Source of the DNA: a virus
Virus record (IMG/VR): IMGVR_UViG_3300036766_000678
Location: 96,001-160,000 of that record
Strand: one strand, 5' to 3'
Length of the DNA: 64,000 nucleotides
Position numbers and translations under genes: made by a program. Numbering within the stretch: the stretch's first letter is position 1; every line of letters starts with the position of its first letter. The notes beneath the pieces were generated by a model that had not been told where the DNA came from, ran no database searches, and was given only the letters and a program-made list of their open reading frames with translations. Shown here one piece after another: positions 1 through 64,000 of this stretch.

Positions 1-235
1 AAGCATCATTACTATTACCTAAAATAACTTTCTTAGTATCTGTTAAAACAAAATTTTCATCCGTTTTAACATCTTTTGTACTATGAACAATACCTGTGCC
101 ATTTGGTTGCAATAGAATATTTTTATCTGCTGCAACTGTACTAATAGTAAGGTCAGTTGTTCTATTTTTTAAACTATCATTTGTTAATGTATCATTTTGG
201 AGCTGAGAATCGCCCCTAATCGCCGTAACACTCAT
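1..235 (-). CDS. partial CDS running off the left edge, possibly virion structural
   Basis: ATG at 235 after GAGGT SD; MSVTAIRGDSQLQNDT... stays open to base 1; lies among structural-looking genes. Confidence 0.5.
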   Translation of the reverse strand, partial: MSVTAIRGDSQLQNDTLTNDSLKNRTTDLTISTVAADKNILLQPNGTGIVHSTKDVKTDENFVLTDTKKVILGNSNDA

Positions 236-341
236 ATTTAATTACCTCATTATATTTTTATTACTTATCTATACATACCTAAAATTCATCATTTCTTTAA
301 AAAATCTAAATCATATTCTCATCATAAGAATACAACTAAAT

Positions 342-1226
342 CTATTTTAAACCTGCTTGTTCTAAAATTTTACCATACCATTTTGAAATTTCTACTAAAT
401 TTGCTTTATTATATTTAATAGTATTATCATGTGGAGTTAAATACTGTAAGTTCCATGATACATGTAATCCACTTACTTCATCACCTTGTAAAGGAATGTA
501 ATGATCTCCTACCATATCATCTGGCATTTTATCATAAAACTCTATAATTTTATTCCAATCGGCCCATAAAGGAACACGTAATTTACGATTTATTTTGGTT
601 TTTATTTTTGAAGCTTTAATTACATTACGATGTGCCTTTTCCCATCTTTTTCTCATGGTTATAACTTTTTCTGGATTTTCTTTAGCCCATTGTTTATTAC
701 GTTCTAAAATTTGTTTTTTATTCTTTTCATACCTTTTTCTGTTTCTAAGTTTAAGTATCTCTTTATTCTTATCTCTCCATTCCTTAGATTTTAATTTAAG
801 TTCTTCCTTATGTTCCCCTCTATATTCTTTATTCCTAGCTGAAATAGCATCTTTATTTTCTTCATAAAATTTTTTCCCAAATTCTTTTTCAGCTAATCTT
901 TGGCATTCAATACAACATCCATTATATTTATCTCTTCCTACTGCAAATGTATCGTGACCTTTCGGACAAAATTGTTTAATACGAGAATCTTTTGTAGGAT
1001 CTTTACGTTGCTTTAATTTACTACATTCTCTACAATATCCATCTTTAGTTCTTCCTACAATGTCTTTATCATGGCCTTTAGGACAAAATTGGGTTTTTCT
1101 TGAAATTGGAGTTTTTAATCCCAAAGAAACTGGTCTTTTACAACCATTACATTGGCCATTTTTAGCTCTTCCAAAAATGAAAGTATCATGTCCCTGTGGG
1201 CAAAACTGTTTAATTGGCGCAGCCAT
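342..1226 (-). CDS. HNH endonuclease with N-terminal FCxxGHD Cys/His repeats
   Basis: Three FCP(Q/K)GHD..GR..G.C..C repeats; C-terminal DHYIPLQG..VSGLHVSWNLQYLT...N..K.N. Confidence 0.8.
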   Translation of the reverse strand: MAAPIKQFCPQGHDTFIFGRAKNGQCNGCKRPVSLGLKTPISRKTQFCPKGHDKDIVGRTKDGYCRECSKLKQRKDPTKDSRIKQFCPKGHDTFAVGRDKYNGCCIECQRLAEKEFGKKFYEENKDAISARNKEYRGEHKEELKLKSKEWRDKNKEILKLRNRKRYEKNKKQILERNKQWAKENPEKVITMRKRWEKAHRNVIKASKIKTKINRKLRVPLWADWNKIIEFYDKMPDDMVGDHYIPLQGDEVSGLHVSWNLQYLTPHDNTIKYNKANLVEISKWYGKILEQAGLK

Positions 1227-1243
1227 TTAATATTCTTTCCTTT

Positions 1244-1831
1244 TTACATAATGTAATCAACTAGTAAAATATCCATAGATTGGGGGGCAGATGAAAATGT
1301 AATTGTGCCACCCAAAATAAAATAATCTTTTACATTTAAAGGGCCTCTTTTAAGTTTAACACCATTCGAAAAAACAGATTCTTTATCTGATAGGGGGGTA
1401 TTCGCTAATGTAAATATCTTATTAATTCCATTTAATGTTCCACTTGGAGTTTCTCCTATTACAAAATTAGAAGCTAATAATGTATTTGGAGAAGAAATCG
1501 TTATAGTATTTCCAAGTGAAGATATACTTATATTTGTACCCGCTGATAAAGTTATATCGCCTGTTAAACCATTAATAGATGAAACATCTGCACCTGTAGC
1601 AACAGGAACAAACGAGGTTCCATTATCAACAAACACTTCATTTACATCGCTTCTCCAAATTAAACGACCTGGATTCCCAGCAACAGGATCAGAAACTAAA
1701 TTCTCAAGCCGAAGTGACAAAGCTTGATGTTCATTAAAAGTGAGATCAGCATCAATATCTATAAGTGACGTAGTAATTGAAAGCGGTCGTATTTGTTCAT
1801 AGCCTAAAATGTGCTGGAAATTTGGTGCCAT
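1244..1831 (-). CDS. putative virion structural protein
   Basis: Beta-rich and S/T/G-rich; C-terminal ETPSG..NG.N..FT domain shared with the 1905-3071 product. Confidence 0.5.
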   Translation of the reverse strand: MAPNFQHILGYEQIRPLSITTSLIDIDADLTFNEHQALSLRLENLVSDPVAGNPGRLIWRSDVNEVFVDNGTSFVPVATGADVSSINGLTGDITLSAGTNISISSLGNTITISSPNTLLASNFVIGETPSGTLNGINKIFTLANTPLSDKESVFSNGVKLKRGPLNVKDYFILGGTITFSSAPQSMDILLVDYIM

Positions 1832-1861
1832 GTCTTATCGTCCCTATGTATATATACGCAA

Positions 1862-1880
1862 TTTAATTATATTTTTACAT
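1862..1880 (-). promoter_or_regulatory. copy A of repeated upstream motif (ATGTAAAAATATAATTAAA)
   Basis: 18/19 match to the core found at 27651, 41385 and 57792; intergenic, upstream of 1244-1831. Confidence 0.6.
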
Positions 1881-1904
1881 CAATTTATCGGCGGAAAACC
1901 CAAC

Positions 1905-3071
1905 CTAGAACTTTAAATAGCTTACGCGAATAAAATCGCCACTTACTGGAGCCACAATAAAAATAAATTGTTGCGGAATACTAACCGTATAGTCAACTCC
2001 TAATATCATTTGTGCCCCGTTTAGATAAATCTGCAAACTTCCAGTTCTATATGGGAAGCTAGTTGTAAATAAAGTATTTGCTCCATCTACTGCCCCACTT
2101 GGAGTTTCTTGATTTACTATACTATTTGAAAGAATTGTCGTCGGAAAAGGCTGCTCAGAAAATTGGGAAAACGACATATCCTGAACGGGATTCGTCAATT
2201 CCAATGAACTTGAATTATTCCCCGTATCAACAGCAGTTACTTTATAATACCAAGTAATTCCAAAAGTGAAACTTACATTATCCACATAAGAAGTTACATT
2301 AGCTGGCGTTGTTGCAATAACTTGAAATGATGAATCATCCGTAGGAGAACTGCTTCTATATACTCTATATAAAACAATATTTGGTTCAACATTTGCAGAC
2401 CATTCAATTAAAAATCCACGATTGGCCAAGAGATTTGTTGAACGGGTTCCCATAACCGTAGATGGACCTACATGAGTAGTCACAGATCCCAAACTTGTAT
2501 AAGCTGTTTCTACCAATACACTATTTCGAGCTTTTACACGAGCATAATAAACTGTACTAGGCAAAAGATTTGTAAAAAGGAAAGAGGTATCTGTAATCCA
2601 ACCACTATTTGTTACATTAAAAATAAAAGAAGGATCAGGAGAAATCTGAACAAAGAACTCAGTGTCTTGTGGATTTGAATTAACTTGCCAATTTGCTGTA
2701 ACCTGAGTTGAATATACACCTGAAAATGGAAGAAATAAAGGTATAGAAGCTAATGTAGTAGCGGATGCAACAGGTCCATAAGAAGTTGCGCCAGTTCCTA
2801 AGACATCTGACGCAGCAGCCAAAGCAACAAAGAATGCAGTATTTGGGACAAGTTCTTCTGCTGTAATTGATGAGAGACCAAGCCACACAGGAATTGGAGA
2901 AAAAGATCCATCCGACATAAGGTACTGTACAACAGCATTTAATCCTACGGTATAGCTAACCTGCCAAGAATAAAAAGTGCCTCCTGGATTTCCATCAGCA
3001 TTTTTTACTACCATTGCAGAACTAGCGGTAATTCCAAGAAGAGTAGGTGAAACGGGTGTATTCAAACTCAT
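1905..3071 (-). CDS. fibronectin type III-domain virion protein
   Basis: FN3-like patterns (LLPSTVYYARVKARN; W....YRVYRS...TWYYKVTAVD); likely start MSLNTP at 3071. Confidence 0.65.
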   Translation of the reverse strand: MSLNTPVSPTLLGITASSAMVVKNADGNPGGTFYSWQVSYTVGLNAVVQYLMSDGSFSPIPVWLGLSSITAEELVPNTAFFVALAAASDVLGTGATSYGPVASATTLASIPLFLPFSGVYSTQVTANWQVNSNPQDTEFFVQISPDPSFIFNVTNSGWITDTSFLFTNLLPSTVYYARVKARNSVLVETAYTSLGSVTTHVGPSTVMGTRSTNLLANRGFLIEWSANVEPNIVLYRVYRSSSPTDDSSFQVIATTPANVTSYVDNVSFTFGITWYYKVTAVDTGNNSSSLELTNPVQDMSFSQFSEQPFPTTILSNSIVNQETPSGAVDGANTLFTTSFPYRTGSLQIYLNGAQMILGVDYTVSIPQQFIFIVAPVSGDFIRVSYLKF

Positions 3072-3072
3072 A

Positions 3073-3585
3073 TTATTTTCCACCTTCTGAATCAACTTTC
3101 TCAAGCATATCTGAACTTAAAGTAATAAAATCAACATTAACTTTTGCTTCTATTACTTCATCTGTGTCCACATCAATAAGTGATGCAACTACAGGAAGAT
3201 CCAAATCTACAATTTGAATATTTTCTCCTCGATCTTTATTCACATATCCAATACTTCCTGCTGAAATTGTCACTTCTTGCTCACCAATCATATTTGCACT
3301 TTCAGTTGGTTCACCAATAAACATATACCCGTCATCCTCATAAATAGAAGCTTGTATTTTAATATCTTGATTAATCTGAATTTTATCCCCAATCTTGAAT
3401 AATTTTGCATTTGTTTTTCCAGTTTTCTCGATTTTTTCAACTGACAAATGAGAAAGCTTAGCTGCTAACCCCTCACCTACCCCTTCTGTTAATAGGAACG
3501 ATAGGTCTGATAGATTAAGGGCATCATCAGATTCAATATCAATATTAAAACTAACTTTATACTGACCACGCAATGGTTGTTCCAT
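3073..3585 (-). CDS. hypothetical protein
   Basis: 170-aa ORF on the coding strand. Confidence 0.55.
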   Translation of the reverse strand: MEQPLRGQYKVSFNIDIESDDALNLSDLSFLLTEGVGEGLAAKLSHLSVEKIEKTGKTNAKLFKIGDKIQINQDIKIQASIYEDDGYMFIGEPTESANMIGEQEVTISAGSIGYVNKDRGENIQIVDLDLPVVASLIDVDTDEVIEAKVNVDFITLSSDMLEKVDSEGGK

Positions 3586-3749
3586 TTTTGGACCTCAGTT
3601 TACAGAGATGTATTGGGTTTTTAATTCAGGACTTTACAGATGTCTTTTGCAACACTATTCTTTTAAATGAACAACAATCTTTAAAAATTATCTAATCTTC
3701 TTCCCCAAATAACCTTTGAAGAAAAACATTATAAGTATTTGACAAGGAT

Positions 3750-3780
3750 ACTATAACGGCCTAGGGTCGCGGAATTCCTT
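3750..3780 (+). other. 31-nt segment resembling bacterial 23S rRNA helix 69-71 (I-CeuI site region)
   Basis: ACTATAACGG-CCTAGGGTCGCGGAATTCCTT vs recalled 23S ACTATAACGGTCCTAAGGTAGCGAAATTCCTT: 28/32 columns. Confidence 0.55.
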
Positions 3781-3792
3781 AAAATTTATTTG

Positions 3793-3984
3793 TTATTTCT
3801 TAAGTTTTACTTCAAAAACTTTATTTGTTTTAGTATCTTCCAAAATTGCGTTATGTCCAAATTTTAAATGTTTAACCGCTTCAGATAAAGCATCTTTTTT
3901 ACTATTAGTACGAAGCCAATATTCACTCCATGATCCACTCATACCAAATAAAACCCAACGATATCGAGGTTGTTTCTTTTTCAT
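3793..3984 (-). CDS. hypothetical protein
   Basis: 63-aa ORF; its ATG overlaps the stop of the upstream gene. Confidence 0.5.
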   Translation of the reverse strand: MKKKQPRYRWVLFGMSGSWSEYWLRTNSKKDALSEAVKHLKFGHNAILEDTKTNKVFEVKLKK

Positions 3985-4559
3985 TAAAATCGTACTTTAA
4001 GTACAAGTCCAGGATATTTTTGAGAATTAATGCTAACTCCCAAACTTGTATGACTATAAATGTTATATGAAATATTCATATTAGCCGTAACATCATTTAA
4101 GGCAAGAGAAGAGGATGGGTAAATCCCTAATCCAAATCCTAGATCAAATTTATTCCAATAAAAAACATCCAATCCCAAACCAGCTCTAAATTTGTTATCA
4201 ACCCCAATTCCGAGATAGGGGCGCATCTCAGGTCCAAATTTCCTCGATTCGATCTTTACTTTACCATCATTTGTCTCAACAATTGCAATTGGACGATCAG
4301 GTAGATAAGTACTATGTGTTATTTCTTTGCCATTCTTATCTTTTGTCACGGTAGTAATTTTATGTTTAATGGGGTCGATTATGGCTTTGCGCTGTTCATT
4401 GGGCTGTAGGATCGTGTTGGTGATGTTCTGGTCTACCTTCCTTGCGTGATGTACCCAAAATCTGTAGCCTAAGAGGGCTAACAAAATTACCCCACTTAAA
4501 ACTAAAATATGCTTAATTTTTGATAAAGTTAATTGTTTTATTTTCTGTAAAAATTCCAT
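3984..4559 (-). CDS. membrane-anchored protein with beta-strand-rich C-terminus
   Basis: N-terminal hydrophobic segment ILVLSGVILLALLGY; Gly/aromatic beta pattern ending LVLKVRF. Confidence 0.55.
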   Translation of the reverse strand: MEFLQKIKQLTLSKIKHILVLSGVILLALLGYRFWVHHARKVDQNITNTILQPNEQRKAIIDPIKHKITTVTKDKNGKEITHSTYLPDRPIAIVETNDGKVKIESRKFGPEMRPYLGIGVDNKFRAGLGLDVFYWNKFDLGFGLGIYPSSSLALNDVTANMNISYNIYSHTSLGVSINSQKYPGLVLKVRF

Positions 4560-4599
4560 TCTTATCCCCTTTTAATCTTATCCAATCAAAATTCTTATT

Positions 4600-5013
4600 T
4601 TATGATAAATAATCTAACGCATTTTGTAAAAATATTTTATTATCTTTAAGTAACCCAAGTGCCATATTACAAGATCGACAAAGTAACCCTCTAATCTCAT
4701 CAGTATCATGATTATGATCAATTACTAAAATTTCATTTAATTGACTTTGATGTTTTTTACATATTCTACAAAGACCTTTTTGATCTTGAAATAGCTTATT
4801 ATAATCTTCTAATGATATATTAAACGTATGTTTTAATCTATAGCCTCTTATTTTATCAGGATTTTCTTTTTCCCATTTTTTATGATATTCATTACCATAT
4901 TTTGTACGATAAGCCTTTCTGCAATCATTACACATACTATTTTTGGTTCGACCACAAACAAAGGTATCATGGCCATGGGTACAAAATTGCTTTTTAGATC
5001 CTTTAATTGCCAT
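4600..5013 (-). CDS. endonuclease VII-like (His-Me) protein with one FCxxGHD repeat
   Basis: Q.GLCRIC...LVIDHNHDTDEIRGLLCRSCNMALGLLKDN is the EndoVII pattern. Confidence 0.85.
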   Translation of the reverse strand: MAIKGSKKQFCTHGHDTFVCGRTKNSMCNDCRKAYRTKYGNEYHKKWEKENPDKIRGYRLKHTFNISLEDYNKLFQDQKGLCRICKKHQSQLNEILVIDHNHDTDEIRGLLCRSCNMALGLLKDNKIFLQNALDYLS

Positions 5014-5037
5014 CGTTATCTTCTCCTTTACTTATCT

Positions 5038-5283
5038 TTATCTTGGAGCCATATTCTCATTCATTTGTGTATAGATAAAATCAAGCAACTTCTGATATCT
5101 GCCGAGTTTCAACATGGAAATAGGCGACATATTCCCAAGTAGTGGGTTTGTGCATATCATCCAGAATTTCGATTTCGATTCGTCATGGAAGAACATAGTG
5201 TCAATTGCTTTTAAAATAGTATTATAGTGGCACTCATAAAGAATTTTGTCAAATCTAGGACTTTGATTTTTGCTTCGTTTCAT
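5038..5283 (-). CDS. MbcA/ParS/Xre (DUF2384)-like antitoxin C-terminal domain protein
   Basis: FWMICTNPLLGNMSPISMLKLG resembles the W...PN..LGG..P..LL..G pattern. Confidence 0.5.
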   Translation of the reverse strand: MKRSKNQSPRFDKILYECHYNTILKAIDTMFFHDESKSKFWMICTNPLLGNMSPISMLKLGRYQKLLDFIYTQMNENMAPR

Positions 5284-5509
5284 ATTTCCTCTCTAAGTAT
5301 TCTAAATTATCTAAAGGAAGCCATTTTCTACATCTACATCCTTCATTCCAATTCTTACAATGTGCCCAAGGCATTCTAGATTCTGTTATTTCTTCTAAAT
5401 CTTCAGGAGTAATATCTTTAATATCTATTTTACGCCAATGTTCATGGCCGCAGGTACGGCAACATCTTTCATCTAAACCAACAAAACTATATGGTACTTT
5501 TCTTAACAT
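5255..5509 (-). CDS. small Cys/His protein, NLEYLE family
   Basis: CRTCGH...C.C..WLPLDNLEYLERKY. Confidence 0.75.
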   Translation of the reverse strand: MLRKVPYSFVGLDERCCRTCGHEHWRKIDIKDITPEDLEEITESRMPWAHCKNWNEGCRCRKWLPLDNLEYLERKYETKQKSKS

Positions 5510-5657
5510 ATAGATATTCGAGGTATTCTAGATTGTCACTGGGGACCCAATCGTTACAAGCATTTTCAATATAAGTGCTATGTAGATCATGGTAAAATCC
5601 ACATATACGACACCGTGGGTTATTAGTTCTAAATTTTAACTTCTTTTTTCTTTTCAT
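5487..5657 (-). CDS. small Cys/His protein, NLEYLE family (56 aa, not in ORF track)
   Basis: Hand translation: MKRKKKLKFRTNNPRCRICGFYHDLHSTYIENACNDWVPSDNLEYLEYLYVKKSTI*. Confidence 0.75.
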   Translation of the reverse strand: MKRKKKLKFRTNNPRCRICGFYHDLHSTYIENACNDWVPSDNLEYLEYLYVKKSTI

Positions 5658-5859
5658 ACAGAAATTCTAAATACTCAAGATTGTCAGATGGAACATACTG
5701 CATACACCATGGTTTATAAACACCACCTAAAATCCTTGCAGCTACAGCAACTCGTTCACGTTCACATGGTAGCATTTGACTTAATCCATGACAATCATCA
5801 TGCCCACAAACTCTACAGGAACTATTGAACATTTTTCTGCTCATTGATATGGGCTTCAA
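5629..5859 (-). CDS. small Cys/His protein, NLEYLE family
   Basis: CRVCGH...CMQYVPSDNLEYLEFLY. Confidence 0.75.
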   Translation of the reverse strand: MKPISMSRKMFNSSCRVCGHDDCHGLSQMLPCERERVAVAARILGGVYKPWCMQYVPSDNLEYLEFLYEKKKEVKI

Positions 5860-6916
5860 TCTGATTTACACAGGCTTTAACGTCTTTTTTAATTTCATGC
5901 TCCCAAAAACGGAAGACTTTGTAACCACATTTTGTTAAATAAGCATTCTGAGATTTATCTATAGCCCGACGTTTGGCAATACCTGCAAATTCATTTACCT
6001 TATGCTCTAAACAACCATGCCAGTAACAGCCATCTGAAAAAATAATAATTTTATATTCTTCAATAACTGCGTCAACTAAAAATTTATTAAATAAAACTTT
6101 TTGGGTTTCAAAAGGAATATTTCGTTTTGTTAATTCTTCTTCAATAGCCACTTCAATTTTTGTATGATCAAATTTAGAAGCACCAATCCAAGCCCATTTA
6201 TCAATTTCACCAGAAGCAATAAGTCTTTTTCTAGTTTTAGATTGTTTCTTAGCTGCTTTTGCAATAATAGGACTATCTTCTTTTGTTAATCCAGAATTCC
6301 ATCCTGCTCCTGGACCAAATGCATTACCAAATTTTTCAATGTGTGTTTGTTGACTTTTCTCCTGTCTAGCTTGAATTTGCTCAGGAGTCATAAAATAATC
6401 AGGACGTTTTAATTTGCCTTCTGCAAATAGTTTCTTACGGGATTCTGATAGATTTTCAGCATTAATTTTTATACGAGGATCTGTCTCTTTTGTATGGCCT
6501 TCGTTCCAATTCAAATTACTACGATTATAAGAACCTTCTTGTTCAAAACCATTTCGTCTTAAATGCCCTTCTAAAATATGGCGAGAAATATTTAATTCAG
6601 CGGCAACATCTGTCATATTACTATTTTTAACTTTATCAATTAACTCTTGCACATTTAAAGATTCAATCCAACGAAATCTCTTTTGCAATCTACGAGCACT
6701 CCCATTTTCAACTCGTTTTGCATCAGCTTTTAATCGAATAGTTGCGTAATCTTGTTGAATATTGAAATGTTCTTTTAATCGCTTAATAATAACAGACCCG
6801 CATTTCCACTTTTTCAATAAAATAGAATAAGATTCAACAGTAAGTTCTTCTTTTAGAAGTTCTTTATTTGGGTACTCATCTAAAATTCGTTGAAATGTAG
6901 TATACATACCTATCAT
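5822..6916 (-). CDS. Vsr/DUF559-like (EDxHD-type) endonuclease, probable free-standing homing endonuclease
   Basis: FLVD.....IIIFSDGCYWHGC...D..QNAYLTKCGYKVFRFWEHE; W(N)xG.TKE repeats; start moved downstream of the promoter. Confidence 0.8.
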   Translation of the reverse strand: MIGMYTTFQRILDEYPNKELLKEELTVESYSILLKKWKCGSVIIKRLKEHFNIQQDYATIRLKADAKRVENGSARRLQKRFRWIESLNVQELIDKVKNSNMTDVAAELNISRHILEGHLRRNGFEQEGSYNRSNLNWNEGHTKETDPRIKINAENLSESRKKLFAEGKLKRPDYFMTPEQIQARQEKSQQTHIEKFGNAFGPGAGWNSGLTKEDSPIIAKAAKKQSKTRKRLIASGEIDKWAWIGASKFDHTKIEVAIEEELTKRNIPFETQKVLFNKFLVDAVIEEYKIIIFSDGCYWHGCLEHKVNEFAGIAKRRAIDKSQNAYLTKCGYKVFRFWEHEIKKDVKACVNQIEAHINEQKNVQ

Positions 6917-6920
6917 TATA

Positions 6921-6949
6921 AATATATCATAAAAAGCATTATTTTGCAA
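6921..6949 (-). promoter_or_regulatory. sigma70-like promoter
   Basis: TTGCAA-17 bp-TATATT with TG extension, immediately upstream of the endonuclease ORF. Confidence 0.55.
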
Positions 6950-6971
6950 TGCCTTTAATCATTGTTATCTA

Positions 6972-8174
6972 CTACGGAGAATTCCATGAAAATGCTGAAT
7001 TATGGACAATCACACCGTCTGCATTATAGGAATGCTGCCCCTCAACACTCAAATCATAAACCTTTCCTGTGTAATCAAAGGTAGTAATATTTGTAATTTG
7101 CTGGGTAACTAAATTGATACCTACTAAACAAGAATCCCCAACTTTTAAGTCACTAGCAGGAACCCATCTTTGATCAAAAAGAAGAACCTCATGATTGCCT
7201 GTCATTTTCAAAATTCGTTTCCCAACTCTAATATCATACATAGGCTCTGAAATGTATTTTGAAATTTTGTCATAAACTTTATGAAATTTCCCATCGGAAG
7301 ATAAAACTTTCATACCAACTTTCACCTTTGTCAATGGCATATAGCCAAGAGAAGTGAGTATTCGAGTAGTATCCAAGAAACAACCAAGGCTGATTTTTAA
7401 AAATTGACCGATTTGTGACTGGAAGCGGCTGTGGCCCAAACCGGCTGCACCCACTTTAAACACAACAGTCTTTTTGTAATTCATTTTCATCTTATCGTAG
7501 AATTGCAACATATTCACGTATGATTGATTTATTTTTTCCACCTGATTTATATTCAAGGAAATTCCGTTATCATTGTACGCGAAGTCCTCCAAACCAGCCC
7601 TTTGTTGATAAAACAAATCTGCAAATAAAGAAATTCCAAAATATAAAAGATTAGCCAAATTAGGATCATTAGCCACACTATCAAATGTCAAATTTGTTAA
7701 AGGTGGCATGAAATTAATATCAGCCAAAATCAAATTTGAAAATGCCAAAATCTGGTAATCTTGTGTATTTCTACTAAAAATTTCTGGCATGAGTTTTCTA
7801 CTCTGAGAAATTACTTGCTGTTCAGAAGTAGAAAATTGACTTGGATTTGGACCATTGACTCCTGTTAACGTAGTCAAACTTGTAACAGTACCAAATGCCG
7901 TTGCATTTGTTCCAATACTATCGATAGCAGCAGCTAGGCGAACAGAATAATTCGTTCCTGGAGTTGTATTAATAACTTTTATCATTGTGGTATTAAGCCA
8001 CAATTGAACAGGTTGAATTATTCCAGTACTTTCAACGAACCCGCCAGTTCCACTAAAAATTACCTGAATAGCATAGAACGTGCCTGGGGGGTTGTTGTCT
8101 GGGGTCACTGTCACTAAAAATGAATTAGTTGTGACGTTGGATATAAACGGGGGCTGAGGCACACTGAGCGACAT
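6972..8174 (-). CDS. putative head-tail adaptor/neck protein (FN3-like N-terminus) containing a mini-intein
   Basis: Located downstream of the capsid module; helical central domain; Hint motifs near the C-terminus. Confidence 0.5.
   Translation of the reverse strand: MSLSVPQPPFISNVTTNSFLVTVTPDNNPPGTFYAIQVIFSGTGGFVESTGIIQPVQLWLNTTMIKVINTTPGTNYSVRLAAAIDSIGTNATAFGTVTSLTTLTGVNGPNPSQFSTSEQQVISQSRKLMPEIFSRNTQDYQILAFSNLILADINFMPPLTNLTFDSVANDPNLANLLYFGISLFADLFYQQRAGLEDFAYNDNGISLNINQVEKINQSYVNMLQFYDKMKMNYKKTVVFKVGAAGLGHSRFQSQIGQFLKISLGCFLDTTRILTSLGYMPLTKVKVGMKVLSSDGKFHKVYDKISKYISEPMYDIRVGKRILKMTGNHEVLLFDQRWVPASDLKVGDSCLVGINLVTQQITNITTFDYTGKVYDLSVEGQHSYNADGVIVHNSAFSWNSP
6999..7382 (-). mobile_element. 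mini-intein (128 aa, no endonuclease)
   Basis: C1-FLDTTRIL, block B TGNH, block F VYDLSV, terminal VHN followed by Ser; 8 residues remain after it. Confidence 0.9.
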
Positions 8175-8185
8175 AATTTATCCTC

Positions 8186-9076
8186 TTAGATTGATATTGT
8201 AATTGCTTGATCAATACTTGCTACTAGAGTGGCACCACTTTTAACATTGGTTTCAAAATCAGACAAAGTTGTAACTGCATTTGTACCATTAGCTAAATTA
8301 GTCGCTCCAACAGCAGATTGTGCATTCCCACCATCTCCAGAAATTACAAAAGATACCAATTCAGAAGCAGCAGAAGAAAGTGTAAGTGCTTTAAGAATTT
8401 GAGCTGCGGAAGATACTCCACCTGTCATATTAACAGTAATTGCAAGCCCCGTAACAGAAACAGTTTCAAATCCAGCTCCACCTGTTCCACCAGATAATGA
8501 ATTACCAGAAACAGTAAGATTTATTGTATCCGAGGTATTTAAAGAAATGAAATTGCCAAGTGTACCTGCTGTATTAGCTGTAATTGTAATTACATTACTA
8601 ACAGCAGAAGCTGTAGAAAATGTTGCAGCAGTTGCGGATGAAATAGCTAACGCTAGAGATGTAGCTGTTGTAGAATTATCTACTGAAGTGGTCCAATCTA
8701 CCCCCTCTGTTAAACGAACTTCGTTAACTGTTAAGACTGCTCCAGTTAATTTTGTATAATCAACCACAGTAGCTGTTCCTGTTGCAGTAGCAATAGTATT
8801 TACATAAGCAACGGTAATAGAATTTTCGGATGTTCCATATCTATTTGCCGTATATGTAATATCTTGAATGGCTTTAGAAGCTTTTACCCCAGATAAAAGA
8901 ACATTATCAGAAGCTGGTTTAAATCGCTGAACGCCAGTTCGATAAACAATTTTACCTGTAGTATCAATTACAAACGGAAGGTACTGGTAATCATACATTA
9001 TATAATAAGTAGTCGTAGATAGATCGGCACGTACTTCTAGCCATGAACTGTAGTCTGACTCTATGTTGGGATACAT
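8186..9076 (-). CDS. putative virion structural protein
   Basis: T/S/A/G-rich beta-type sequence in the structural cluster. Confidence 0.5.
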   Translation of the reverse strand: MYPNIESDYSSWLEVRADLSTTTYYIMYDYQYLPFVIDTTGKIVYRTGVQRFKPASDNVLLSGVKASKAIQDITYTANRYGTSENSITVAYVNTIATATGTATVVDYTKLTGAVLTVNEVRLTEGVDWTTSVDNSTTATSLALAISSATAATFSTASAVSNVITITANTAGTLGNFISLNTSDTINLTVSGNSLSGGTGGAGFETVSVTGLAITVNMTGGVSSAAQILKALTLSSAASELVSFVISGDGGNAQSAVGATNLANGTNAVTTLSDFETNVKSGATLVASIDQAITISI

Positions 9077-9095
9077 TTATGTTCTCCTAAATAAA

Positions 9096-9278
9096 TTATT
9101 TATCTTCATCGTCATCATTTTCTTTTTCAACCCACAAATTCGTAGCCTTCGATTTCCTAACAGAAATTAATCCATACTCAGTATCGCAGCCTAAGCAGAC
9201 ACGCACCAAAAAGGCTCGTTTGCCTTTTTTGACTACCTTTTCTTTGTATCTTTTGCGTGAACAAGTAGGACATGCCAT
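9096..9278 (-). CDS. small zinc-ribbon protein
   Basis: CPTC...CLGC. Confidence 0.55.
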   Translation of the reverse strand: MACPTCSRKRYKEKVVKKGKRAFLVRVCLGCDTEYGLISVRKSKATNLWVEKENDDDEDK

Positions 9279-9286
9279 ATAACCTC

Positions 9287-9793
9287 TTAAGCAATTCGAT
9301 CTAATGTAATAGTATCTTCATAGAAATCATTTGGAACAACTAATTTCTTATGCCAATTATTAACTGGAATTTCTAACCCCGCATCTTGAAAGGCATGAGA
9401 TATAAAAGTGCTACATATCTCAGAATGTTTAGAATCTAAAAATCCCGTCAAAAAAAGAGGAATGTCATACCATTCGTCAAGATGATTGTGCAACCACATA
9501 ATTACTTGTTCTATTTGTTCATCTGTAATTTTTCTTACCCTATATAATTCAATACCATATTCTTTATTTAATTTATTTAAATCTATTTTAGAAACTCTAG
9601 TTTTTGGCCATCTTGCTTCTAACATTAAATCAGTATCTTGATCAACCAGAGCAACATGGCAATACCCAAATCCTTTTGGTACACCACCAAATAATCTTTG
9701 CGCCCAACCAATAAATTTTGAAGACCAAGAAGAACTAAGAATCACACGGAATAACAATATATCCCCTGGCTTTATTAAATCTTTACTAAACAT
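9287..9793 (-). CDS. permuted papain-like (NlpC/P60, YiiX/YebB-type) amidase
   Basis: PGDILLF, HVAL (His) preceding ICS.FI..AF (Cys): permuted order. Confidence 0.8.
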   Translation of the reverse strand: MFSKDLIKPGDILLFRVILSSSWSSKFIGWAQRLFGGVPKGFGYCHVALVDQDTDLMLEARWPKTRVSKIDLNKLNKEYGIELYRVRKITDEQIEQVIMWLHNHLDEWYDIPLFLTGFLDSKHSEICSTFISHAFQDAGLEIPVNNWHKKLVVPNDFYEDTITLDRIA

Positions 9794-10464
9794 TATTTAT
9801 ACCCAAGAAGATTAACTAACAAGGTAGCATTACTTGACCCCGCATTAACATAAGTAGTTCGAATATAAACATCTAATCCATTATAAGTAGGAGAAACTGT
9901 TTTAACTGTGGGAACTTCAAACATCTTAGTTCCTTCCCCCATAATACGATATTTATTAGAAAATTGAGCTAAAGGAACAAATGTGGATTCATCAGAAATA
10001 TCACCCGTATACAAACCAACCTCAAATAGTATACTGTCACCAATATTTGAACCAGACCAATGAACATCCACGCCATTTAATTTAAAAGGAGCTGGAAAAT
10101 GTGTTTTTACATATCCTGTTTGACCTGCTGGGATAGATAAAACTCCATTTTCTCCATCTACCCAATAACTAGCAATATCTGTAAATAAAGCATTTGCTAC
10201 TTTGGGGAGGCCATCTGTACTTCTATATTCTAAAGGTTGATTACAAGAAGCTTTGTAATTTGTCTCAAAATCTACAGCATCATCACTATTTTTTAATAAA
10301 GAGATATTCCATAAAAATGTTTGTGCTTCTGGAGCAAATATCTCATAAGTATCTACCTTTTCCATATATTGCATTAAAAGTGCTTTTGTACTTACTAATA
10401 TTTTAAAATCCACCCATGAATTAATCAACATTGTCTGCATATTAATTCTCTGTCCAACCGACAC
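9793..10464 (-). CDS. hypothetical protein, possibly structural (true start may be a few codons downstream)
   Basis: 223-aa ORF, beta-rich C-terminus. Confidence 0.5.
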   Translation of the reverse strand: MSVGQRINMQTMLINSWVDFKILVSTKALLMQYMEKVDTYEIFAPEAQTFLWNISLLKNSDDAVDFETNYKASCNQPLEYRSTDGLPKVANALFTDIASYWVDGENGVLSIPAGQTGYVKTHFPAPFKLNGVDVHWSGSNIGDSILFEVGLYTGDISDESTFVPLAQFSNKYRIMGEGTKMFEVPTVKTVSPTYNGLDVYIRTTYVNAGSSNATLLVNLLGYK

Positions 10465-12352
10465 TCAGAATTACTGCCCTATTGTTTGAAAAGGGATTAC
10501 CTGCAATGAGCATAGTTTGACCTGGAGATACAGCTATTTGTTCAATAATAACCATGTTTGAAGAATTAGAATTTTGTCCTACTTGGTCTATTACAACCAA
10601 AGTACCACTGGACGAAACTGTGGAACTTTTAAAAATATTCGCAACTGAAATATTACTACTTCCAAAATTAGCATTAGCGGGAGTAAAAGGTGTTCCATCA
10701 GTTGTAATTGTTGGATTTTTAAACATAAGAAAAGTTACTTGTACATTAGTTACCTTGCAATTTCCAGTTACAGAAAAAACGTTCATAGTCTTTCCACTAC
10801 CTATTGGATTTTTAAATAAGAATATGGGATTATTAGAACCAGCAGTAGCTAAATTATAATTATCAATTGCAGCATAAAAAACTTTTCCAGAAGCTAAATC
10901 GGTTGATCCTGTAACAGAAACACTTAAAGTTGGTTGATCAATTGCTAATGTAACAGGAATAGAACTAGCCATTACCTTCTGTCCTAATGTAGTAGATGTA
11001 CCACCATACTTATCTATATTAATTCCTACATCAGATTGATCAGAAGCTATAACAACTGGCATCGAAGATGCCATTGTTTTCTGACCAAGTGTTACATCAG
11101 TTCCACCAAATCCACCAATATCAGAACGCAATCTTCCAGCAAGGGTTAATGTTAAAGGACTTGTTTGCCCATTTATATATGTTGGTGGACTTGTTGTTGC
11201 AGCAGCTTGAATAAGGATTCCCTTTTCACCAGATGTTGTTGATCCTTGAGAAACTTCTAAAGCTGCTACTGTAGTATCCAAAGCTAAAGCTGAAGTATTT
11301 AAATTAGTTCCTGCATTTGCTGTTACTGTACCAGATATAACCCAGGGACTTGTGCTCTGTGTAACAGCTACAGTCCCAGTAATAGTTGTAGAAGAAAGAG
11401 AAACAACCCAAGGTGAAGTTGATTGAGTTATAGCTATAGTTGCAGGAAAATTATTAACATCAACTTGTAAATCTCCAGTTGCATCAACTGTAGCTATATT
11501 TACACCCGCCGAATCTACAATTTCTATTGGCCATTTGTTAGACGCTGTATTAGGTGTACCCTGATTAGCTGTAACAATTCCACTTACTGGTTGCGTTACC
11601 TGACTACCATCTACAATTAATCTTCCTGCTGTAGTAAGAGTTAAATCAGAAAATTGAGTTGCTGTTAAAGAAGGGGAACTTGAAACAACTCTTGCTGCAA
11701 CAGCAGTACCTTTTGTTGTTCCTGGAGTATAAGTATCTCCAGAAGAATCTAAAGTATGTTGCTCCCCAGAAGAAACTCCACCAGTAATATTTACATTAAG
11801 TGATCCACTTGTGGATGTTAAACTATTACCAGATGTATCTTCTATTTTAGCAATTACAATTCCAGATACTGGTTGTGTTACTTGTGACCCATCAACAACA
11901 AGACGATTAGATGTTGAATCTATTCTTTCCCAAGTTACTCCATTAAATCCATATAAAAGAGCAGAATTTAAACCTACTGTTTGTCCAGCCGTAATTGACC
12001 CATTATCAAGAACTGTAGGAGTGGAAGATCCTGCTACATTTATACTCCCATCTGGGTTAACAATTAATTGATTTCCGCCATCAAATATAGCAGAACGAAG
12101 AGCATATCCATCAGGACCAAAATTAACTATTGCTAATGGATGGGAAGAACTATCTACAGGATCAACACCCTCTATAGTAACAGTTCCAACAGAAATAGTT
12201 CCCGAAATAGAAAGAGCACCCTGTGCATCTGCTCTGACGGGAATAAAACGATTATCGGGGGTAACAGAATATAATACAGAAATTGGTATTGAGCTGTTAA
12301 GCTGATCAGCGTCAAGCGGGGTATTATATTCGGGAGGTATTACATTTCCCAT
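10442..12352 (-). CDS. tail fibre/spike-like repeat protein
   Basis: Internal repeats VDGSQVTQPVSGIV x2, TQSTSPWV x2, TLGQK.MASS.PV x2; start MGNVIPP at 12352. Confidence 0.55.
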   Translation of the reverse strand: MGNVIPPEYNTPLDADQLNSSIPISVLYSVTPDNRFIPVRADAQGALSISGTISVGTVTIEGVDPVDSSSHPLAIVNFGPDGYALRSAIFDGGNQLIVNPDGSINVAGSSTPTVLDNGSITAGQTVGLNSALLYGFNGVTWERIDSTSNRLVVDGSQVTQPVSGIVIAKIEDTSGNSLTSTSGSLNVNITGGVSSGEQHTLDSSGDTYTPGTTKGTAVAARVVSSSPSLTATQFSDLTLTTAGRLIVDGSQVTQPVSGIVTANQGTPNTASNKWPIEIVDSAGVNIATVDATGDLQVDVNNFPATIAITQSTSPWVVSLSSTTITGTVAVTQSTSPWVISGTVTANAGTNLNTSALALDTTVAALEVSQGSTTSGEKGILIQAAATTSPPTYINGQTSPLTLTLAGRLRSDIGGFGGTDVTLGQKTMASSMPVVIASDQSDVGINIDKYGGTSTTLGQKVMASSIPVTLAIDQPTLSVSVTGSTDLASGKVFYAAIDNYNLATAGSNNPIFLFKNPIGSGKTMNVFSVTGNCKVTNVQVTFLMFKNPTITTDGTPFTPANANFGSSNISVANIFKSSTVSSSGTLVVIDQVGQNSNSSNMVIIEQIAVSPGQTMLIAGNPFSNNRAVILSVGWTEN

Positions 12353-12353
12353 C

Positions 12354-13097
12354 TTAGTTTCCCCCAAACTTCAATTTCAATGTTTTTTTAATACTATCAG
12401 ATTGTTTTTGTAATCGAGGATCTGTCTCTTTTGTTAAACCAGTATTCCAAGATTTAATAGCATCTGGTAGCCCTTTATTCCAAGGCACTTGATTATACTT
12501 TTTTCCTTTATTTGGAGAAGGTTTACCTAATCTTACTTCAATCATATGTGCTCTATAAATAGGATCTTTCCATCTTTCAATAGCAGCTTTTTTTAAAATA
12601 TCTTTATGTTCTTGAGATAGGGTATGACCTGTTGAGCTAGATTTACCTAAATGTGCCAGACGATTTTTCTCTTTGGCTTCTTCTGTATGGTGTTTCCCAA
12701 AAAATGGGTTTCCCGCCCCTAAAAATTGAATTTTTTTCTTCACACTCATCTTTTCACGAGATTCTTTAGAACGTTTAAGGCCCAAACTTGTACCAGCTTT
12801 TGGTGCTATATTATAGCCAATTTCTGGATTAACACTATTATAATAGTCCATCCAATATTGCTCTCTTATTTCTAGCAATTCTTTTGTTGGATTTTCAATT
12901 CTTTCTATTACAGAAAATTCAAATGCTTCTTCACCATATTTGTTCCAGGCAGCTTGCAAATGAGGATTATGATGCAGATCTTTTCTCAATAAACGTTTAT
13001 GTTCACACCATCTTTTAGAGAAATCAATAGCAGATCCAATATATGGTTTACCATTTACTTTATTTAGAATTTTATAAATTCCACTTTTAGTAACCAT
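12354..13097 (-). CDS. GIY-YIG homing endonuclease with NUMOD3-like motifs
   Basis: SGIYKI.N..NGKPYIGSA...R..EH; NPFFGKHHTEEAKEK. Confidence 0.92.
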   Translation of the reverse strand: MVTKSGIYKILNKVNGKPYIGSAIDFSKRWCEHKRLLRKDLHHNPHLQAAWNKYGEEAFEFSVIERIENPTKELLEIREQYWMDYYNSVNPEIGYNIAPKAGTSLGLKRSKESREKMSVKKKIQFLGAGNPFFGKHHTEEAKEKNRLAHLGKSSSTGHTLSQEHKDILKKAAIERWKDPIYRAHMIEVRLGKPSPNKGKKYNQVPWNKGLPDAIKSWNTGLTKETDPRLQKQSDSIKKTLKLKFGGN

Positions 13098-13098
13098 A

Positions 13099-13653
13099 CT
13101 ATTTCACCTGTAAATTTGAAAGACGTAACGTGAGGTTGTTCTTAAACTGACTTGAGGGTGTTTTACTTGAGATTTCTTTTAGTAGATCTATATTCCCGTT
13201 CTCCTTGATGAAACGCAACTTTAAGAAATGTGACAATTTGCAGAAATCTTCGTAAGAAAATACTTTTGTCAAATCTGTAATAGGTTCACTTTGGGATACA
13301 GAAACTTGATTCACTATCTTTACTTCAGGTAAAATTTGTTGTGGAGGAACTTCTGTTTGTGTTGGTAAAATTTGTGTATTTTGTTCAATAGATTCTACAT
13401 GTAAAACGAGTTTTTCTTCTGGAATTTCTTCTATCCATTTTCCATTAAGATAGCCCTTAAGACTTCCTACTTTAAAACTCTTTCTTACGTCCTCATCATC
13501 CAAGACATCAAAAGGTATTTCCTGACCCTCTTTGACCTCTAATGGTTGGGAAAAGCCATTTGAATAGGTAACATTCAAATCTAAAAATTTCAAAGTAGTA
13601 CTACACTCTTTAGCATTTTTAATACAGACACGATATCTTTTTTGCTTTTCCAT
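13099..13653 (-). CDS. hypothetical protein
   Basis: 184-aa ORF coupled to both neighbours. Confidence 0.55.
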   Translation of the reverse strand: MEKQKRYRVCIKNAKECSTTLKFLDLNVTYSNGFSQPLEVKEGQEIPFDVLDDEDVRKSFKVGSLKGYLNGKWIEEIPEEKLVLHVESIEQNTQILPTQTEVPPQQILPEVKIVNQVSVSQSEPITDLTKVFSYEDFCKLSHFLKLRFIKENGNIDLLKEISSKTPSSQFKNNLTLRLSNLQVK

Positions 13654-14465
13654 TATCTTTTTCGTCCTCTTTTCTTTGGCTTTTTATCTTTTAGTCCTGC
13701 TTGTTCTAACAATTTACCATACCACTCAGAAGCTTCTAATAAATCTATATTATTATTTTTAACCCTATTAGCATGTGGAGTCAAATATTGTAGATTCCAA
13801 ATAACATGTAACCCAGATACAAAATCACCTTGCAAAGGAATATAATGATCTATTTCCATACCATTGGGTTTATTGGTATAGAATGTTTTAATTCCTCTTT
13901 GACCAAATTTAGGAATTCTAGATTTTCTTTTTATTTCTTGTTTTGTATTTGATAATCTATGTACTTCTGGATGAGCATCCCTATATTCTTTTGATTTAAT
14001 ATAAATTTCATCTTTGTGATCTTGGAAATATTTTCTATGATACTCTAAGATTTCCTCAAGATGAGTTAGATAATATTCTTTAGCTTTTGCTAAATTATCT
14101 AGATAATATTGACTATGATATTCTCTTCTTCTAATTTTAATTTCTTGCTTATTAATTTGAAAATAAATTTTTGCATATTCTTTAAGTTCTTCTAAATGTT
14201 CCTGCCTATATTTTTCATTATATGATCTTTTTTCTTCTTTATGTTCAAGTCTATATTTTATTTTACATAAATGGCATTCGCTCCATTCATCTCTACCACA
14301 TATAAAAGTATCATGCCCTCTTGAACAAAATTGCTGTTTAGGACGACCAATAGACCCTGGATGCCTTTCATCTATACATTGGTTGCATTGACTATTTTTA
14401 GTTTTACCACATATAAATGTGTCGTGGCCATAAATACAAAATTGCTTTTTCCATCCTTTAGCCAT
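13653..14465 (-). CDS. HNH endonuclease with FCxxGHD repeats
   Basis: FCIYGHD, FCSRGHD; EIDHYIPLQGDFVSGLHVIWNLQYLT. Confidence 0.8.
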   Translation of the reverse strand: MAKGWKKQFCIYGHDTFICGKTKNSQCNQCIDERHPGSIGRPKQQFCSRGHDTFICGRDEWSECHLCKIKYRLEHKEEKRSYNEKYRQEHLEELKEYAKIYFQINKQEIKIRRREYHSQYYLDNLAKAKEYYLTHLEEILEYHRKYFQDHKDEIYIKSKEYRDAHPEVHRLSNTKQEIKRKSRIPKFGQRGIKTFYTNKPNGMEIDHYIPLQGDFVSGLHVIWNLQYLTPHANRVKNNNIDLLEASEWYGKLLEQAGLKDKKPKKRGRKR

Positions 14466-14473
14466 AAAATTAA

Positions 14474-14525
14474 CTCCTTAGAAGTGGCACTCCACAGGCG
14501 GGAGCTTCTAAGTTCTCCCACCTGT
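14474..14525 (-). promoter_or_regulatory. predicted RNA hairpin/pseudoknot overlapping the RBS of the HNH gene
   Basis: 11-bp stem ACAGGTGGGAG/CTCCCGCCTGT; loop CTTAGAAG is complementary to CTTCTAAG, which runs into the AAGGAG SD. Confidence 0.5.
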
Positions 14526-14592
14526 TTCATACCGAATTATTTTTAACTACTTAATCCCCTGCCATTACCATTTTAAAAACTATTCTTTTAAC

Positions 14593-15360
14593 TTATGGAA
14601 TCATTGTTAACGTAACGTGCTTTGTTCCACCTGCATTAGTAAACACAATCGTATCACCTGAAACAGTAACTTTTGTACCATTAGAGAAACGAACTTCTCC
14701 ATCAAGAAAAGCTACAGCAGGATATCCATCATGTGTTGCACCACTTAAATCCAAACCCCAATGGAAACCCGATCCGGGAGTTGAATTGTTGTTCATTACT
14801 TTAAATGCAGCATTAGCAGTTGTTAATGCGGAATCGCCATCAATGTAAGCAACTACTGCACCATCTGCTTCTGTTACACCATCAGTAATTTGAGCAAGAA
14901 CTGCACCAGCAGGATACGTAGTAGAAAGTGTTCCTGTAATACTATAAGCCCCAATAACCCCACCAAGATATGGTTTTGTTTTGGTAAGACTGCCTCCAAA
15001 CAAATTCCACATCGAAGCTGCTAGGTATTTTGGGTCAGTGCTACTACCAGCACCAGCAGACAATGTAAGATCTGCGGAAGCGGCCTGATAGGAATGCGCT
15101 CCAGAATAATCTTGTGAGTTTGAAACAGTTCCAATAAGTGAACTACTATCTACAGTGTCTTGTGTTGAAAATTTACCAGAAGCAACCAAGTCAGCTAATT
15201 CTGCTTGCATAGAGGTAAATTCATCAGCAGTTAACAATGGAAGAAGGTCAACTGTAGCTCCAGAAACAACGGTTATTAGATTTGTTGGATCAAATCCAGG
15301 AACGCGAAGCGTCACATTTACAGTGCCTTCATTTTTAATAGAACGAATAAGTGTTGACAT
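14593..15360 (-). CDS. putative virion structural protein
   Basis: AAGGAG SD before MSTLIRS at 15360; G/A/T-rich. Confidence 0.5.
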   Translation of the reverse strand: MSTLIRSIKNEGTVNVTLRVPGFDPTNLITVVSGATVDLLPLLTADEFTSMQAELADLVASGKFSTQDTVDSSSLIGTVSNSQDYSGAHSYQAASADLTLSAGAGSSTDPKYLAASMWNLFGGSLTKTKPYLGGVIGAYSITGTLSTTYPAGAVLAQITDGVTEADGAVVAYIDGDSALTTANAAFKVMNNNSTPGSGFHWGLDLSGATHDGYPAVAFLDGEVRFSNGTKVTVSGDTIVFTNAGGTKHVTLTMIP

Positions 15361-15535
15361 TTTTTGTATCTCCTTGAATTTTAATATTTTTGAACTCTTA
15401 TCTAAGGACAACTCGGTTTATTATTCTAATCGAGGCGTTTAGGTGAGAAATCTGTGCAACGCCTATACAGGCTATCTTGCACATACATATTTACTGCATA
15501 GGTCTTACTTGCTAATGTTAGAACATCCTAACAAA

Positions 15536-15610
15536 TGGTTGCACCCCTACGAATCGCACGTAGCCCTCTAGCTTATGAGACTAGAATGATCACTTGATCA
15601 CTTGGGAGCG
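15536..15610 (-). tRNA. atypical tRNA with CAT anticodon (Met-like)
   Basis: Cloverleaf with CTAGT-CTCATAA-GCTAG anticodon arm and encoded CCA; C1:A72 and T:T mismatches in the acceptor stem; T-loop TGCGATT. Confidence 0.6.
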
Positions 15611-15614
15611 AAAT

Positions 15615-15780
15615 TGTTCTCAACCTAACCCTATTAAATCCTTATAGATTTAAGGCTGTTCCAAAAGATACAGAATTTAGGACGGTCGAGATTAAATTGT
15701 GCCTACAGGGGATGACCCTATAGGGCTTTATCAAGAGCTTTATAGGCTCTGAGCCCAATGCCGAAGCATTGGGGGAATAA
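15615..15780 (-). ncRNA. candidate structured RNA between tRNAs
   Basis: CCCAATGC-TTCG-GCATTGGG, CCTATAGGG/CCCTGTAGG and TTAAATC/GATTTAA hairpins in an ORF-free gap. Confidence 0.35.
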
Positions 15781-15787
15781 ATTTATT

Positions 15788-15862
15788 TGGCTGCGAGGAC
15801 AAGATTCGAACTTGTAACCTTCTGTTTAACAGACAGACACTCTACCATTGAGTTACCTCGCA
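15788..15862 (-). tRNA. trnN: tRNA-Asn(GTT)
   Basis: TGCGAGG/CCTCGCA acceptor, TCTGT-CTGTTAA-ACAGA anticodon arm, TTCGAAT T-loop, encoded CCA. Confidence 0.95.
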
Positions 15863-15872
15863 GCTAAAGAAA

Positions 15873-16244
15873 CTATCGTCTACCTGTACGTTTTCTCCAT
15901 GCAGCATTTTTAGCTACCACATCATCGGTGCAAATTCTACAACGACACCCACGATTATAACCACTCGCATTATGTTTTCCATACCCCATATCTTTAAATG
16001 TTTTTAATTTATGGCAAGGATTACATAATACCTGACACTTAGCCAATTCAATTTCTCTTCTTTCTTTAGACCAAGACCAAACTTTATGACTAATTTTTAA
16101 TTTGGGATCTATATGATCTATATTTAAATCGTCCCAAGAACCACATTTAGTACACGGACCATTAGCCAAAAGCCACTCAATACGTCTTTTAGCTATCCAA
16201 ACTCGATTAAATTCTCTTTGTTGATTAGGATCTTTATAAGGCAT
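15873..16244 (-). CDS. HNH endonuclease (123 aa)
   Basis: CTKCGS..DLNIDHIDP...CQVLCNPCHKLKT; real start MPYKD at 16244 (the ORF-track extension reads through tRNAs). Confidence 0.85.
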   Translation of the reverse strand: MPYKDPNQQREFNRVWIAKRRIEWLLANGPCTKCGSWDDLNIDHIDPKLKISHKVWSWSKERREIELAKCQVLCNPCHKLKTFKDMGYGKHNASGYNRGCRCRICTDDVVAKNAAWRKRTGRR

Positions 16245-16250
16245 ATATTT

Positions 16251-16279
16251 ATTATAACATATTAAATATAAAATTACAA
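16251..16279 (-). promoter_or_regulatory. sigma70-like promoter whose -35 lies in the truncated tRNA
   Basis: TTGTAA-17 bp-TATAAT with TG extension; ATG 6 nt after the -10. Confidence 0.6.
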
Positions 16280-16324
16280 CCCTTCGGTTAACAGCCGAGA
16301 GCACTGCCATTGTGCTACTCTTGA
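16275..16324 (-). pseudogene. 5' fragment of a second tRNA-Asn(GTT)
   Basis: TCAAGAG-TA-GCAC-AATGGCA-GTGC-T-CTCGG-CTGTTAA-CCGAA-GGGTT-GTA, then AT-rich sequence; no T-loop or 3' acceptor strand. Confidence 0.7.
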
Positions 16325-16345
16325 ACGAAATAAACTTAATTTGTT

Positions 16346-16421
16346 TGGTGGACCAGACAGGTTCTGCCCCTGCTGCCTCGACATTGCAGGTGTCGCGCTC
16401 TCCTAATTGAGCTACTAGCCC
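16346..16421 (-). tRNA. atypical tRNA-Ala(TGC)
   Basis: GGGCTAG/CTGGTCC acceptor, CGACA-CCTGCAA-TGTCG arm, encoded CCA; T-loop GGCAGAA and C at position 33 are non-canonical. Confidence 0.7.
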
Positions 16422-16422
16422 A

Positions 16423-16635
16423 CTAAACAAACTTAGTTATTTTATAAAGATATTCTAGGTATTCTAAATTACCCATATTTCTTGGGCATTTACAAATTAT
16501 CCAATCCACAGTTTCTAATTTATAACAAATTCTTTCCCCATTTTTACACAAATAATGATCATAATGACCACAACCAGTACATTTAACATGGCGAATTAAA
16601 GAATTATCAATTTTCAAATCAGATGGAAAATCCAT
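16423..16635 (-). CDS. small Cys/His protein, NLEYLE family
   Basis: CTGCGH...CKCPRNMGNLEYLEYLY. Confidence 0.75.
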   Translation of the reverse strand: MDFPSDLKIDNSLIRHVKCTGCGHYDHYLCKNGERICYKLETVDWIICKCPRNMGNLEYLEYLYKITKFV

Positions 16636-16659
16636 ATATTTATTGTATCAGATCTTTAT

Positions 16660-17388
16660 CTATTTGTCAAGGGCTTTCTCTAATTCCCTTCTAACTGCTT
16701 GAGCTTTACACATTTTAATAAGAGTTTCTGGTTTGTGTTTTAGACCAAAATTGCTTTCAGCTACTTTGCGAATATTATACCCATTCCAATCTTCATAGGT
16801 TTTAAATTCATCAATATAATATTGCTCTCTTTCTAAAAGCTTAGAATGCTCTAAAACTTCTTCTAAAATAACACATTCGAAAGCTTTTTCTCCATACTTA
16901 TTCCAAGACTTTTGTAAATAGTCATTATCATGATCATTTAAATATAAATCATGCTTATGTTCTGACCAACGTTTCTCTACATTAATAGCAGAACCAATAT
17001 AAGCTTTCTTACTGATTTTATGAATAATGGCATAAATACCTGATATAGCTTTTCCAATTAAAGAAATTGCTACTTTAGAAATATCTTTATCTGGGGAATT
17101 ATATTTAACTACCCCAACGACAGCAGAACCATTTCTAAGTTTTTCGGGAACATTTAAGCGATTAATTGTTTGATAAGTAAGCCAACATTCTTTACTGCAA
17201 TATTCACTTTTAGAACTTGCAATTTTACCAAACTGTTTACCACAAAATAAACAAATTATATTTTTATGGCCTTTACAATCAGGAACATTCCCAATAGATT
17301 TATTATGACAAATTTCATCACAAAATTTCTCTAAGAAGAAACTATTTTTTGGAGCTTTTACGCAATATTTACATCTTAAATATTTCAT
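16660..17388 (-). CDS. GIY-YIG endonuclease with N-terminal Cys repeats
   Basis: SGIYAIIHK..KKAYIGSA.NVEKRWSEH; N-terminal C..C..FCDEIC and C..C..YCSKEC. Confidence 0.88.
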   Translation of the reverse strand: MKYLRCKYCVKAPKNSFFLEKFCDEICHNKSIGNVPDCKGHKNIICLFCGKQFGKIASSKSEYCSKECWLTYQTINRLNVPEKLRNGSAVVGVVKYNSPDKDISKVAISLIGKAISGIYAIIHKISKKAYIGSAINVEKRWSEHKHDLYLNDHDNDYLQKSWNKYGEKAFECVILEEVLEHSKLLEREQYYIDEFKTYEDWNGYNIRKVAESNFGLKHKPETLIKMCKAQAVRRELEKALDK

Positions 17389-17394
17389 ATATTA

Positions 17395-17423
17395 AGTATA
17401 TCACAAATTAGTCTACATTTCAA
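17395..17423 (-). promoter_or_regulatory. sigma70-like promoter
   Basis: TTGAAA-17 bp-TATACT; ATG 6 nt downstream. Confidence 0.65.
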
Positions 17424-17432
17424 GCCTTTTTA

Positions 17433-17494
17433 TTGATATACTAGGAGGGATTAGCAATAATCCCTCCTATATATCAACATCTTTTAAAGATGTT
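17433..17494 (-). terminator. tandem hairpins after the capsid gene (terminator or stabiliser)
   Basis: 20-bp inverted repeat 17433-17453/17458-17477 with one bulge, plus AACATCT/AGATGTT; no clear U-tract. Confidence 0.55.
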
Positions 17495-17504
17495 TTTCAA
17501 TAGC

Positions 17505-20218
17505 TTACGGAAGTGTAATACGAACAATTCCCTTTGCATATCGAACAAGAAACCCAATATCTTCCCAAATCTTCCTGTTACTTAAACCTTTTATCAAGGC
17601 GAGTAATTATTTCTAATTACTTCTTCATATTTCTATGAAGTTCGGACTATAACTTCATCCTTTCGGAGTCAGGCGTTTAGTCTCTACGGATTCTGAAAAC
17701 TTCTTCAGTCTTTCCTCGGTATTGTCTTCAACATTACTTGGTAAGAGTTCCACCGATACGGCCTAATTTTACTTCACCATTTGGAGGTACAATTTCTTGC
17801 ACACTTGTTTTATTTTAGCGAAGACATCTGCCATCTTATTAACCATTATGTTACGACTCTCTTTGCAAAGAAAGCGGTTAATCATTTCTGATTAACTCTT
17901 CATATTTCTATGAAGTTCGGATCATGTCATTATCTTTCGATATTCTGTGTATGATCTCTACACATTTCCTTATTTCTAAGGGTTAGCTCGAAGTTGCCTT
18001 TTGCCTTTCGGCAGTCAGGTTTTCTTCGAATTAGCAGAATTTTAGAAGGACATTAAAAATATTAGAAACTATTTTTAGAAGTTTATCCTTCATCGTTTCA
18101 ACTAAGAGGTCAGTACGAACAGCCAACACGCCAAGATAATCAGCGGGAGCGAGAACGTAACACTCTGAAGAAGGAACAACGACGGACTCTAGAACGTCAA
18201 CACCCATAATTCCACCTACGCGACCAGCTTTGAGGGCCATGTCCTGGAAATTAGGAGCGAAGATTCCTGCCCCGCCTGTACCAGAAGTAGTCGTATTGAA
18301 TAGAATTAGATCCTTACGTGTGAATGGATTGATCCATAGTTTGGAAGGAACCAAAAGCTTTGAGCTTAGAGTAACAATACCAGTTGCTAGGGCTTCCATC
18401 GTAAGTTTTGTTCCACCTGCGGAAAATACCGTAGGGTTGTTTGTTGCAGCACTCGTACCTGCGAGTGAAGCTACTGGGGTCTGATTCGTTAAGCCGGAGG
18501 CGAACAGAATCAACTGATAACCACGAGTATCTTCCTGTAGCATGATTGAGGCTTTTGCACGTTCTTGCTGTCTATTACTTTATGACCTACTGAGGTAGGC
18601 GGATAATTATTTCTAATTATCTCTCATTATTACTAATGAGGATGGACTATGACTTCACCCTGTTTAAGGGGCTCTACGTTTAGTCTCTGAGGATTTTGAA
18701 GATAATTAATAATTTTATTTTTAAGTTTCAAGACATCTTTTAACTCATAACTCCAAATAACAAGACATTCATGCCCGACTTCTTTGTATTGTTGAATTAC
18801 TTTAACTTCTTCATCTTTAGAATGAAAATGTTCTCCAAATAACTCAATCAATTTATTAGAATTTTTTACAACAAAGTCAGGATATTTTACATGCCCATCA
18901 TTTAAAATTACTTGAAAAGTAGCATCTCCAGTATATTCAATTTCAGAAAAACCTAAATTAAGAATCTGTTTCTCAGCATAGTTTGGTCTTTCACAACCAT
19001 TAGAAAGACATTCATGAGCAATCTCTCTAACCTTCATTACGTTATCTACTCCATATTTATTAAAAACACCATCTCTAGTTTTTAATTGAATTTCTGGAAC
19101 AGACAAAGTAGATTCAACACCATACTTATTTAAATTAGATTCTTTTCTATTTTCTACTGCTTTATCTTGGAAATCTGAAATCATCTCTTTCCAAGAATTT
19201 TGGTATTCTTCTGAATTATATTTACTATCTGGATCTTGCCATTTTTCTGAAACTTTAACACGTCGTTTGTCTTGAAATTCTTTAACTTGACTGGGATTAG
19301 AAACACCATACTTTTCCATACAAGTCTTTTTAGCTGAACTTATTCTCTTAACATTAAGAGAAGAATCTTCTAAAATAGCAAGTGGAAATTTCTGCCTATA
19401 GATATCAAAAGCCATACCATGTGTAAGCAAATGTGTTTTAGTAATCTTTAAAAAAGAATTCTGGCAAACTTCGCAATTAATCATTTTCAACCTTTCCTGC
19501 AAATTGTCCTCTTATTAATTATATCATAAAAGGATGTCCTTGCATATGGTAGAGTTTTACTAAATCTCTTTCGAGATTAGGAACCCATTGTGTTAAGTTC
19601 TGTTAAGAACATCATATTTCCTAAAATTACTTTCATTCCATCTAATCATAGGTCGAGTCGAAATAGGCGACGTTTCAACACGAATACGATCAGCTAGAAC
19701 TTCGAGCTGTTGGGGAAGTCCTTCTACACTAATAGATGCAGCAGGAACATCGAGATCAGCATCGAAAACAGCTTCCTCACCCAATGCCAACTTGTAGGTT
19801 TGGAATAGCTGACGAATACGGCCTTCATACAGAAGGTCTCGCTTTAGGGGCGATAACCATTATGTTAACTATATATTTCTATATAGATCGGACTATATCT
19901 TCATCCTATTTTATTAGGAGATCAACGTGTAGTCTCTACGGATTCTTGAAAACATCTTCAAGTCTTTCCTCGGTATTGTCTTGATAACGAACGTGCAAGT
20001 TCACCATCAGGTTTCCACCGATATAGTTGATTTTTTCCCATTCTCATTACTGAGAAGACAGACGTTTATGGTTGTGTATGGATAGGAGATTCTTTCAAAA
20101 TCTGTTGGGCGATCTTTTGAAGACCCCCAGGCGAATTCATCAGCCGAGTTAGTTTTTCTTCAACTTGGGCACTTGAAAGTACCTCGGATGAAGCTGTAAC
20201 ATTCAGCTTGTCATTCAT
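17505..20218 (-). CDS. major capsid protein split by four group I introns; exons 20218-20100, 19857-19596, 18567-18085, 17843-17817, 17570-17505 (318 aa)
   Basis: AAGGAG SD; joined exons total 957 nt in one frame; junctions read KIAQQ-M-LSPLKR, VLNRT-QERAK, ETMKD-VNKMADVFA-IWEDIG; position after the protease and decoration genes. Confidence 0.88.
17571..17816 (-). mobile_element. group I intron 4 of the capsid gene (246 nt, ORF-less)
   Basis: GACAATACCGAGG, GTAGAGACTAAACG (P7), GAAGTTATAGTCC; follows U, ends in G; P1 pairing weaker than in the others. Confidence 0.88.
17844..18084 (-). mobile_element. group I intron 3 of the capsid gene (241 nt, ORF-less)
   Basis: TGCTAATTCGAAG...CAACTTCGAGC, GTAGAGATCATAC / GACATGATCC (variant P7); follows U, ends AACATAATG. 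Confidence 0.82.
18568..19595 (-). mobile_element. group I intron 2 of the capsid gene (1028 nt) carrying an endonuclease ORF
   Basis: P1 GAACU/GGUUC with U-G at the splice site; P3 CTCTAC/GTAGAG; CAGAGACTAAACG and GAAGTCATAGTCC; ends GACAG. Confidence 0.9.
18633..19502 (-). CDS. intron-encoded PD-(D/E)xK/EDxHD-like homing endonuclease with KYGV repeats
   Basis: YPDFVV....LIELFGEHFH...KEVGHECLVIWSYE; three KYGV repeats. Confidence 0.75.
   Translation of the reverse strand: MQERLKMINCEVCQNSFLKITKTHLLTHGMAFDIYRQKFPLAILEDSSLNVKRISSAKKTCMEKYGVSNPSQVKEFQDKRRVKVSEKWQDPDSKYNSEEYQNSWKEMISDFQDKAVENRKESNLNKYGVESTLSVPEIQLKTRDGVFNKYGVDNVMKVREIAHECLSNGCERPNYAEKQILNLGFSEIEYTGDATFQVILNDGHVKYPDFVVKNSNKLIELFGEHFHSKDEEVKVIQQYKEVGHECLVIWSYELKDVLKLKNKIINYLQNPQRLNVEPLKQGEVIVHPH
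19858..20099 (-). mobile_element. group I intron 1 of the capsid gene (242 nt, ORF-less)
   Basis: P1 ACAGAU/GUCUGU with U-G; GACAATACCGAGG, GTAGAGACTACACG, GAAGATATAGTCC; ends AACATAATG. Confidence 0.9.
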
Positions 20219-20286
20219 ATAAATCTCCTTTAAATTACAAGTCAGCCTCACGGCCAATCTTGTTTACAACTAAACTCTAATTAAAA

Positions 20287-20757
20287 TTAGAGAATTGACT
20301 TAATTTCCAACTGGGTAGGATTGGTAGCAGTATCGTAACCAACAACATATCCAACAATAACGCCCGTTGTGGTAGCAGATGTGATAATACCATCTGTTGC
20401 ACTAGACGTGTATACTGGAGCATTAACTGCATACGTTGTGGCTGCGTAAGGTGATCCACGACCATCATCAAACAGGACGAAATCTCCACCGTTTAAATAA
20501 ACGGATTCGAGACCTCCCCTATTAAAATTCGTGTAATCAAAACCTTGACCAGCTACTTCACCATTTGAGGGTTGGAGTGGGAAAAATACATTTGATTCAA
20601 TTGCAAGACCATAGGGCTTACCAGTTGTATTGGTTTTGACCCAAGGCTGAACTGTTCCATCTGCATTAATCTGTAATGCCATTCCACCAACAATATTCCC
20701 AGAGAGAATTTTGGCACCGCCGCTGCGGTTAACTTCCTTAATCTGACGTATTGCCAT
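20287..20757 (-). CDS. putative capsid decoration/stabilising protein (156 aa)
   Basis: AGGAG SD before MAIRQIK at 20757; small beta-rich protein directly upstream of the capsid gene. Confidence 0.6.
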   Translation of the reverse strand: MAIRQIKEVNRSGGAKILSGNIVGGMALQINADGTVQPWVKTNTTGKPYGLAIESNVFFPLQPSNGEVAGQGFDYTNFNRGGLESVYLNGGDFVLFDDGRGSPYAATTYAVNAPVYTSSATDGIITSATTTGVIVGYVVGYDTATNPTQLEIKSIL

Positions 20758-20960
20758 AATAGACTCCTTGTTTTTTATTTTGTGTTTTGTAACAGGCGAG
20801 TCTAGTCTTTTCTTAGTTGAGGGGTACTTATTTAAAGGCCACACAACATGTGTGGAAAATTGTTTATCTTTTATACTTTTAAACGAGGCTAAACATGAAA
20901 CGAATAAGATGTTATAAATTTTCCAATATAACAAATTTTGAACCTAGGTTTTATTCAAAT

Positions 20961-21527
20961 CTATTTTAATCCTGCTTCTTCTAACAACTTACCATACCAT
21001 TCTGACACTTCAAGTAAATTGCATTTATTATGCTTTCGGGCATTCTGGGTTTGTGTAAGACATTGTAAATTCCAAGAAACATGTAATCCAGATACTTTTT
21101 TACCTTGCAATGGAATATAATGATCCCCAACCATATCATCTGGTTTATTTTTATAAAATTCAATTATATTATCCCAGTCTGTCCAAGCTACCTCTCTAAG
21201 ATTTCTATTTGTCTGATTTTTGATATTGTATGCTAAACATTTTTCTCGATTATTTATAAAATATTGCCTATCAATTTCGGCCTTTTGTTCTCTATGATTA
21301 TCCCACCATTCTTTTTGTTTGAGTGCTAAAATAGGGCCATTTTCAGTACGATAATCTTTCATTTTAGCCAAAAGAATATCTCTATGTTCTTGAAAATATT
21401 CTTTATAATAATTAGAGTTTTCTAAACTCCATTGCCTTTTACAATCATTACAAGCATTTCTGGAATCTCTTCCATAAATATTTGTGTCATGACCATGTTT
21501 ACAAAATTGAGATTTAGGTCTAGCCAT
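20961..21527 (-). CDS. HNH endonuclease with one FCxxGHD repeat
   Basis: FCKHGHD; GDHYIPLQGKKVSGLHVSWNLQCLT. Confidence 0.8.
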   Translation of the reverse strand: MARPKSQFCKHGHDTNIYGRDSRNACNDCKRQWSLENSNYYKEYFQEHRDILLAKMKDYRTENGPILALKQKEWWDNHREQKAEIDRQYFINNREKCLAYNIKNQTNRNLREVAWTDWDNIIEFYKNKPDDMVGDHYIPLQGKKVSGLHVSWNLQCLTQTQNARKHNKCNLLEVSEWYGKLLEEAGLK

Positions 21528-21529
21528 GT

Positions 21530-24500
21530 TTATTTTTTAGGTACATCATTAATTGTCTTATGTTTTAATGTGCCCATACTTCTAAAAATATTTCCAACTT
21601 CGTCATGATCACTAGGATCATAAGTCAAATAAGGGACACGAGTGGCTTTCTTCTCATTAACTGTAGAAGAGGGCATTGGAAGTTCTTCAATAGCTTTTTC
21701 CATGGCCTTTAACGCCATATCATCGAAGGCAAGTAATTCTTTATGCTTGGCCTTAATTGCATGAGTCATAGCTTTATGACGAGCATCTAATAGATAAGTA
21801 CCAGATTTAAGTTCACTATCTAGTACATCTGGGCTCAATTGAAGAACATTTTTGTCAACCATATTAGCAACAATTTTCTGGCATCGTTCAGAACGTGCAG
21901 AAAGAATAGCAGCAAATTTCTTTGCTTTCTCTTCCTCTTGAGCCTTAACTTCAATAGCTTTTAGTTCGGCCTCTTTCTTAGAAATAGCTTCCTCACGAGT
22001 TTTAAGAGCAGATTCTTTCATACCCATTTCATCTTCATGAGCTTCTTCAAGTGCGGGATGCTCTTCAACTTTAGGAGCCTCTTCCATCTTAGGAGCTTCT
22101 GGCATAGCGGGAGCCATCTCAGGCTTTTTTTCCTCAACTGGAGGAAGACCAAGAACAGCTTTCATAAGCTTAAGCACTTCACCAACTTCTTTACCAAAAC
22201 CATCTGGCAATCTTTTAACTTCCTTGCCATCTTTCTCAATAATAACTTCTTTAGATTCTTTGTCCTTATGAGCAGAGTATCCTTCACCAATATCAAGTTT
22301 ATCTGCTTTATCAAATGCAGAAACTTCTTCTTTAGGAGTATCACCAGGGAGAGCTAAATTCTCAGTTTCGTGCTCAGGAACTCCAGCAGGTTTCTCTTCA
22401 ACCTTAACATCATCAACTAAAGGATCTGCGTGTTCAGGTGTAGGAGGCATTTCAGTTGCAGCAGATTTATTAACAGCCACATCTGGCTCTTTTGTAAGAT
22501 TAGGAGTAGTATGTTCTGTTTTACCTTTAACAGCTTCATCAGGCTTGCTAGAGGGATTAGAAGAAGGTTCCTTTTTATCCTTTACTGCTTGATCTGGTTC
22601 CTTAGTTAAATTAGGTGTCTTATTTACTTTATCCCCATCAACACTTGTTTCAGGAGTAGCAGATTTGCCTTCTTCTGGTAAAGTTGTACCCTTAACAGAT
22701 TCATCTGGTTTTGCATCAAATTTTTTCGTACCTTCTGGTAAAGTAGATCCATCAACTGCTTCTGTTGGTTTATCAGCTGCTTTCTTTTCCATAATAGTCT
22801 CCTGAGATGATTTCTTTGGAACATCCATACCCTTTTCTCTAGCTTCAGAATAGGCTGCTGCTACCGCTTGGGCTCGTTCCATTCCATCTTCTTTAATATG
22901 TTTTTCTACATGCTTCTTAATAAATTCTTGTGCTTCGGGTGTCATTGAAGACCACTTAATTTGTGCATTAGCTTCTTTATAATTAACAGAGGCTTTCTTT
23001 TCATCAACTAATTTGCAAGGTTTACCATTCATACTATGTCGTCCATATTCCAGCATCTCACCACATTCGGGACATTTTGTTGCTGCTTCTTTTTTAGAAC
23101 CCTTCTCTTCAGCTTCCATTTCCTCAGTTCCCTTAGCTACATAAGAAGTTTCAACCTCTTTCTCTGATTTCTCCAGTTTCTTCTCTTCTGGATTCTTAGG
23201 AGTAGTGGTAACTTCTTTACCTTCAGCTTCAGGCTTAGGTTCTGAATAATCTGTTTTTACTTCTTTTGCTTTAGGGGCGGCAGGTCCTGTTTGACCCTTT
23301 TCCTGCCCTGGCATTTTAAATTGTGGATCAGTCTTAGCATCTGTACCTGCTGGTGCTGCTGGACCTTTTTGAGCTTGTTCCTGTCCTGGTTTTGTTACTG
23401 GGGAATTTTTAACATTGTGTTCTTTATTATTTGTGCCAGTAGAAGGTTTTGCATAACTACCATCAGGTCCTAGTTCTGGACCTTTTGCGGTTTTATTTAA
23501 TTTATGTGTTACATCCCATAAATCAGCCAATTTCTCAATTCCTTCTTTAGTATAACGAGCAACAACCTCTTTACCATATGCTTCACTGGTTGCCCATTTC
23601 TGATCATCAAAAGAAAGTGTTTCAAATGTACTACCCCAAATATCTTTAAGAGAAGCATCTAATAGGCACTTAGCATCTTCATACACTGACCAAGTAGAAG
23701 CAAGTACATTATTTTTATCTTCATTAAATTTGGCTGAGATGGAAGATTTCTTATCTTTTTTCTTCCCATAATCACATGTTACACACGTAACTTCATCCCC
23801 CACTTTACGGGCAGCAACACTATCACAGTTTGGACATTTGACAAATTCTGTTTTAGCTGTTTCTTTTCCCAATTCCTCTTTAGCCACTGCTTCAACTTTC
23901 TTTTCCAATAATTGAGCAGCAAAGCTATCTTTTACTTTAGCCACAATTCTAGATAGAAATGTTTCTTCTTTCTTAGTGGCATCAGCAACCACTTCTTTAT
24001 TAACTACTTCGTTAGCTTTCTTGGTTTTATGCTGAATATAGCTCTCAAGTTGCTCCATTTCTAGGGCGGAAATTTTTGATAAAATCTTTTTTTGATCTTC
24101 GGATACAATATTCTTATCTGACATGGATGACTCCTTGGATGATTCTTGTGCTTCTTTATCAGTAGTTGGGCAAATTCCGCAGAACTCAGCCTTCAAATTT
24201 TTTGCTGTCTCTGAATCTACTTTAGTTAAAAGACCTTCAAATTGTTTTACAAAATCTTGTTGCTCATCTTTAGAAAGAGCGGCGGTTTTCGAAAGTCTGC
24301 TTCTCATATTGCTTAAAATTGTTTTCACAATCGCTTTAGGGTCTGCGGGAATTCCAACCAAAGACAATTCATTGAATGCAATCCCACTATTTAAAGACAT
24401 GGCTTTAACTTTTTGACCTTTAGAAATGTTATACTTAAGATTATCAACTTCAGCATCAAACTCATGTCCCAAAGAAAATGCTTCAAGATGTTTACAACGT

Positions 24501-26236
24501 GGATCAGCATCTGAATGAAGAACCAAACCACACACGCTACACGCACTTTCATCAACGGAACAATTGTGAACAGCAACACCATTAACAAGATAAGAATTTT
24601 TCTCTTTAACACTAAAATTATAGACAAGTAATTTTTGATCTTCTACTTCAATACCACTAATTGGGATCATTAAATAATTATTTACTAAAAGTTTCTGTTG
24701 TTTATTACCACCTACAGGCAAACCAGTAGGAATCTTATCACAATATTTTGCCATTTCATGTAATGATTCCCCTGAAATACAAATTCTATATGTTCTAGAG
24801 GCAGCAATTGTTTTAGTGCCACTTTTAAAATTAGCTATTTTTTCTTTATAATGCTTTTCTTCTAATGCAAAAAGAAGAGAAGCACGACAAAATAACCATG
24901 CCATCTGATAAATAAAAGCTTGGGAAGCAGTTTCCAAATAGGCACGTCTAATATGGGGATGAGCATCTTTTCTATTTATCTCTTCATAATCGCTATAGCA
25001 GCCATCCCCGCAAAGAAATGCTCCTAGAAGTTCTTTTTGGAATTCAATATTCCATAAAAGAACAGAGGGATCAAGCTTTTTAGTTTTAGCTTTTTCTCCA
25101 CCTAATTGCATTAATTTTTCTGCCAGTTCTTTATCATATATAAAAATACGGCAAGCATTTAATTTTGGATATTTCTTTATAGTTACTTTCTTTTTAGTAA
25201 TAGAGCTAATAAGGGTTTTAATCTCTTTAGCATATTTGGCTTCTTTTATATGCAAAGTAAACATTGCTCCACCAACTAAATTGCAACGACAAATCTTATT
25301 TACTTTTCTACATGGGTAACATTTATAATAAATAATATTGCCCTCTGCAAGATACCAACCTAAAAGACGTGCAAACTCTTTAGTTATATTATCGGGGGTT
25401 TTTTCTTCTTTAGAAAAGGGAAAAGATACATAATCCCCTGGACGAAGATTCTCAGCAGATATCCACTCAAAATATTTAGCATTACTGGCTATTTTTTCTA
25501 GGGATTGCCCAGTAATACTATGCCCTGCCTCAACTAAAGAGACAGAATTTAAAATATTAATTATGTTCTCTTTTTTTATGCTCCAAAAAGGATGTTCATT
25601 TGTGGCAGTAATAGGAAGTTTTGTAAATCCTAAAAGTTTTAAAGTATACATTAACCCGTCATAAGGTCTAATCATTGTTTCAATTACTTCATCAGAAAGA
25701 CCTAAATGATTTAAAACTTTATCCCCTACTTTGATATCTTCGATATTTTTAAAGGTATGATCGGATAGTAAAATTTGGGTCCCTTCTTTAAAACAACCCA
25801 TACTCACCGTGTTCAAAATACCAGTTTGAACTTGCCTCGCTAGTTCAGGAAATAAATATTTATCGAGCTTCGCTAATACTTCAATATATTTCTCACCAGT
25901 CTCTGGATCTTCAACAGGATATGAGTCGATGAGTCTGCCCACGGCTTTCAAAACCGAATCAGCCGAATGGTCTATGTACAATCCCTTTCCTTGAAAAGAA
26001 GCATAACTTTTTAAAAGATCATCCCAACCAAACGCATCCCAATTGCCGTTAGCTCCATTTGTTTCATAACTTGAAATTGCACGAGCCCTCAGATACAAAA
26101 ACTGTTCGTTTTTAGGTTCAATGATATGTGAAGATCCTGGAACCTTTTCTTCCATAGGACGATCAATCAATAATTCTTCCACTGCTGCGGCAGTTTTTAA
26201 AATCTTCCATGAAGAACCAATTTTTTGTAATGACAT
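21530..26236 (-). CDS. prohead protease-scaffold fusion with an intein
   Basis: LYIDH...VGR.ID and VSMG|C protease-type motifs; Zn-finger CSVCG; long acidic/coiled-coil C-terminus; lies between portal and capsid genes. Confidence 0.82.
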   Translation of the reverse strand: MSLQKIGSSWKILKTAAAVEELLIDRPMEEKVPGSSHIIEPKNEQFLYLRARAISSYETNGANGNWDAFGWDDLLKSYASFQGKGLYIDHSADSVLKAVGRLIDSYPVEDPETGEKYIEVLAKLDKYLFPELARQVQTGILNTVSMGCFKEGTQILLSDHTFKNIEDIKVGDKVLNHLGLSDEVIETMIRPYDGLMYTLKLLGFTKLPITATNEHPFWSIKKENIINILNSVSLVEAGHSITGQSLEKIASNAKYFEWISAENLRPGDYVSFPFSKEEKTPDNITKEFARLLGWYLAEGNIIYYKCYPCRKVNKICRCNLVGGAMFTLHIKEAKYAKEIKTLISSITKKKVTIKKYPKLNACRIFIYDKELAEKLMQLGGEKAKTKKLDPSVLLWNIEFQKELLGAFLCGDGCYSDYEEINRKDAHPHIRRAYLETASQAFIYQMAWLFCRASLLFALEEKHYKEKIANFKSGTKTIAASRTYRICISGESLHEMAKYCDKIPTGLPVGGNKQQKLLVNNYLMIPISGIEVEDQKLLVYNFSVKEKNSYLVNGVAVHNCSVDESACSVCGLVLHSDADPRCKHLEAFSLGHEFDAEVDNLKYNISKGQKVKAMSLNSGIAFNELSLVGIPADPKAIVKTILSNMRSRLSKTAALSKDEQQDFVKQFEGLLTKVDSETAKNLKAEFCGICPTTDKEAQESSKESSMSDKNIVSEDQKKILSKISALEMEQLESYIQHKTKKANEVVNKEVVADATKKEETFLSRIVAKVKDSFAAQLLEKKVEAVAKEELGKETAKTEFVKCPNCDSVAARKVGDEVTCVTCDYGKKKDKKSSISAKFNEDKNNVLASTWSVYEDAKCLLDASLKDIWGSTFETLSFDDQKWATSEAYGKEVVARYTKEGIEKLADLWDVTHKLNKTAKGPELGPDGSYAKPSTGTNNKEHNVKNSPVTKPGQEQAQKGPAAPAGTDAKTDPQFKMPGQEKGQTGPAAPKAKEVKTDYSEPKPEAEGKEVTTTPKNPEEKKLEKSEKEVETSYVAKGTEEMEAEEKGSKKEAATKCPECGEMLEYGRHSMNGKPCKLVDEKKASVNYKEANAQIKWSSMTPEAQEFIKKHVEKHIKEDGMERAQAVAAAYSEAREKGMDVPKKSSQETIMEKKAADKPTEAVDGSTLPEGTKKFDAKPDESVKGTTLPEEGKSATPETSVDGDKVNKTPNLTKEPDQAVKDKKEPSSNPSSKPDEAVKGKTEHTTPNLTKEPDVAVNKSAATEMPPTPEHADPLVDDVKVEEKPAGVPEHETENLALPGDTPKEEVSAFDKADKLDIGEGYSAHKDKESKEVIIEKDGKEVKRLPDGFGKEVGEVLKLMKAVLGLPPVEEKKPEMAPAMPEAPKMEEAPKVEEHPALEEAHEDEMGMKESALKTREEAISKKEAELKAIEVKAQEEEKAKKFAAILSARSERCQKIVANMVDKNVLQLSPDVLDSELKSGTYLLDARHKAMTHAIKAKHKELLAFDDMALKAMEKAIEELPMPSSTVNEKKATRVPYLTYDPSDHDEVGNIFRSMGTLKHKTINDVPKK
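24563..25795 (-). mobile_element. LAGLIDADG intein (411 aa) in the prohead protease
   Basis: C1-FKEGTQIL, TNEHPFW, LLGWYLAEG, LLGAFLCGDG, VHN|C. Confidence 0.95.
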
Positions 26237-26238
26237 AA

Positions 26239-26889
26239 TTATTCCTCAACAATTCCCTTAAGCAAATTTCGAGCCTTATTCAAACTTGTTTCAACATTAA
26301 AATTCTTGATTTCATCCCATTCTTCATCTGTCAATTCTTTCTTAGGAGGTATTGCTTCCTCAGTAACATCGTGTAAAGAAGGCTGCTCTGGGATTTGTTC
26401 CCATTCTTTTTTAGGAACATATTGATATTTTTTCTTTGGTTCTAAAGGAACATTAACTTGTTTTGGTTTTTGAACAGGTGCTTGCCTAACTCGTTTAGGA
26501 GCAACAGGAGTCTTTGTTTTTGGTGCATATTGTGGTGTTGAAATACTTGTGTCGGTGTTTCCATATGAATCAACACGAACATCAGACAAGTTTGGGCCAG
26601 AGACAATCAATGTACAATTAATATCGCCTGGATGCGATTTTTCGAATAAGGGGGCCGAAAAATTTAAACCCCCTACAAAATCTTCTATATTCCACTTTTG
26701 ACGATTTAGATCGACGCAACGTGAGTGCCTAGACGCGCCTGAGTCCCATTCTACAATCTGATACCCCTGGGAAGCTAAATCTTCCAATACTGGTAAGGAC
26801 ATATCCTGACGAGTATTTCCTACAGCCTGTTTATTTAGCCTGTTTATTTTTTGAGCTTTTTCGGCTAGTTTTTCTTCCCAATTGGTCAT
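26239..26889 (-). CDS. hypothetical protein, possibly MuF-like head morphogenesis domain
   Basis: W....H..C..L...W...SHPGDINC pattern and position between portal and protease; weak. Confidence 0.4.
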   Translation of the reverse strand: MTNWEEKLAEKAQKINRLNKQAVGNTRQDMSLPVLEDLASQGYQIVEWDSGASRHSRCVDLNRQKWNIEDFVGGLNFSAPLFEKSHPGDINCTLIVSGPNLSDVRVDSYGNTDTSISTPQYAPKTKTPVAPKRVRQAPVQKPKQVNVPLEPKKKYQYVPKKEWEQIPEQPSLHDVTEEAIPPKKELTDEEWDEIKNFNVETSLNKARNLLKGIVEE

Positions 26890-27118
26890 ATTTTAGTTCC
26901 AAATATTCGAGATTATCACTTGTTAAAAAATTAGGGCATTTACAATCAAAATTTGGTCTTGGATTACTTAGAATTTTTATCCACAAGCAGGGCTTCTTCC
27001 CTTTTCGTGAACAGGTAGCGTGATCAAAACGTGAATGCTTGCATGTTCGGCACCTATCTCTATTTGTTTCTTCTACTATTTGCATGTACCCTGAAAAATT
27101 ATATGTTTTGCTTATCAT
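26831..27118 (-). CDS. small Cys/His protein, NLEYLE family
   Basis: CRTCKH...CKCPNFLTSDNLEYLELKY. Confidence 0.75.
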   Translation of the reverse strand: MISKTYNFSGYMQIVEETNRDRCRTCKHSRFDHATCSRKGKKPCLWIKILSNPRPNFDCKCPNFLTSDNLEYLELKYDQLGRKTSRKSSKNKQAK

Positions 27119-27311
27119 AAAGGTACTCTAAATACTTCAAGTTCTCTTTAGGTAAAAATTCTGCACATTTACAAGCTAGAGTAAAATTCTTAAAAGCCAT
27201 ATAAATACATTTACCTGGTTTTTTATCCACATCAGTATGACTTAAAAAATAATGTTCACAATTCCTGCACAATTCGAAATTAAAAATATTCTTAATTCGT
27301 CTAATTGGCAT
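27099..27311 (-). CDS. small Cys/His protein, NLEYLE family
   Basis: CRNCEH...CKCAEFLPKENLKYLEYLY. Confidence 0.75.
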   Translation of the reverse strand: MPIRRIKNIFNFELCRNCEHYFLSHTDVDKKPGKCIYMAFKNFTLACKCAEFLPKENLKYLEYLYDKQNI

Positions 27312-27577
27312 TATCTTCCAGGCTCATTGTACCCATGTTCAGCCAAAATCTTAGAAGCCATTTTAATTAAATTATAATTTTTATCTTTAACACTACGTTC
27401 AAATTGTTTAAATGCTTGTTCATTTTGAACAGCCATACGAGCACAATCTATAGAAAATCCCATAAGCTGTGTAAGCAAAGAACCCATTAATATCGGGATA
27501 TTAAGCTCTTCTTGCCCATCAGATCCTACGATTAAATATTCATCTTCTTTTTTTGGTTTCTCTTGCATAATACCCAC
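27311..27577 (-). CDS. hypothetical protein
   Basis: 88-aa ORF directly after motif copy B. Confidence 0.5.
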   Translation of the reverse strand: MGIMQEKPKKEDEYLIVGSDGQEELNIPILMGSLLTQLMGFSIDCARMAVQNEQAFKQFERSVKDKNYNLIKMASKILAEHGYNEPGR

Positions 27578-27613
27578 CTTATCTTATCCTTTTAATTAAG
27601 TTAAATGACTAAA

Positions 27614-27669
27614 AAATCGTATATAAACAATATTCCCTATATACACCACTTTTAGTTATATTTTTACAT
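27614..27669 (-). promoter_or_regulatory. copy B of repeated upstream motif (candidate late promoter)
   Basis: 56-bp near-identical to 41348-41403; intergenic. Confidence 0.65.
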
Positions 27670-27692
27670 CAAAAACAATATTACCTACTACG

Positions 27693-27929
27693 TTACTTTG
27701 TAACTGAAAAACCTACTGCTTCCAACCTTCCAATTAATACAGACAAATCATCTGGCCCGTAATCCACGACCCCAATTTGCTTGATAGCAGTATGAAGATC
27801 GTCAATTGTCAGTTGTTTTTTGGGCCATTGTTTCAATAAAATCTCTGAAATATAATTAGGGTCTATAGTGAAACCACCATATTTAATTACTTTCAATTTA
27901 TAGGAACTTCCAATCTTATTTAATGCCAT
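27693..27929 (-). CDS. hypothetical protein sharing its N-terminus with the prohead protease
   Basis: MALNKIGSSYK vs MSLQKIGSSWK. Confidence 0.55.
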   Translation of the reverse strand: MALNKIGSSYKLKVIKYGGFTIDPNYISEILLKQWPKKQLTIDDLHTAIKQIGVVDYGPDDLSVLIGRLEAVGFSVTK

Positions 27930-27930
27930 A

Positions 27931-28596
27931 TTATTTACCTAGAAAATGTCGGACATCTTGAATAGAAACCGCTAAAGTTATTCCTGACCAACTAAAAGAA
28001 CTGCCTTCAGTCATTGCATTAACTCCCACTAATTCTCCTCTATAATTAAAAACACCTCCACCAGAAGAACCTGAATTAATGGCAGCATCTGTTACTATGT
28101 ATAAACTTTTATATAATTCTATTTCAACATTTAAAGCAGATACAATACCATGAGAAACTAAAAATTCCATATTAAATGGGCTTCCAACATTTATAATCTC
28201 TTCTCCAACTTTTAAATGTTTACCTAATTTGACATATTTATGACGTAATCCTTTTACACGAAGAAGACTTAAATCGTGGAGGGCATCTAACTTAATTACT
28301 TCTGCTGTATATGATTTTCCATTTATATCCCTAATCCAAATTTGTGAGGGAACAGTGGGTTGAAAACAATGCCCAGCAGACAGTATTTCATCCTTAGAAA
28401 TAAATGTGCCAGAACATCCGCCACGTAAAATTTGTTCTTTACCTTCTTTATTTTTAATTTTAGCTTTTATATGAATAAGTACAGAAGCTTTAAGTGCTCG
28501 ATTAGTGGCTCTTTCGTAATTCATTTTTGCATTGGCACAACTAGAAGAACTTAAAACTATCGTGCTAGTTAGCAACATAGCTAGTAATTTTCTCAT
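27931..28596 (-). CDS. trypsin-like (HtrA-type) serine protease with signal peptide
   Basis: LSAGHC, DLSLL, TDAAINSGSSGG catalytic triad motifs; hydrophobic N-terminus. Confidence 0.9.
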   Translation of the reverse strand: MRKLLAMLLTSTIVLSSSSCANAKMNYERATNRALKASVLIHIKAKIKNKEGKEQILRGGCSGTFISKDEILSAGHCFQPTVPSQIWIRDINGKSYTAEVIKLDALHDLSLLRVKGLRHKYVKLGKHLKVGEEIINVGSPFNMEFLVSHGIVSALNVEIELYKSLYIVTDAAINSGSSGGGVFNYRGELVGVNAMTEGSSFSWSGITLAVSIQDVRHFLGK

Positions 28597-28604
28597 AAAA
28601 TTCC

Positions 28605-28826
28605 TTATAAATTTTTATTATACAAATATTCGAAATACTCAAGATTGGACATTGGAGTATAGAAATCACAAGGGCATTTCCCCGTTTGTGACCAGATACA
28701 CCAAGATATAGCAGGTTTATCTTCTATAAGAATTCCTTGTTGGTAAGTTTCAATACTACCTAAATCTTTATGGTCTTCATAAGAATGATAACAATTACAA
28801 AGAAGATGTACTTTCTTTTCTTTCAT
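28605..28826 (-). CDS. small Cys/His protein, NLEYLE family
   Basis: CNCYH...CPCDFYTPMSNLEYFEYLY. Confidence 0.75.
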   Translation of the reverse strand: MKEKKVHLLCNCYHSYEDHKDLGSIETYQQGILIEDKPAISWCIWSQTGKCPCDFYTPMSNLEYFEYLYNKNL

Positions 28827-29040
28827 AACACCATTCCAAATACTCTAAATTATCTGATGGGATATATCTCAAACAAATACATCTATTAGTTCGACAAATT
28901 CTCCCCAAATATTCACTATCTCTATGTTGATAATTTAGACAAGAAGTATTTTTAGAAGTATGCCAACTAGGAGAACATTTGCACGTCTTGCAAACACTAT
29001 TAAAACGCTGATGGATCTTTACTTCTTTCTTTTTTATCAT
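28795..29040 (-). CDS. small Cys/His protein, NLEYLE family
   Basis: CKTCKC...CICLRYIPSDNLEYLEWCY. Confidence 0.75.
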   Translation of the reverse strand: MIKKKEVKIHQRFNSVCKTCKCSPSWHTSKNTSCLNYQHRDSEYLGRICRTNRCICLRYIPSDNLEYLEWCYERKESTSSL

Positions 29041-29344
29041 ATAAATGTTCTAAATATTCTAGGTTATCTTTTGGTGTATATTCTTTGCATTGGCAATTTA
29101 CAAACGTAACTGCCCCCCAATCGGAAAATTCAACACACTGATCATTAAGGTGGGCATGATTACAATCTCTACATCTTTTGGTAGTAGGTATAATTGTGCT
29201 AGGGCTAGTTGTAGTAGTCGTATAAGTATAAGGATAAGGATTTGTATTGGGAGAATACGAAGGATCTATTCCAGTAGTTGTATTATAATTCCAAATAGGA
29301 TTATTTGTTGCTAACACATTAGCCGTTGTAACACTATTAAACAT
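29000..29344 (-). CDS. small Cys/His protein, NLEYLE family, with T/P-rich N-terminal extension
   Basis: CRDCNH...CQCKEYTPKDNLEYLEHLY. Confidence 0.75.
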   Translation of the reverse strand: MFNSVTTANVLATNNPIWNYNTTTGIDPSYSPNTNPYPYTYTTTTTSPSTIIPTTKRCRDCNHAHLNDQCVEFSDWGAVTFVNCQCKEYTPKDNLEYLEHLYDKKERSKDPSAF

Positions 29345-29534
29345 TTATCTCTCCTTTTCGTTTCTTATCATATAAGTATTCTAGGTATTCTAAGTTATTT
29401 CTAGGTTCATAACCTAAACACTCAGAAGCACCATTTAAAAGTTTTGGGCAATAACAATGTATTGGAACATACTCACTCTCAGAATTTCCATAATAATGTA
29501 AACAATTACAATTTCTACATGTACTTAAAAACAT
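29337..29534 (-). CDS. small Cys/His protein, NLEYLE family
   Basis: CRNCNC...CLGYEPRNNLEYLEYLY. Confidence 0.75.
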   Translation of the reverse strand: MFLSTCRNCNCLHYYGNSESEYVPIHCYCPKLLNGASECLGYEPRNNLEYLEYLYDKKRKGEINV

Positions 29535-32500
29535 TATCTTTCAGGTGCGGCCAACTCAACAGCTCCGCCTTCGGGAGCTTCTACCATTTCTGGTGTTGCT
29601 CCAACTTCTCCTGGTACTTCTTCACCTACTCCTTCTGCACCTTCTTCTCCAGGTTCAATTGGTTCTATAGGTTCTACTGGTTCGGGCATTTCCCCACCCA
29701 TTCCACCCCCACCGGCACCTACTTCTCCACCGCCAGAAGGTTTACTAATTTTTGCGGGTATACGATCTTTCCCACCACCCTTATCAAAAATAGTACCTCT
29801 TTCTTGTTCAAGATTTTGTCTTTCAGTTTCAAAATCAAGCTCAGGAAATTTAGCGAAAAGAGTCTTTGTAGAAATAAGGCCCTTATCATGAAGATCCATC
29901 ATTCTGTCTTTTTCCGCATCTTCATCTTCAATATCCAAAGATTTATACCAAGAGATCTGTGGGAGAATTAATTCTTTTTTACCAGTAGCAGGATCAACAG
30001 TATAAAAATTATTCTTTTCTGCAATAGGTCTAAAGAAATGGTTTATCATCCAATCTTCAAATTTATCTCTTACGGTTTTATATTGCATAACAAGGGCATG
30101 TAATGCCATTGTTTTGCTATTACCAAAATTGGGGCCTTCTCCTAAGATAACGTTCTTGTTCACACCCATACCAACAAGCAATTGATCTTGAATGTAATCA
30201 TATTCAGCATTAAGAGGAAATTGTTTTCCCATAACACTTAATGGTTCATATTTAACAATGGGGGGAGCAAAAATACTAAATGGGGGATTCTGAATAGATT
30301 GATTAATTAAATTTTTCCAGTTACTAATATCCTGCTCACTTGGCATAGTATTGGAAGCTAAATCTCCAATAGTCCACAACTCTTTTGGGAACACATAATT
30401 TTGTGCGTAAGCGGATTGAGCGAGACGTATCCAGTCCTGAAGTATGAGGGCCTTAAATAAACAGTTGTGAACGAACACACCACAATCCAAAGCAAAGTTG
30501 TGAAAATTTCCAACAGATTTAATATCATATAATTCTTCTGCTGGTAAAATTTCTATGGATAAAACCTTATGGTTAAGTCTTTTTTTCTCTGCTACTTGTT
30601 TTTGTTTTTCAGCAGCATTTTTTCTAAATTCAGGAGAACGACGAATAGCTAATATTTTTGCAACATATTCTGGATCTTGCCAACGACGTTTCATTGACTC
30701 ACCTTGTACAAGAAAAGAGCCATTCTCATTCTTTGTTTGTGCTATTTTAGCTTTTACTTCAGGACGTTGCTGCACAATTTTTTGAGTTTCAGAAGTTTTC
30801 TTTCTATATTCAGGATCTGCTTTGCTTATACGCATGGCAGTAACAGCATTATTCCTATATTCTTCAGTTTCCCAAAGTTCTTTTAATCTTTCTGATTGAA
30901 TTTCATGCCGTTCTTCTTTTTCCCACGACCTAATTACCCCAGCAGTTAGATTTTTTATAAAATCTGGATTCTGTCTAGCTTTTTCAACTAATGCTTTGTG
31001 TAATTTTATATGATCCTTTCTGGATAAGACCAATAAATTTTCAGGTGTATTATCTGTTTTATGAAAATTTTGATGATGAACAATATCCTTTTTACTAACT
31101 GCCCCATTAATAAAATCGGCTACCACACGATGAGTATATTTCCAAGCATCATCGGCTGGATTATAGATAAGTTCATAGCCAGTAATAGTTCTGCTTTCTT
31201 CCCCAAGTTTACTAATTTTGGAATATAAAGGCATCAAACTTTCACCCACAGAAAGAAATTCAGCATTTTTATAAGATCCATCTCTAAGCACAATAGGGTG
31301 TTCCTTAGAACATTTAATATAATTCCCACTATCTAAAGTTATCTTATAAACTATATCTTTTTTGGTGAAAACAACTTCGTCTGCACGTCCTGGAACAATA
31401 CTATTATTTTTATCAATACTATAAACCCAAAAATTCTTTCTTTTTAGGTCAAAAAGTTCTTTCAAAGTTGGGGAAGTCCCATCCAACAAACGAATCTTTG
31501 TATCTCCCGTTAAACACTGTATGGGACTTGTCCCCCTCGTAGCAGAGGGGTCTGTAAGATCGGCAATCATCGACGTACAATTCTCATCTAGCTTAATATT
31601 TCGATGATCATTAATTGCATTAACAAGTTCTGGAGAAGACTCTTTTAATTTTTCTACTCTCTCCTGATCTTCGGGACGAGTGGAAGATACTAATGCTTTA
31701 AGTTCTTCCGTTGGAATTAATTCAAAAGTTTGAGTACCCGTAAGCATATCTGTTTTAATTTCAACAAGTTCTGGTTCCAATAACACAAAATTTGCCCAGC
31801 GATACAGTTTCTCTTCACCTTTTGGATTTTCAACATCCTGAGTCATATTTCCAAAACAAATAGCTTCACCAAATTTGTTATAAGAGATACTAGCTCTTAA
31901 AATATAGGAGAGAAGATTGAAATGCTGATTTGAACACATCTCTTCATAAAATTTCTTTACAGAAACATCTTGGACAACTAAATCAAATTTGGAAAATGGA
32001 TAGGCTGCATGTAAATTTGTAATACGTTTTACATACGGTTCCAAATTATAGAATATACGACAGTTATGAGTGGTAAATGGAACATTAATTGTATGATCTT
32101 CTGTAGTTACACAACAAAAATCTTTATCCGTATCAAATACTTCTACCCCAGTAACAGGAAAATAGAAGTATTGGTCATCTTCAAAATACATAACTTCTGT
32201 ATTTTCATTTGAATAACTCCCAGGATAAATTTTATTAACATTTTCCCCAGAAATACCTAATGTATATGCAAAAGGTGCCACAGATTTCATCTGGATTTTA
32301 GATTTCTTATTTATATAAGCTAAATCTTGTTCTCTTTGTCTAAACCAGACAGGTACTCCAACTTGATTAAAAAGAAGATGACCTTTATAGGCTAAAGATT
32401 GAGAAACAGTACATACGGACATAGCAGGTCGTGAAGGAGTAATATTTTTAACTGTTCCATCTCCCCTTACCCATCCTCGTAAAAAAGAAAGAACTAAATT

Positions 32501-33523
32501 GTTTTCTAACTCAAACAACCACATAGGAATATCTTTAATATTTGATCCGGTATTAAAATACTGCACAACAAATTCAGCTAACACAGAACTATTAACAAAT
32601 AAACGAATACTTCCATTGTGTGGGCCAATATGAATTTTATGTTCTGGTATATGAAATTCTGTAATTAAAGTTTCTTTTAAAGCTTTTGCTATATTTTCCT
32701 CGTCATGAGATAGAGTTAAAGTAATAGCATTTTTATGTCCTTCGCTATCAGCAACATGACCTTCTGCAATATACCAACCCAAAAATTCTAATACCTTATT
32801 TGTAAGTGGTAAAAATCTTGGCATACTATATGCTACATCTCTACTTACAACTTCTAAAGAATTCTCAGAAGGCGTAACAATTTTAACTCGTCCTTTATGT
32901 AACTTATAAATTGAACGTTCTTTTAAAGTAGGAACATACAAATCAATTTTAGGTGCTTCAGTAGAAGAAAATTTAATTTTTGGACAAGCTACTAAATCCC
33001 CCTCTTGAAGAAGATTTGCATCAATCCAAGTTAATTTTTCTTTCGGAGTAACAAAACCAAAGCGTATAGCATCTCGTAACGTTCTATGTTGACCTTTAGC
33101 TTGAATCCCAAGTACAGGATGATAGGAAGCCATTTCTACAGGAGGACAATATTTAATTGTAAGTTTAACTGCGCTGGAGTCTGCTTTCTTACGTTGAATA
33201 TCTAAAACTTTTTGCCAAATACCTTTTCTTGATAAAACTAAATCTCCTATCTTTACATCAGAAATTTTCTTGTATACACCATTACACAAAATTTCTTGAT
33301 CTTCGAGAATGGGCCATTTAAGGATTTCTTGACGTGATTTGGGAAGAAGCCACGATTCACTCGTCAGCTCAGGTGAATAGAAAAAACTATTTGTTTGTGT
33401 GACTTGATACTCTCCCTCTTTCAAAAGAGAAGCTTCTTTCTTCACTCCAGTTAAACTCTGAGGTGCTGTGAAATTTGCTTGTGGAGTTCCTTTCTTTGGT
33501 ATGCCTTTTCCTTTTCGTGCCAT
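29534..33523 (-). CDS. portal protein with two inteins (561 aa after splicing)
   Basis: Position just downstream of terL; size after intein removal; acidic Gly/Glu/Pro tail. Confidence 0.8.
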   Translation of the reverse strand: MARKGKGIPKKGTPQANFTAPQSLTGVKKEASLLKEGEYQVTQTNSFFYSPELTSESWLLPKSRQEILKWPILEDQEILCNGVYKKISDVKIGDLVLSRKGIWQKVLDIQRKKADSSAVKLTIKYCPPVEMASYHPVLGIQAKGQHRTLRDAIRFGFVTPKEKLTWIDANLLQEGDLVACPKIKFSSTEAPKIDLYVPTLKERSIYKLHKGRVKIVTPSENSLEVVSRDVAYSMPRFLPLTNKVLEFLGWYIAEGHVADSEGHKNAITLTLSHDEENIAKALKETLITEFHIPEHKIHIGPHNGSIRLFVNSSVLAEFVVQYFNTGSNIKDIPMWLFELENNLVLSFLRGWVRGDGTVKNITPSRPAMSVCTVSQSLAYKGHLLFNQVGVPVWFRQREQDLAYINKKSKIQMKSVAPFAYTLGISGENVNKIYPGSYSNENTEVMYFEDDQYFYFPVTGVEVFDTDKDFCCVTTEDHTINVPFTTHNCRIFYNLEPYVKRITNLHAAYPFSKFDLVVQDVSVKKFYEEMCSNQHFNLLSYILRASISYNKFGEAICFGNMTQDVENPKGEEKLYRWANFVLLEPELVEIKTDMLTGTQTFELIPTEELKALVSSTRPEDQERVEKLKESSPELVNAINDHRNIKLDENCTSMIADLTDPSATRGTSPIQCLTGDTKIRLLDGTSPTLKELFDLKRKNFWVYSIDKNNSIVPGRADEVVFTKKDIVYKITLDSGNYIKCSKEHPIVLRDGSYKNAEFLSVGESLMPLYSKISKLGEESRTITGYELIYNPADDAWKYTHRVVADFINGAVSKKDIVHHQNFHKTDNTPENLLVLSRKDHIKLHKALVEKARQNPDFIKNLTAGVIRSWEKEERHEIQSERLKELWETEEYRNNAVTAMRISKADPEYRKKTSETQKIVQQRPEVKAKIAQTKNENGSFLVQGESMKRRWQDPEYVAKILAIRRSPEFRKNAAEKQKQVAEKKRLNHKVLSIEILPAEELYDIKSVGNFHNFALDCGVFVHNCLFKALILQDWIRLAQSAYAQNYVFPKELWTIGDLASNTMPSEQDISNWKNLINQSIQNPPFSIFAPPIVKYEPLSVMGKQFPLNAEYDYIQDQLLVGMGVNKNVILGEGPNFGNSKTMALHALVMQYKTVRDKFEDWMINHFFRPIAEKNNFYTVDPATGKKELILPQISWYKSLDIEDEDAEKDRMMDLHDKGLISTKTLFAKFPELDFETERQNLEQERGTIFDKGGGKDRIPAKISKPSGGGEVGAGGGGMGGEMPEPVEPIEPIEPGEEGAEGVGEEVPGEVGATPEMVEAPEGGAVELAAPER
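30464..31516 (-). mobile_element. intein (351 aa) with HNH endonuclease, in the portal
   Basis: C1-LTGDTKI, SKEHPI, YTHRVV...IVHH.NFHKTDN.PENL, VHN|C. Confidence 0.93.
32063..33313 (-). mobile_element. LAGLIDADG intein (417 aa) starting with Pro, in the portal
   Basis: W|PILEDQEIL..., FLGWYIAEG, FLRGWVRGDG, DFCCVTTEDH...TTHN|C. Confidence 0.88.
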
Positions 33524-33774
33524 TAGATCTTCTCCTTAATCTCTTCTTCTAACTCTTCTTTCTCTAACTCTTTCTTTTCCAACTCTTGTTTTGCAATCCA
33601 ATTATCCTTCATACCTTCTAATTTCTTTTGAATATCCATAAGTGAATCGGCATAATGTCCAAGCATATCTCTATCTTTTTTATCAATAGAATACTTATTA
33701 CTAAGCCGATAAATTTCATCTGCTACTGAAACTAAATAATCGTTCGATTCTTCTATCACTTTGGTTGGTTTCAT
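33523..33774 (-). CDS. hypothetical protein
   Basis: 83-aa ORF coupled to the portal start. Confidence 0.5.
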   Translation of the reverse strand: MKPTKVIEESNDYLVSVADEIYRLSNKYSIDKKDRDMLGHYADSLMDIQKKLEGMKDNWIAKQELEKKELEKEELEEEIKEKI

Positions 33775-33846
33775 ATTAATCGTTGTTAACTCTTTCCTTT
33801 TAACAATATTCTACCTTCTATTACTATATCAGAAAATTTCAAATTT

Positions 33847-35490
33847 TTATGGCCTATCCTTAAGGTACTTGCTCTGGAGAGGGTTCTGTTGCCCAGGCAT
33901 TGGAATATGCCGCCCATGTAAATTAGAAATCCCCGCTTGAGGGGAAGCCATAGAACTAATAGACTTAGAAATCTTATCAGAGTGTGCTTTCATTTGGTCG
34001 GCGGCCCAGATTCCTAGCACGTTGGACATCGTGAAATCGTCGTGTCCCATAGAAGTATCTACAAAAATTTGGTCATTAATTCCAGCTCTACTCTTGTGCC
34101 GTTCCAATAAGCACCATTGAGAAAATCCTTCTCGAAATAGTTTATTATTCTCAATTTTATCCATTGTCGGATATTGAACTCTACCACTATCAAGCTCAAA
34201 TATAAACTGATCTACCATGGCATTTTTATAATTTTTCTTCGTAATAGGTTCAGAAGCATTAAAAGTTATTCCAGCTATTGGAATCTTTTCTTTCTGGAAC
34301 ATTTCAACAATACTTATTGCAATATTACTATAATCAGCAAGACCAAAAACACACTTAAAAACACCTGTTTCTGGATGAATAATCTGTTTTATTTCTTCCA
34401 TCTGTTCTACCACATTTCCCTGCCAAGAAAATTGAGCCACACATTGTTTAATGTTATCATGTGTCTTACGCCAAATTGAAAGAACAGTGAAGTCTAAATC
34501 TTTTTTACCAGGAAGAAGAGTACCACTAGCCGTATCCAATCCGAAATAATATTTTTCAGTAAGTTGGGGACGGCCTTCTTCAAGGACATCAAAATCGCCA
34601 GATATTAAAAGTTTTTGCTGTTCAGCAGAAAGTACAAGATTGATATCTTCCATCCATATCATCTCGTACTGAGTATTCCATTCAACTTCTGAATAACCTT
34701 CTACGCTGTCATAGTGCAGTAATGGATCGTTGGGGAAATATTTCTGTTTGACAGTACGAGGCATCAAATCTACAATACGTTTGGGGTATTCGTTACCTTC
34801 GTATAATATAGAACCCTGTTGCCAATAAATATCACATTCTCTCCAATTCTTTTTTAATACTTTATATTTTGTATTTGGGGAGTTACAACTTTGAAAAAAA
34901 TTGTTCTTATAAAGAGAAATTCCAACCTTGATTGTTTTTGCAACAGAAAAACTACCAAGCATTGGAACAAGTTTCTCACGTACAACCCAGTCACTTACTC
35001 TCTGCGCTTCGTCGATTAAAATTAGCATAAAATGCTCTGATTCCTGGGTTGCCGTTTCGGAAGCAGACAAAGCTTTTATCGTTGAACCATTCTTAAATGT
35101 GACTAGAGAATTGGAGGTTTTGTTCCAATCAATATCATTATAAACAGACGAAGAAGGAGTAAGAATACGCCCAATAATATCTTCTTTTACTAACCGTTTA
35201 GAGGTTTCACCTTTAGGACCAAAAATACCAATTCGGAAACCTGGGTTATCCAAACAAACTTTTACAAGAGCAATAGCGGCGGCATAAGTTTTTCCAGAGC
35301 CGCGAGAAGCTAAGATAGCCAAATAGGGGAGACTTAAATTTGTTATATCATTAATAATGGAAATCTGATTGTCATACAAGTCAATATTAAGATTAGTAAG
35401 TGCCCAATAACTGGGGTCAACGGCAGCTTTATTAAGCGTAGGAAATCGGATAGAGAGTTCATTTTCTACAAGAGAGTCGAAGCGATTCAT
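33847..35490 (-). CDS. terL: terminase large subunit
   Basis: Walker A ASRGSGKT, Walker B LILIDEAQ, nuclease YFGLDTA and HDDF. Confidence 0.92.
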   Translation of the reverse strand: MNRFDSLVENELSIRFPTLNKAAVDPSYWALTNLNIDLYDNQISIINDITNLSLPYLAILASRGSGKTYAAAIALVKVCLDNPGFRIGIFGPKGETSKRLVKEDIIGRILTPSSSVYNDIDWNKTSNSLVTFKNGSTIKALSASETATQESEHFMLILIDEAQRVSDWVVREKLVPMLGSFSVAKTIKVGISLYKNNFFQSCNSPNTKYKVLKKNWRECDIYWQQGSILYEGNEYPKRIVDLMPRTVKQKYFPNDPLLHYDSVEGYSEVEWNTQYEMIWMEDINLVLSAEQQKLLISGDFDVLEEGRPQLTEKYYFGLDTASGTLLPGKKDLDFTVLSIWRKTHDNIKQCVAQFSWQGNVVEQMEEIKQIIHPETGVFKCVFGLADYSNIAISIVEMFQKEKIPIAGITFNASEPITKKNYKNAMVDQFIFELDSGRVQYPTMDKIENNKLFREGFSQWCLLERHKSRAGINDQIFVDTSMGHDDFTMSNVLGIWAADQMKAHSDKISKSISSMASPQAGISNLHGRHIPMPGQQNPLQSKYLKDRP

Positions 35491-35502
35491 TTATCTTACC
35501 TT

Positions 35503-35658
35503 TTAATTCTTGTCTGTTATTAACTTAAAACTTCCACAGGCTTTGCATTTCAAAATTTTACAATACATATCTATAGAGAACATTGATCCACATTGAAAAT
35601 TATACACTTCTCTAAATTTATTTTCTGCACAATTAGTGCATACTAGGATTTTCTCCAT
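35503..35658 (-). CDS. small zinc-ribbon protein (51 aa, not in ORF track)
   Basis: MEKILVCTNC...LKCKACGSFKLITDKN*. Confidence 0.5.
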   Translation of the reverse strand: MEKILVCTNCAENKFREVYNFQCGSMFSIDMYCKILKCKACGSFKLITDKN

Positions 35659-35851
35659 TATCTTCATCTAACAACCCACTTTTCCAATCTTTGAGTTCGT
35701 TTTGTATCTCACGGATACGATCCCGAAGAACCAGACTGGATTTGACCATATTTGTATGAATATCATTAATCTCAATTTCAAGTTTTTTATTTTTACTTCC
35801 CATCGGAGCAGCCCCCATTTCCATTTCTTTTATTACCAACAAGACGAACAA
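35633..35851 (-). CDS. hypothetical protein
   Basis: Short coiled-coil ORF; start uncertain. Confidence 0.4.
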   Translation of the reverse strand: MFVLLVIKEMEMGAAPMGSKNKKLEIEINDIHTNMVKSSLVLRDRIREIQNELKDWKSGLLDEDNGENPSMH

Positions 35852-36059
35852 CTAAATCAAGTGTTTTATTTACTTCGTTAGAAAGATTTATATAATCATC
35901 ATTAATTTTTGTAACTTCAGTATGACGTTTTTCCTGTAAATCACTATACAATTTAAATAGTTTCCAAATTACATATGCTTCAACAACCATACATACAACG
36001 GGCAATGTAAGAATTCCAAGTACTTTAGGATCAGTCAAAAGTTGTAATAATATATCCAT
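35793..36059 (-). CDS. single-TM protein with coiled coil, possibly holin-like
   Basis: VLGILTLPVVCMVVEAYVIW followed by a heptad-like stretch. Confidence 0.4.
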   Translation of the reverse strand: MDILLQLLTDPKVLGILTLPVVCMVVEAYVIWKLFKLYSDLQEKRHTEVTKINDDYINLSNEVNKTLDLVVRLVGNKRNGNGGCSDGK

Positions 36060-36916
36060 TATTTTAATCCTAATTTTGCTCTTTTTGTTATTCCTATAGC
36101 AGTTTTCTTTTTATGTTCCTCTATTGTTAGAGGCTGATAATTCTTATAATTAACAGCTTCTAAAAATTGTTTTCTATCAGTAAGATCAAAATCTGCTAAT
36201 TCTTTTATGTGATCTAATTCCCAATAACTTCCGTAGTTACCCCATGTCATACCATCATGAAACTTTGTAGCAATATAATCTTTAAAGAACTCTATAGGAC
36301 ATCCAAGATCTCTAACGGCTGAACCCAATTTTGAGTTATTTTTTAAAGCAGAATTAAGTCTAGTCCTTAAATTACAAGCTAATCTAAAATTAATATCAAT
36401 GGCTTTTCTATTTTTTACATATTTTTTCTTTTGCAACAAAATTTGTTCTAAATTATCTAAATACCATTCTTTTACTTGTGTCAAAATTTTCTCTTTATTA
36501 TTTTGATAATAAATCTTATTGTAGGCTAATATTTCATCTTTATTATTTTGATAACGTTCTTTATCACGAATTTTAACACATTCTATACATGAACCGTCTT
36601 TATAAAAGCCAGTAACAAAAGTATCATGACCATGGATACAAAATTGTTTAGTATGTTTAATTTTTCTTTTCCCCTCTTTGACTTCTTTTTGTCTTTTACA
36701 ACTATCTATATTTTTACAATCTTTACAAGCCCCACTTTTATCTCTACCACAAACAGCCGTGTCGTGCCCATGCCTACATATTTGTTTTTTAGGATGCGGA
36801 GATTTTAATCCAAGTAAAACTGGTCTAGTACAACCCATGCAATTACCTTGTTTATCTCTACCAACTACAGCTATCTCATGGCCATGTATACAAAAAGGTT
36901 TTTTAGATTTAGACAT
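36059..36916 (-). CDS. HNH-type endonuclease with three FCxxGHD-like repeats
   Basis: GMTWGNYG..WELDHIK...FDL.D..Q.....NY.N.QPL C-terminal domain. Confidence 0.78.
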   Translation of the reverse strand: MSKSKKPFCIHGHEIAVVGRDKQGNCMGCTRPVLLGLKSPHPKKQICRHGHDTAVCGRDKSGACKDCKNIDSCKRQKEVKEGKRKIKHTKQFCIHGHDTFVTGFYKDGSCIECVKIRDKERYQNNKDEILAYNKIYYQNNKEKILTQVKEWYLDNLEQILLQKKKYVKNRKAIDINFRLACNLRTRLNSALKNNSKLGSAVRDLGCPIEFFKDYIATKFHDGMTWGNYGSYWELDHIKELADFDLTDRKQFLEAVNYKNYQPLTIEEHKKKTAIGITKRAKLGLK

Positions 36917-36923
36917 AAATATT

Positions 36924-39677
36924 TTATGATAGTGCCTGAAGTGCCTTCAACATATCTTCATTTAACTGATTAAGATCGTCCATAACACTAGCTTCTTTCT
37001 GTACTGGTTCTAATGAGGATCTCTTAGGCCATTTAACAAGTGTTTGAGTTTGAACTTTCTTAGCTAAGGATTTAAAACCGTTAAGAACACGTTCTACGTA
37101 CTCCTCGGCCCCAGCAAAGCGTTGATAGATCTTCTCAAGCAATTCTTTTGTTGAGGGCTTAGGCACGATCTCTTTTTCTTCATGTTGCATGGTATATAAA
37201 TTTTCTGACCATTGCACAATCTTACTTTCCGTTGCATCAATAAGAATACCTAATTTATCGTAAGAATCTTGTAATTCTTTCTCAAGTGCAGAACGTTCCC
37301 CACCAACATCAATTTTTTGTAGTTCAGCTAACGTTGTTGCCTTAATCTTCTCTTTGGCTTGGTCTAATACAGAAAGCTTGGATTGCAAAGACTCCATTTT
37401 TACTAGAATTTGCTCCATATTTGGAGTGACAGGAACTGCTTTTTCTTTGTCAACAAATTTGGGGCTAATTTTGACTTCTTTATACTCTGTCTTAGGAGTT
37501 TCAGCAGGAACTGGGTCTGCTGCTTGTTTTTCAGTTCCTCTACATTCACTACACAGGCCATCTCTAACCCATTTAGACATCTCAATAAGACCTACTTCTT
37601 TACCACATTTAGAACAAACATCTTTTTCTTCTTCAGCAGTTTTTAATTGGGCTTCAAGCTTTTTTACTTCAGCTTTAATTGCTAAAAGATCTTTATATGG
37701 AGCTTCATTAGGGAACATTTGTTTCTTTAATGCTTCATAGGCAGCATCATATTCCTCTTGATGAATATTTCCACGCATAAGTTTCTTATCAAGCATATTT
37801 ACTGCTCGTTCAAAACGAAGTTCGTCAGAAGTCTCATCTGCCTGTTTAATAGTTCTAACTTCAGGATTTTTATCTAATTCCCATCCTGGACATTTACAAG
37901 ATTCACATTTACCTTTCATGTCTTTATGATCTAACGTGCCATGACCACAAATACACTTAACTATTTTAGCTTTGATATCTTCTAAAGAAGATTCTTTCTC
38001 TGATTTCTCATATTTTTCATGTTTTTTTGTCTGTTTTTCAAAACATTTATCACACCATTTTCCAGTTCGTGGGTCATTACCACCTTGAAAGGAATGTGTA
38101 GAAGGCTTACCACAAGCATAGCAAGCATCATCTTTAGCCGCTTCTTTCAAACTAGCACTATGCAAATCTTCCATTTTAGGAGTTACTGCAATTTCAGGCT
38201 CTTCTGGTTGTGCAAGGGTAGGGGCTGATACTGGTTCTGTAGTTTGAGCACCCTCCGATTCCTTAGAAACACGGTGCATCTCTACTGTTAATAGCTCTCC
38301 ATCTCTATCAACAATACCCCACTTAGAACCATCCCCATGAGTTTCCTCACTAACAAATTTAGCTCTAAAAGAAGAAAGTTCATCATTTAAATCTGATTTA
38401 ACAATAACCCAATCTTCTGGCTTTGGTGTTGGATGATCGACTCCCATTCCCATTGGAACAGTATCCTGTGTGGGAGTTTCTTGTGTTGGTTCTACTTTAA
38501 TTGGTTCTTGAAGTGGATTTAAAGCGGTTTTATCTTGGGAAGCGACCCGTCTTATTTCCGAATTGTCAGCCCTACTGATCTCATTTAAAGCAGACTCTTT
38601 TTCTTCAACTTCTTCCTCTTCAGGAATTTCCATAATATCTTTGGGCGTAAATTTAGGTTCTTTAACTTCTTTTACAAGAGGTTCAATTTTTTTTTCTTCA
38701 GTGGGTTCTTTATCAAGATCTTTGAGAAGCTTTTCATGAACTTCATCGGGAACTAGTTCTTTGGGGGGTTTTGGCATAGTAGGTAAAGACTTTTCCTTTA
38801 CAACATTAATCTCTTCACCTTGTTCATTGCCTCTAAATTGATCCAAATATGCAGCAACATCCTCTTTTTCATATTTTAGAGATTTGGTCATGAAATCACG
38901 AACTTCCTCCCACGACCTACCAACTCCACGTAAAGCTTCTACAAGTTGTTTATCTTTATCAGTAAAAAGTGTTGCTTGTTTTTGTTCCAAACTACTCTCA
39001 ATCTGTTCTTTAACTTCTGTTTCAATACGTTTTGTAATATTTTTCTCGGATTGAGCCTTTTCCTTTTCGAGCTGGTCATAACTAACCGATGGGGCTGCAA
39101 GCTCAGGAGTTTTCTCTTCTGGTTTTGCTTTGTTCATGTCCCATAAAGGTATGGAGTCTTGATCTGTTTTAGGTTGTAGTTCCTTCATCTTAGTTTGGAA
39201 CTCTAAAAGTTCATCTGGATTACTAAACCACAAATTTTGCATGGTGATTTTGGCCCTCTTGAGAAGAGTCATCTCATCTTTAGCAGCCTGCGTGGTTGTT
39301 ACCACTGGGACATTAGTCTCAATAGGGGTATCGGAAGTTTCTGCATATGTCTTTAAAACATTTTGCATAATACCTTTAGCTTCATCATATTTATCTTCAC
39401 CAGTCAATTTTGCAACTTGGGCTAAATCAGAACTGATAAGTTGGGCCATATGATTTGCTTCATCAGAAGAAGTTGTCTTTTCTAGAACCTTACCAGCAGA
39501 ATCTTTCCAAGCAAGACTAACAATAGAATTTCCATCATTTAAAGGAACAACATCTAACGATAATTCTTTTACTGGATTATCACCTATATGGGTTGGGTCA
39601 ACAACTTTAAAAGAAGAATGTGTAGATTCTTCAGATTCTTTTATAAGACTAGCAATAAGATTGTAGAATGAATTCAT
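36924..39677 (-). CDS. large acidic multi-domain protein, putative head/internal protein
   Basis: 917 aa; several Cys modules and a C-terminal coiled coil separated by K-x-A motifs. Confidence 0.5.
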   Translation of the reverse strand: MNSFYNLIASLIKESEESTHSSFKVVDPTHIGDNPVKELSLDVVPLNDGNSIVSLAWKDSAGKVLEKTTSSDEANHMAQLISSDLAQVAKLTGEDKYDEAKGIMQNVLKTYAETSDTPIETNVPVVTTTQAAKDEMTLLKRAKITMQNLWFSNPDELLEFQTKMKELQPKTDQDSIPLWDMNKAKPEEKTPELAAPSVSYDQLEKEKAQSEKNITKRIETEVKEQIESSLEQKQATLFTDKDKQLVEALRGVGRSWEEVRDFMTKSLKYEKEDVAAYLDQFRGNEQGEEINVVKEKSLPTMPKPPKELVPDEVHEKLLKDLDKEPTEEKKIEPLVKEVKEPKFTPKDIMEIPEEEEVEEKESALNEISRADNSEIRRVASQDKTALNPLQEPIKVEPTQETPTQDTVPMGMGVDHPTPKPEDWVIVKSDLNDELSSFRAKFVSEETHGDGSKWGIVDRDGELLTVEMHRVSKESEGAQTTEPVSAPTLAQPEEPEIAVTPKMEDLHSASLKEAAKDDACYACGKPSTHSFQGGNDPRTGKWCDKCFEKQTKKHEKYEKSEKESSLEDIKAKIVKCICGHGTLDHKDMKGKCESCKCPGWELDKNPEVRTIKQADETSDELRFERAVNMLDKKLMRGNIHQEEYDAAYEALKKQMFPNEAPYKDLLAIKAEVKKLEAQLKTAEEEKDVCSKCGKEVGLIEMSKWVRDGLCSECRGTEKQAADPVPAETPKTEYKEVKISPKFVDKEKAVPVTPNMEQILVKMESLQSKLSVLDQAKEKIKATTLAELQKIDVGGERSALEKELQDSYDKLGILIDATESKIVQWSENLYTMQHEEKEIVPKPSTKELLEKIYQRFAGAEEYVERVLNGFKSLAKKVQTQTLVKWPKRSSLEPVQKEASVMDDLNQLNEDMLKALQALS

Positions 39678-39703
39678 GTGTGACTCCTAAAATTTAAACT
39701 AAA

Positions 39704-41308
39704 TTACTGCGGAATAACAGTGGTAGGTTCTTTGTCGCCTTTTGGAGCTTCACATTTAATAAACTTCCATAAACTTCCGTCGTTAGATCCCTTGGAGTTC
39801 TGCGAAGAATCTTTGCTTACAAGCTTCCAATATTGTCCATCAGCAAAAATTTCTTGCCCAATTTCCATCGACTCTGATAAATCACCTGGGAGCAAGTGTT
39901 TTTGAAGAGTCATAGTTTCAGACTCTGGCATAAATTGTGTGCCACTAGAAGCATTCTCTGTAGCTACTTTTTCAATTTTATCTTCAAGAATTGCCTTAAC
40001 TTCATTGGCTTCATAGGTTACTTTCTCATCTACACTCGCAAGAGATAGCAATGCTTCTTTAGTTAATTGTTCAGTAAGTTTTTCATTTATATTTATTGCT
40101 TTCTCTACCAACTCTCGAAGTAATGGAAACTTGGGTAATTCAATTTGGGAAGATTTAATTTTAATTGGAAATGCTACAAGCTTAGTGCTAGTTTTATCTT
40201 CAAGGAAAGTCATTGCTGTAATTTCACCGTCAAATCCACTATCTGAATGAGAAAGGTTAGGTGTCACTTCTGATACTCTAGCAGAGCCAAATCCTAACGA
40301 TTGAAGTGTTGGAATAAGCTGATTAACAGCTTGATTGGATAATTTATCTTTTTCAGCAGCAAGCTTCTGTTGCTCTGCTTGCATAGATTGCTGTAGTGTA
40401 TCTGCCATACTAGCTCTTGGCATATTTTCAGAGATTGATACGGGATTAGATTCATTAGCAATTTCTTCTTCAGTTTTATCACATTCTACACAATGGGCTT
40501 TTCCTAATTCATCAATGCGACCAAGATTATGCTGATGATCATTTTCCATTGGTGCCTCTAAATCACCAAGCCAAGATTTCTTTGCGGGAGAAGCTAAACC
40601 TTTATCTACACATTCTTTACAGTAAGTTTCTCCCCAAACTAGTGGAAGATCTTTTCCACATCCTTTGCATGGGCCACCAGGAAATTCTGCTGTCTTTGTA
40701 ATTTTTTCTGTTGGCTTAATATCCGCATATTTTTCAATAACTGGATTTTTAAATTCCCCAGTAAACTGAATTGAATAATTATAGGACGCTGTACGAACAA
40801 TAGAATCTGAAACAATAGATTTAAGTAATTCGGCTTTATTAGGAGACGTTTCGTACTCATTACGTCCAACAATTCCAATCTCAGCATCTTCAAGAGCTGG
40901 ATGAGCCACTTTAAGATACTTATTATCTCCAGAATCAATCAGCCGAAAATCTTTTAAATTTGCTGTAACCACATCCTCACTGGGCAAATAGTCCTCTGAG
41001 GAATTTAGGGCCTTTATAATGTTATCCCCAACGGTAGATTCACTTTCAACTGAAACATCATTATTATTCACAGTTAAATCCAAGCCTACATCAGAATACC
41101 CTTCAAGGACAGGAGTAGATGCAAAGCAACGAATCTTGCCTGTAAAGTCAAATGTGTTAGAAATAGGGCCATCTACGTGAGTTAACTCAACTTGGGACCC
41201 TTTTGTTAACTTAGCTACTCCATACTTACTAGATAAGTATCCCATTGCTTGACGTTCAGCCTCACGAATAATTTTATTTTTTGCAGATTCAAAATTTTGA
41301 TTATACAT
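39704..41308 (-). CDS. large acidic protein, putative head/internal protein
   Basis: 534 aa; follows motif copy C; K/R-x-A motifs; duplicated domain halves suspected. Confidence 0.5.
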   Translation of the reverse strand: MYNQNFESAKNKIIREAERQAMGYLSSKYGVAKLTKGSQVELTHVDGPISNTFDFTGKIRCFASTPVLEGYSDVGLDLTVNNNDVSVESESTVGDNIIKALNSSEDYLPSEDVVTANLKDFRLIDSGDNKYLKVAHPALEDAEIGIVGRNEYETSPNKAELLKSIVSDSIVRTASYNYSIQFTGEFKNPVIEKYADIKPTEKITKTAEFPGGPCKGCGKDLPLVWGETYCKECVDKGLASPAKKSWLGDLEAPMENDHQHNLGRIDELGKAHCVECDKTEEEIANESNPVSISENMPRASMADTLQQSMQAEQQKLAAEKDKLSNQAVNQLIPTLQSLGFGSARVSEVTPNLSHSDSGFDGEITAMTFLEDKTSTKLVAFPIKIKSSQIELPKFPLLRELVEKAININEKLTEQLTKEALLSLASVDEKVTYEANEVKAILEDKIEKVATENASSGTQFMPESETMTLQKHLLPGDLSESMEIGQEIFADGQYWKLVSKDSSQNSKGSNDGSLWKFIKCEAPKGDKEPTTVIPQ

Positions 41309-41347
41309 TTGTAAGCTCCTAAAGCTTCAATAGTTATTTACTACATA

Positions 41348-41403
41348 AAATCGTATATAAACAGTATTACCTATATAGACACTTTTTAGTTATATTTTTA
41401 CAT
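41348..41403 (-). promoter_or_regulatory. copy C of repeated upstream motif
   Basis: 56 bp, near-identical to copy B. Confidence 0.65.
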
Positions 41404-41415
41404 TAGTTCTTAATC

Positions 41416-42300
41416 TTATTTACTACTGGTAATCTTGTTTAAAAAAGAAGACGACTTAAGATAATGATCACTATTCCACAAAGGTTGCAAGTTAGAATAA
41501 TGAAAACATTTTAATCTATCTTCTCCTTTTGACAGATCAAATTCTCTACATTCTTTAATATGATCCATTGACCAAGTGCCAAGATCATTCCCACGATTTT
41601 CCCAAGTCATATTTTCTTTCCACAAAGATTCAATATATTTTTTAAATTCAAAAAGAGTACATCCATATCTTTCTTTGAATAAAGGAGTATCACAGTTATC
41701 TCTTATATAAGCGTTTATACCACTATGTAATAGATGCTTCCAATAATTATGTGATACAAAATCTTGTGATTTAGAACTTACCCTTGTATTTTGCATTTGC
41801 TCATTTAAAGTAGCCCATCTACAATTAGAAGGTTCATAGTTGCCCATTACGTTTGGAAAACGATCTAATGTTGTGTTCTTTTCATCAAATTCCTTTACGT
41901 GCTTTAAATAAGAAACATACATATCTTCTTTGAAATTAAGGAACTGCAACCATCTTTCACAAACAGTAATACCTCTACCACCATAATGTTCATATCCTGC
42001 TATACTAGGTTTAGTACATCTAGTAATCATATTTGTCCAAGATCTATAAAATCTTTTCTGTTCCCTAGTTCCACCAGCAAATCCATGAGTTTTATTGGCT
42101 TTTCTAACTCGTTCTTTTTGTAAACACCCACAAGATTTTGTATTTCCACTTCGTAAGTTAGATCCAACAACTATTGCAAAATTACCACAAAAACATTGGC
42201 AATTCCAAAGAGCTTTTCCTTTCTTATCTTTTCCATAATAAGAAATTACTATAAGATTAGAAAATTTATTTCCTATTTCATCTTTTAATACATTTTTCAT
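41416..42300 (-). CDS. endonuclease with two HNH-type domains
   Basis: WNCQCFCG..SCGCL; HYGGRGITVCERW..TLDR...N.EPSNCRWAT; then WSMDHIK..FDL...CFHYSNLQPL. Confidence 0.8.
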   Translation of the reverse strand: MKNVLKDEIGNKFSNLIVISYYGKDKKGKALWNCQCFCGNFAIVVGSNLRSGNTKSCGCLQKERVRKANKTHGFAGGTREQKRFYRSWTNMITRCTKPSIAGYEHYGGRGITVCERWLQFLNFKEDMYVSYLKHVKEFDEKNTTLDRFPNVMGNYEPSNCRWATLNEQMQNTRVSSKSQDFVSHNYWKHLLHSGINAYIRDNCDTPLFKERYGCTLFEFKKYIESLWKENMTWENRGNDLGTWSMDHIKECREFDLSKGEDRLKCFHYSNLQPLWNSDHYLKSSSFLNKITSSK

Positions 42301-42308
42301 AAAGTACC

Positions 42309-45300
42309 TTAGTCTGGATTAACAGACTCGATTCCCCCATCTTGAGGAAGACTGTCAAAAAGTGTCACACTGTACCATGCCATTCCACCTGGGTAAGTTC
42401 TATTGAATGGTTTATTCAAAATATCCAAGAACACGGTTTGTGGTTGCATATCCTTTTGTTGAGGGAAATCATTAGTATTTTGATTAAAATCCCATACCCC
42501 ATTTCCAATTGCATCCCAATTGGTATAAGCTGTTTCTCCCCCATTATCCATATGCTGCTCATTATAAAAACTTTCGCCCTGTTGGTCAGTGTAAGTACTT
42601 GAATAATTACCCGCTATTTTCTCTAAAGGTCTGGTAATCCTCACTATACAAGCCTTTCTCTTTTCCTGCTCTTGAAGCATCTCTATAGTTTTTCCGTCGT
42701 CTGATTGATCCCCACGAGGTCTGGATGTGAACTTGTAGGGCCAACGCCAATTTTCGTTAGCTGGATTACTAACAGCATCGTAAGTTACAGGAAGAGGTGA
42801 ATAAGGTTCTCCACTTTGGGGATTTGGGTTGCTCCAATCCGTTTTTGGCTTGTTAGAATCAAGCTTATTGAGATCACGAAATCCTTTGGAGTATTCTAAA
42901 AGAGTTTCATTCTCTCCAAGTTCCTTTTGCTCGATCTGTTCTTGCTCAGTATCAGAAGCCGACTCAACTTCTTTTTTACTAAAAGGTTTTCTTATCATGT
43001 TCCAAATTTGTTTCCAAAAATCGCTGCTTCTTGGTTTTCCAACCGTACATGGAGCATAATATGTTTGTTCATCAGAGACCGAATCGGGTTCCAGCGGAAT
43101 TTCAAGATCTGAGTCTGGAGTCCATTTGTTATCTGGTGCATTGACAAGAGAGGGAAGAAAAGCAGCATTCTTATCTATCTTTTCCAAAACAAACCCACCA
43201 TCTTTCTCATTGCCAATAGAAAAATATGTTTTGTTACCCACCGCAGGAGAAAATACAACTGTATCAAGTTCTATCTCTCTACCCTCAAATTCAGTAGATC
43301 CTATAAAATCTTTACCTAAACCTTTCTTCACATAAGCCAAAGTGATATGTGGGTGGTATTCATCTGACACAAGCCCTTTAGCACATTCAAGCTTTTCACA
43401 CACTTCTTTATTCATATGTTCCAAATCTTCACTGACCACTTCAACCGTTACTACATCAAATTCTGCGTATTCAACATCAGGTTCGAAATGTTTTACTTTA
43501 CCCAATTTCCCTTTAAATGGTTTGTGATCATTAAAAATCCTACGAGCTGTTTTAGGGTTATCATCTACAAGACCATACTTGATGGTGATATGAACTTCGA
43601 GTTCCCTCCCGAATTTATCCTCATCAATATACAAAGCATCATCTGGAATATTTTTTACTCCAAACTCAACAATCTCTTGAGCAAGTTCATGTGGAACTAA
43701 GGCCATTAAGCAGCCATATTCCCCCATTTTTACTTTCTTAGTTTGTGCTGTAATTTCTTTTTTAGAAAAAACTTTAGCTATTACTGGTTGTCTTAAAGCT
43801 CTATTTACTTGTTTCTGAATGAAAGGAAAAGGATCATTCACTTTAATATAATTACCTTCTAAATCATCAATTTCAATTCCGTTACCTGTATAATGCTGTG
43901 CAATAAAATTATCAAGATAATTTGGAAGTCTTTTTAAATCTTGAACTTCTATAGCGAAATCAGATCCTTCTGAAGTTTCTTGACCAGAAGTGATACGAGT
44001 CCAGCCATCAGCAATAAGTTGATCAGCCATAGATTGAATTTCATCTAATGATTTAATTTGAGGAAATTTTTGTTTTATAAATCCGTAATGCCCACCAGTC
44101 CCAGAAATATCATACTCTTTGCCACTAGGGTCAATCCAATATTTGATTCCCAATGCTGCTACAATTCTTAAAGAAGCTTTCTTTTCGGGCTTTCCAATTT
44201 CATTTACAATCTCTTTCCAGTTATTTTTAAATTGAATTGCTCTATCATCCACTAAGACCTGATACAAGGGTTTTCCTATAAAAATTGAATCATAGGTAAG
44301 ATTATTCTTATCTAAAAATTCTTTAACATTATCTTCATCTACATTGGAACGATATGAATAAACAACAATATTCCATCCATTTTGTTTTAATGTATTAAGA
44401 GCTTCTTTAGCTCCTTCCATTAAATTTCCAATACTTCCATCTTCATTTTCAGTAGCAAGGGTGTCATCAAGATCAATATAACATTGTCCTAAAGCTGGAT
44501 TATCTTGAGAAGTAGGTTTTACTTGGGCTTTCTTCATGAAAGAAGCAAATTTAGACATAGAAGAGGTTTTATTAAATCTTTCTACTAATTGTCTAGCTCG
44601 TAACCATCCAATAGATGAGAGATTTATAACTCCTGCACCACCATAATTATCAGATGTAGTAGGAATACCGATAGCATCCATAACAGAATAATGATCTAAA
44701 TCGTAAGCATCCCAAATATACAAATCGCCTTCAGGCGAACCAAAATATCTCATTACCCCATTTTTTGCTTTCCGATATATGTCTTCAGCCAAATCTGGAG
44801 AAGGATTTTTATATACTCGTACCTCTTCTCCTTTTGGGGTATGAAGACGAATCACATCACCAGCTATTTTACTAATAGAAGCTGTTTGAAGTCTTTTATG
44901 AGATAGAGCTTTATTAACTGCCTTTTGAATACCTTCTTCTATAGCATCTTCATACTGAACTACGACTGAAGAATCGCCCCCATTCATAAATCTATAGGAA
45001 CTAACCAAAATTTTCGGATGTCCACTACCAACAGCAATAATAAAATTATCTATGTATGATGGTAAAGCATGTAAATCTTCAACTTCCACATTAATGTAGC
45101 TTCCTTGTGTGCTTGCCCTGATCCAATCACTATCACCAGGAGGACCATCTGGAAATTTCTTAGTCATCCACTGCGAATGTTCCCCATGTGGCTCAAAAGG
45201 ATAAATCTTCCCATCAGGTGAAATCCAATATTTCTTATCGGAAGCTAATTTATTTACACTACCTTCACTAATAATCTTTTCAATTAAAGGAAGTTCTTCT

Positions 45301-46154
45301 GTAGTAACTTCTCCTCCAGTAGATTCAAGAAGTTCTTTCAAATTTTGGAGAATTGCAAAGAATCCATGACGGGCGAGATATTTAAAAAGAATCTCGTTTT
45401 CTGAAGTTGGATCTTGATTAGAATGGCGATAGTCAACGAGATCCTGTTTAATCTTGAGATCTTTCTTAATCTCTTCTTCAATATCATTAAGCTTCTTCTC
45501 AATTTTAGTATAAAATAATTTTTGCTTATCCTTGCCCCACGCTTTAATAACATTCTCTAACTCATCTATTCTTTGTATATCTCTTTTTACTTTGCCTAAA
45601 CTGCCATCAAGTTCTTGGGCTAAAGCTTCTGCCTCTTCAACTACTTGACGTTTACTTTCTTCAATATCTAATTCAGCAGGGAAAAATATAGGATCTTTTA
45701 ACCATTCATCTTTATAGAGGGAATATACTCCAACAGCTTCAGTATTACTTGGATGAAGTTCAATACTCTCAATGTAAAATTCCGTTGGGTGCTGTGTCAT
45801 AGGTGCAAGAATCTTTGCTCTATCGAATTCTTTTCTTGTTTCATCGAGTTTTGCAAAAGCTGCTTCTTTAGAAGCATTCGGCATATTTGTTTTTATAAAT
45901 TCATCAAGATTAACTCGAACGTGAACGTCCATATCCGATGTTAAAAGCCACTTTGCCGTTGTGAGACTACCTAGAATAACTACATCATCTACCCATTTTT
46001 CATAATCTTTTAATGAATAAGTTTCGTACATCTTGTCAAGTAAACGAAGAATAAAGTCTCGTTGATAAGCATAAAACCTCATGTCCTGATCCCATACGGC
46101 TGGATCGAGAAATGGATAAGAAAAATCAAGGATTGAACTAGACTTAGTTAACAT
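42309..46154 (-). CDS. multi-domain protein: nucleotidyltransferase-like + HAD-like + 2H phosphoesterase
   Basis: LGSLT...SDMDVHV; YIDLDDTL...VDDRA; HITIKYG and HPHITLAY. Confidence 0.75.
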   Translation of the reverse strand: MLTKSSSILDFSYPFLDPAVWDQDMRFYAYQRDFILRLLDKMYETYSLKDYEKWVDDVVILGSLTTAKWLLTSDMDVHVRVNLDEFIKTNMPNASKEAAFAKLDETRKEFDRAKILAPMTQHPTEFYIESIELHPSNTEAVGVYSLYKDEWLKDPIFFPAELDIEESKRQVVEEAEALAQELDGSLGKVKRDIQRIDELENVIKAWGKDKQKLFYTKIEKKLNDIEEEIKKDLKIKQDLVDYRHSNQDPTSENEILFKYLARHGFFAILQNLKELLESTGGEVTTEELPLIEKIISEGSVNKLASDKKYWISPDGKIYPFEPHGEHSQWMTKKFPDGPPGDSDWIRASTQGSYINVEVEDLHALPSYIDNFIIAVGSGHPKILVSSYRFMNGGDSSVVVQYEDAIEEGIQKAVNKALSHKRLQTASISKIAGDVIRLHTPKGEEVRVYKNPSPDLAEDIYRKAKNGVMRYFGSPEGDLYIWDAYDLDHYSVMDAIGIPTTSDNYGGAGVINLSSIGWLRARQLVERFNKTSSMSKFASFMKKAQVKPTSQDNPALGQCYIDLDDTLATENEDGSIGNLMEGAKEALNTLKQNGWNIVVYSYRSNVDEDNVKEFLDKNNLTYDSIFIGKPLYQVLVDDRAIQFKNNWKEIVNEIGKPEKKASLRIVAALGIKYWIDPSGKEYDISGTGGHYGFIKQKFPQIKSLDEIQSMADQLIADGWTRITSGQETSEGSDFAIEVQDLKRLPNYLDNFIAQHYTGNGIEIDDLEGNYIKVNDPFPFIQKQVNRALRQPVIAKVFSKKEITAQTKKVKMGEYGCLMALVPHELAQEIVEFGVKNIPDDALYIDEDKFGRELEVHITIKYGLVDDNPKTARRIFNDHKPFKGKLGKVKHFEPDVEYAEFDVVTVEVVSEDLEHMNKEVCEKLECAKGLVSDEYHPHITLAYVKKGLGKDFIGSTEFEGREIELDTVVFSPAVGNKTYFSIGNEKDGGFVLEKIDKNAAFLPSLVNAPDNKWTPDSDLEIPLEPDSVSDEQTYYAPCTVGKPRSSDFWKQIWNMIRKPFSKKEVESASDTEQEQIEQKELGENETLLEYSKGFRDLNKLDSNKPKTDWSNPNPQSGEPYSPLPVTYDAVSNPANENWRWPYKFTSRPRGDQSDDGKTIEMLQEQEKRKACIVRITRPLEKIAGNYSSTYTDQQGESFYNEQHMDNGGETAYTNWDAIGNGVWDFNQNTNDFPQQKDMQPQTVFLDILNKPFNRTYPGGMAWYSVTLFDSLPQDGGIESVNPD

Positions 46155-46178
46155 AGGTTTGTTTTTATTTGGTACTAC

Positions 46179-46415
46179 TTATTGCGCGAAGGGATCTTCG
46201 GTAGGTACGTCAATCCACTTTTTGGCTTCTCTTCCATTGATCTCTTTGAACTCAATGGCATGATTACAACGCTCTCTTGGGCACTTCTCCATGTAATAAT
46301 ATGTACCTTTCTGTTCAACCACTTGAATAAGGAATTGATTAGAGAGTTTACATATATCACAAATAATAAAATTAGGAGTAAGTTTTGGGGCCATTGGAAC
46401 CTCTGTTGAGATCAT
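46179..46415 (-). CDS. small zinc-ribbon protein
   Basis: CDIC...CPRERC. Confidence 0.5.
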   Translation of the reverse strand: MISTEVPMAPKLTPNFIICDICKLSNQFLIQVVEQKGTYYYMEKCPRERCNHAIEFKEINGREAKKWIDVPTEDPFAQ

Positions 46416-46609
46416 TTAGATGTAACCTCTTTACTTACCTTTTGATTATAAATCCATTCTAAATACTGAAGATTTGTCATGGGGATATAAAAATCCATTA
46501 TTTCAGGTGGTTCATCATGTTGTCCTGGGCAAAAGAAAAACTCAGTATCATAATAAGGTATATGTTCTTCAATGTTATGTTTGCACCATTTACAAGGTCT
46601 TTTCTTCAT
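46412..46609 (-). CDS. small Cys/His protein, NLEYLE family
   Basis: CKWCKH...FYIPMTNLQYLEWIY. Confidence 0.75.
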   Translation of the reverse strand: MKKRPCKWCKHNIEEHIPYYDTEFFFCPGQHDEPPEIMDFYIPMTNLQYLEWIYNQKVSKEVTSK

Positions 46610-46611
46610 AT

Positions 46612-47706
46612 TTACTTATTTCCAACCTTATCAATTGCATCTTTAATTTTAGCGTCTGTTTCTGGATCTTGAATCAAGATAAATCTAGCACAGCTAGGAC
46701 AAAAGATACTAAATCTTTTAGAGGTATTTAACAATGATCCATCCTCCGCCCTATCGAAACCCATTGGTCTTTTATCAGCTTTGTCCTCTAAGAAATTTTC
46801 TCTGCACGTACTACAGTAAAAAGATTTGGGTATTAGTTTCTTATCTTTCTTACCAGGAACTTTAACTTCGTTAGCCTCTTTAACTTCTTTAAGAATCTCT
46901 GGGCTAATGGCTAAAGGACCCACTACTTCTTTTGTAGTTTCCTCTTCAATCTTAGCCATTTCTTTAAATTGTTCATCACTCATCTTAGGTATTTCATCCA
47001 TCTTAGCTCTCCTTTGAAATTCTTCCATTATCTTAATACTGTTGCTAGTGCCTACTCTTGACGCTCCTGCTTCTATCATCATTTCTAGATCAATCAACGA
47101 ACGAATTCCTCCACTGGCCTTAACCAATACGCCTGATCCTTTTACTTGATCGGCCATTAGTTTGACATATCGTGCTGTTTCTTTTGGCTCTAATTTTGCT
47201 AGGAAGCCAGTAGATGTTTTCACATATGAAAGACCTGTCTCTATAGCTAAATCACAACAATGTTTAATCTCATCGTCGGAGAGCAAGCCACATTCTAGTA
47301 TTACTTTTAAAATAGGTTGAAACGTTGGTGCAGTTGGAATAGTTTTTCGTAATGTTTCAAACTCATGCTTTATTCGCAACCAATCACCCGTTTTTACAGC
47401 CGATATATTTAAAACAAAATCAAATTCAGTAGCCCCATCATTAAATGCTCGTTGCATCTCAGTTACTTTGGAATCTATATTAGAGATTCCATGAGGAAAT
47501 CCTATTACCGAACAAATTTTTATATTGACACTCATATCTGTATGAACATATGAATGTAACAAATTAGACACTAATGGAACATGGAAACTTGAAACACAGA
47601 CACTGTGAAAATTCCATTTAACTGCTTGACGGCACAAATCTGTATAATTTCCCAGAGGTGCGGAGGGAATAAGAAGCGTATGATCTATCAGACGATTAAT
47701 TTCCAT
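46612..47706 (-). CDS. deoC: deoxyribose-phosphate aldolase fused to a C-terminal Zn-ribbon domain
   Basis: LIDHTLL, LKVILE, VKTSTGF, VKASGGIR, GASRVGTS; extra 130 aa with CSTC/CPSC. Confidence 0.92.
   Translation of the reverse strand: MEINRLIDHTLLIPSAPLGNYTDLCRQAVKWNFHSVCVSSFHVPLVSNLLHSYVHTDMSVNIKICSVIGFPHGISNIDSKVTEMQRAFNDGATEFDFVLNISAVKTGDWLRIKHEFETLRKTIPTAPTFQPILKVILECGLLSDDEIKHCCDLAIETGLSYVKTSTGFLAKLEPKETARYVKLMADQVKGSGVLVKASGGIRSLIDLEMMIEAGASRVGTSNSIKIMEEFQRRAKMDEIPKMSDEQFKEMAKIEEETTKEVVGPLAISPEILKEVKEANEVKVPGKKDKKLIPKSFYCSTCRENFLEDKADKRPMGFDRAEDGSLLNTSKRFSIFCPSCARFILIQDPETDAKIKDAIDKVGNK

Positions 47707-64000: not shown

What the first reader, a model, noticed from the sequence alone, without database searches (positions are those of the whole stretch)
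17505..20218. Major capsid gene split by four group I introns, with a 27-nt micro-exon
Seen: four intervening segments, each following U, ending in G and carrying P7-type R/S elements. Removing them gives one 957-nt frame (119+262+483+27+66). Exon 4 (17817-17843) encodes only VNKMADVFA between two introns. Established: group I introns in phages are mostly reported in nucleotide-metabolism, terminase and similar genes. Four in a gene that must be expressed at very high level is unusual, and automated annotation would miss the protein. The exon 4/5 junction is the least certain.
Basis: partly seen in the sequence, partly recalled or inferred. Interest (0 to 1): 0.86.

Follow-up and report, generated by a model that had tools for sequence, protein, structure and literature searches.

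The report
Phage capsid gene with four introns
The only major capsid gene of a 180-kb uncultured phage is cut into five pieces, one just 27 bases long, by four related self-splicing (group I) introns; the reading is correct, but capsid genes riddled with such introns have already been described in other phages.

Summary
On the minus strand, 20218-17505, five exons of 119, 262, 483, 27 and 66 nt are separated by four group I introns of 242, 1028, 241 and 246 nt.

- **RNA evidence:** All four match Rfam RF00028. One is above the gathering score; the other three have E-values of 1e-7 to 1e-10. Each follows a U that forms a U.G pair with an internal guide sequence, has a contiguous P10, ends in G, and shows compensatory P3, P4, P7, P8 and P9 helices.
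- **Junction evidence:** The joined 318-aa product aligns without gaps, at 97.5% identity, to one uninterrupted ORF in a syntenic relative (L033). dN/dS is 0.046.
- **Protein identity:** That relative's protein folds as an HK97-type capsid protein. The genome holds no second capsid gene.
- **Intron 2:** It carries a DUF7487-type homing endonuclease ORF.
- **Exon 4/5 junction:**

Splicing itself was not observed, because no RNA data could be reached.

The kind is known. Yutin 2021 described a crAss-like phage capsid gene in five fragments, and single capsid introns are known in LittleE and Tuc2009. This scan has also noted multi-intron capsid genes in many other genomes.

Relatives carry the same intron family at four other sites in the capsid module.

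The parts
20100..20218 (-). Exon 1 (119 nt; codons 1-39 plus 2 nt of codon 40). The ATG at 20218 is preceded by AAGGAG.
   Evidence: Sequence. The junction QQ|M-LSPLKRD matches P0001 and L033.
19858..20099 (-). Intron 1, group I, 242 nt, no ORF. The guide sequence GUCUGU lies at 20063-20058 and pairs with the exon end ACAGAU. P10 is 3 bp. A P2 hairpin is present.
   Evidence: RF00028 58.9 bits, above the gathering score. P1/P10. P3 AUCAAC/GUUGAU and P4 UCGGU/ACCGA. Core model R1 scores 90.4 bits.
19596..19857 (-). Exon 2 (262 nt), codons 40-127.
   Evidence: Matches phrog_2522 positions 67-153. The blastn match to L033 ends at this exon's start (19857) and a few bases inside its end (19603).
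18568..19595 (-). Intron 2, group I, 1028 nt, with an endonuclease ORF in the P6 loop. The guide sequence GGUUC lies at 19585-19581. P3 CUCUAC/GUAGAG pairs across the ORF.
   Evidence: RF00028 41.6 bits for the 3' part and 16.1 bits for the 5' part. P1. P3, P4 and P5. R1 scores 89.7 bits.
18633..19484 (-). Homing endonuclease ORF inside intron 2 (283 aa, ATG at 19484). Its last codons run through P6', P7, P3', P8 and P7' and stop in P9.
   Evidence: Pfam DUF7487 at 59 bits (cut-off 27); phrog_3339 and phrog_12131 'homing endonuclease'. Homologous to the intron ORF of L056. Homologues carry DUF559.
18085..18567 (-). Exon 3 (483 nt), codons 128-288.
   Evidence: Matches phrog_2522 positions 157-281. 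70% identical to P0001. The blastn match to L033 covers exactly 18567-18085 at 92.3%.
17844..18084 (-). Intron 3, group I, 241 nt, no ORF, no P2. The guide sequence GUCCUUC lies at 18051-18045. P10 is UUAAU paired with GUUAA.
   Evidence: RF00028 48.6 bits. P1 7 bp and P10 5 bp. P7 shows a compensatory change, GAUCA/UGAUC. R1 scores 78.5 bits.
17817..17843 (-). Exon 4, a 27-nt micro-exon encoding VNKMADVFA (codons 289-297). Its first 5 nt form P10 of intron 3 and its last 7 nt form P1 of intron 4.
   Evidence: The homologues read ...MKDVNKMAD(I/V)FAIWED... without a break. Pairings.
17571..17816 (-). Intron 4, group I, 246 nt, no ORF, no P2. The guide sequence GGUGAAG lies at 17778-17772. P10 is UCCAAAU paired with AUUUGGG.
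   Evidence: RF00028 38.7 bits, E 1e-7. P1 7 bp and P10 7 bp; 2 of 5000 shuffles reach this. R1 scores 88.9 bits. 82% identical to the intron in L005.
17505..17570 (-). Exon 5 (66 nt including the stop), codons 298-318.
   Evidence: IWEDIGFLVRYAKGIVRITLP aligns to the C-terminus of L033 and P0001.

Best explanation
This is the single HK97-fold major capsid gene of a roughly 180-kb uncultured tailed phage. It is transcribed as one pre-mRNA that contains four paralogous group I ribozymes. Each intron recognises its own 5' exon end through a guide sequence (P1 with a U.G pair at the cleavage site) and aligns the next exon through P10. Each is then removed by the standard two-step guanosine-initiated transesterification. 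The result is a 957-nt mRNA for a 318-aa capsid protein. The 27-nt exon 4 is long enough to hold P10 of intron 3 (5 nt) and P1 of intron 4 (7 nt) without overlap, so both neighbouring ribozymes can fold at once. In-frame stop codons 0 to 17 codons into each intron release ribosomes that read past a 5' splice site. Intron 2 additionally encodes a homing endonuclease, which presumably drives its spread into intron-less alleles. Shown here: the sequence anatomy, the ribozyme signatures, exact collinearity with an intron-less homologue, purifying selection, and the absence of a second capsid gene. Inferred: that splicing happens and is efficient in vivo, and that the endonuclease is active.
For: - RF00028 matches all four introns.
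- P1 with a U.G pair plus a contiguous P10 sits at each proposed junction: 6+3, 5+2, 7+5 and 7+7 bp. Shuffles rarely reach these values.
- P3 and P4 differ in sequence but stay complementary in all four introns.
- P7, P8 and P9 have compensatory changes at 6 of 15 pairs.
- The joined protein aligns over residues 1-318 without gaps, at 97.5% identity, to the uninterrupted ORF L033:3203-4156. The blastn matches to L033 end at or within 7 nt of the exon edges.
- dN/dS against L033 is 0.046, with synonymous changes in every exon including the micro-exon.
- The genome (94% complete by CheckV) has no other capsid homologue.
- Exons 2 and 3 hit phrog_2522 'major head protein' collinearly.
- The L033 protein model matches HK97 capsids and encapsulins at probability 1.00.
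- The gene lies between a prohead-protease-containing ORF and portal on one side and other late genes on the other.
- Related introns with matching P1 and P10 occur in capsid-module genes of relatives from independent samples.
Against: No RNA evidence was obtained. Introns 2, 3 and 4 score below Rfam's gathering threshold (41.6, 48.6 and 38.7 against 50 bits). They are missed, in whole or in part, when the whole window or genome is searched. P10 of intron 2 is only 2 bp. The endonuclease ORF of intron 2 overlaps the catalytic core, so its translation could interfere with folding. The structure model is of the 97.5%-identical homologue, not of the joined product itself, and has a moderate mean pLDDT of 70.7.
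Confidence: 0.9

Rival explanations
1. The gene is a decaying pseudogene in a defective or mis-assembled genome. The inserts are dead intron relics that are not removed, and no functional capsid protein is made from this locus.
For: Splicing was not observed. Three introns fall below Rfam's gathering score. The record is a metagenome assembly classed as linear.
Against: All five exons stay in one frame and are 97.5% identical in protein to an intact homologue, although only 85% identical in DNA; dN/dS is 0.046. No other capsid gene exists in a genome estimated 94% complete. Every intron keeps an intact P1, P10, P3, P4, P7, P8, P9 and terminal G, with guide sequences matched to its own exon.
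Confidence: 0.03
2. The introns are genuine, but one or more of them cannot self-splice. The candidates are the P2-less introns 3 and 4, or intron 2 with its ORF overlapping the core. These would depend on a protein cofactor or on a neighbouring ribozyme. Splicing would then be partial and would act as a timing or dosage control on capsid production, possibly with skipping of exon 4.
For: Introns 3 and 4 lack P2. The exon between them is only 27 nt. [quoted passage not shown] The endonuclease ORF of intron 2 runs through P7 to P9.
Against: Each intron has its own complete core and its own guide sequence, so nothing requires help in trans. Skipping exon 4 would remove 9 conserved residues of a beta strand.
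Confidence: 0.07

Closest known systems
Capsid gene of crAss-like phage Zeta-group genome OLRF01000054, and Delta-group capsid genes (Yutin et al. 2021, PMC7886860)
   Same: A phage major capsid gene split into five fragments. At least three of the four spacers are group I introns. It was found in an uncultured phage of similar size (145-192 kb).
   Different: It is an unrelated phage lineage; the only capsid match in the cultured-phage collection here is Bacillus phage G gp27 at 29.6%. In the paper the introns were recognised through their endonuclease domains. Here three of the four introns have no ORF and are about 240 nt long, all four are paralogues, and the junctions are defined to the base with P1 and P10.
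Staphylococcus phage Twort orf142, with three group I introns in one gene (Landthaler & Shub 1999, as cited in PMC5618024 and PMC6669764; the paper itself was not held)
   Same: [quoted passage not shown]
   Different: Three introns rather than four. I could not check the function of orf142 or its exon sizes. My recollection is that the Twort introns belong to subgroup IA2, with P7.1 and P7.2; the introns here have P8 directly after P3'.
Single capsid-gene introns in mycobacteriophage LittleE and lactococcal phage Tuc2009 (Pope et al. 2013, PMC3706429)
   Same: A group I-type intron in a highly expressed major capsid gene. For LittleE, splicing was shown by RT-PCR and N-terminal sequencing, and the intron carries an endonuclease gene.
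   Different: One intron per gene, and no micro-exon.
Jug jumbo gut phages (PMC12880540)
   Same: Many small (about 206 nt), mostly ORF-less group I introns interrupt essential phage genes, alongside numerous free-standing homing endonucleases. Splicing of 37 of 76 introns was confirmed by metatranscriptome reads.
   Different: The examples reported there are terL, nrdD and the DNA polymerase gene. In the genome here, only the capsid gene was found to carry introns.
Fungal mitochondrial cox1 genes, for example Agaricus bisporus (PMC2987802)
   Same: Many introns packed into one gene, with exons down to 3 nt. A 27-nt exon between two group I introns is therefore mechanistically unremarkable.
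   Different: These are organellar genes with large, ORF-bearing introns that often depend on maturases, not phage genes.

Membership tests
Group I catalytic intron (Rfam RF00028) | Match to the covariance model at or above the gathering score (50 bits) | tested here: inconclusive
   Intron 1 scores 58.9 bits and passes. Introns 3, 2 and 4 score 48.6, 41.6 and 38.7 bits, below the cut-off, but with E-values of 1e-10 to 1e-7 on the 3.1-kb region.
Group I catalytic intron (Rfam RF00028) | The 5' exon ends in a U that forms a U.G wobble with an internal guide sequence (P1), and the intron ends in G | tested here: met
   All four introns meet this. P1 is 6, 5, 7 and 7 bp, and the last base of each intron is G.
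Group I catalytic intron (Rfam RF00028) | P10 pairing between the guide-sequence extension and the start of the 3' exon | tested here: met
   P10 is 3, 2, 5 and 7 bp, directly adjoining P1 in each case. P1 plus P10 was reached by 91, 77, 14 and 2 of 5000 shuffles.
Group I catalytic intron (Rfam RF00028) | Conserved core helices P3, P4, P6, P7, P8 and P9 in canonical order, with P3 and P7 crossing | tested here: met
   P3 and P4 are complementary and different in each of the four introns. P7, P8 and P9 have 6 of 15 pairs with compensatory changes.
Group I catalytic intron (Rfam RF00028) | Guanosine-dependent self-splicing | not testable with these tools
No spliced-junction contig was found in metagenome contigs.
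HK97-fold major capsid protein (phrog_2522 'major head protein') | Profile match covering the protein collinearly | tested here: met
   Exon 2 matches profile positions 67-153 (E 2e-4). Exon 3 matches 157-281 of 318 (E 1e-10). No Pfam family was hit.
HK97-fold major capsid protein (phrog_2522 'major head protein') | HK97 fold | tested here: met
   The model of the 97.5%-identical uninterrupted homologue (pLDDT 70.7) matches HK97 heads, other phage capsids and encapsulins at probability 1.00, E about 1e-10 to 1e-11.
HK97-fold major capsid protein (phrog_2522 'major head protein') | Location in a head-morphogenesis module, and being the only such gene in the genome | tested here: met
   Portal and protease-containing ORFs lie upstream. 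tblastn finds no second copy in the genome.
Intron-encoded homing endonuclease (DUF7487 with a DUF559/Vsr-like nuclease) | DUF7487 repeat region | tested here: met
   PF24308 at 59 bits against a cut-off of 27.
Intron-encoded homing endonuclease (DUF7487 with a DUF559/Vsr-like nuclease) | Recognisable C-terminal nuclease domain | tested here: inconclusive
   DUF559 is not detected in the window's own protein and there is no PDB sequence match. The homologues P0023, P0029 and P0030 have DUF559 at the equivalent C-terminal position. The C-terminus aligns with the L056 intron ORF.

The most novel reading that the evidence does not exclude
The four introns belong to one small, mostly ORF-less group I intron family that is actively hopping between short matching target sites in the capsid module of this phage clade, by reverse-splicing-type transposition rather than endonuclease homing. 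Eight insertion sites were seen among about 60 relatives. One intron lineage (77% identical copies) sits behind the same 7-nt target AAUGGCU in two unrelated genes: the capsid gene in L060 and codon 2 of the upstream gene in L016/L017. Window intron 4 has an 82%-identical copy 13 codons downstream in L005/L049, behind a similar ...CGCU target. That copy carries in its P1 loop a surrogate of the last nine codons, so the capsid protein would be full-length whether or not it splices.
Probability: 0.35. Interest if true: 0.6.

Novelty: new member of a known kind. Interest (0 to 1): 0.36.

Why it matters
The finding shows that an essential, very highly expressed structural gene can tolerate four ribozymes and a 27-nt exon. 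It gives a base-exact gene model that automated annotation breaks into fragments. The clade has intron-less, one-intron and four-intron alleles of the same gene, with eight distinct insertion sites. That makes it a compact natural data set for asking how ORF-less group I introns reach new sites. Multi-intron phage capsid genes are already published, and this scan has seen them repeatedly, so the value is incremental.

Tried and rejected
- **RNA evidence:** Two exact-match scans of metagenome contigs for spliced junctions found nothing: one for exon 3-4-5 (57 nt) and one for exon 2-3 (33 nt). This says little, because only identical sequence would match.
- **Cultured phages:** Megablast of the region against cultured phages gave no match. 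A more sensitive blastn of intron 4 gave only 40-50-nt core matches to introns of Yersinia, Escherichia, Staphylococcus and crAss-like phages.
- **Related loci:** Searching with a divergent alignment failed for lack of conserved stretches. The single protein P0001 worked.
- **Rfam sensitivity:** Rfam run on the whole window or genome finds only one or two of the four introns. Rfam also missed the introns of L056 and L060 that the custom core model then found. 'No other intron in the genome' therefore holds only for introns resembling RF00028 or this family.
- **Endonuclease:** The PDB sequence search gave only chance hits.
- **Promoters and terminators:** The scan was at chance level.
- **Alternative 5' junction:** For intron 1 I considered a junction one base later, which would give QQI instead of QQM. 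I rejected it.
- **Core-less mini-introns:** Other windows of this scan reported these, so I checked for them here. There are none: the joined coding sequence aligns to L033 without any gap.
- **Inteins:** Rejected, because every intervening segment has stops in the exon frame.
Full report
**Where the window lies.** The window is bases 96001-160000 of a 180,416-bp IMG/VR virus record that CheckV rates 94% complete. The finding lies on the minus strand.

**The observation.**
- Exon 1: 20218-20100.
- Intron 1: 20099-19858 (242 nt).
- Exon 2: 19857-19596.
- Intron 2: 19595-18568 (1028 nt).
- Exon 3: 18567-18085.
- Intron 3: 18084-17844 (241 nt).
- Exon 4: 17843-17817 (27 nt, VNKMADVFA).
- Intron 4: 17816-17571 (246 nt).
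- Exon 5: 17570-17505.

**Are the inserts group I introns?**
- Rfam at gathering threshold on the whole window reports only intron 1 (58.9 bits).
- Searching the 3.1-kb region alone finds all four on the minus strand. Intron 1 scores 58.9 bits, intron 3 scores 48.6, the 3' part of intron 2 scores 41.6 (its 5' part 16.1), and intron 4 scores 38.7. E-values run from 1e-13 to 1e-7.
- Each proposed 5' exon ends in a U that pairs with the G of a guide sequence 11-39 nt into the intron. The P1 pairs are ACAGAU/GUCUGU, GAACU/GGUUC, GAAGGAU/GUCCUUC and CUUCGCU/GGUGAAG.
- The bases just 5' of each guide sequence pair with the start of the next exon. These P10 helices are 3, 2, 5 and 7 bp. Each intron ends in G.
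- Shuffling the 5' 100 nt of each intron reached the observed P1 plus P10 length in 91, 77, 14 and 2 of 5000 trials.
- P3 reads AUCAAC/GUUGAU, CUCUAC/GUAGAG, UUCUG/CAGAA and UUAGGC/GCCUGA in the four introns. P4 reads UCGGU/ACCGA, UGCAA/UUGCA, UCGAAG/CUUCGA and UCGGU/ACCGA. The sequences differ but stay complementary and keep the canonical order.
- In intron 2 the two strands of P3 lie 877 nt apart, on either side of the ORF. That ties its two halves into one ribozyme.
- An alignment of the four P7-P8-P9 cores gives 15 consensus pairs, 6 of them with compensatory changes. One example is P7, GACUA/UAGUC against GAUCA/UGAUC in intron 3.
- Introns 1, 3 and 4 are 64-70% identical to one another over their whole length, so they are paralogues.
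- P8 follows P3' directly, with no P7.1 or P7.2. Introns 3 and 4 have no P2. I did not assign a subgroup.

**Are the junctions right?**
- An exhaustive profile-free search with exon 3 found P0001, a 322-aa uninterrupted protein 70% identical to exon 3 over its aligned stretch. It reads straight through all four junctions.
- Fetching relatives from IMG/VR gave 59 loci. In the closest, L033, one uninterrupted ORF (3203-4156) aligns to the joined product over residues 1-318, without a gap, at 97.5% identity.
- At the DNA level L033 is a syntenic relative of about 80% identity, and its blastn matches to the window end at or within 7 nt of the exon edges: 20096, 19857-19603, 18567-18085 and 17570.
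- The joined coding sequence differs from L033 at 143 of 957 bases (stop codon included) but at only 8 residues. dN/dS is 0.046. Synonymous changes occur in every exon, including 7 changes in the 27-nt exon.
- tblastn of the joined protein against the whole genome finds only these exons.
- The split gene is therefore the phage's only capsid gene and is under strong purifying selection. That is hard to explain unless the introns are removed.

**What the protein is.**
- Exons 2 and 3 hit phrog_2522 'major head protein' collinearly, at profile positions 67-153 and 157-281 of 318. Pfam has no family for it.
- The only hit among cultured phages is Bacillus phage G major head protein, at 29.6%.
- An AlphaFold model of the L033 protein, built with 23 aligned homologues, has mean pLDDT 70.7. 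It matches HK97 heads, other phage capsids and encapsulins at probability 1.00.
- On that model, intron 1 falls in an N-terminal helix (codon 40, phase 2). Intron 2 falls in the long helix spanning residues 120-151 (between codons 127 and 128). Introns 3 and 4 bracket residues 289-297, which form a turn and the first half of a C-terminal beta strand.
- Upstream lie a 156-aa protein, a free-standing endonuclease, a 1568-aa ORF with a prohead-protease segment, and a portal ORF.

**Intron 2's ORF.**
- The ORF (19484-18636, 283 aa) matches Pfam DUF7487 and two PHROG 'homing endonuclease' families.
- Its homologues end in a DUF559 (Vsr-like) nuclease domain. That domain is not detectable directly in this protein.
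- Its start codon sits in the 5' strand of P6. Its last 22 codons run through P6', P7, P3', P8 and P7', with the stop in P9.

**How it most likely works.** One late transcript carries all five exons. Each ribozyme folds, binds guanosine, cleaves after its U.G pair and ligates the exons. Exon 4 contributes its first 5 nt to P10 of intron 3 and its last 7 nt to P1 of intron 4, so the two reactions do not compete for the same bases. Ribosomes that read past a 5' splice site meet a stop after 11, 0, 17 and 15 codons. These steps are inferred from the anatomy.

**Relatives.** A covariance model of the P7-P9 core (R1) finds only these four copies in the 180-kb genome. It does find related introns in the capsid modules of relatives. 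Every one of them has a P1 with a U.G pair and a contiguous P10.
- L060 has a 213-nt intron after VNQMA, which is inside the stretch that forms the micro-exon here.
- L005 and L049 have a 245-nt (242-nt in L049) intron after RYA that is 82% identical to window intron 4.
- L056 has a 1169-nt intron after SPGG(L), carrying a homologue of the intron 2 endonuclease.
- L016 and L017 have a 216-nt intron after codon 2 of the gene upstream of the capsid gene.

The clade therefore shows eight insertion sites. None of the roughly 60 relatives shares any of the window's four sites. Most relatives, including the nearest one, have no intron in the capsid gene.

**Comparison with what is known.**
- Single group I introns in capsid genes are published for mycobacteriophage LittleE (with RT-PCR proof) and for Tuc2009 (PMC3706429).
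- Yutin et al. 2021 (PMC7886860) state that Delta-group crAss-like phages typically have group I introns in the capsid gene. They also figure a Zeta-group capsid gene split into five fragments.
- Jug phages average 18.5 small introns per genome, and many of these have metatranscriptome support (PMC12880540).
- Twort orf142 has three introns (cited in PMC5618024).
- Exons as short as 3 nt occur in the heavily intron-split fungal cox1 gene (PMC2987802).
- This scan's own notes list multi-intron capsid genes in many other genomes. I did not test those.

**Verdict.** The thing is a new member of a known kind.

Noticed in passing
L005:6940-7184 and L049:6940-7181: A 245-nt (L005; 242 nt in L049) relative of window intron 4 (82% identical) sits after codon RYA near the end of the capsid gene. 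Its P1 loop encodes KSIVKIVVS plus a stop, while splicing would give KGIVKIVVS plus a stop, which is the C-terminus of the intron-less alleles L003 and L004. The capsid protein would be full-length with or without splicing, so tblastn scores the gene as uninterrupted.
   Followed up: partly
L060:1441-1653 and L016:5241-5456 (also L017): Introns 77% identical to each other, with the same P1 (AAUGGCU/GGCCAUU) but different P10, sit in two unrelated genes. One follows VNQMA of the capsid gene; the other follows codon 2 (MA|IRQIKEVN) of the gene upstream of it. This is the pattern expected from guide-sequence-directed (reverse-splicing-type) transposition.
   Followed up: partly
L056:4884-6052: A 1169-nt intron in the capsid gene after SPGG(L), 7 codons upstream of the window's intron 1 site. 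P1 and P10 are 7+7 bp. It carries a 311-aa ORF (5001-5933) homologous to the window's intron 2 endonuclease. Rfam missed it; the custom core model found it.
   Followed up: partly
window 18085-18567 compared with L033:3584-4066: Exon 3 is 92% identical in DNA to L033, whereas the other exons and the flanks are 73-82% identical. The low-divergence tract spans roughly the interior of exon 3, between introns 2 and 3. This suggests a recent exchange bounded by the introns.
   Followed up: no
window 29537-33523 (minus strand): A 1329-aa ORF matches a portal protein at residues 484-665, but also endonuclease and HNH families at residues 247-420 and 774-899. It may be a portal gene with inteins or in-frame endonuclease insertions.
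   Followed up: no
window 12357-21527 (minus strand): Free-standing homing-endonuclease-like genes are unusually dense around the capsid gene. They are GIY-YIG at 16663-17388 (directly downstream, also present in L033) and 12357-13097, HNH at 15876-16430, and endonuclease VII-like at 20964-21527 and 13656-14465.
   Followed up: no
window 21533-26236 (minus strand): A 1568-aa ORF in which only residues 72-149 resemble a head maturation protease. The rest has no known family.
   Followed up: no
L069-L146: The core motif of this intron family (AGAGACTAMACG, a gap of 5 to 30 nt, then GRTGAAGNNATAGTCC) occurs in 78 IMG/VR contigs. Three of them are contigs that also hold capsid relatives (L104, L105 and L136, on the contigs of L049, L039 and L005). 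L105 holds a copy 80% identical to the 3' part of window intron 2, in a gene I did not identify.
   Followed up: no
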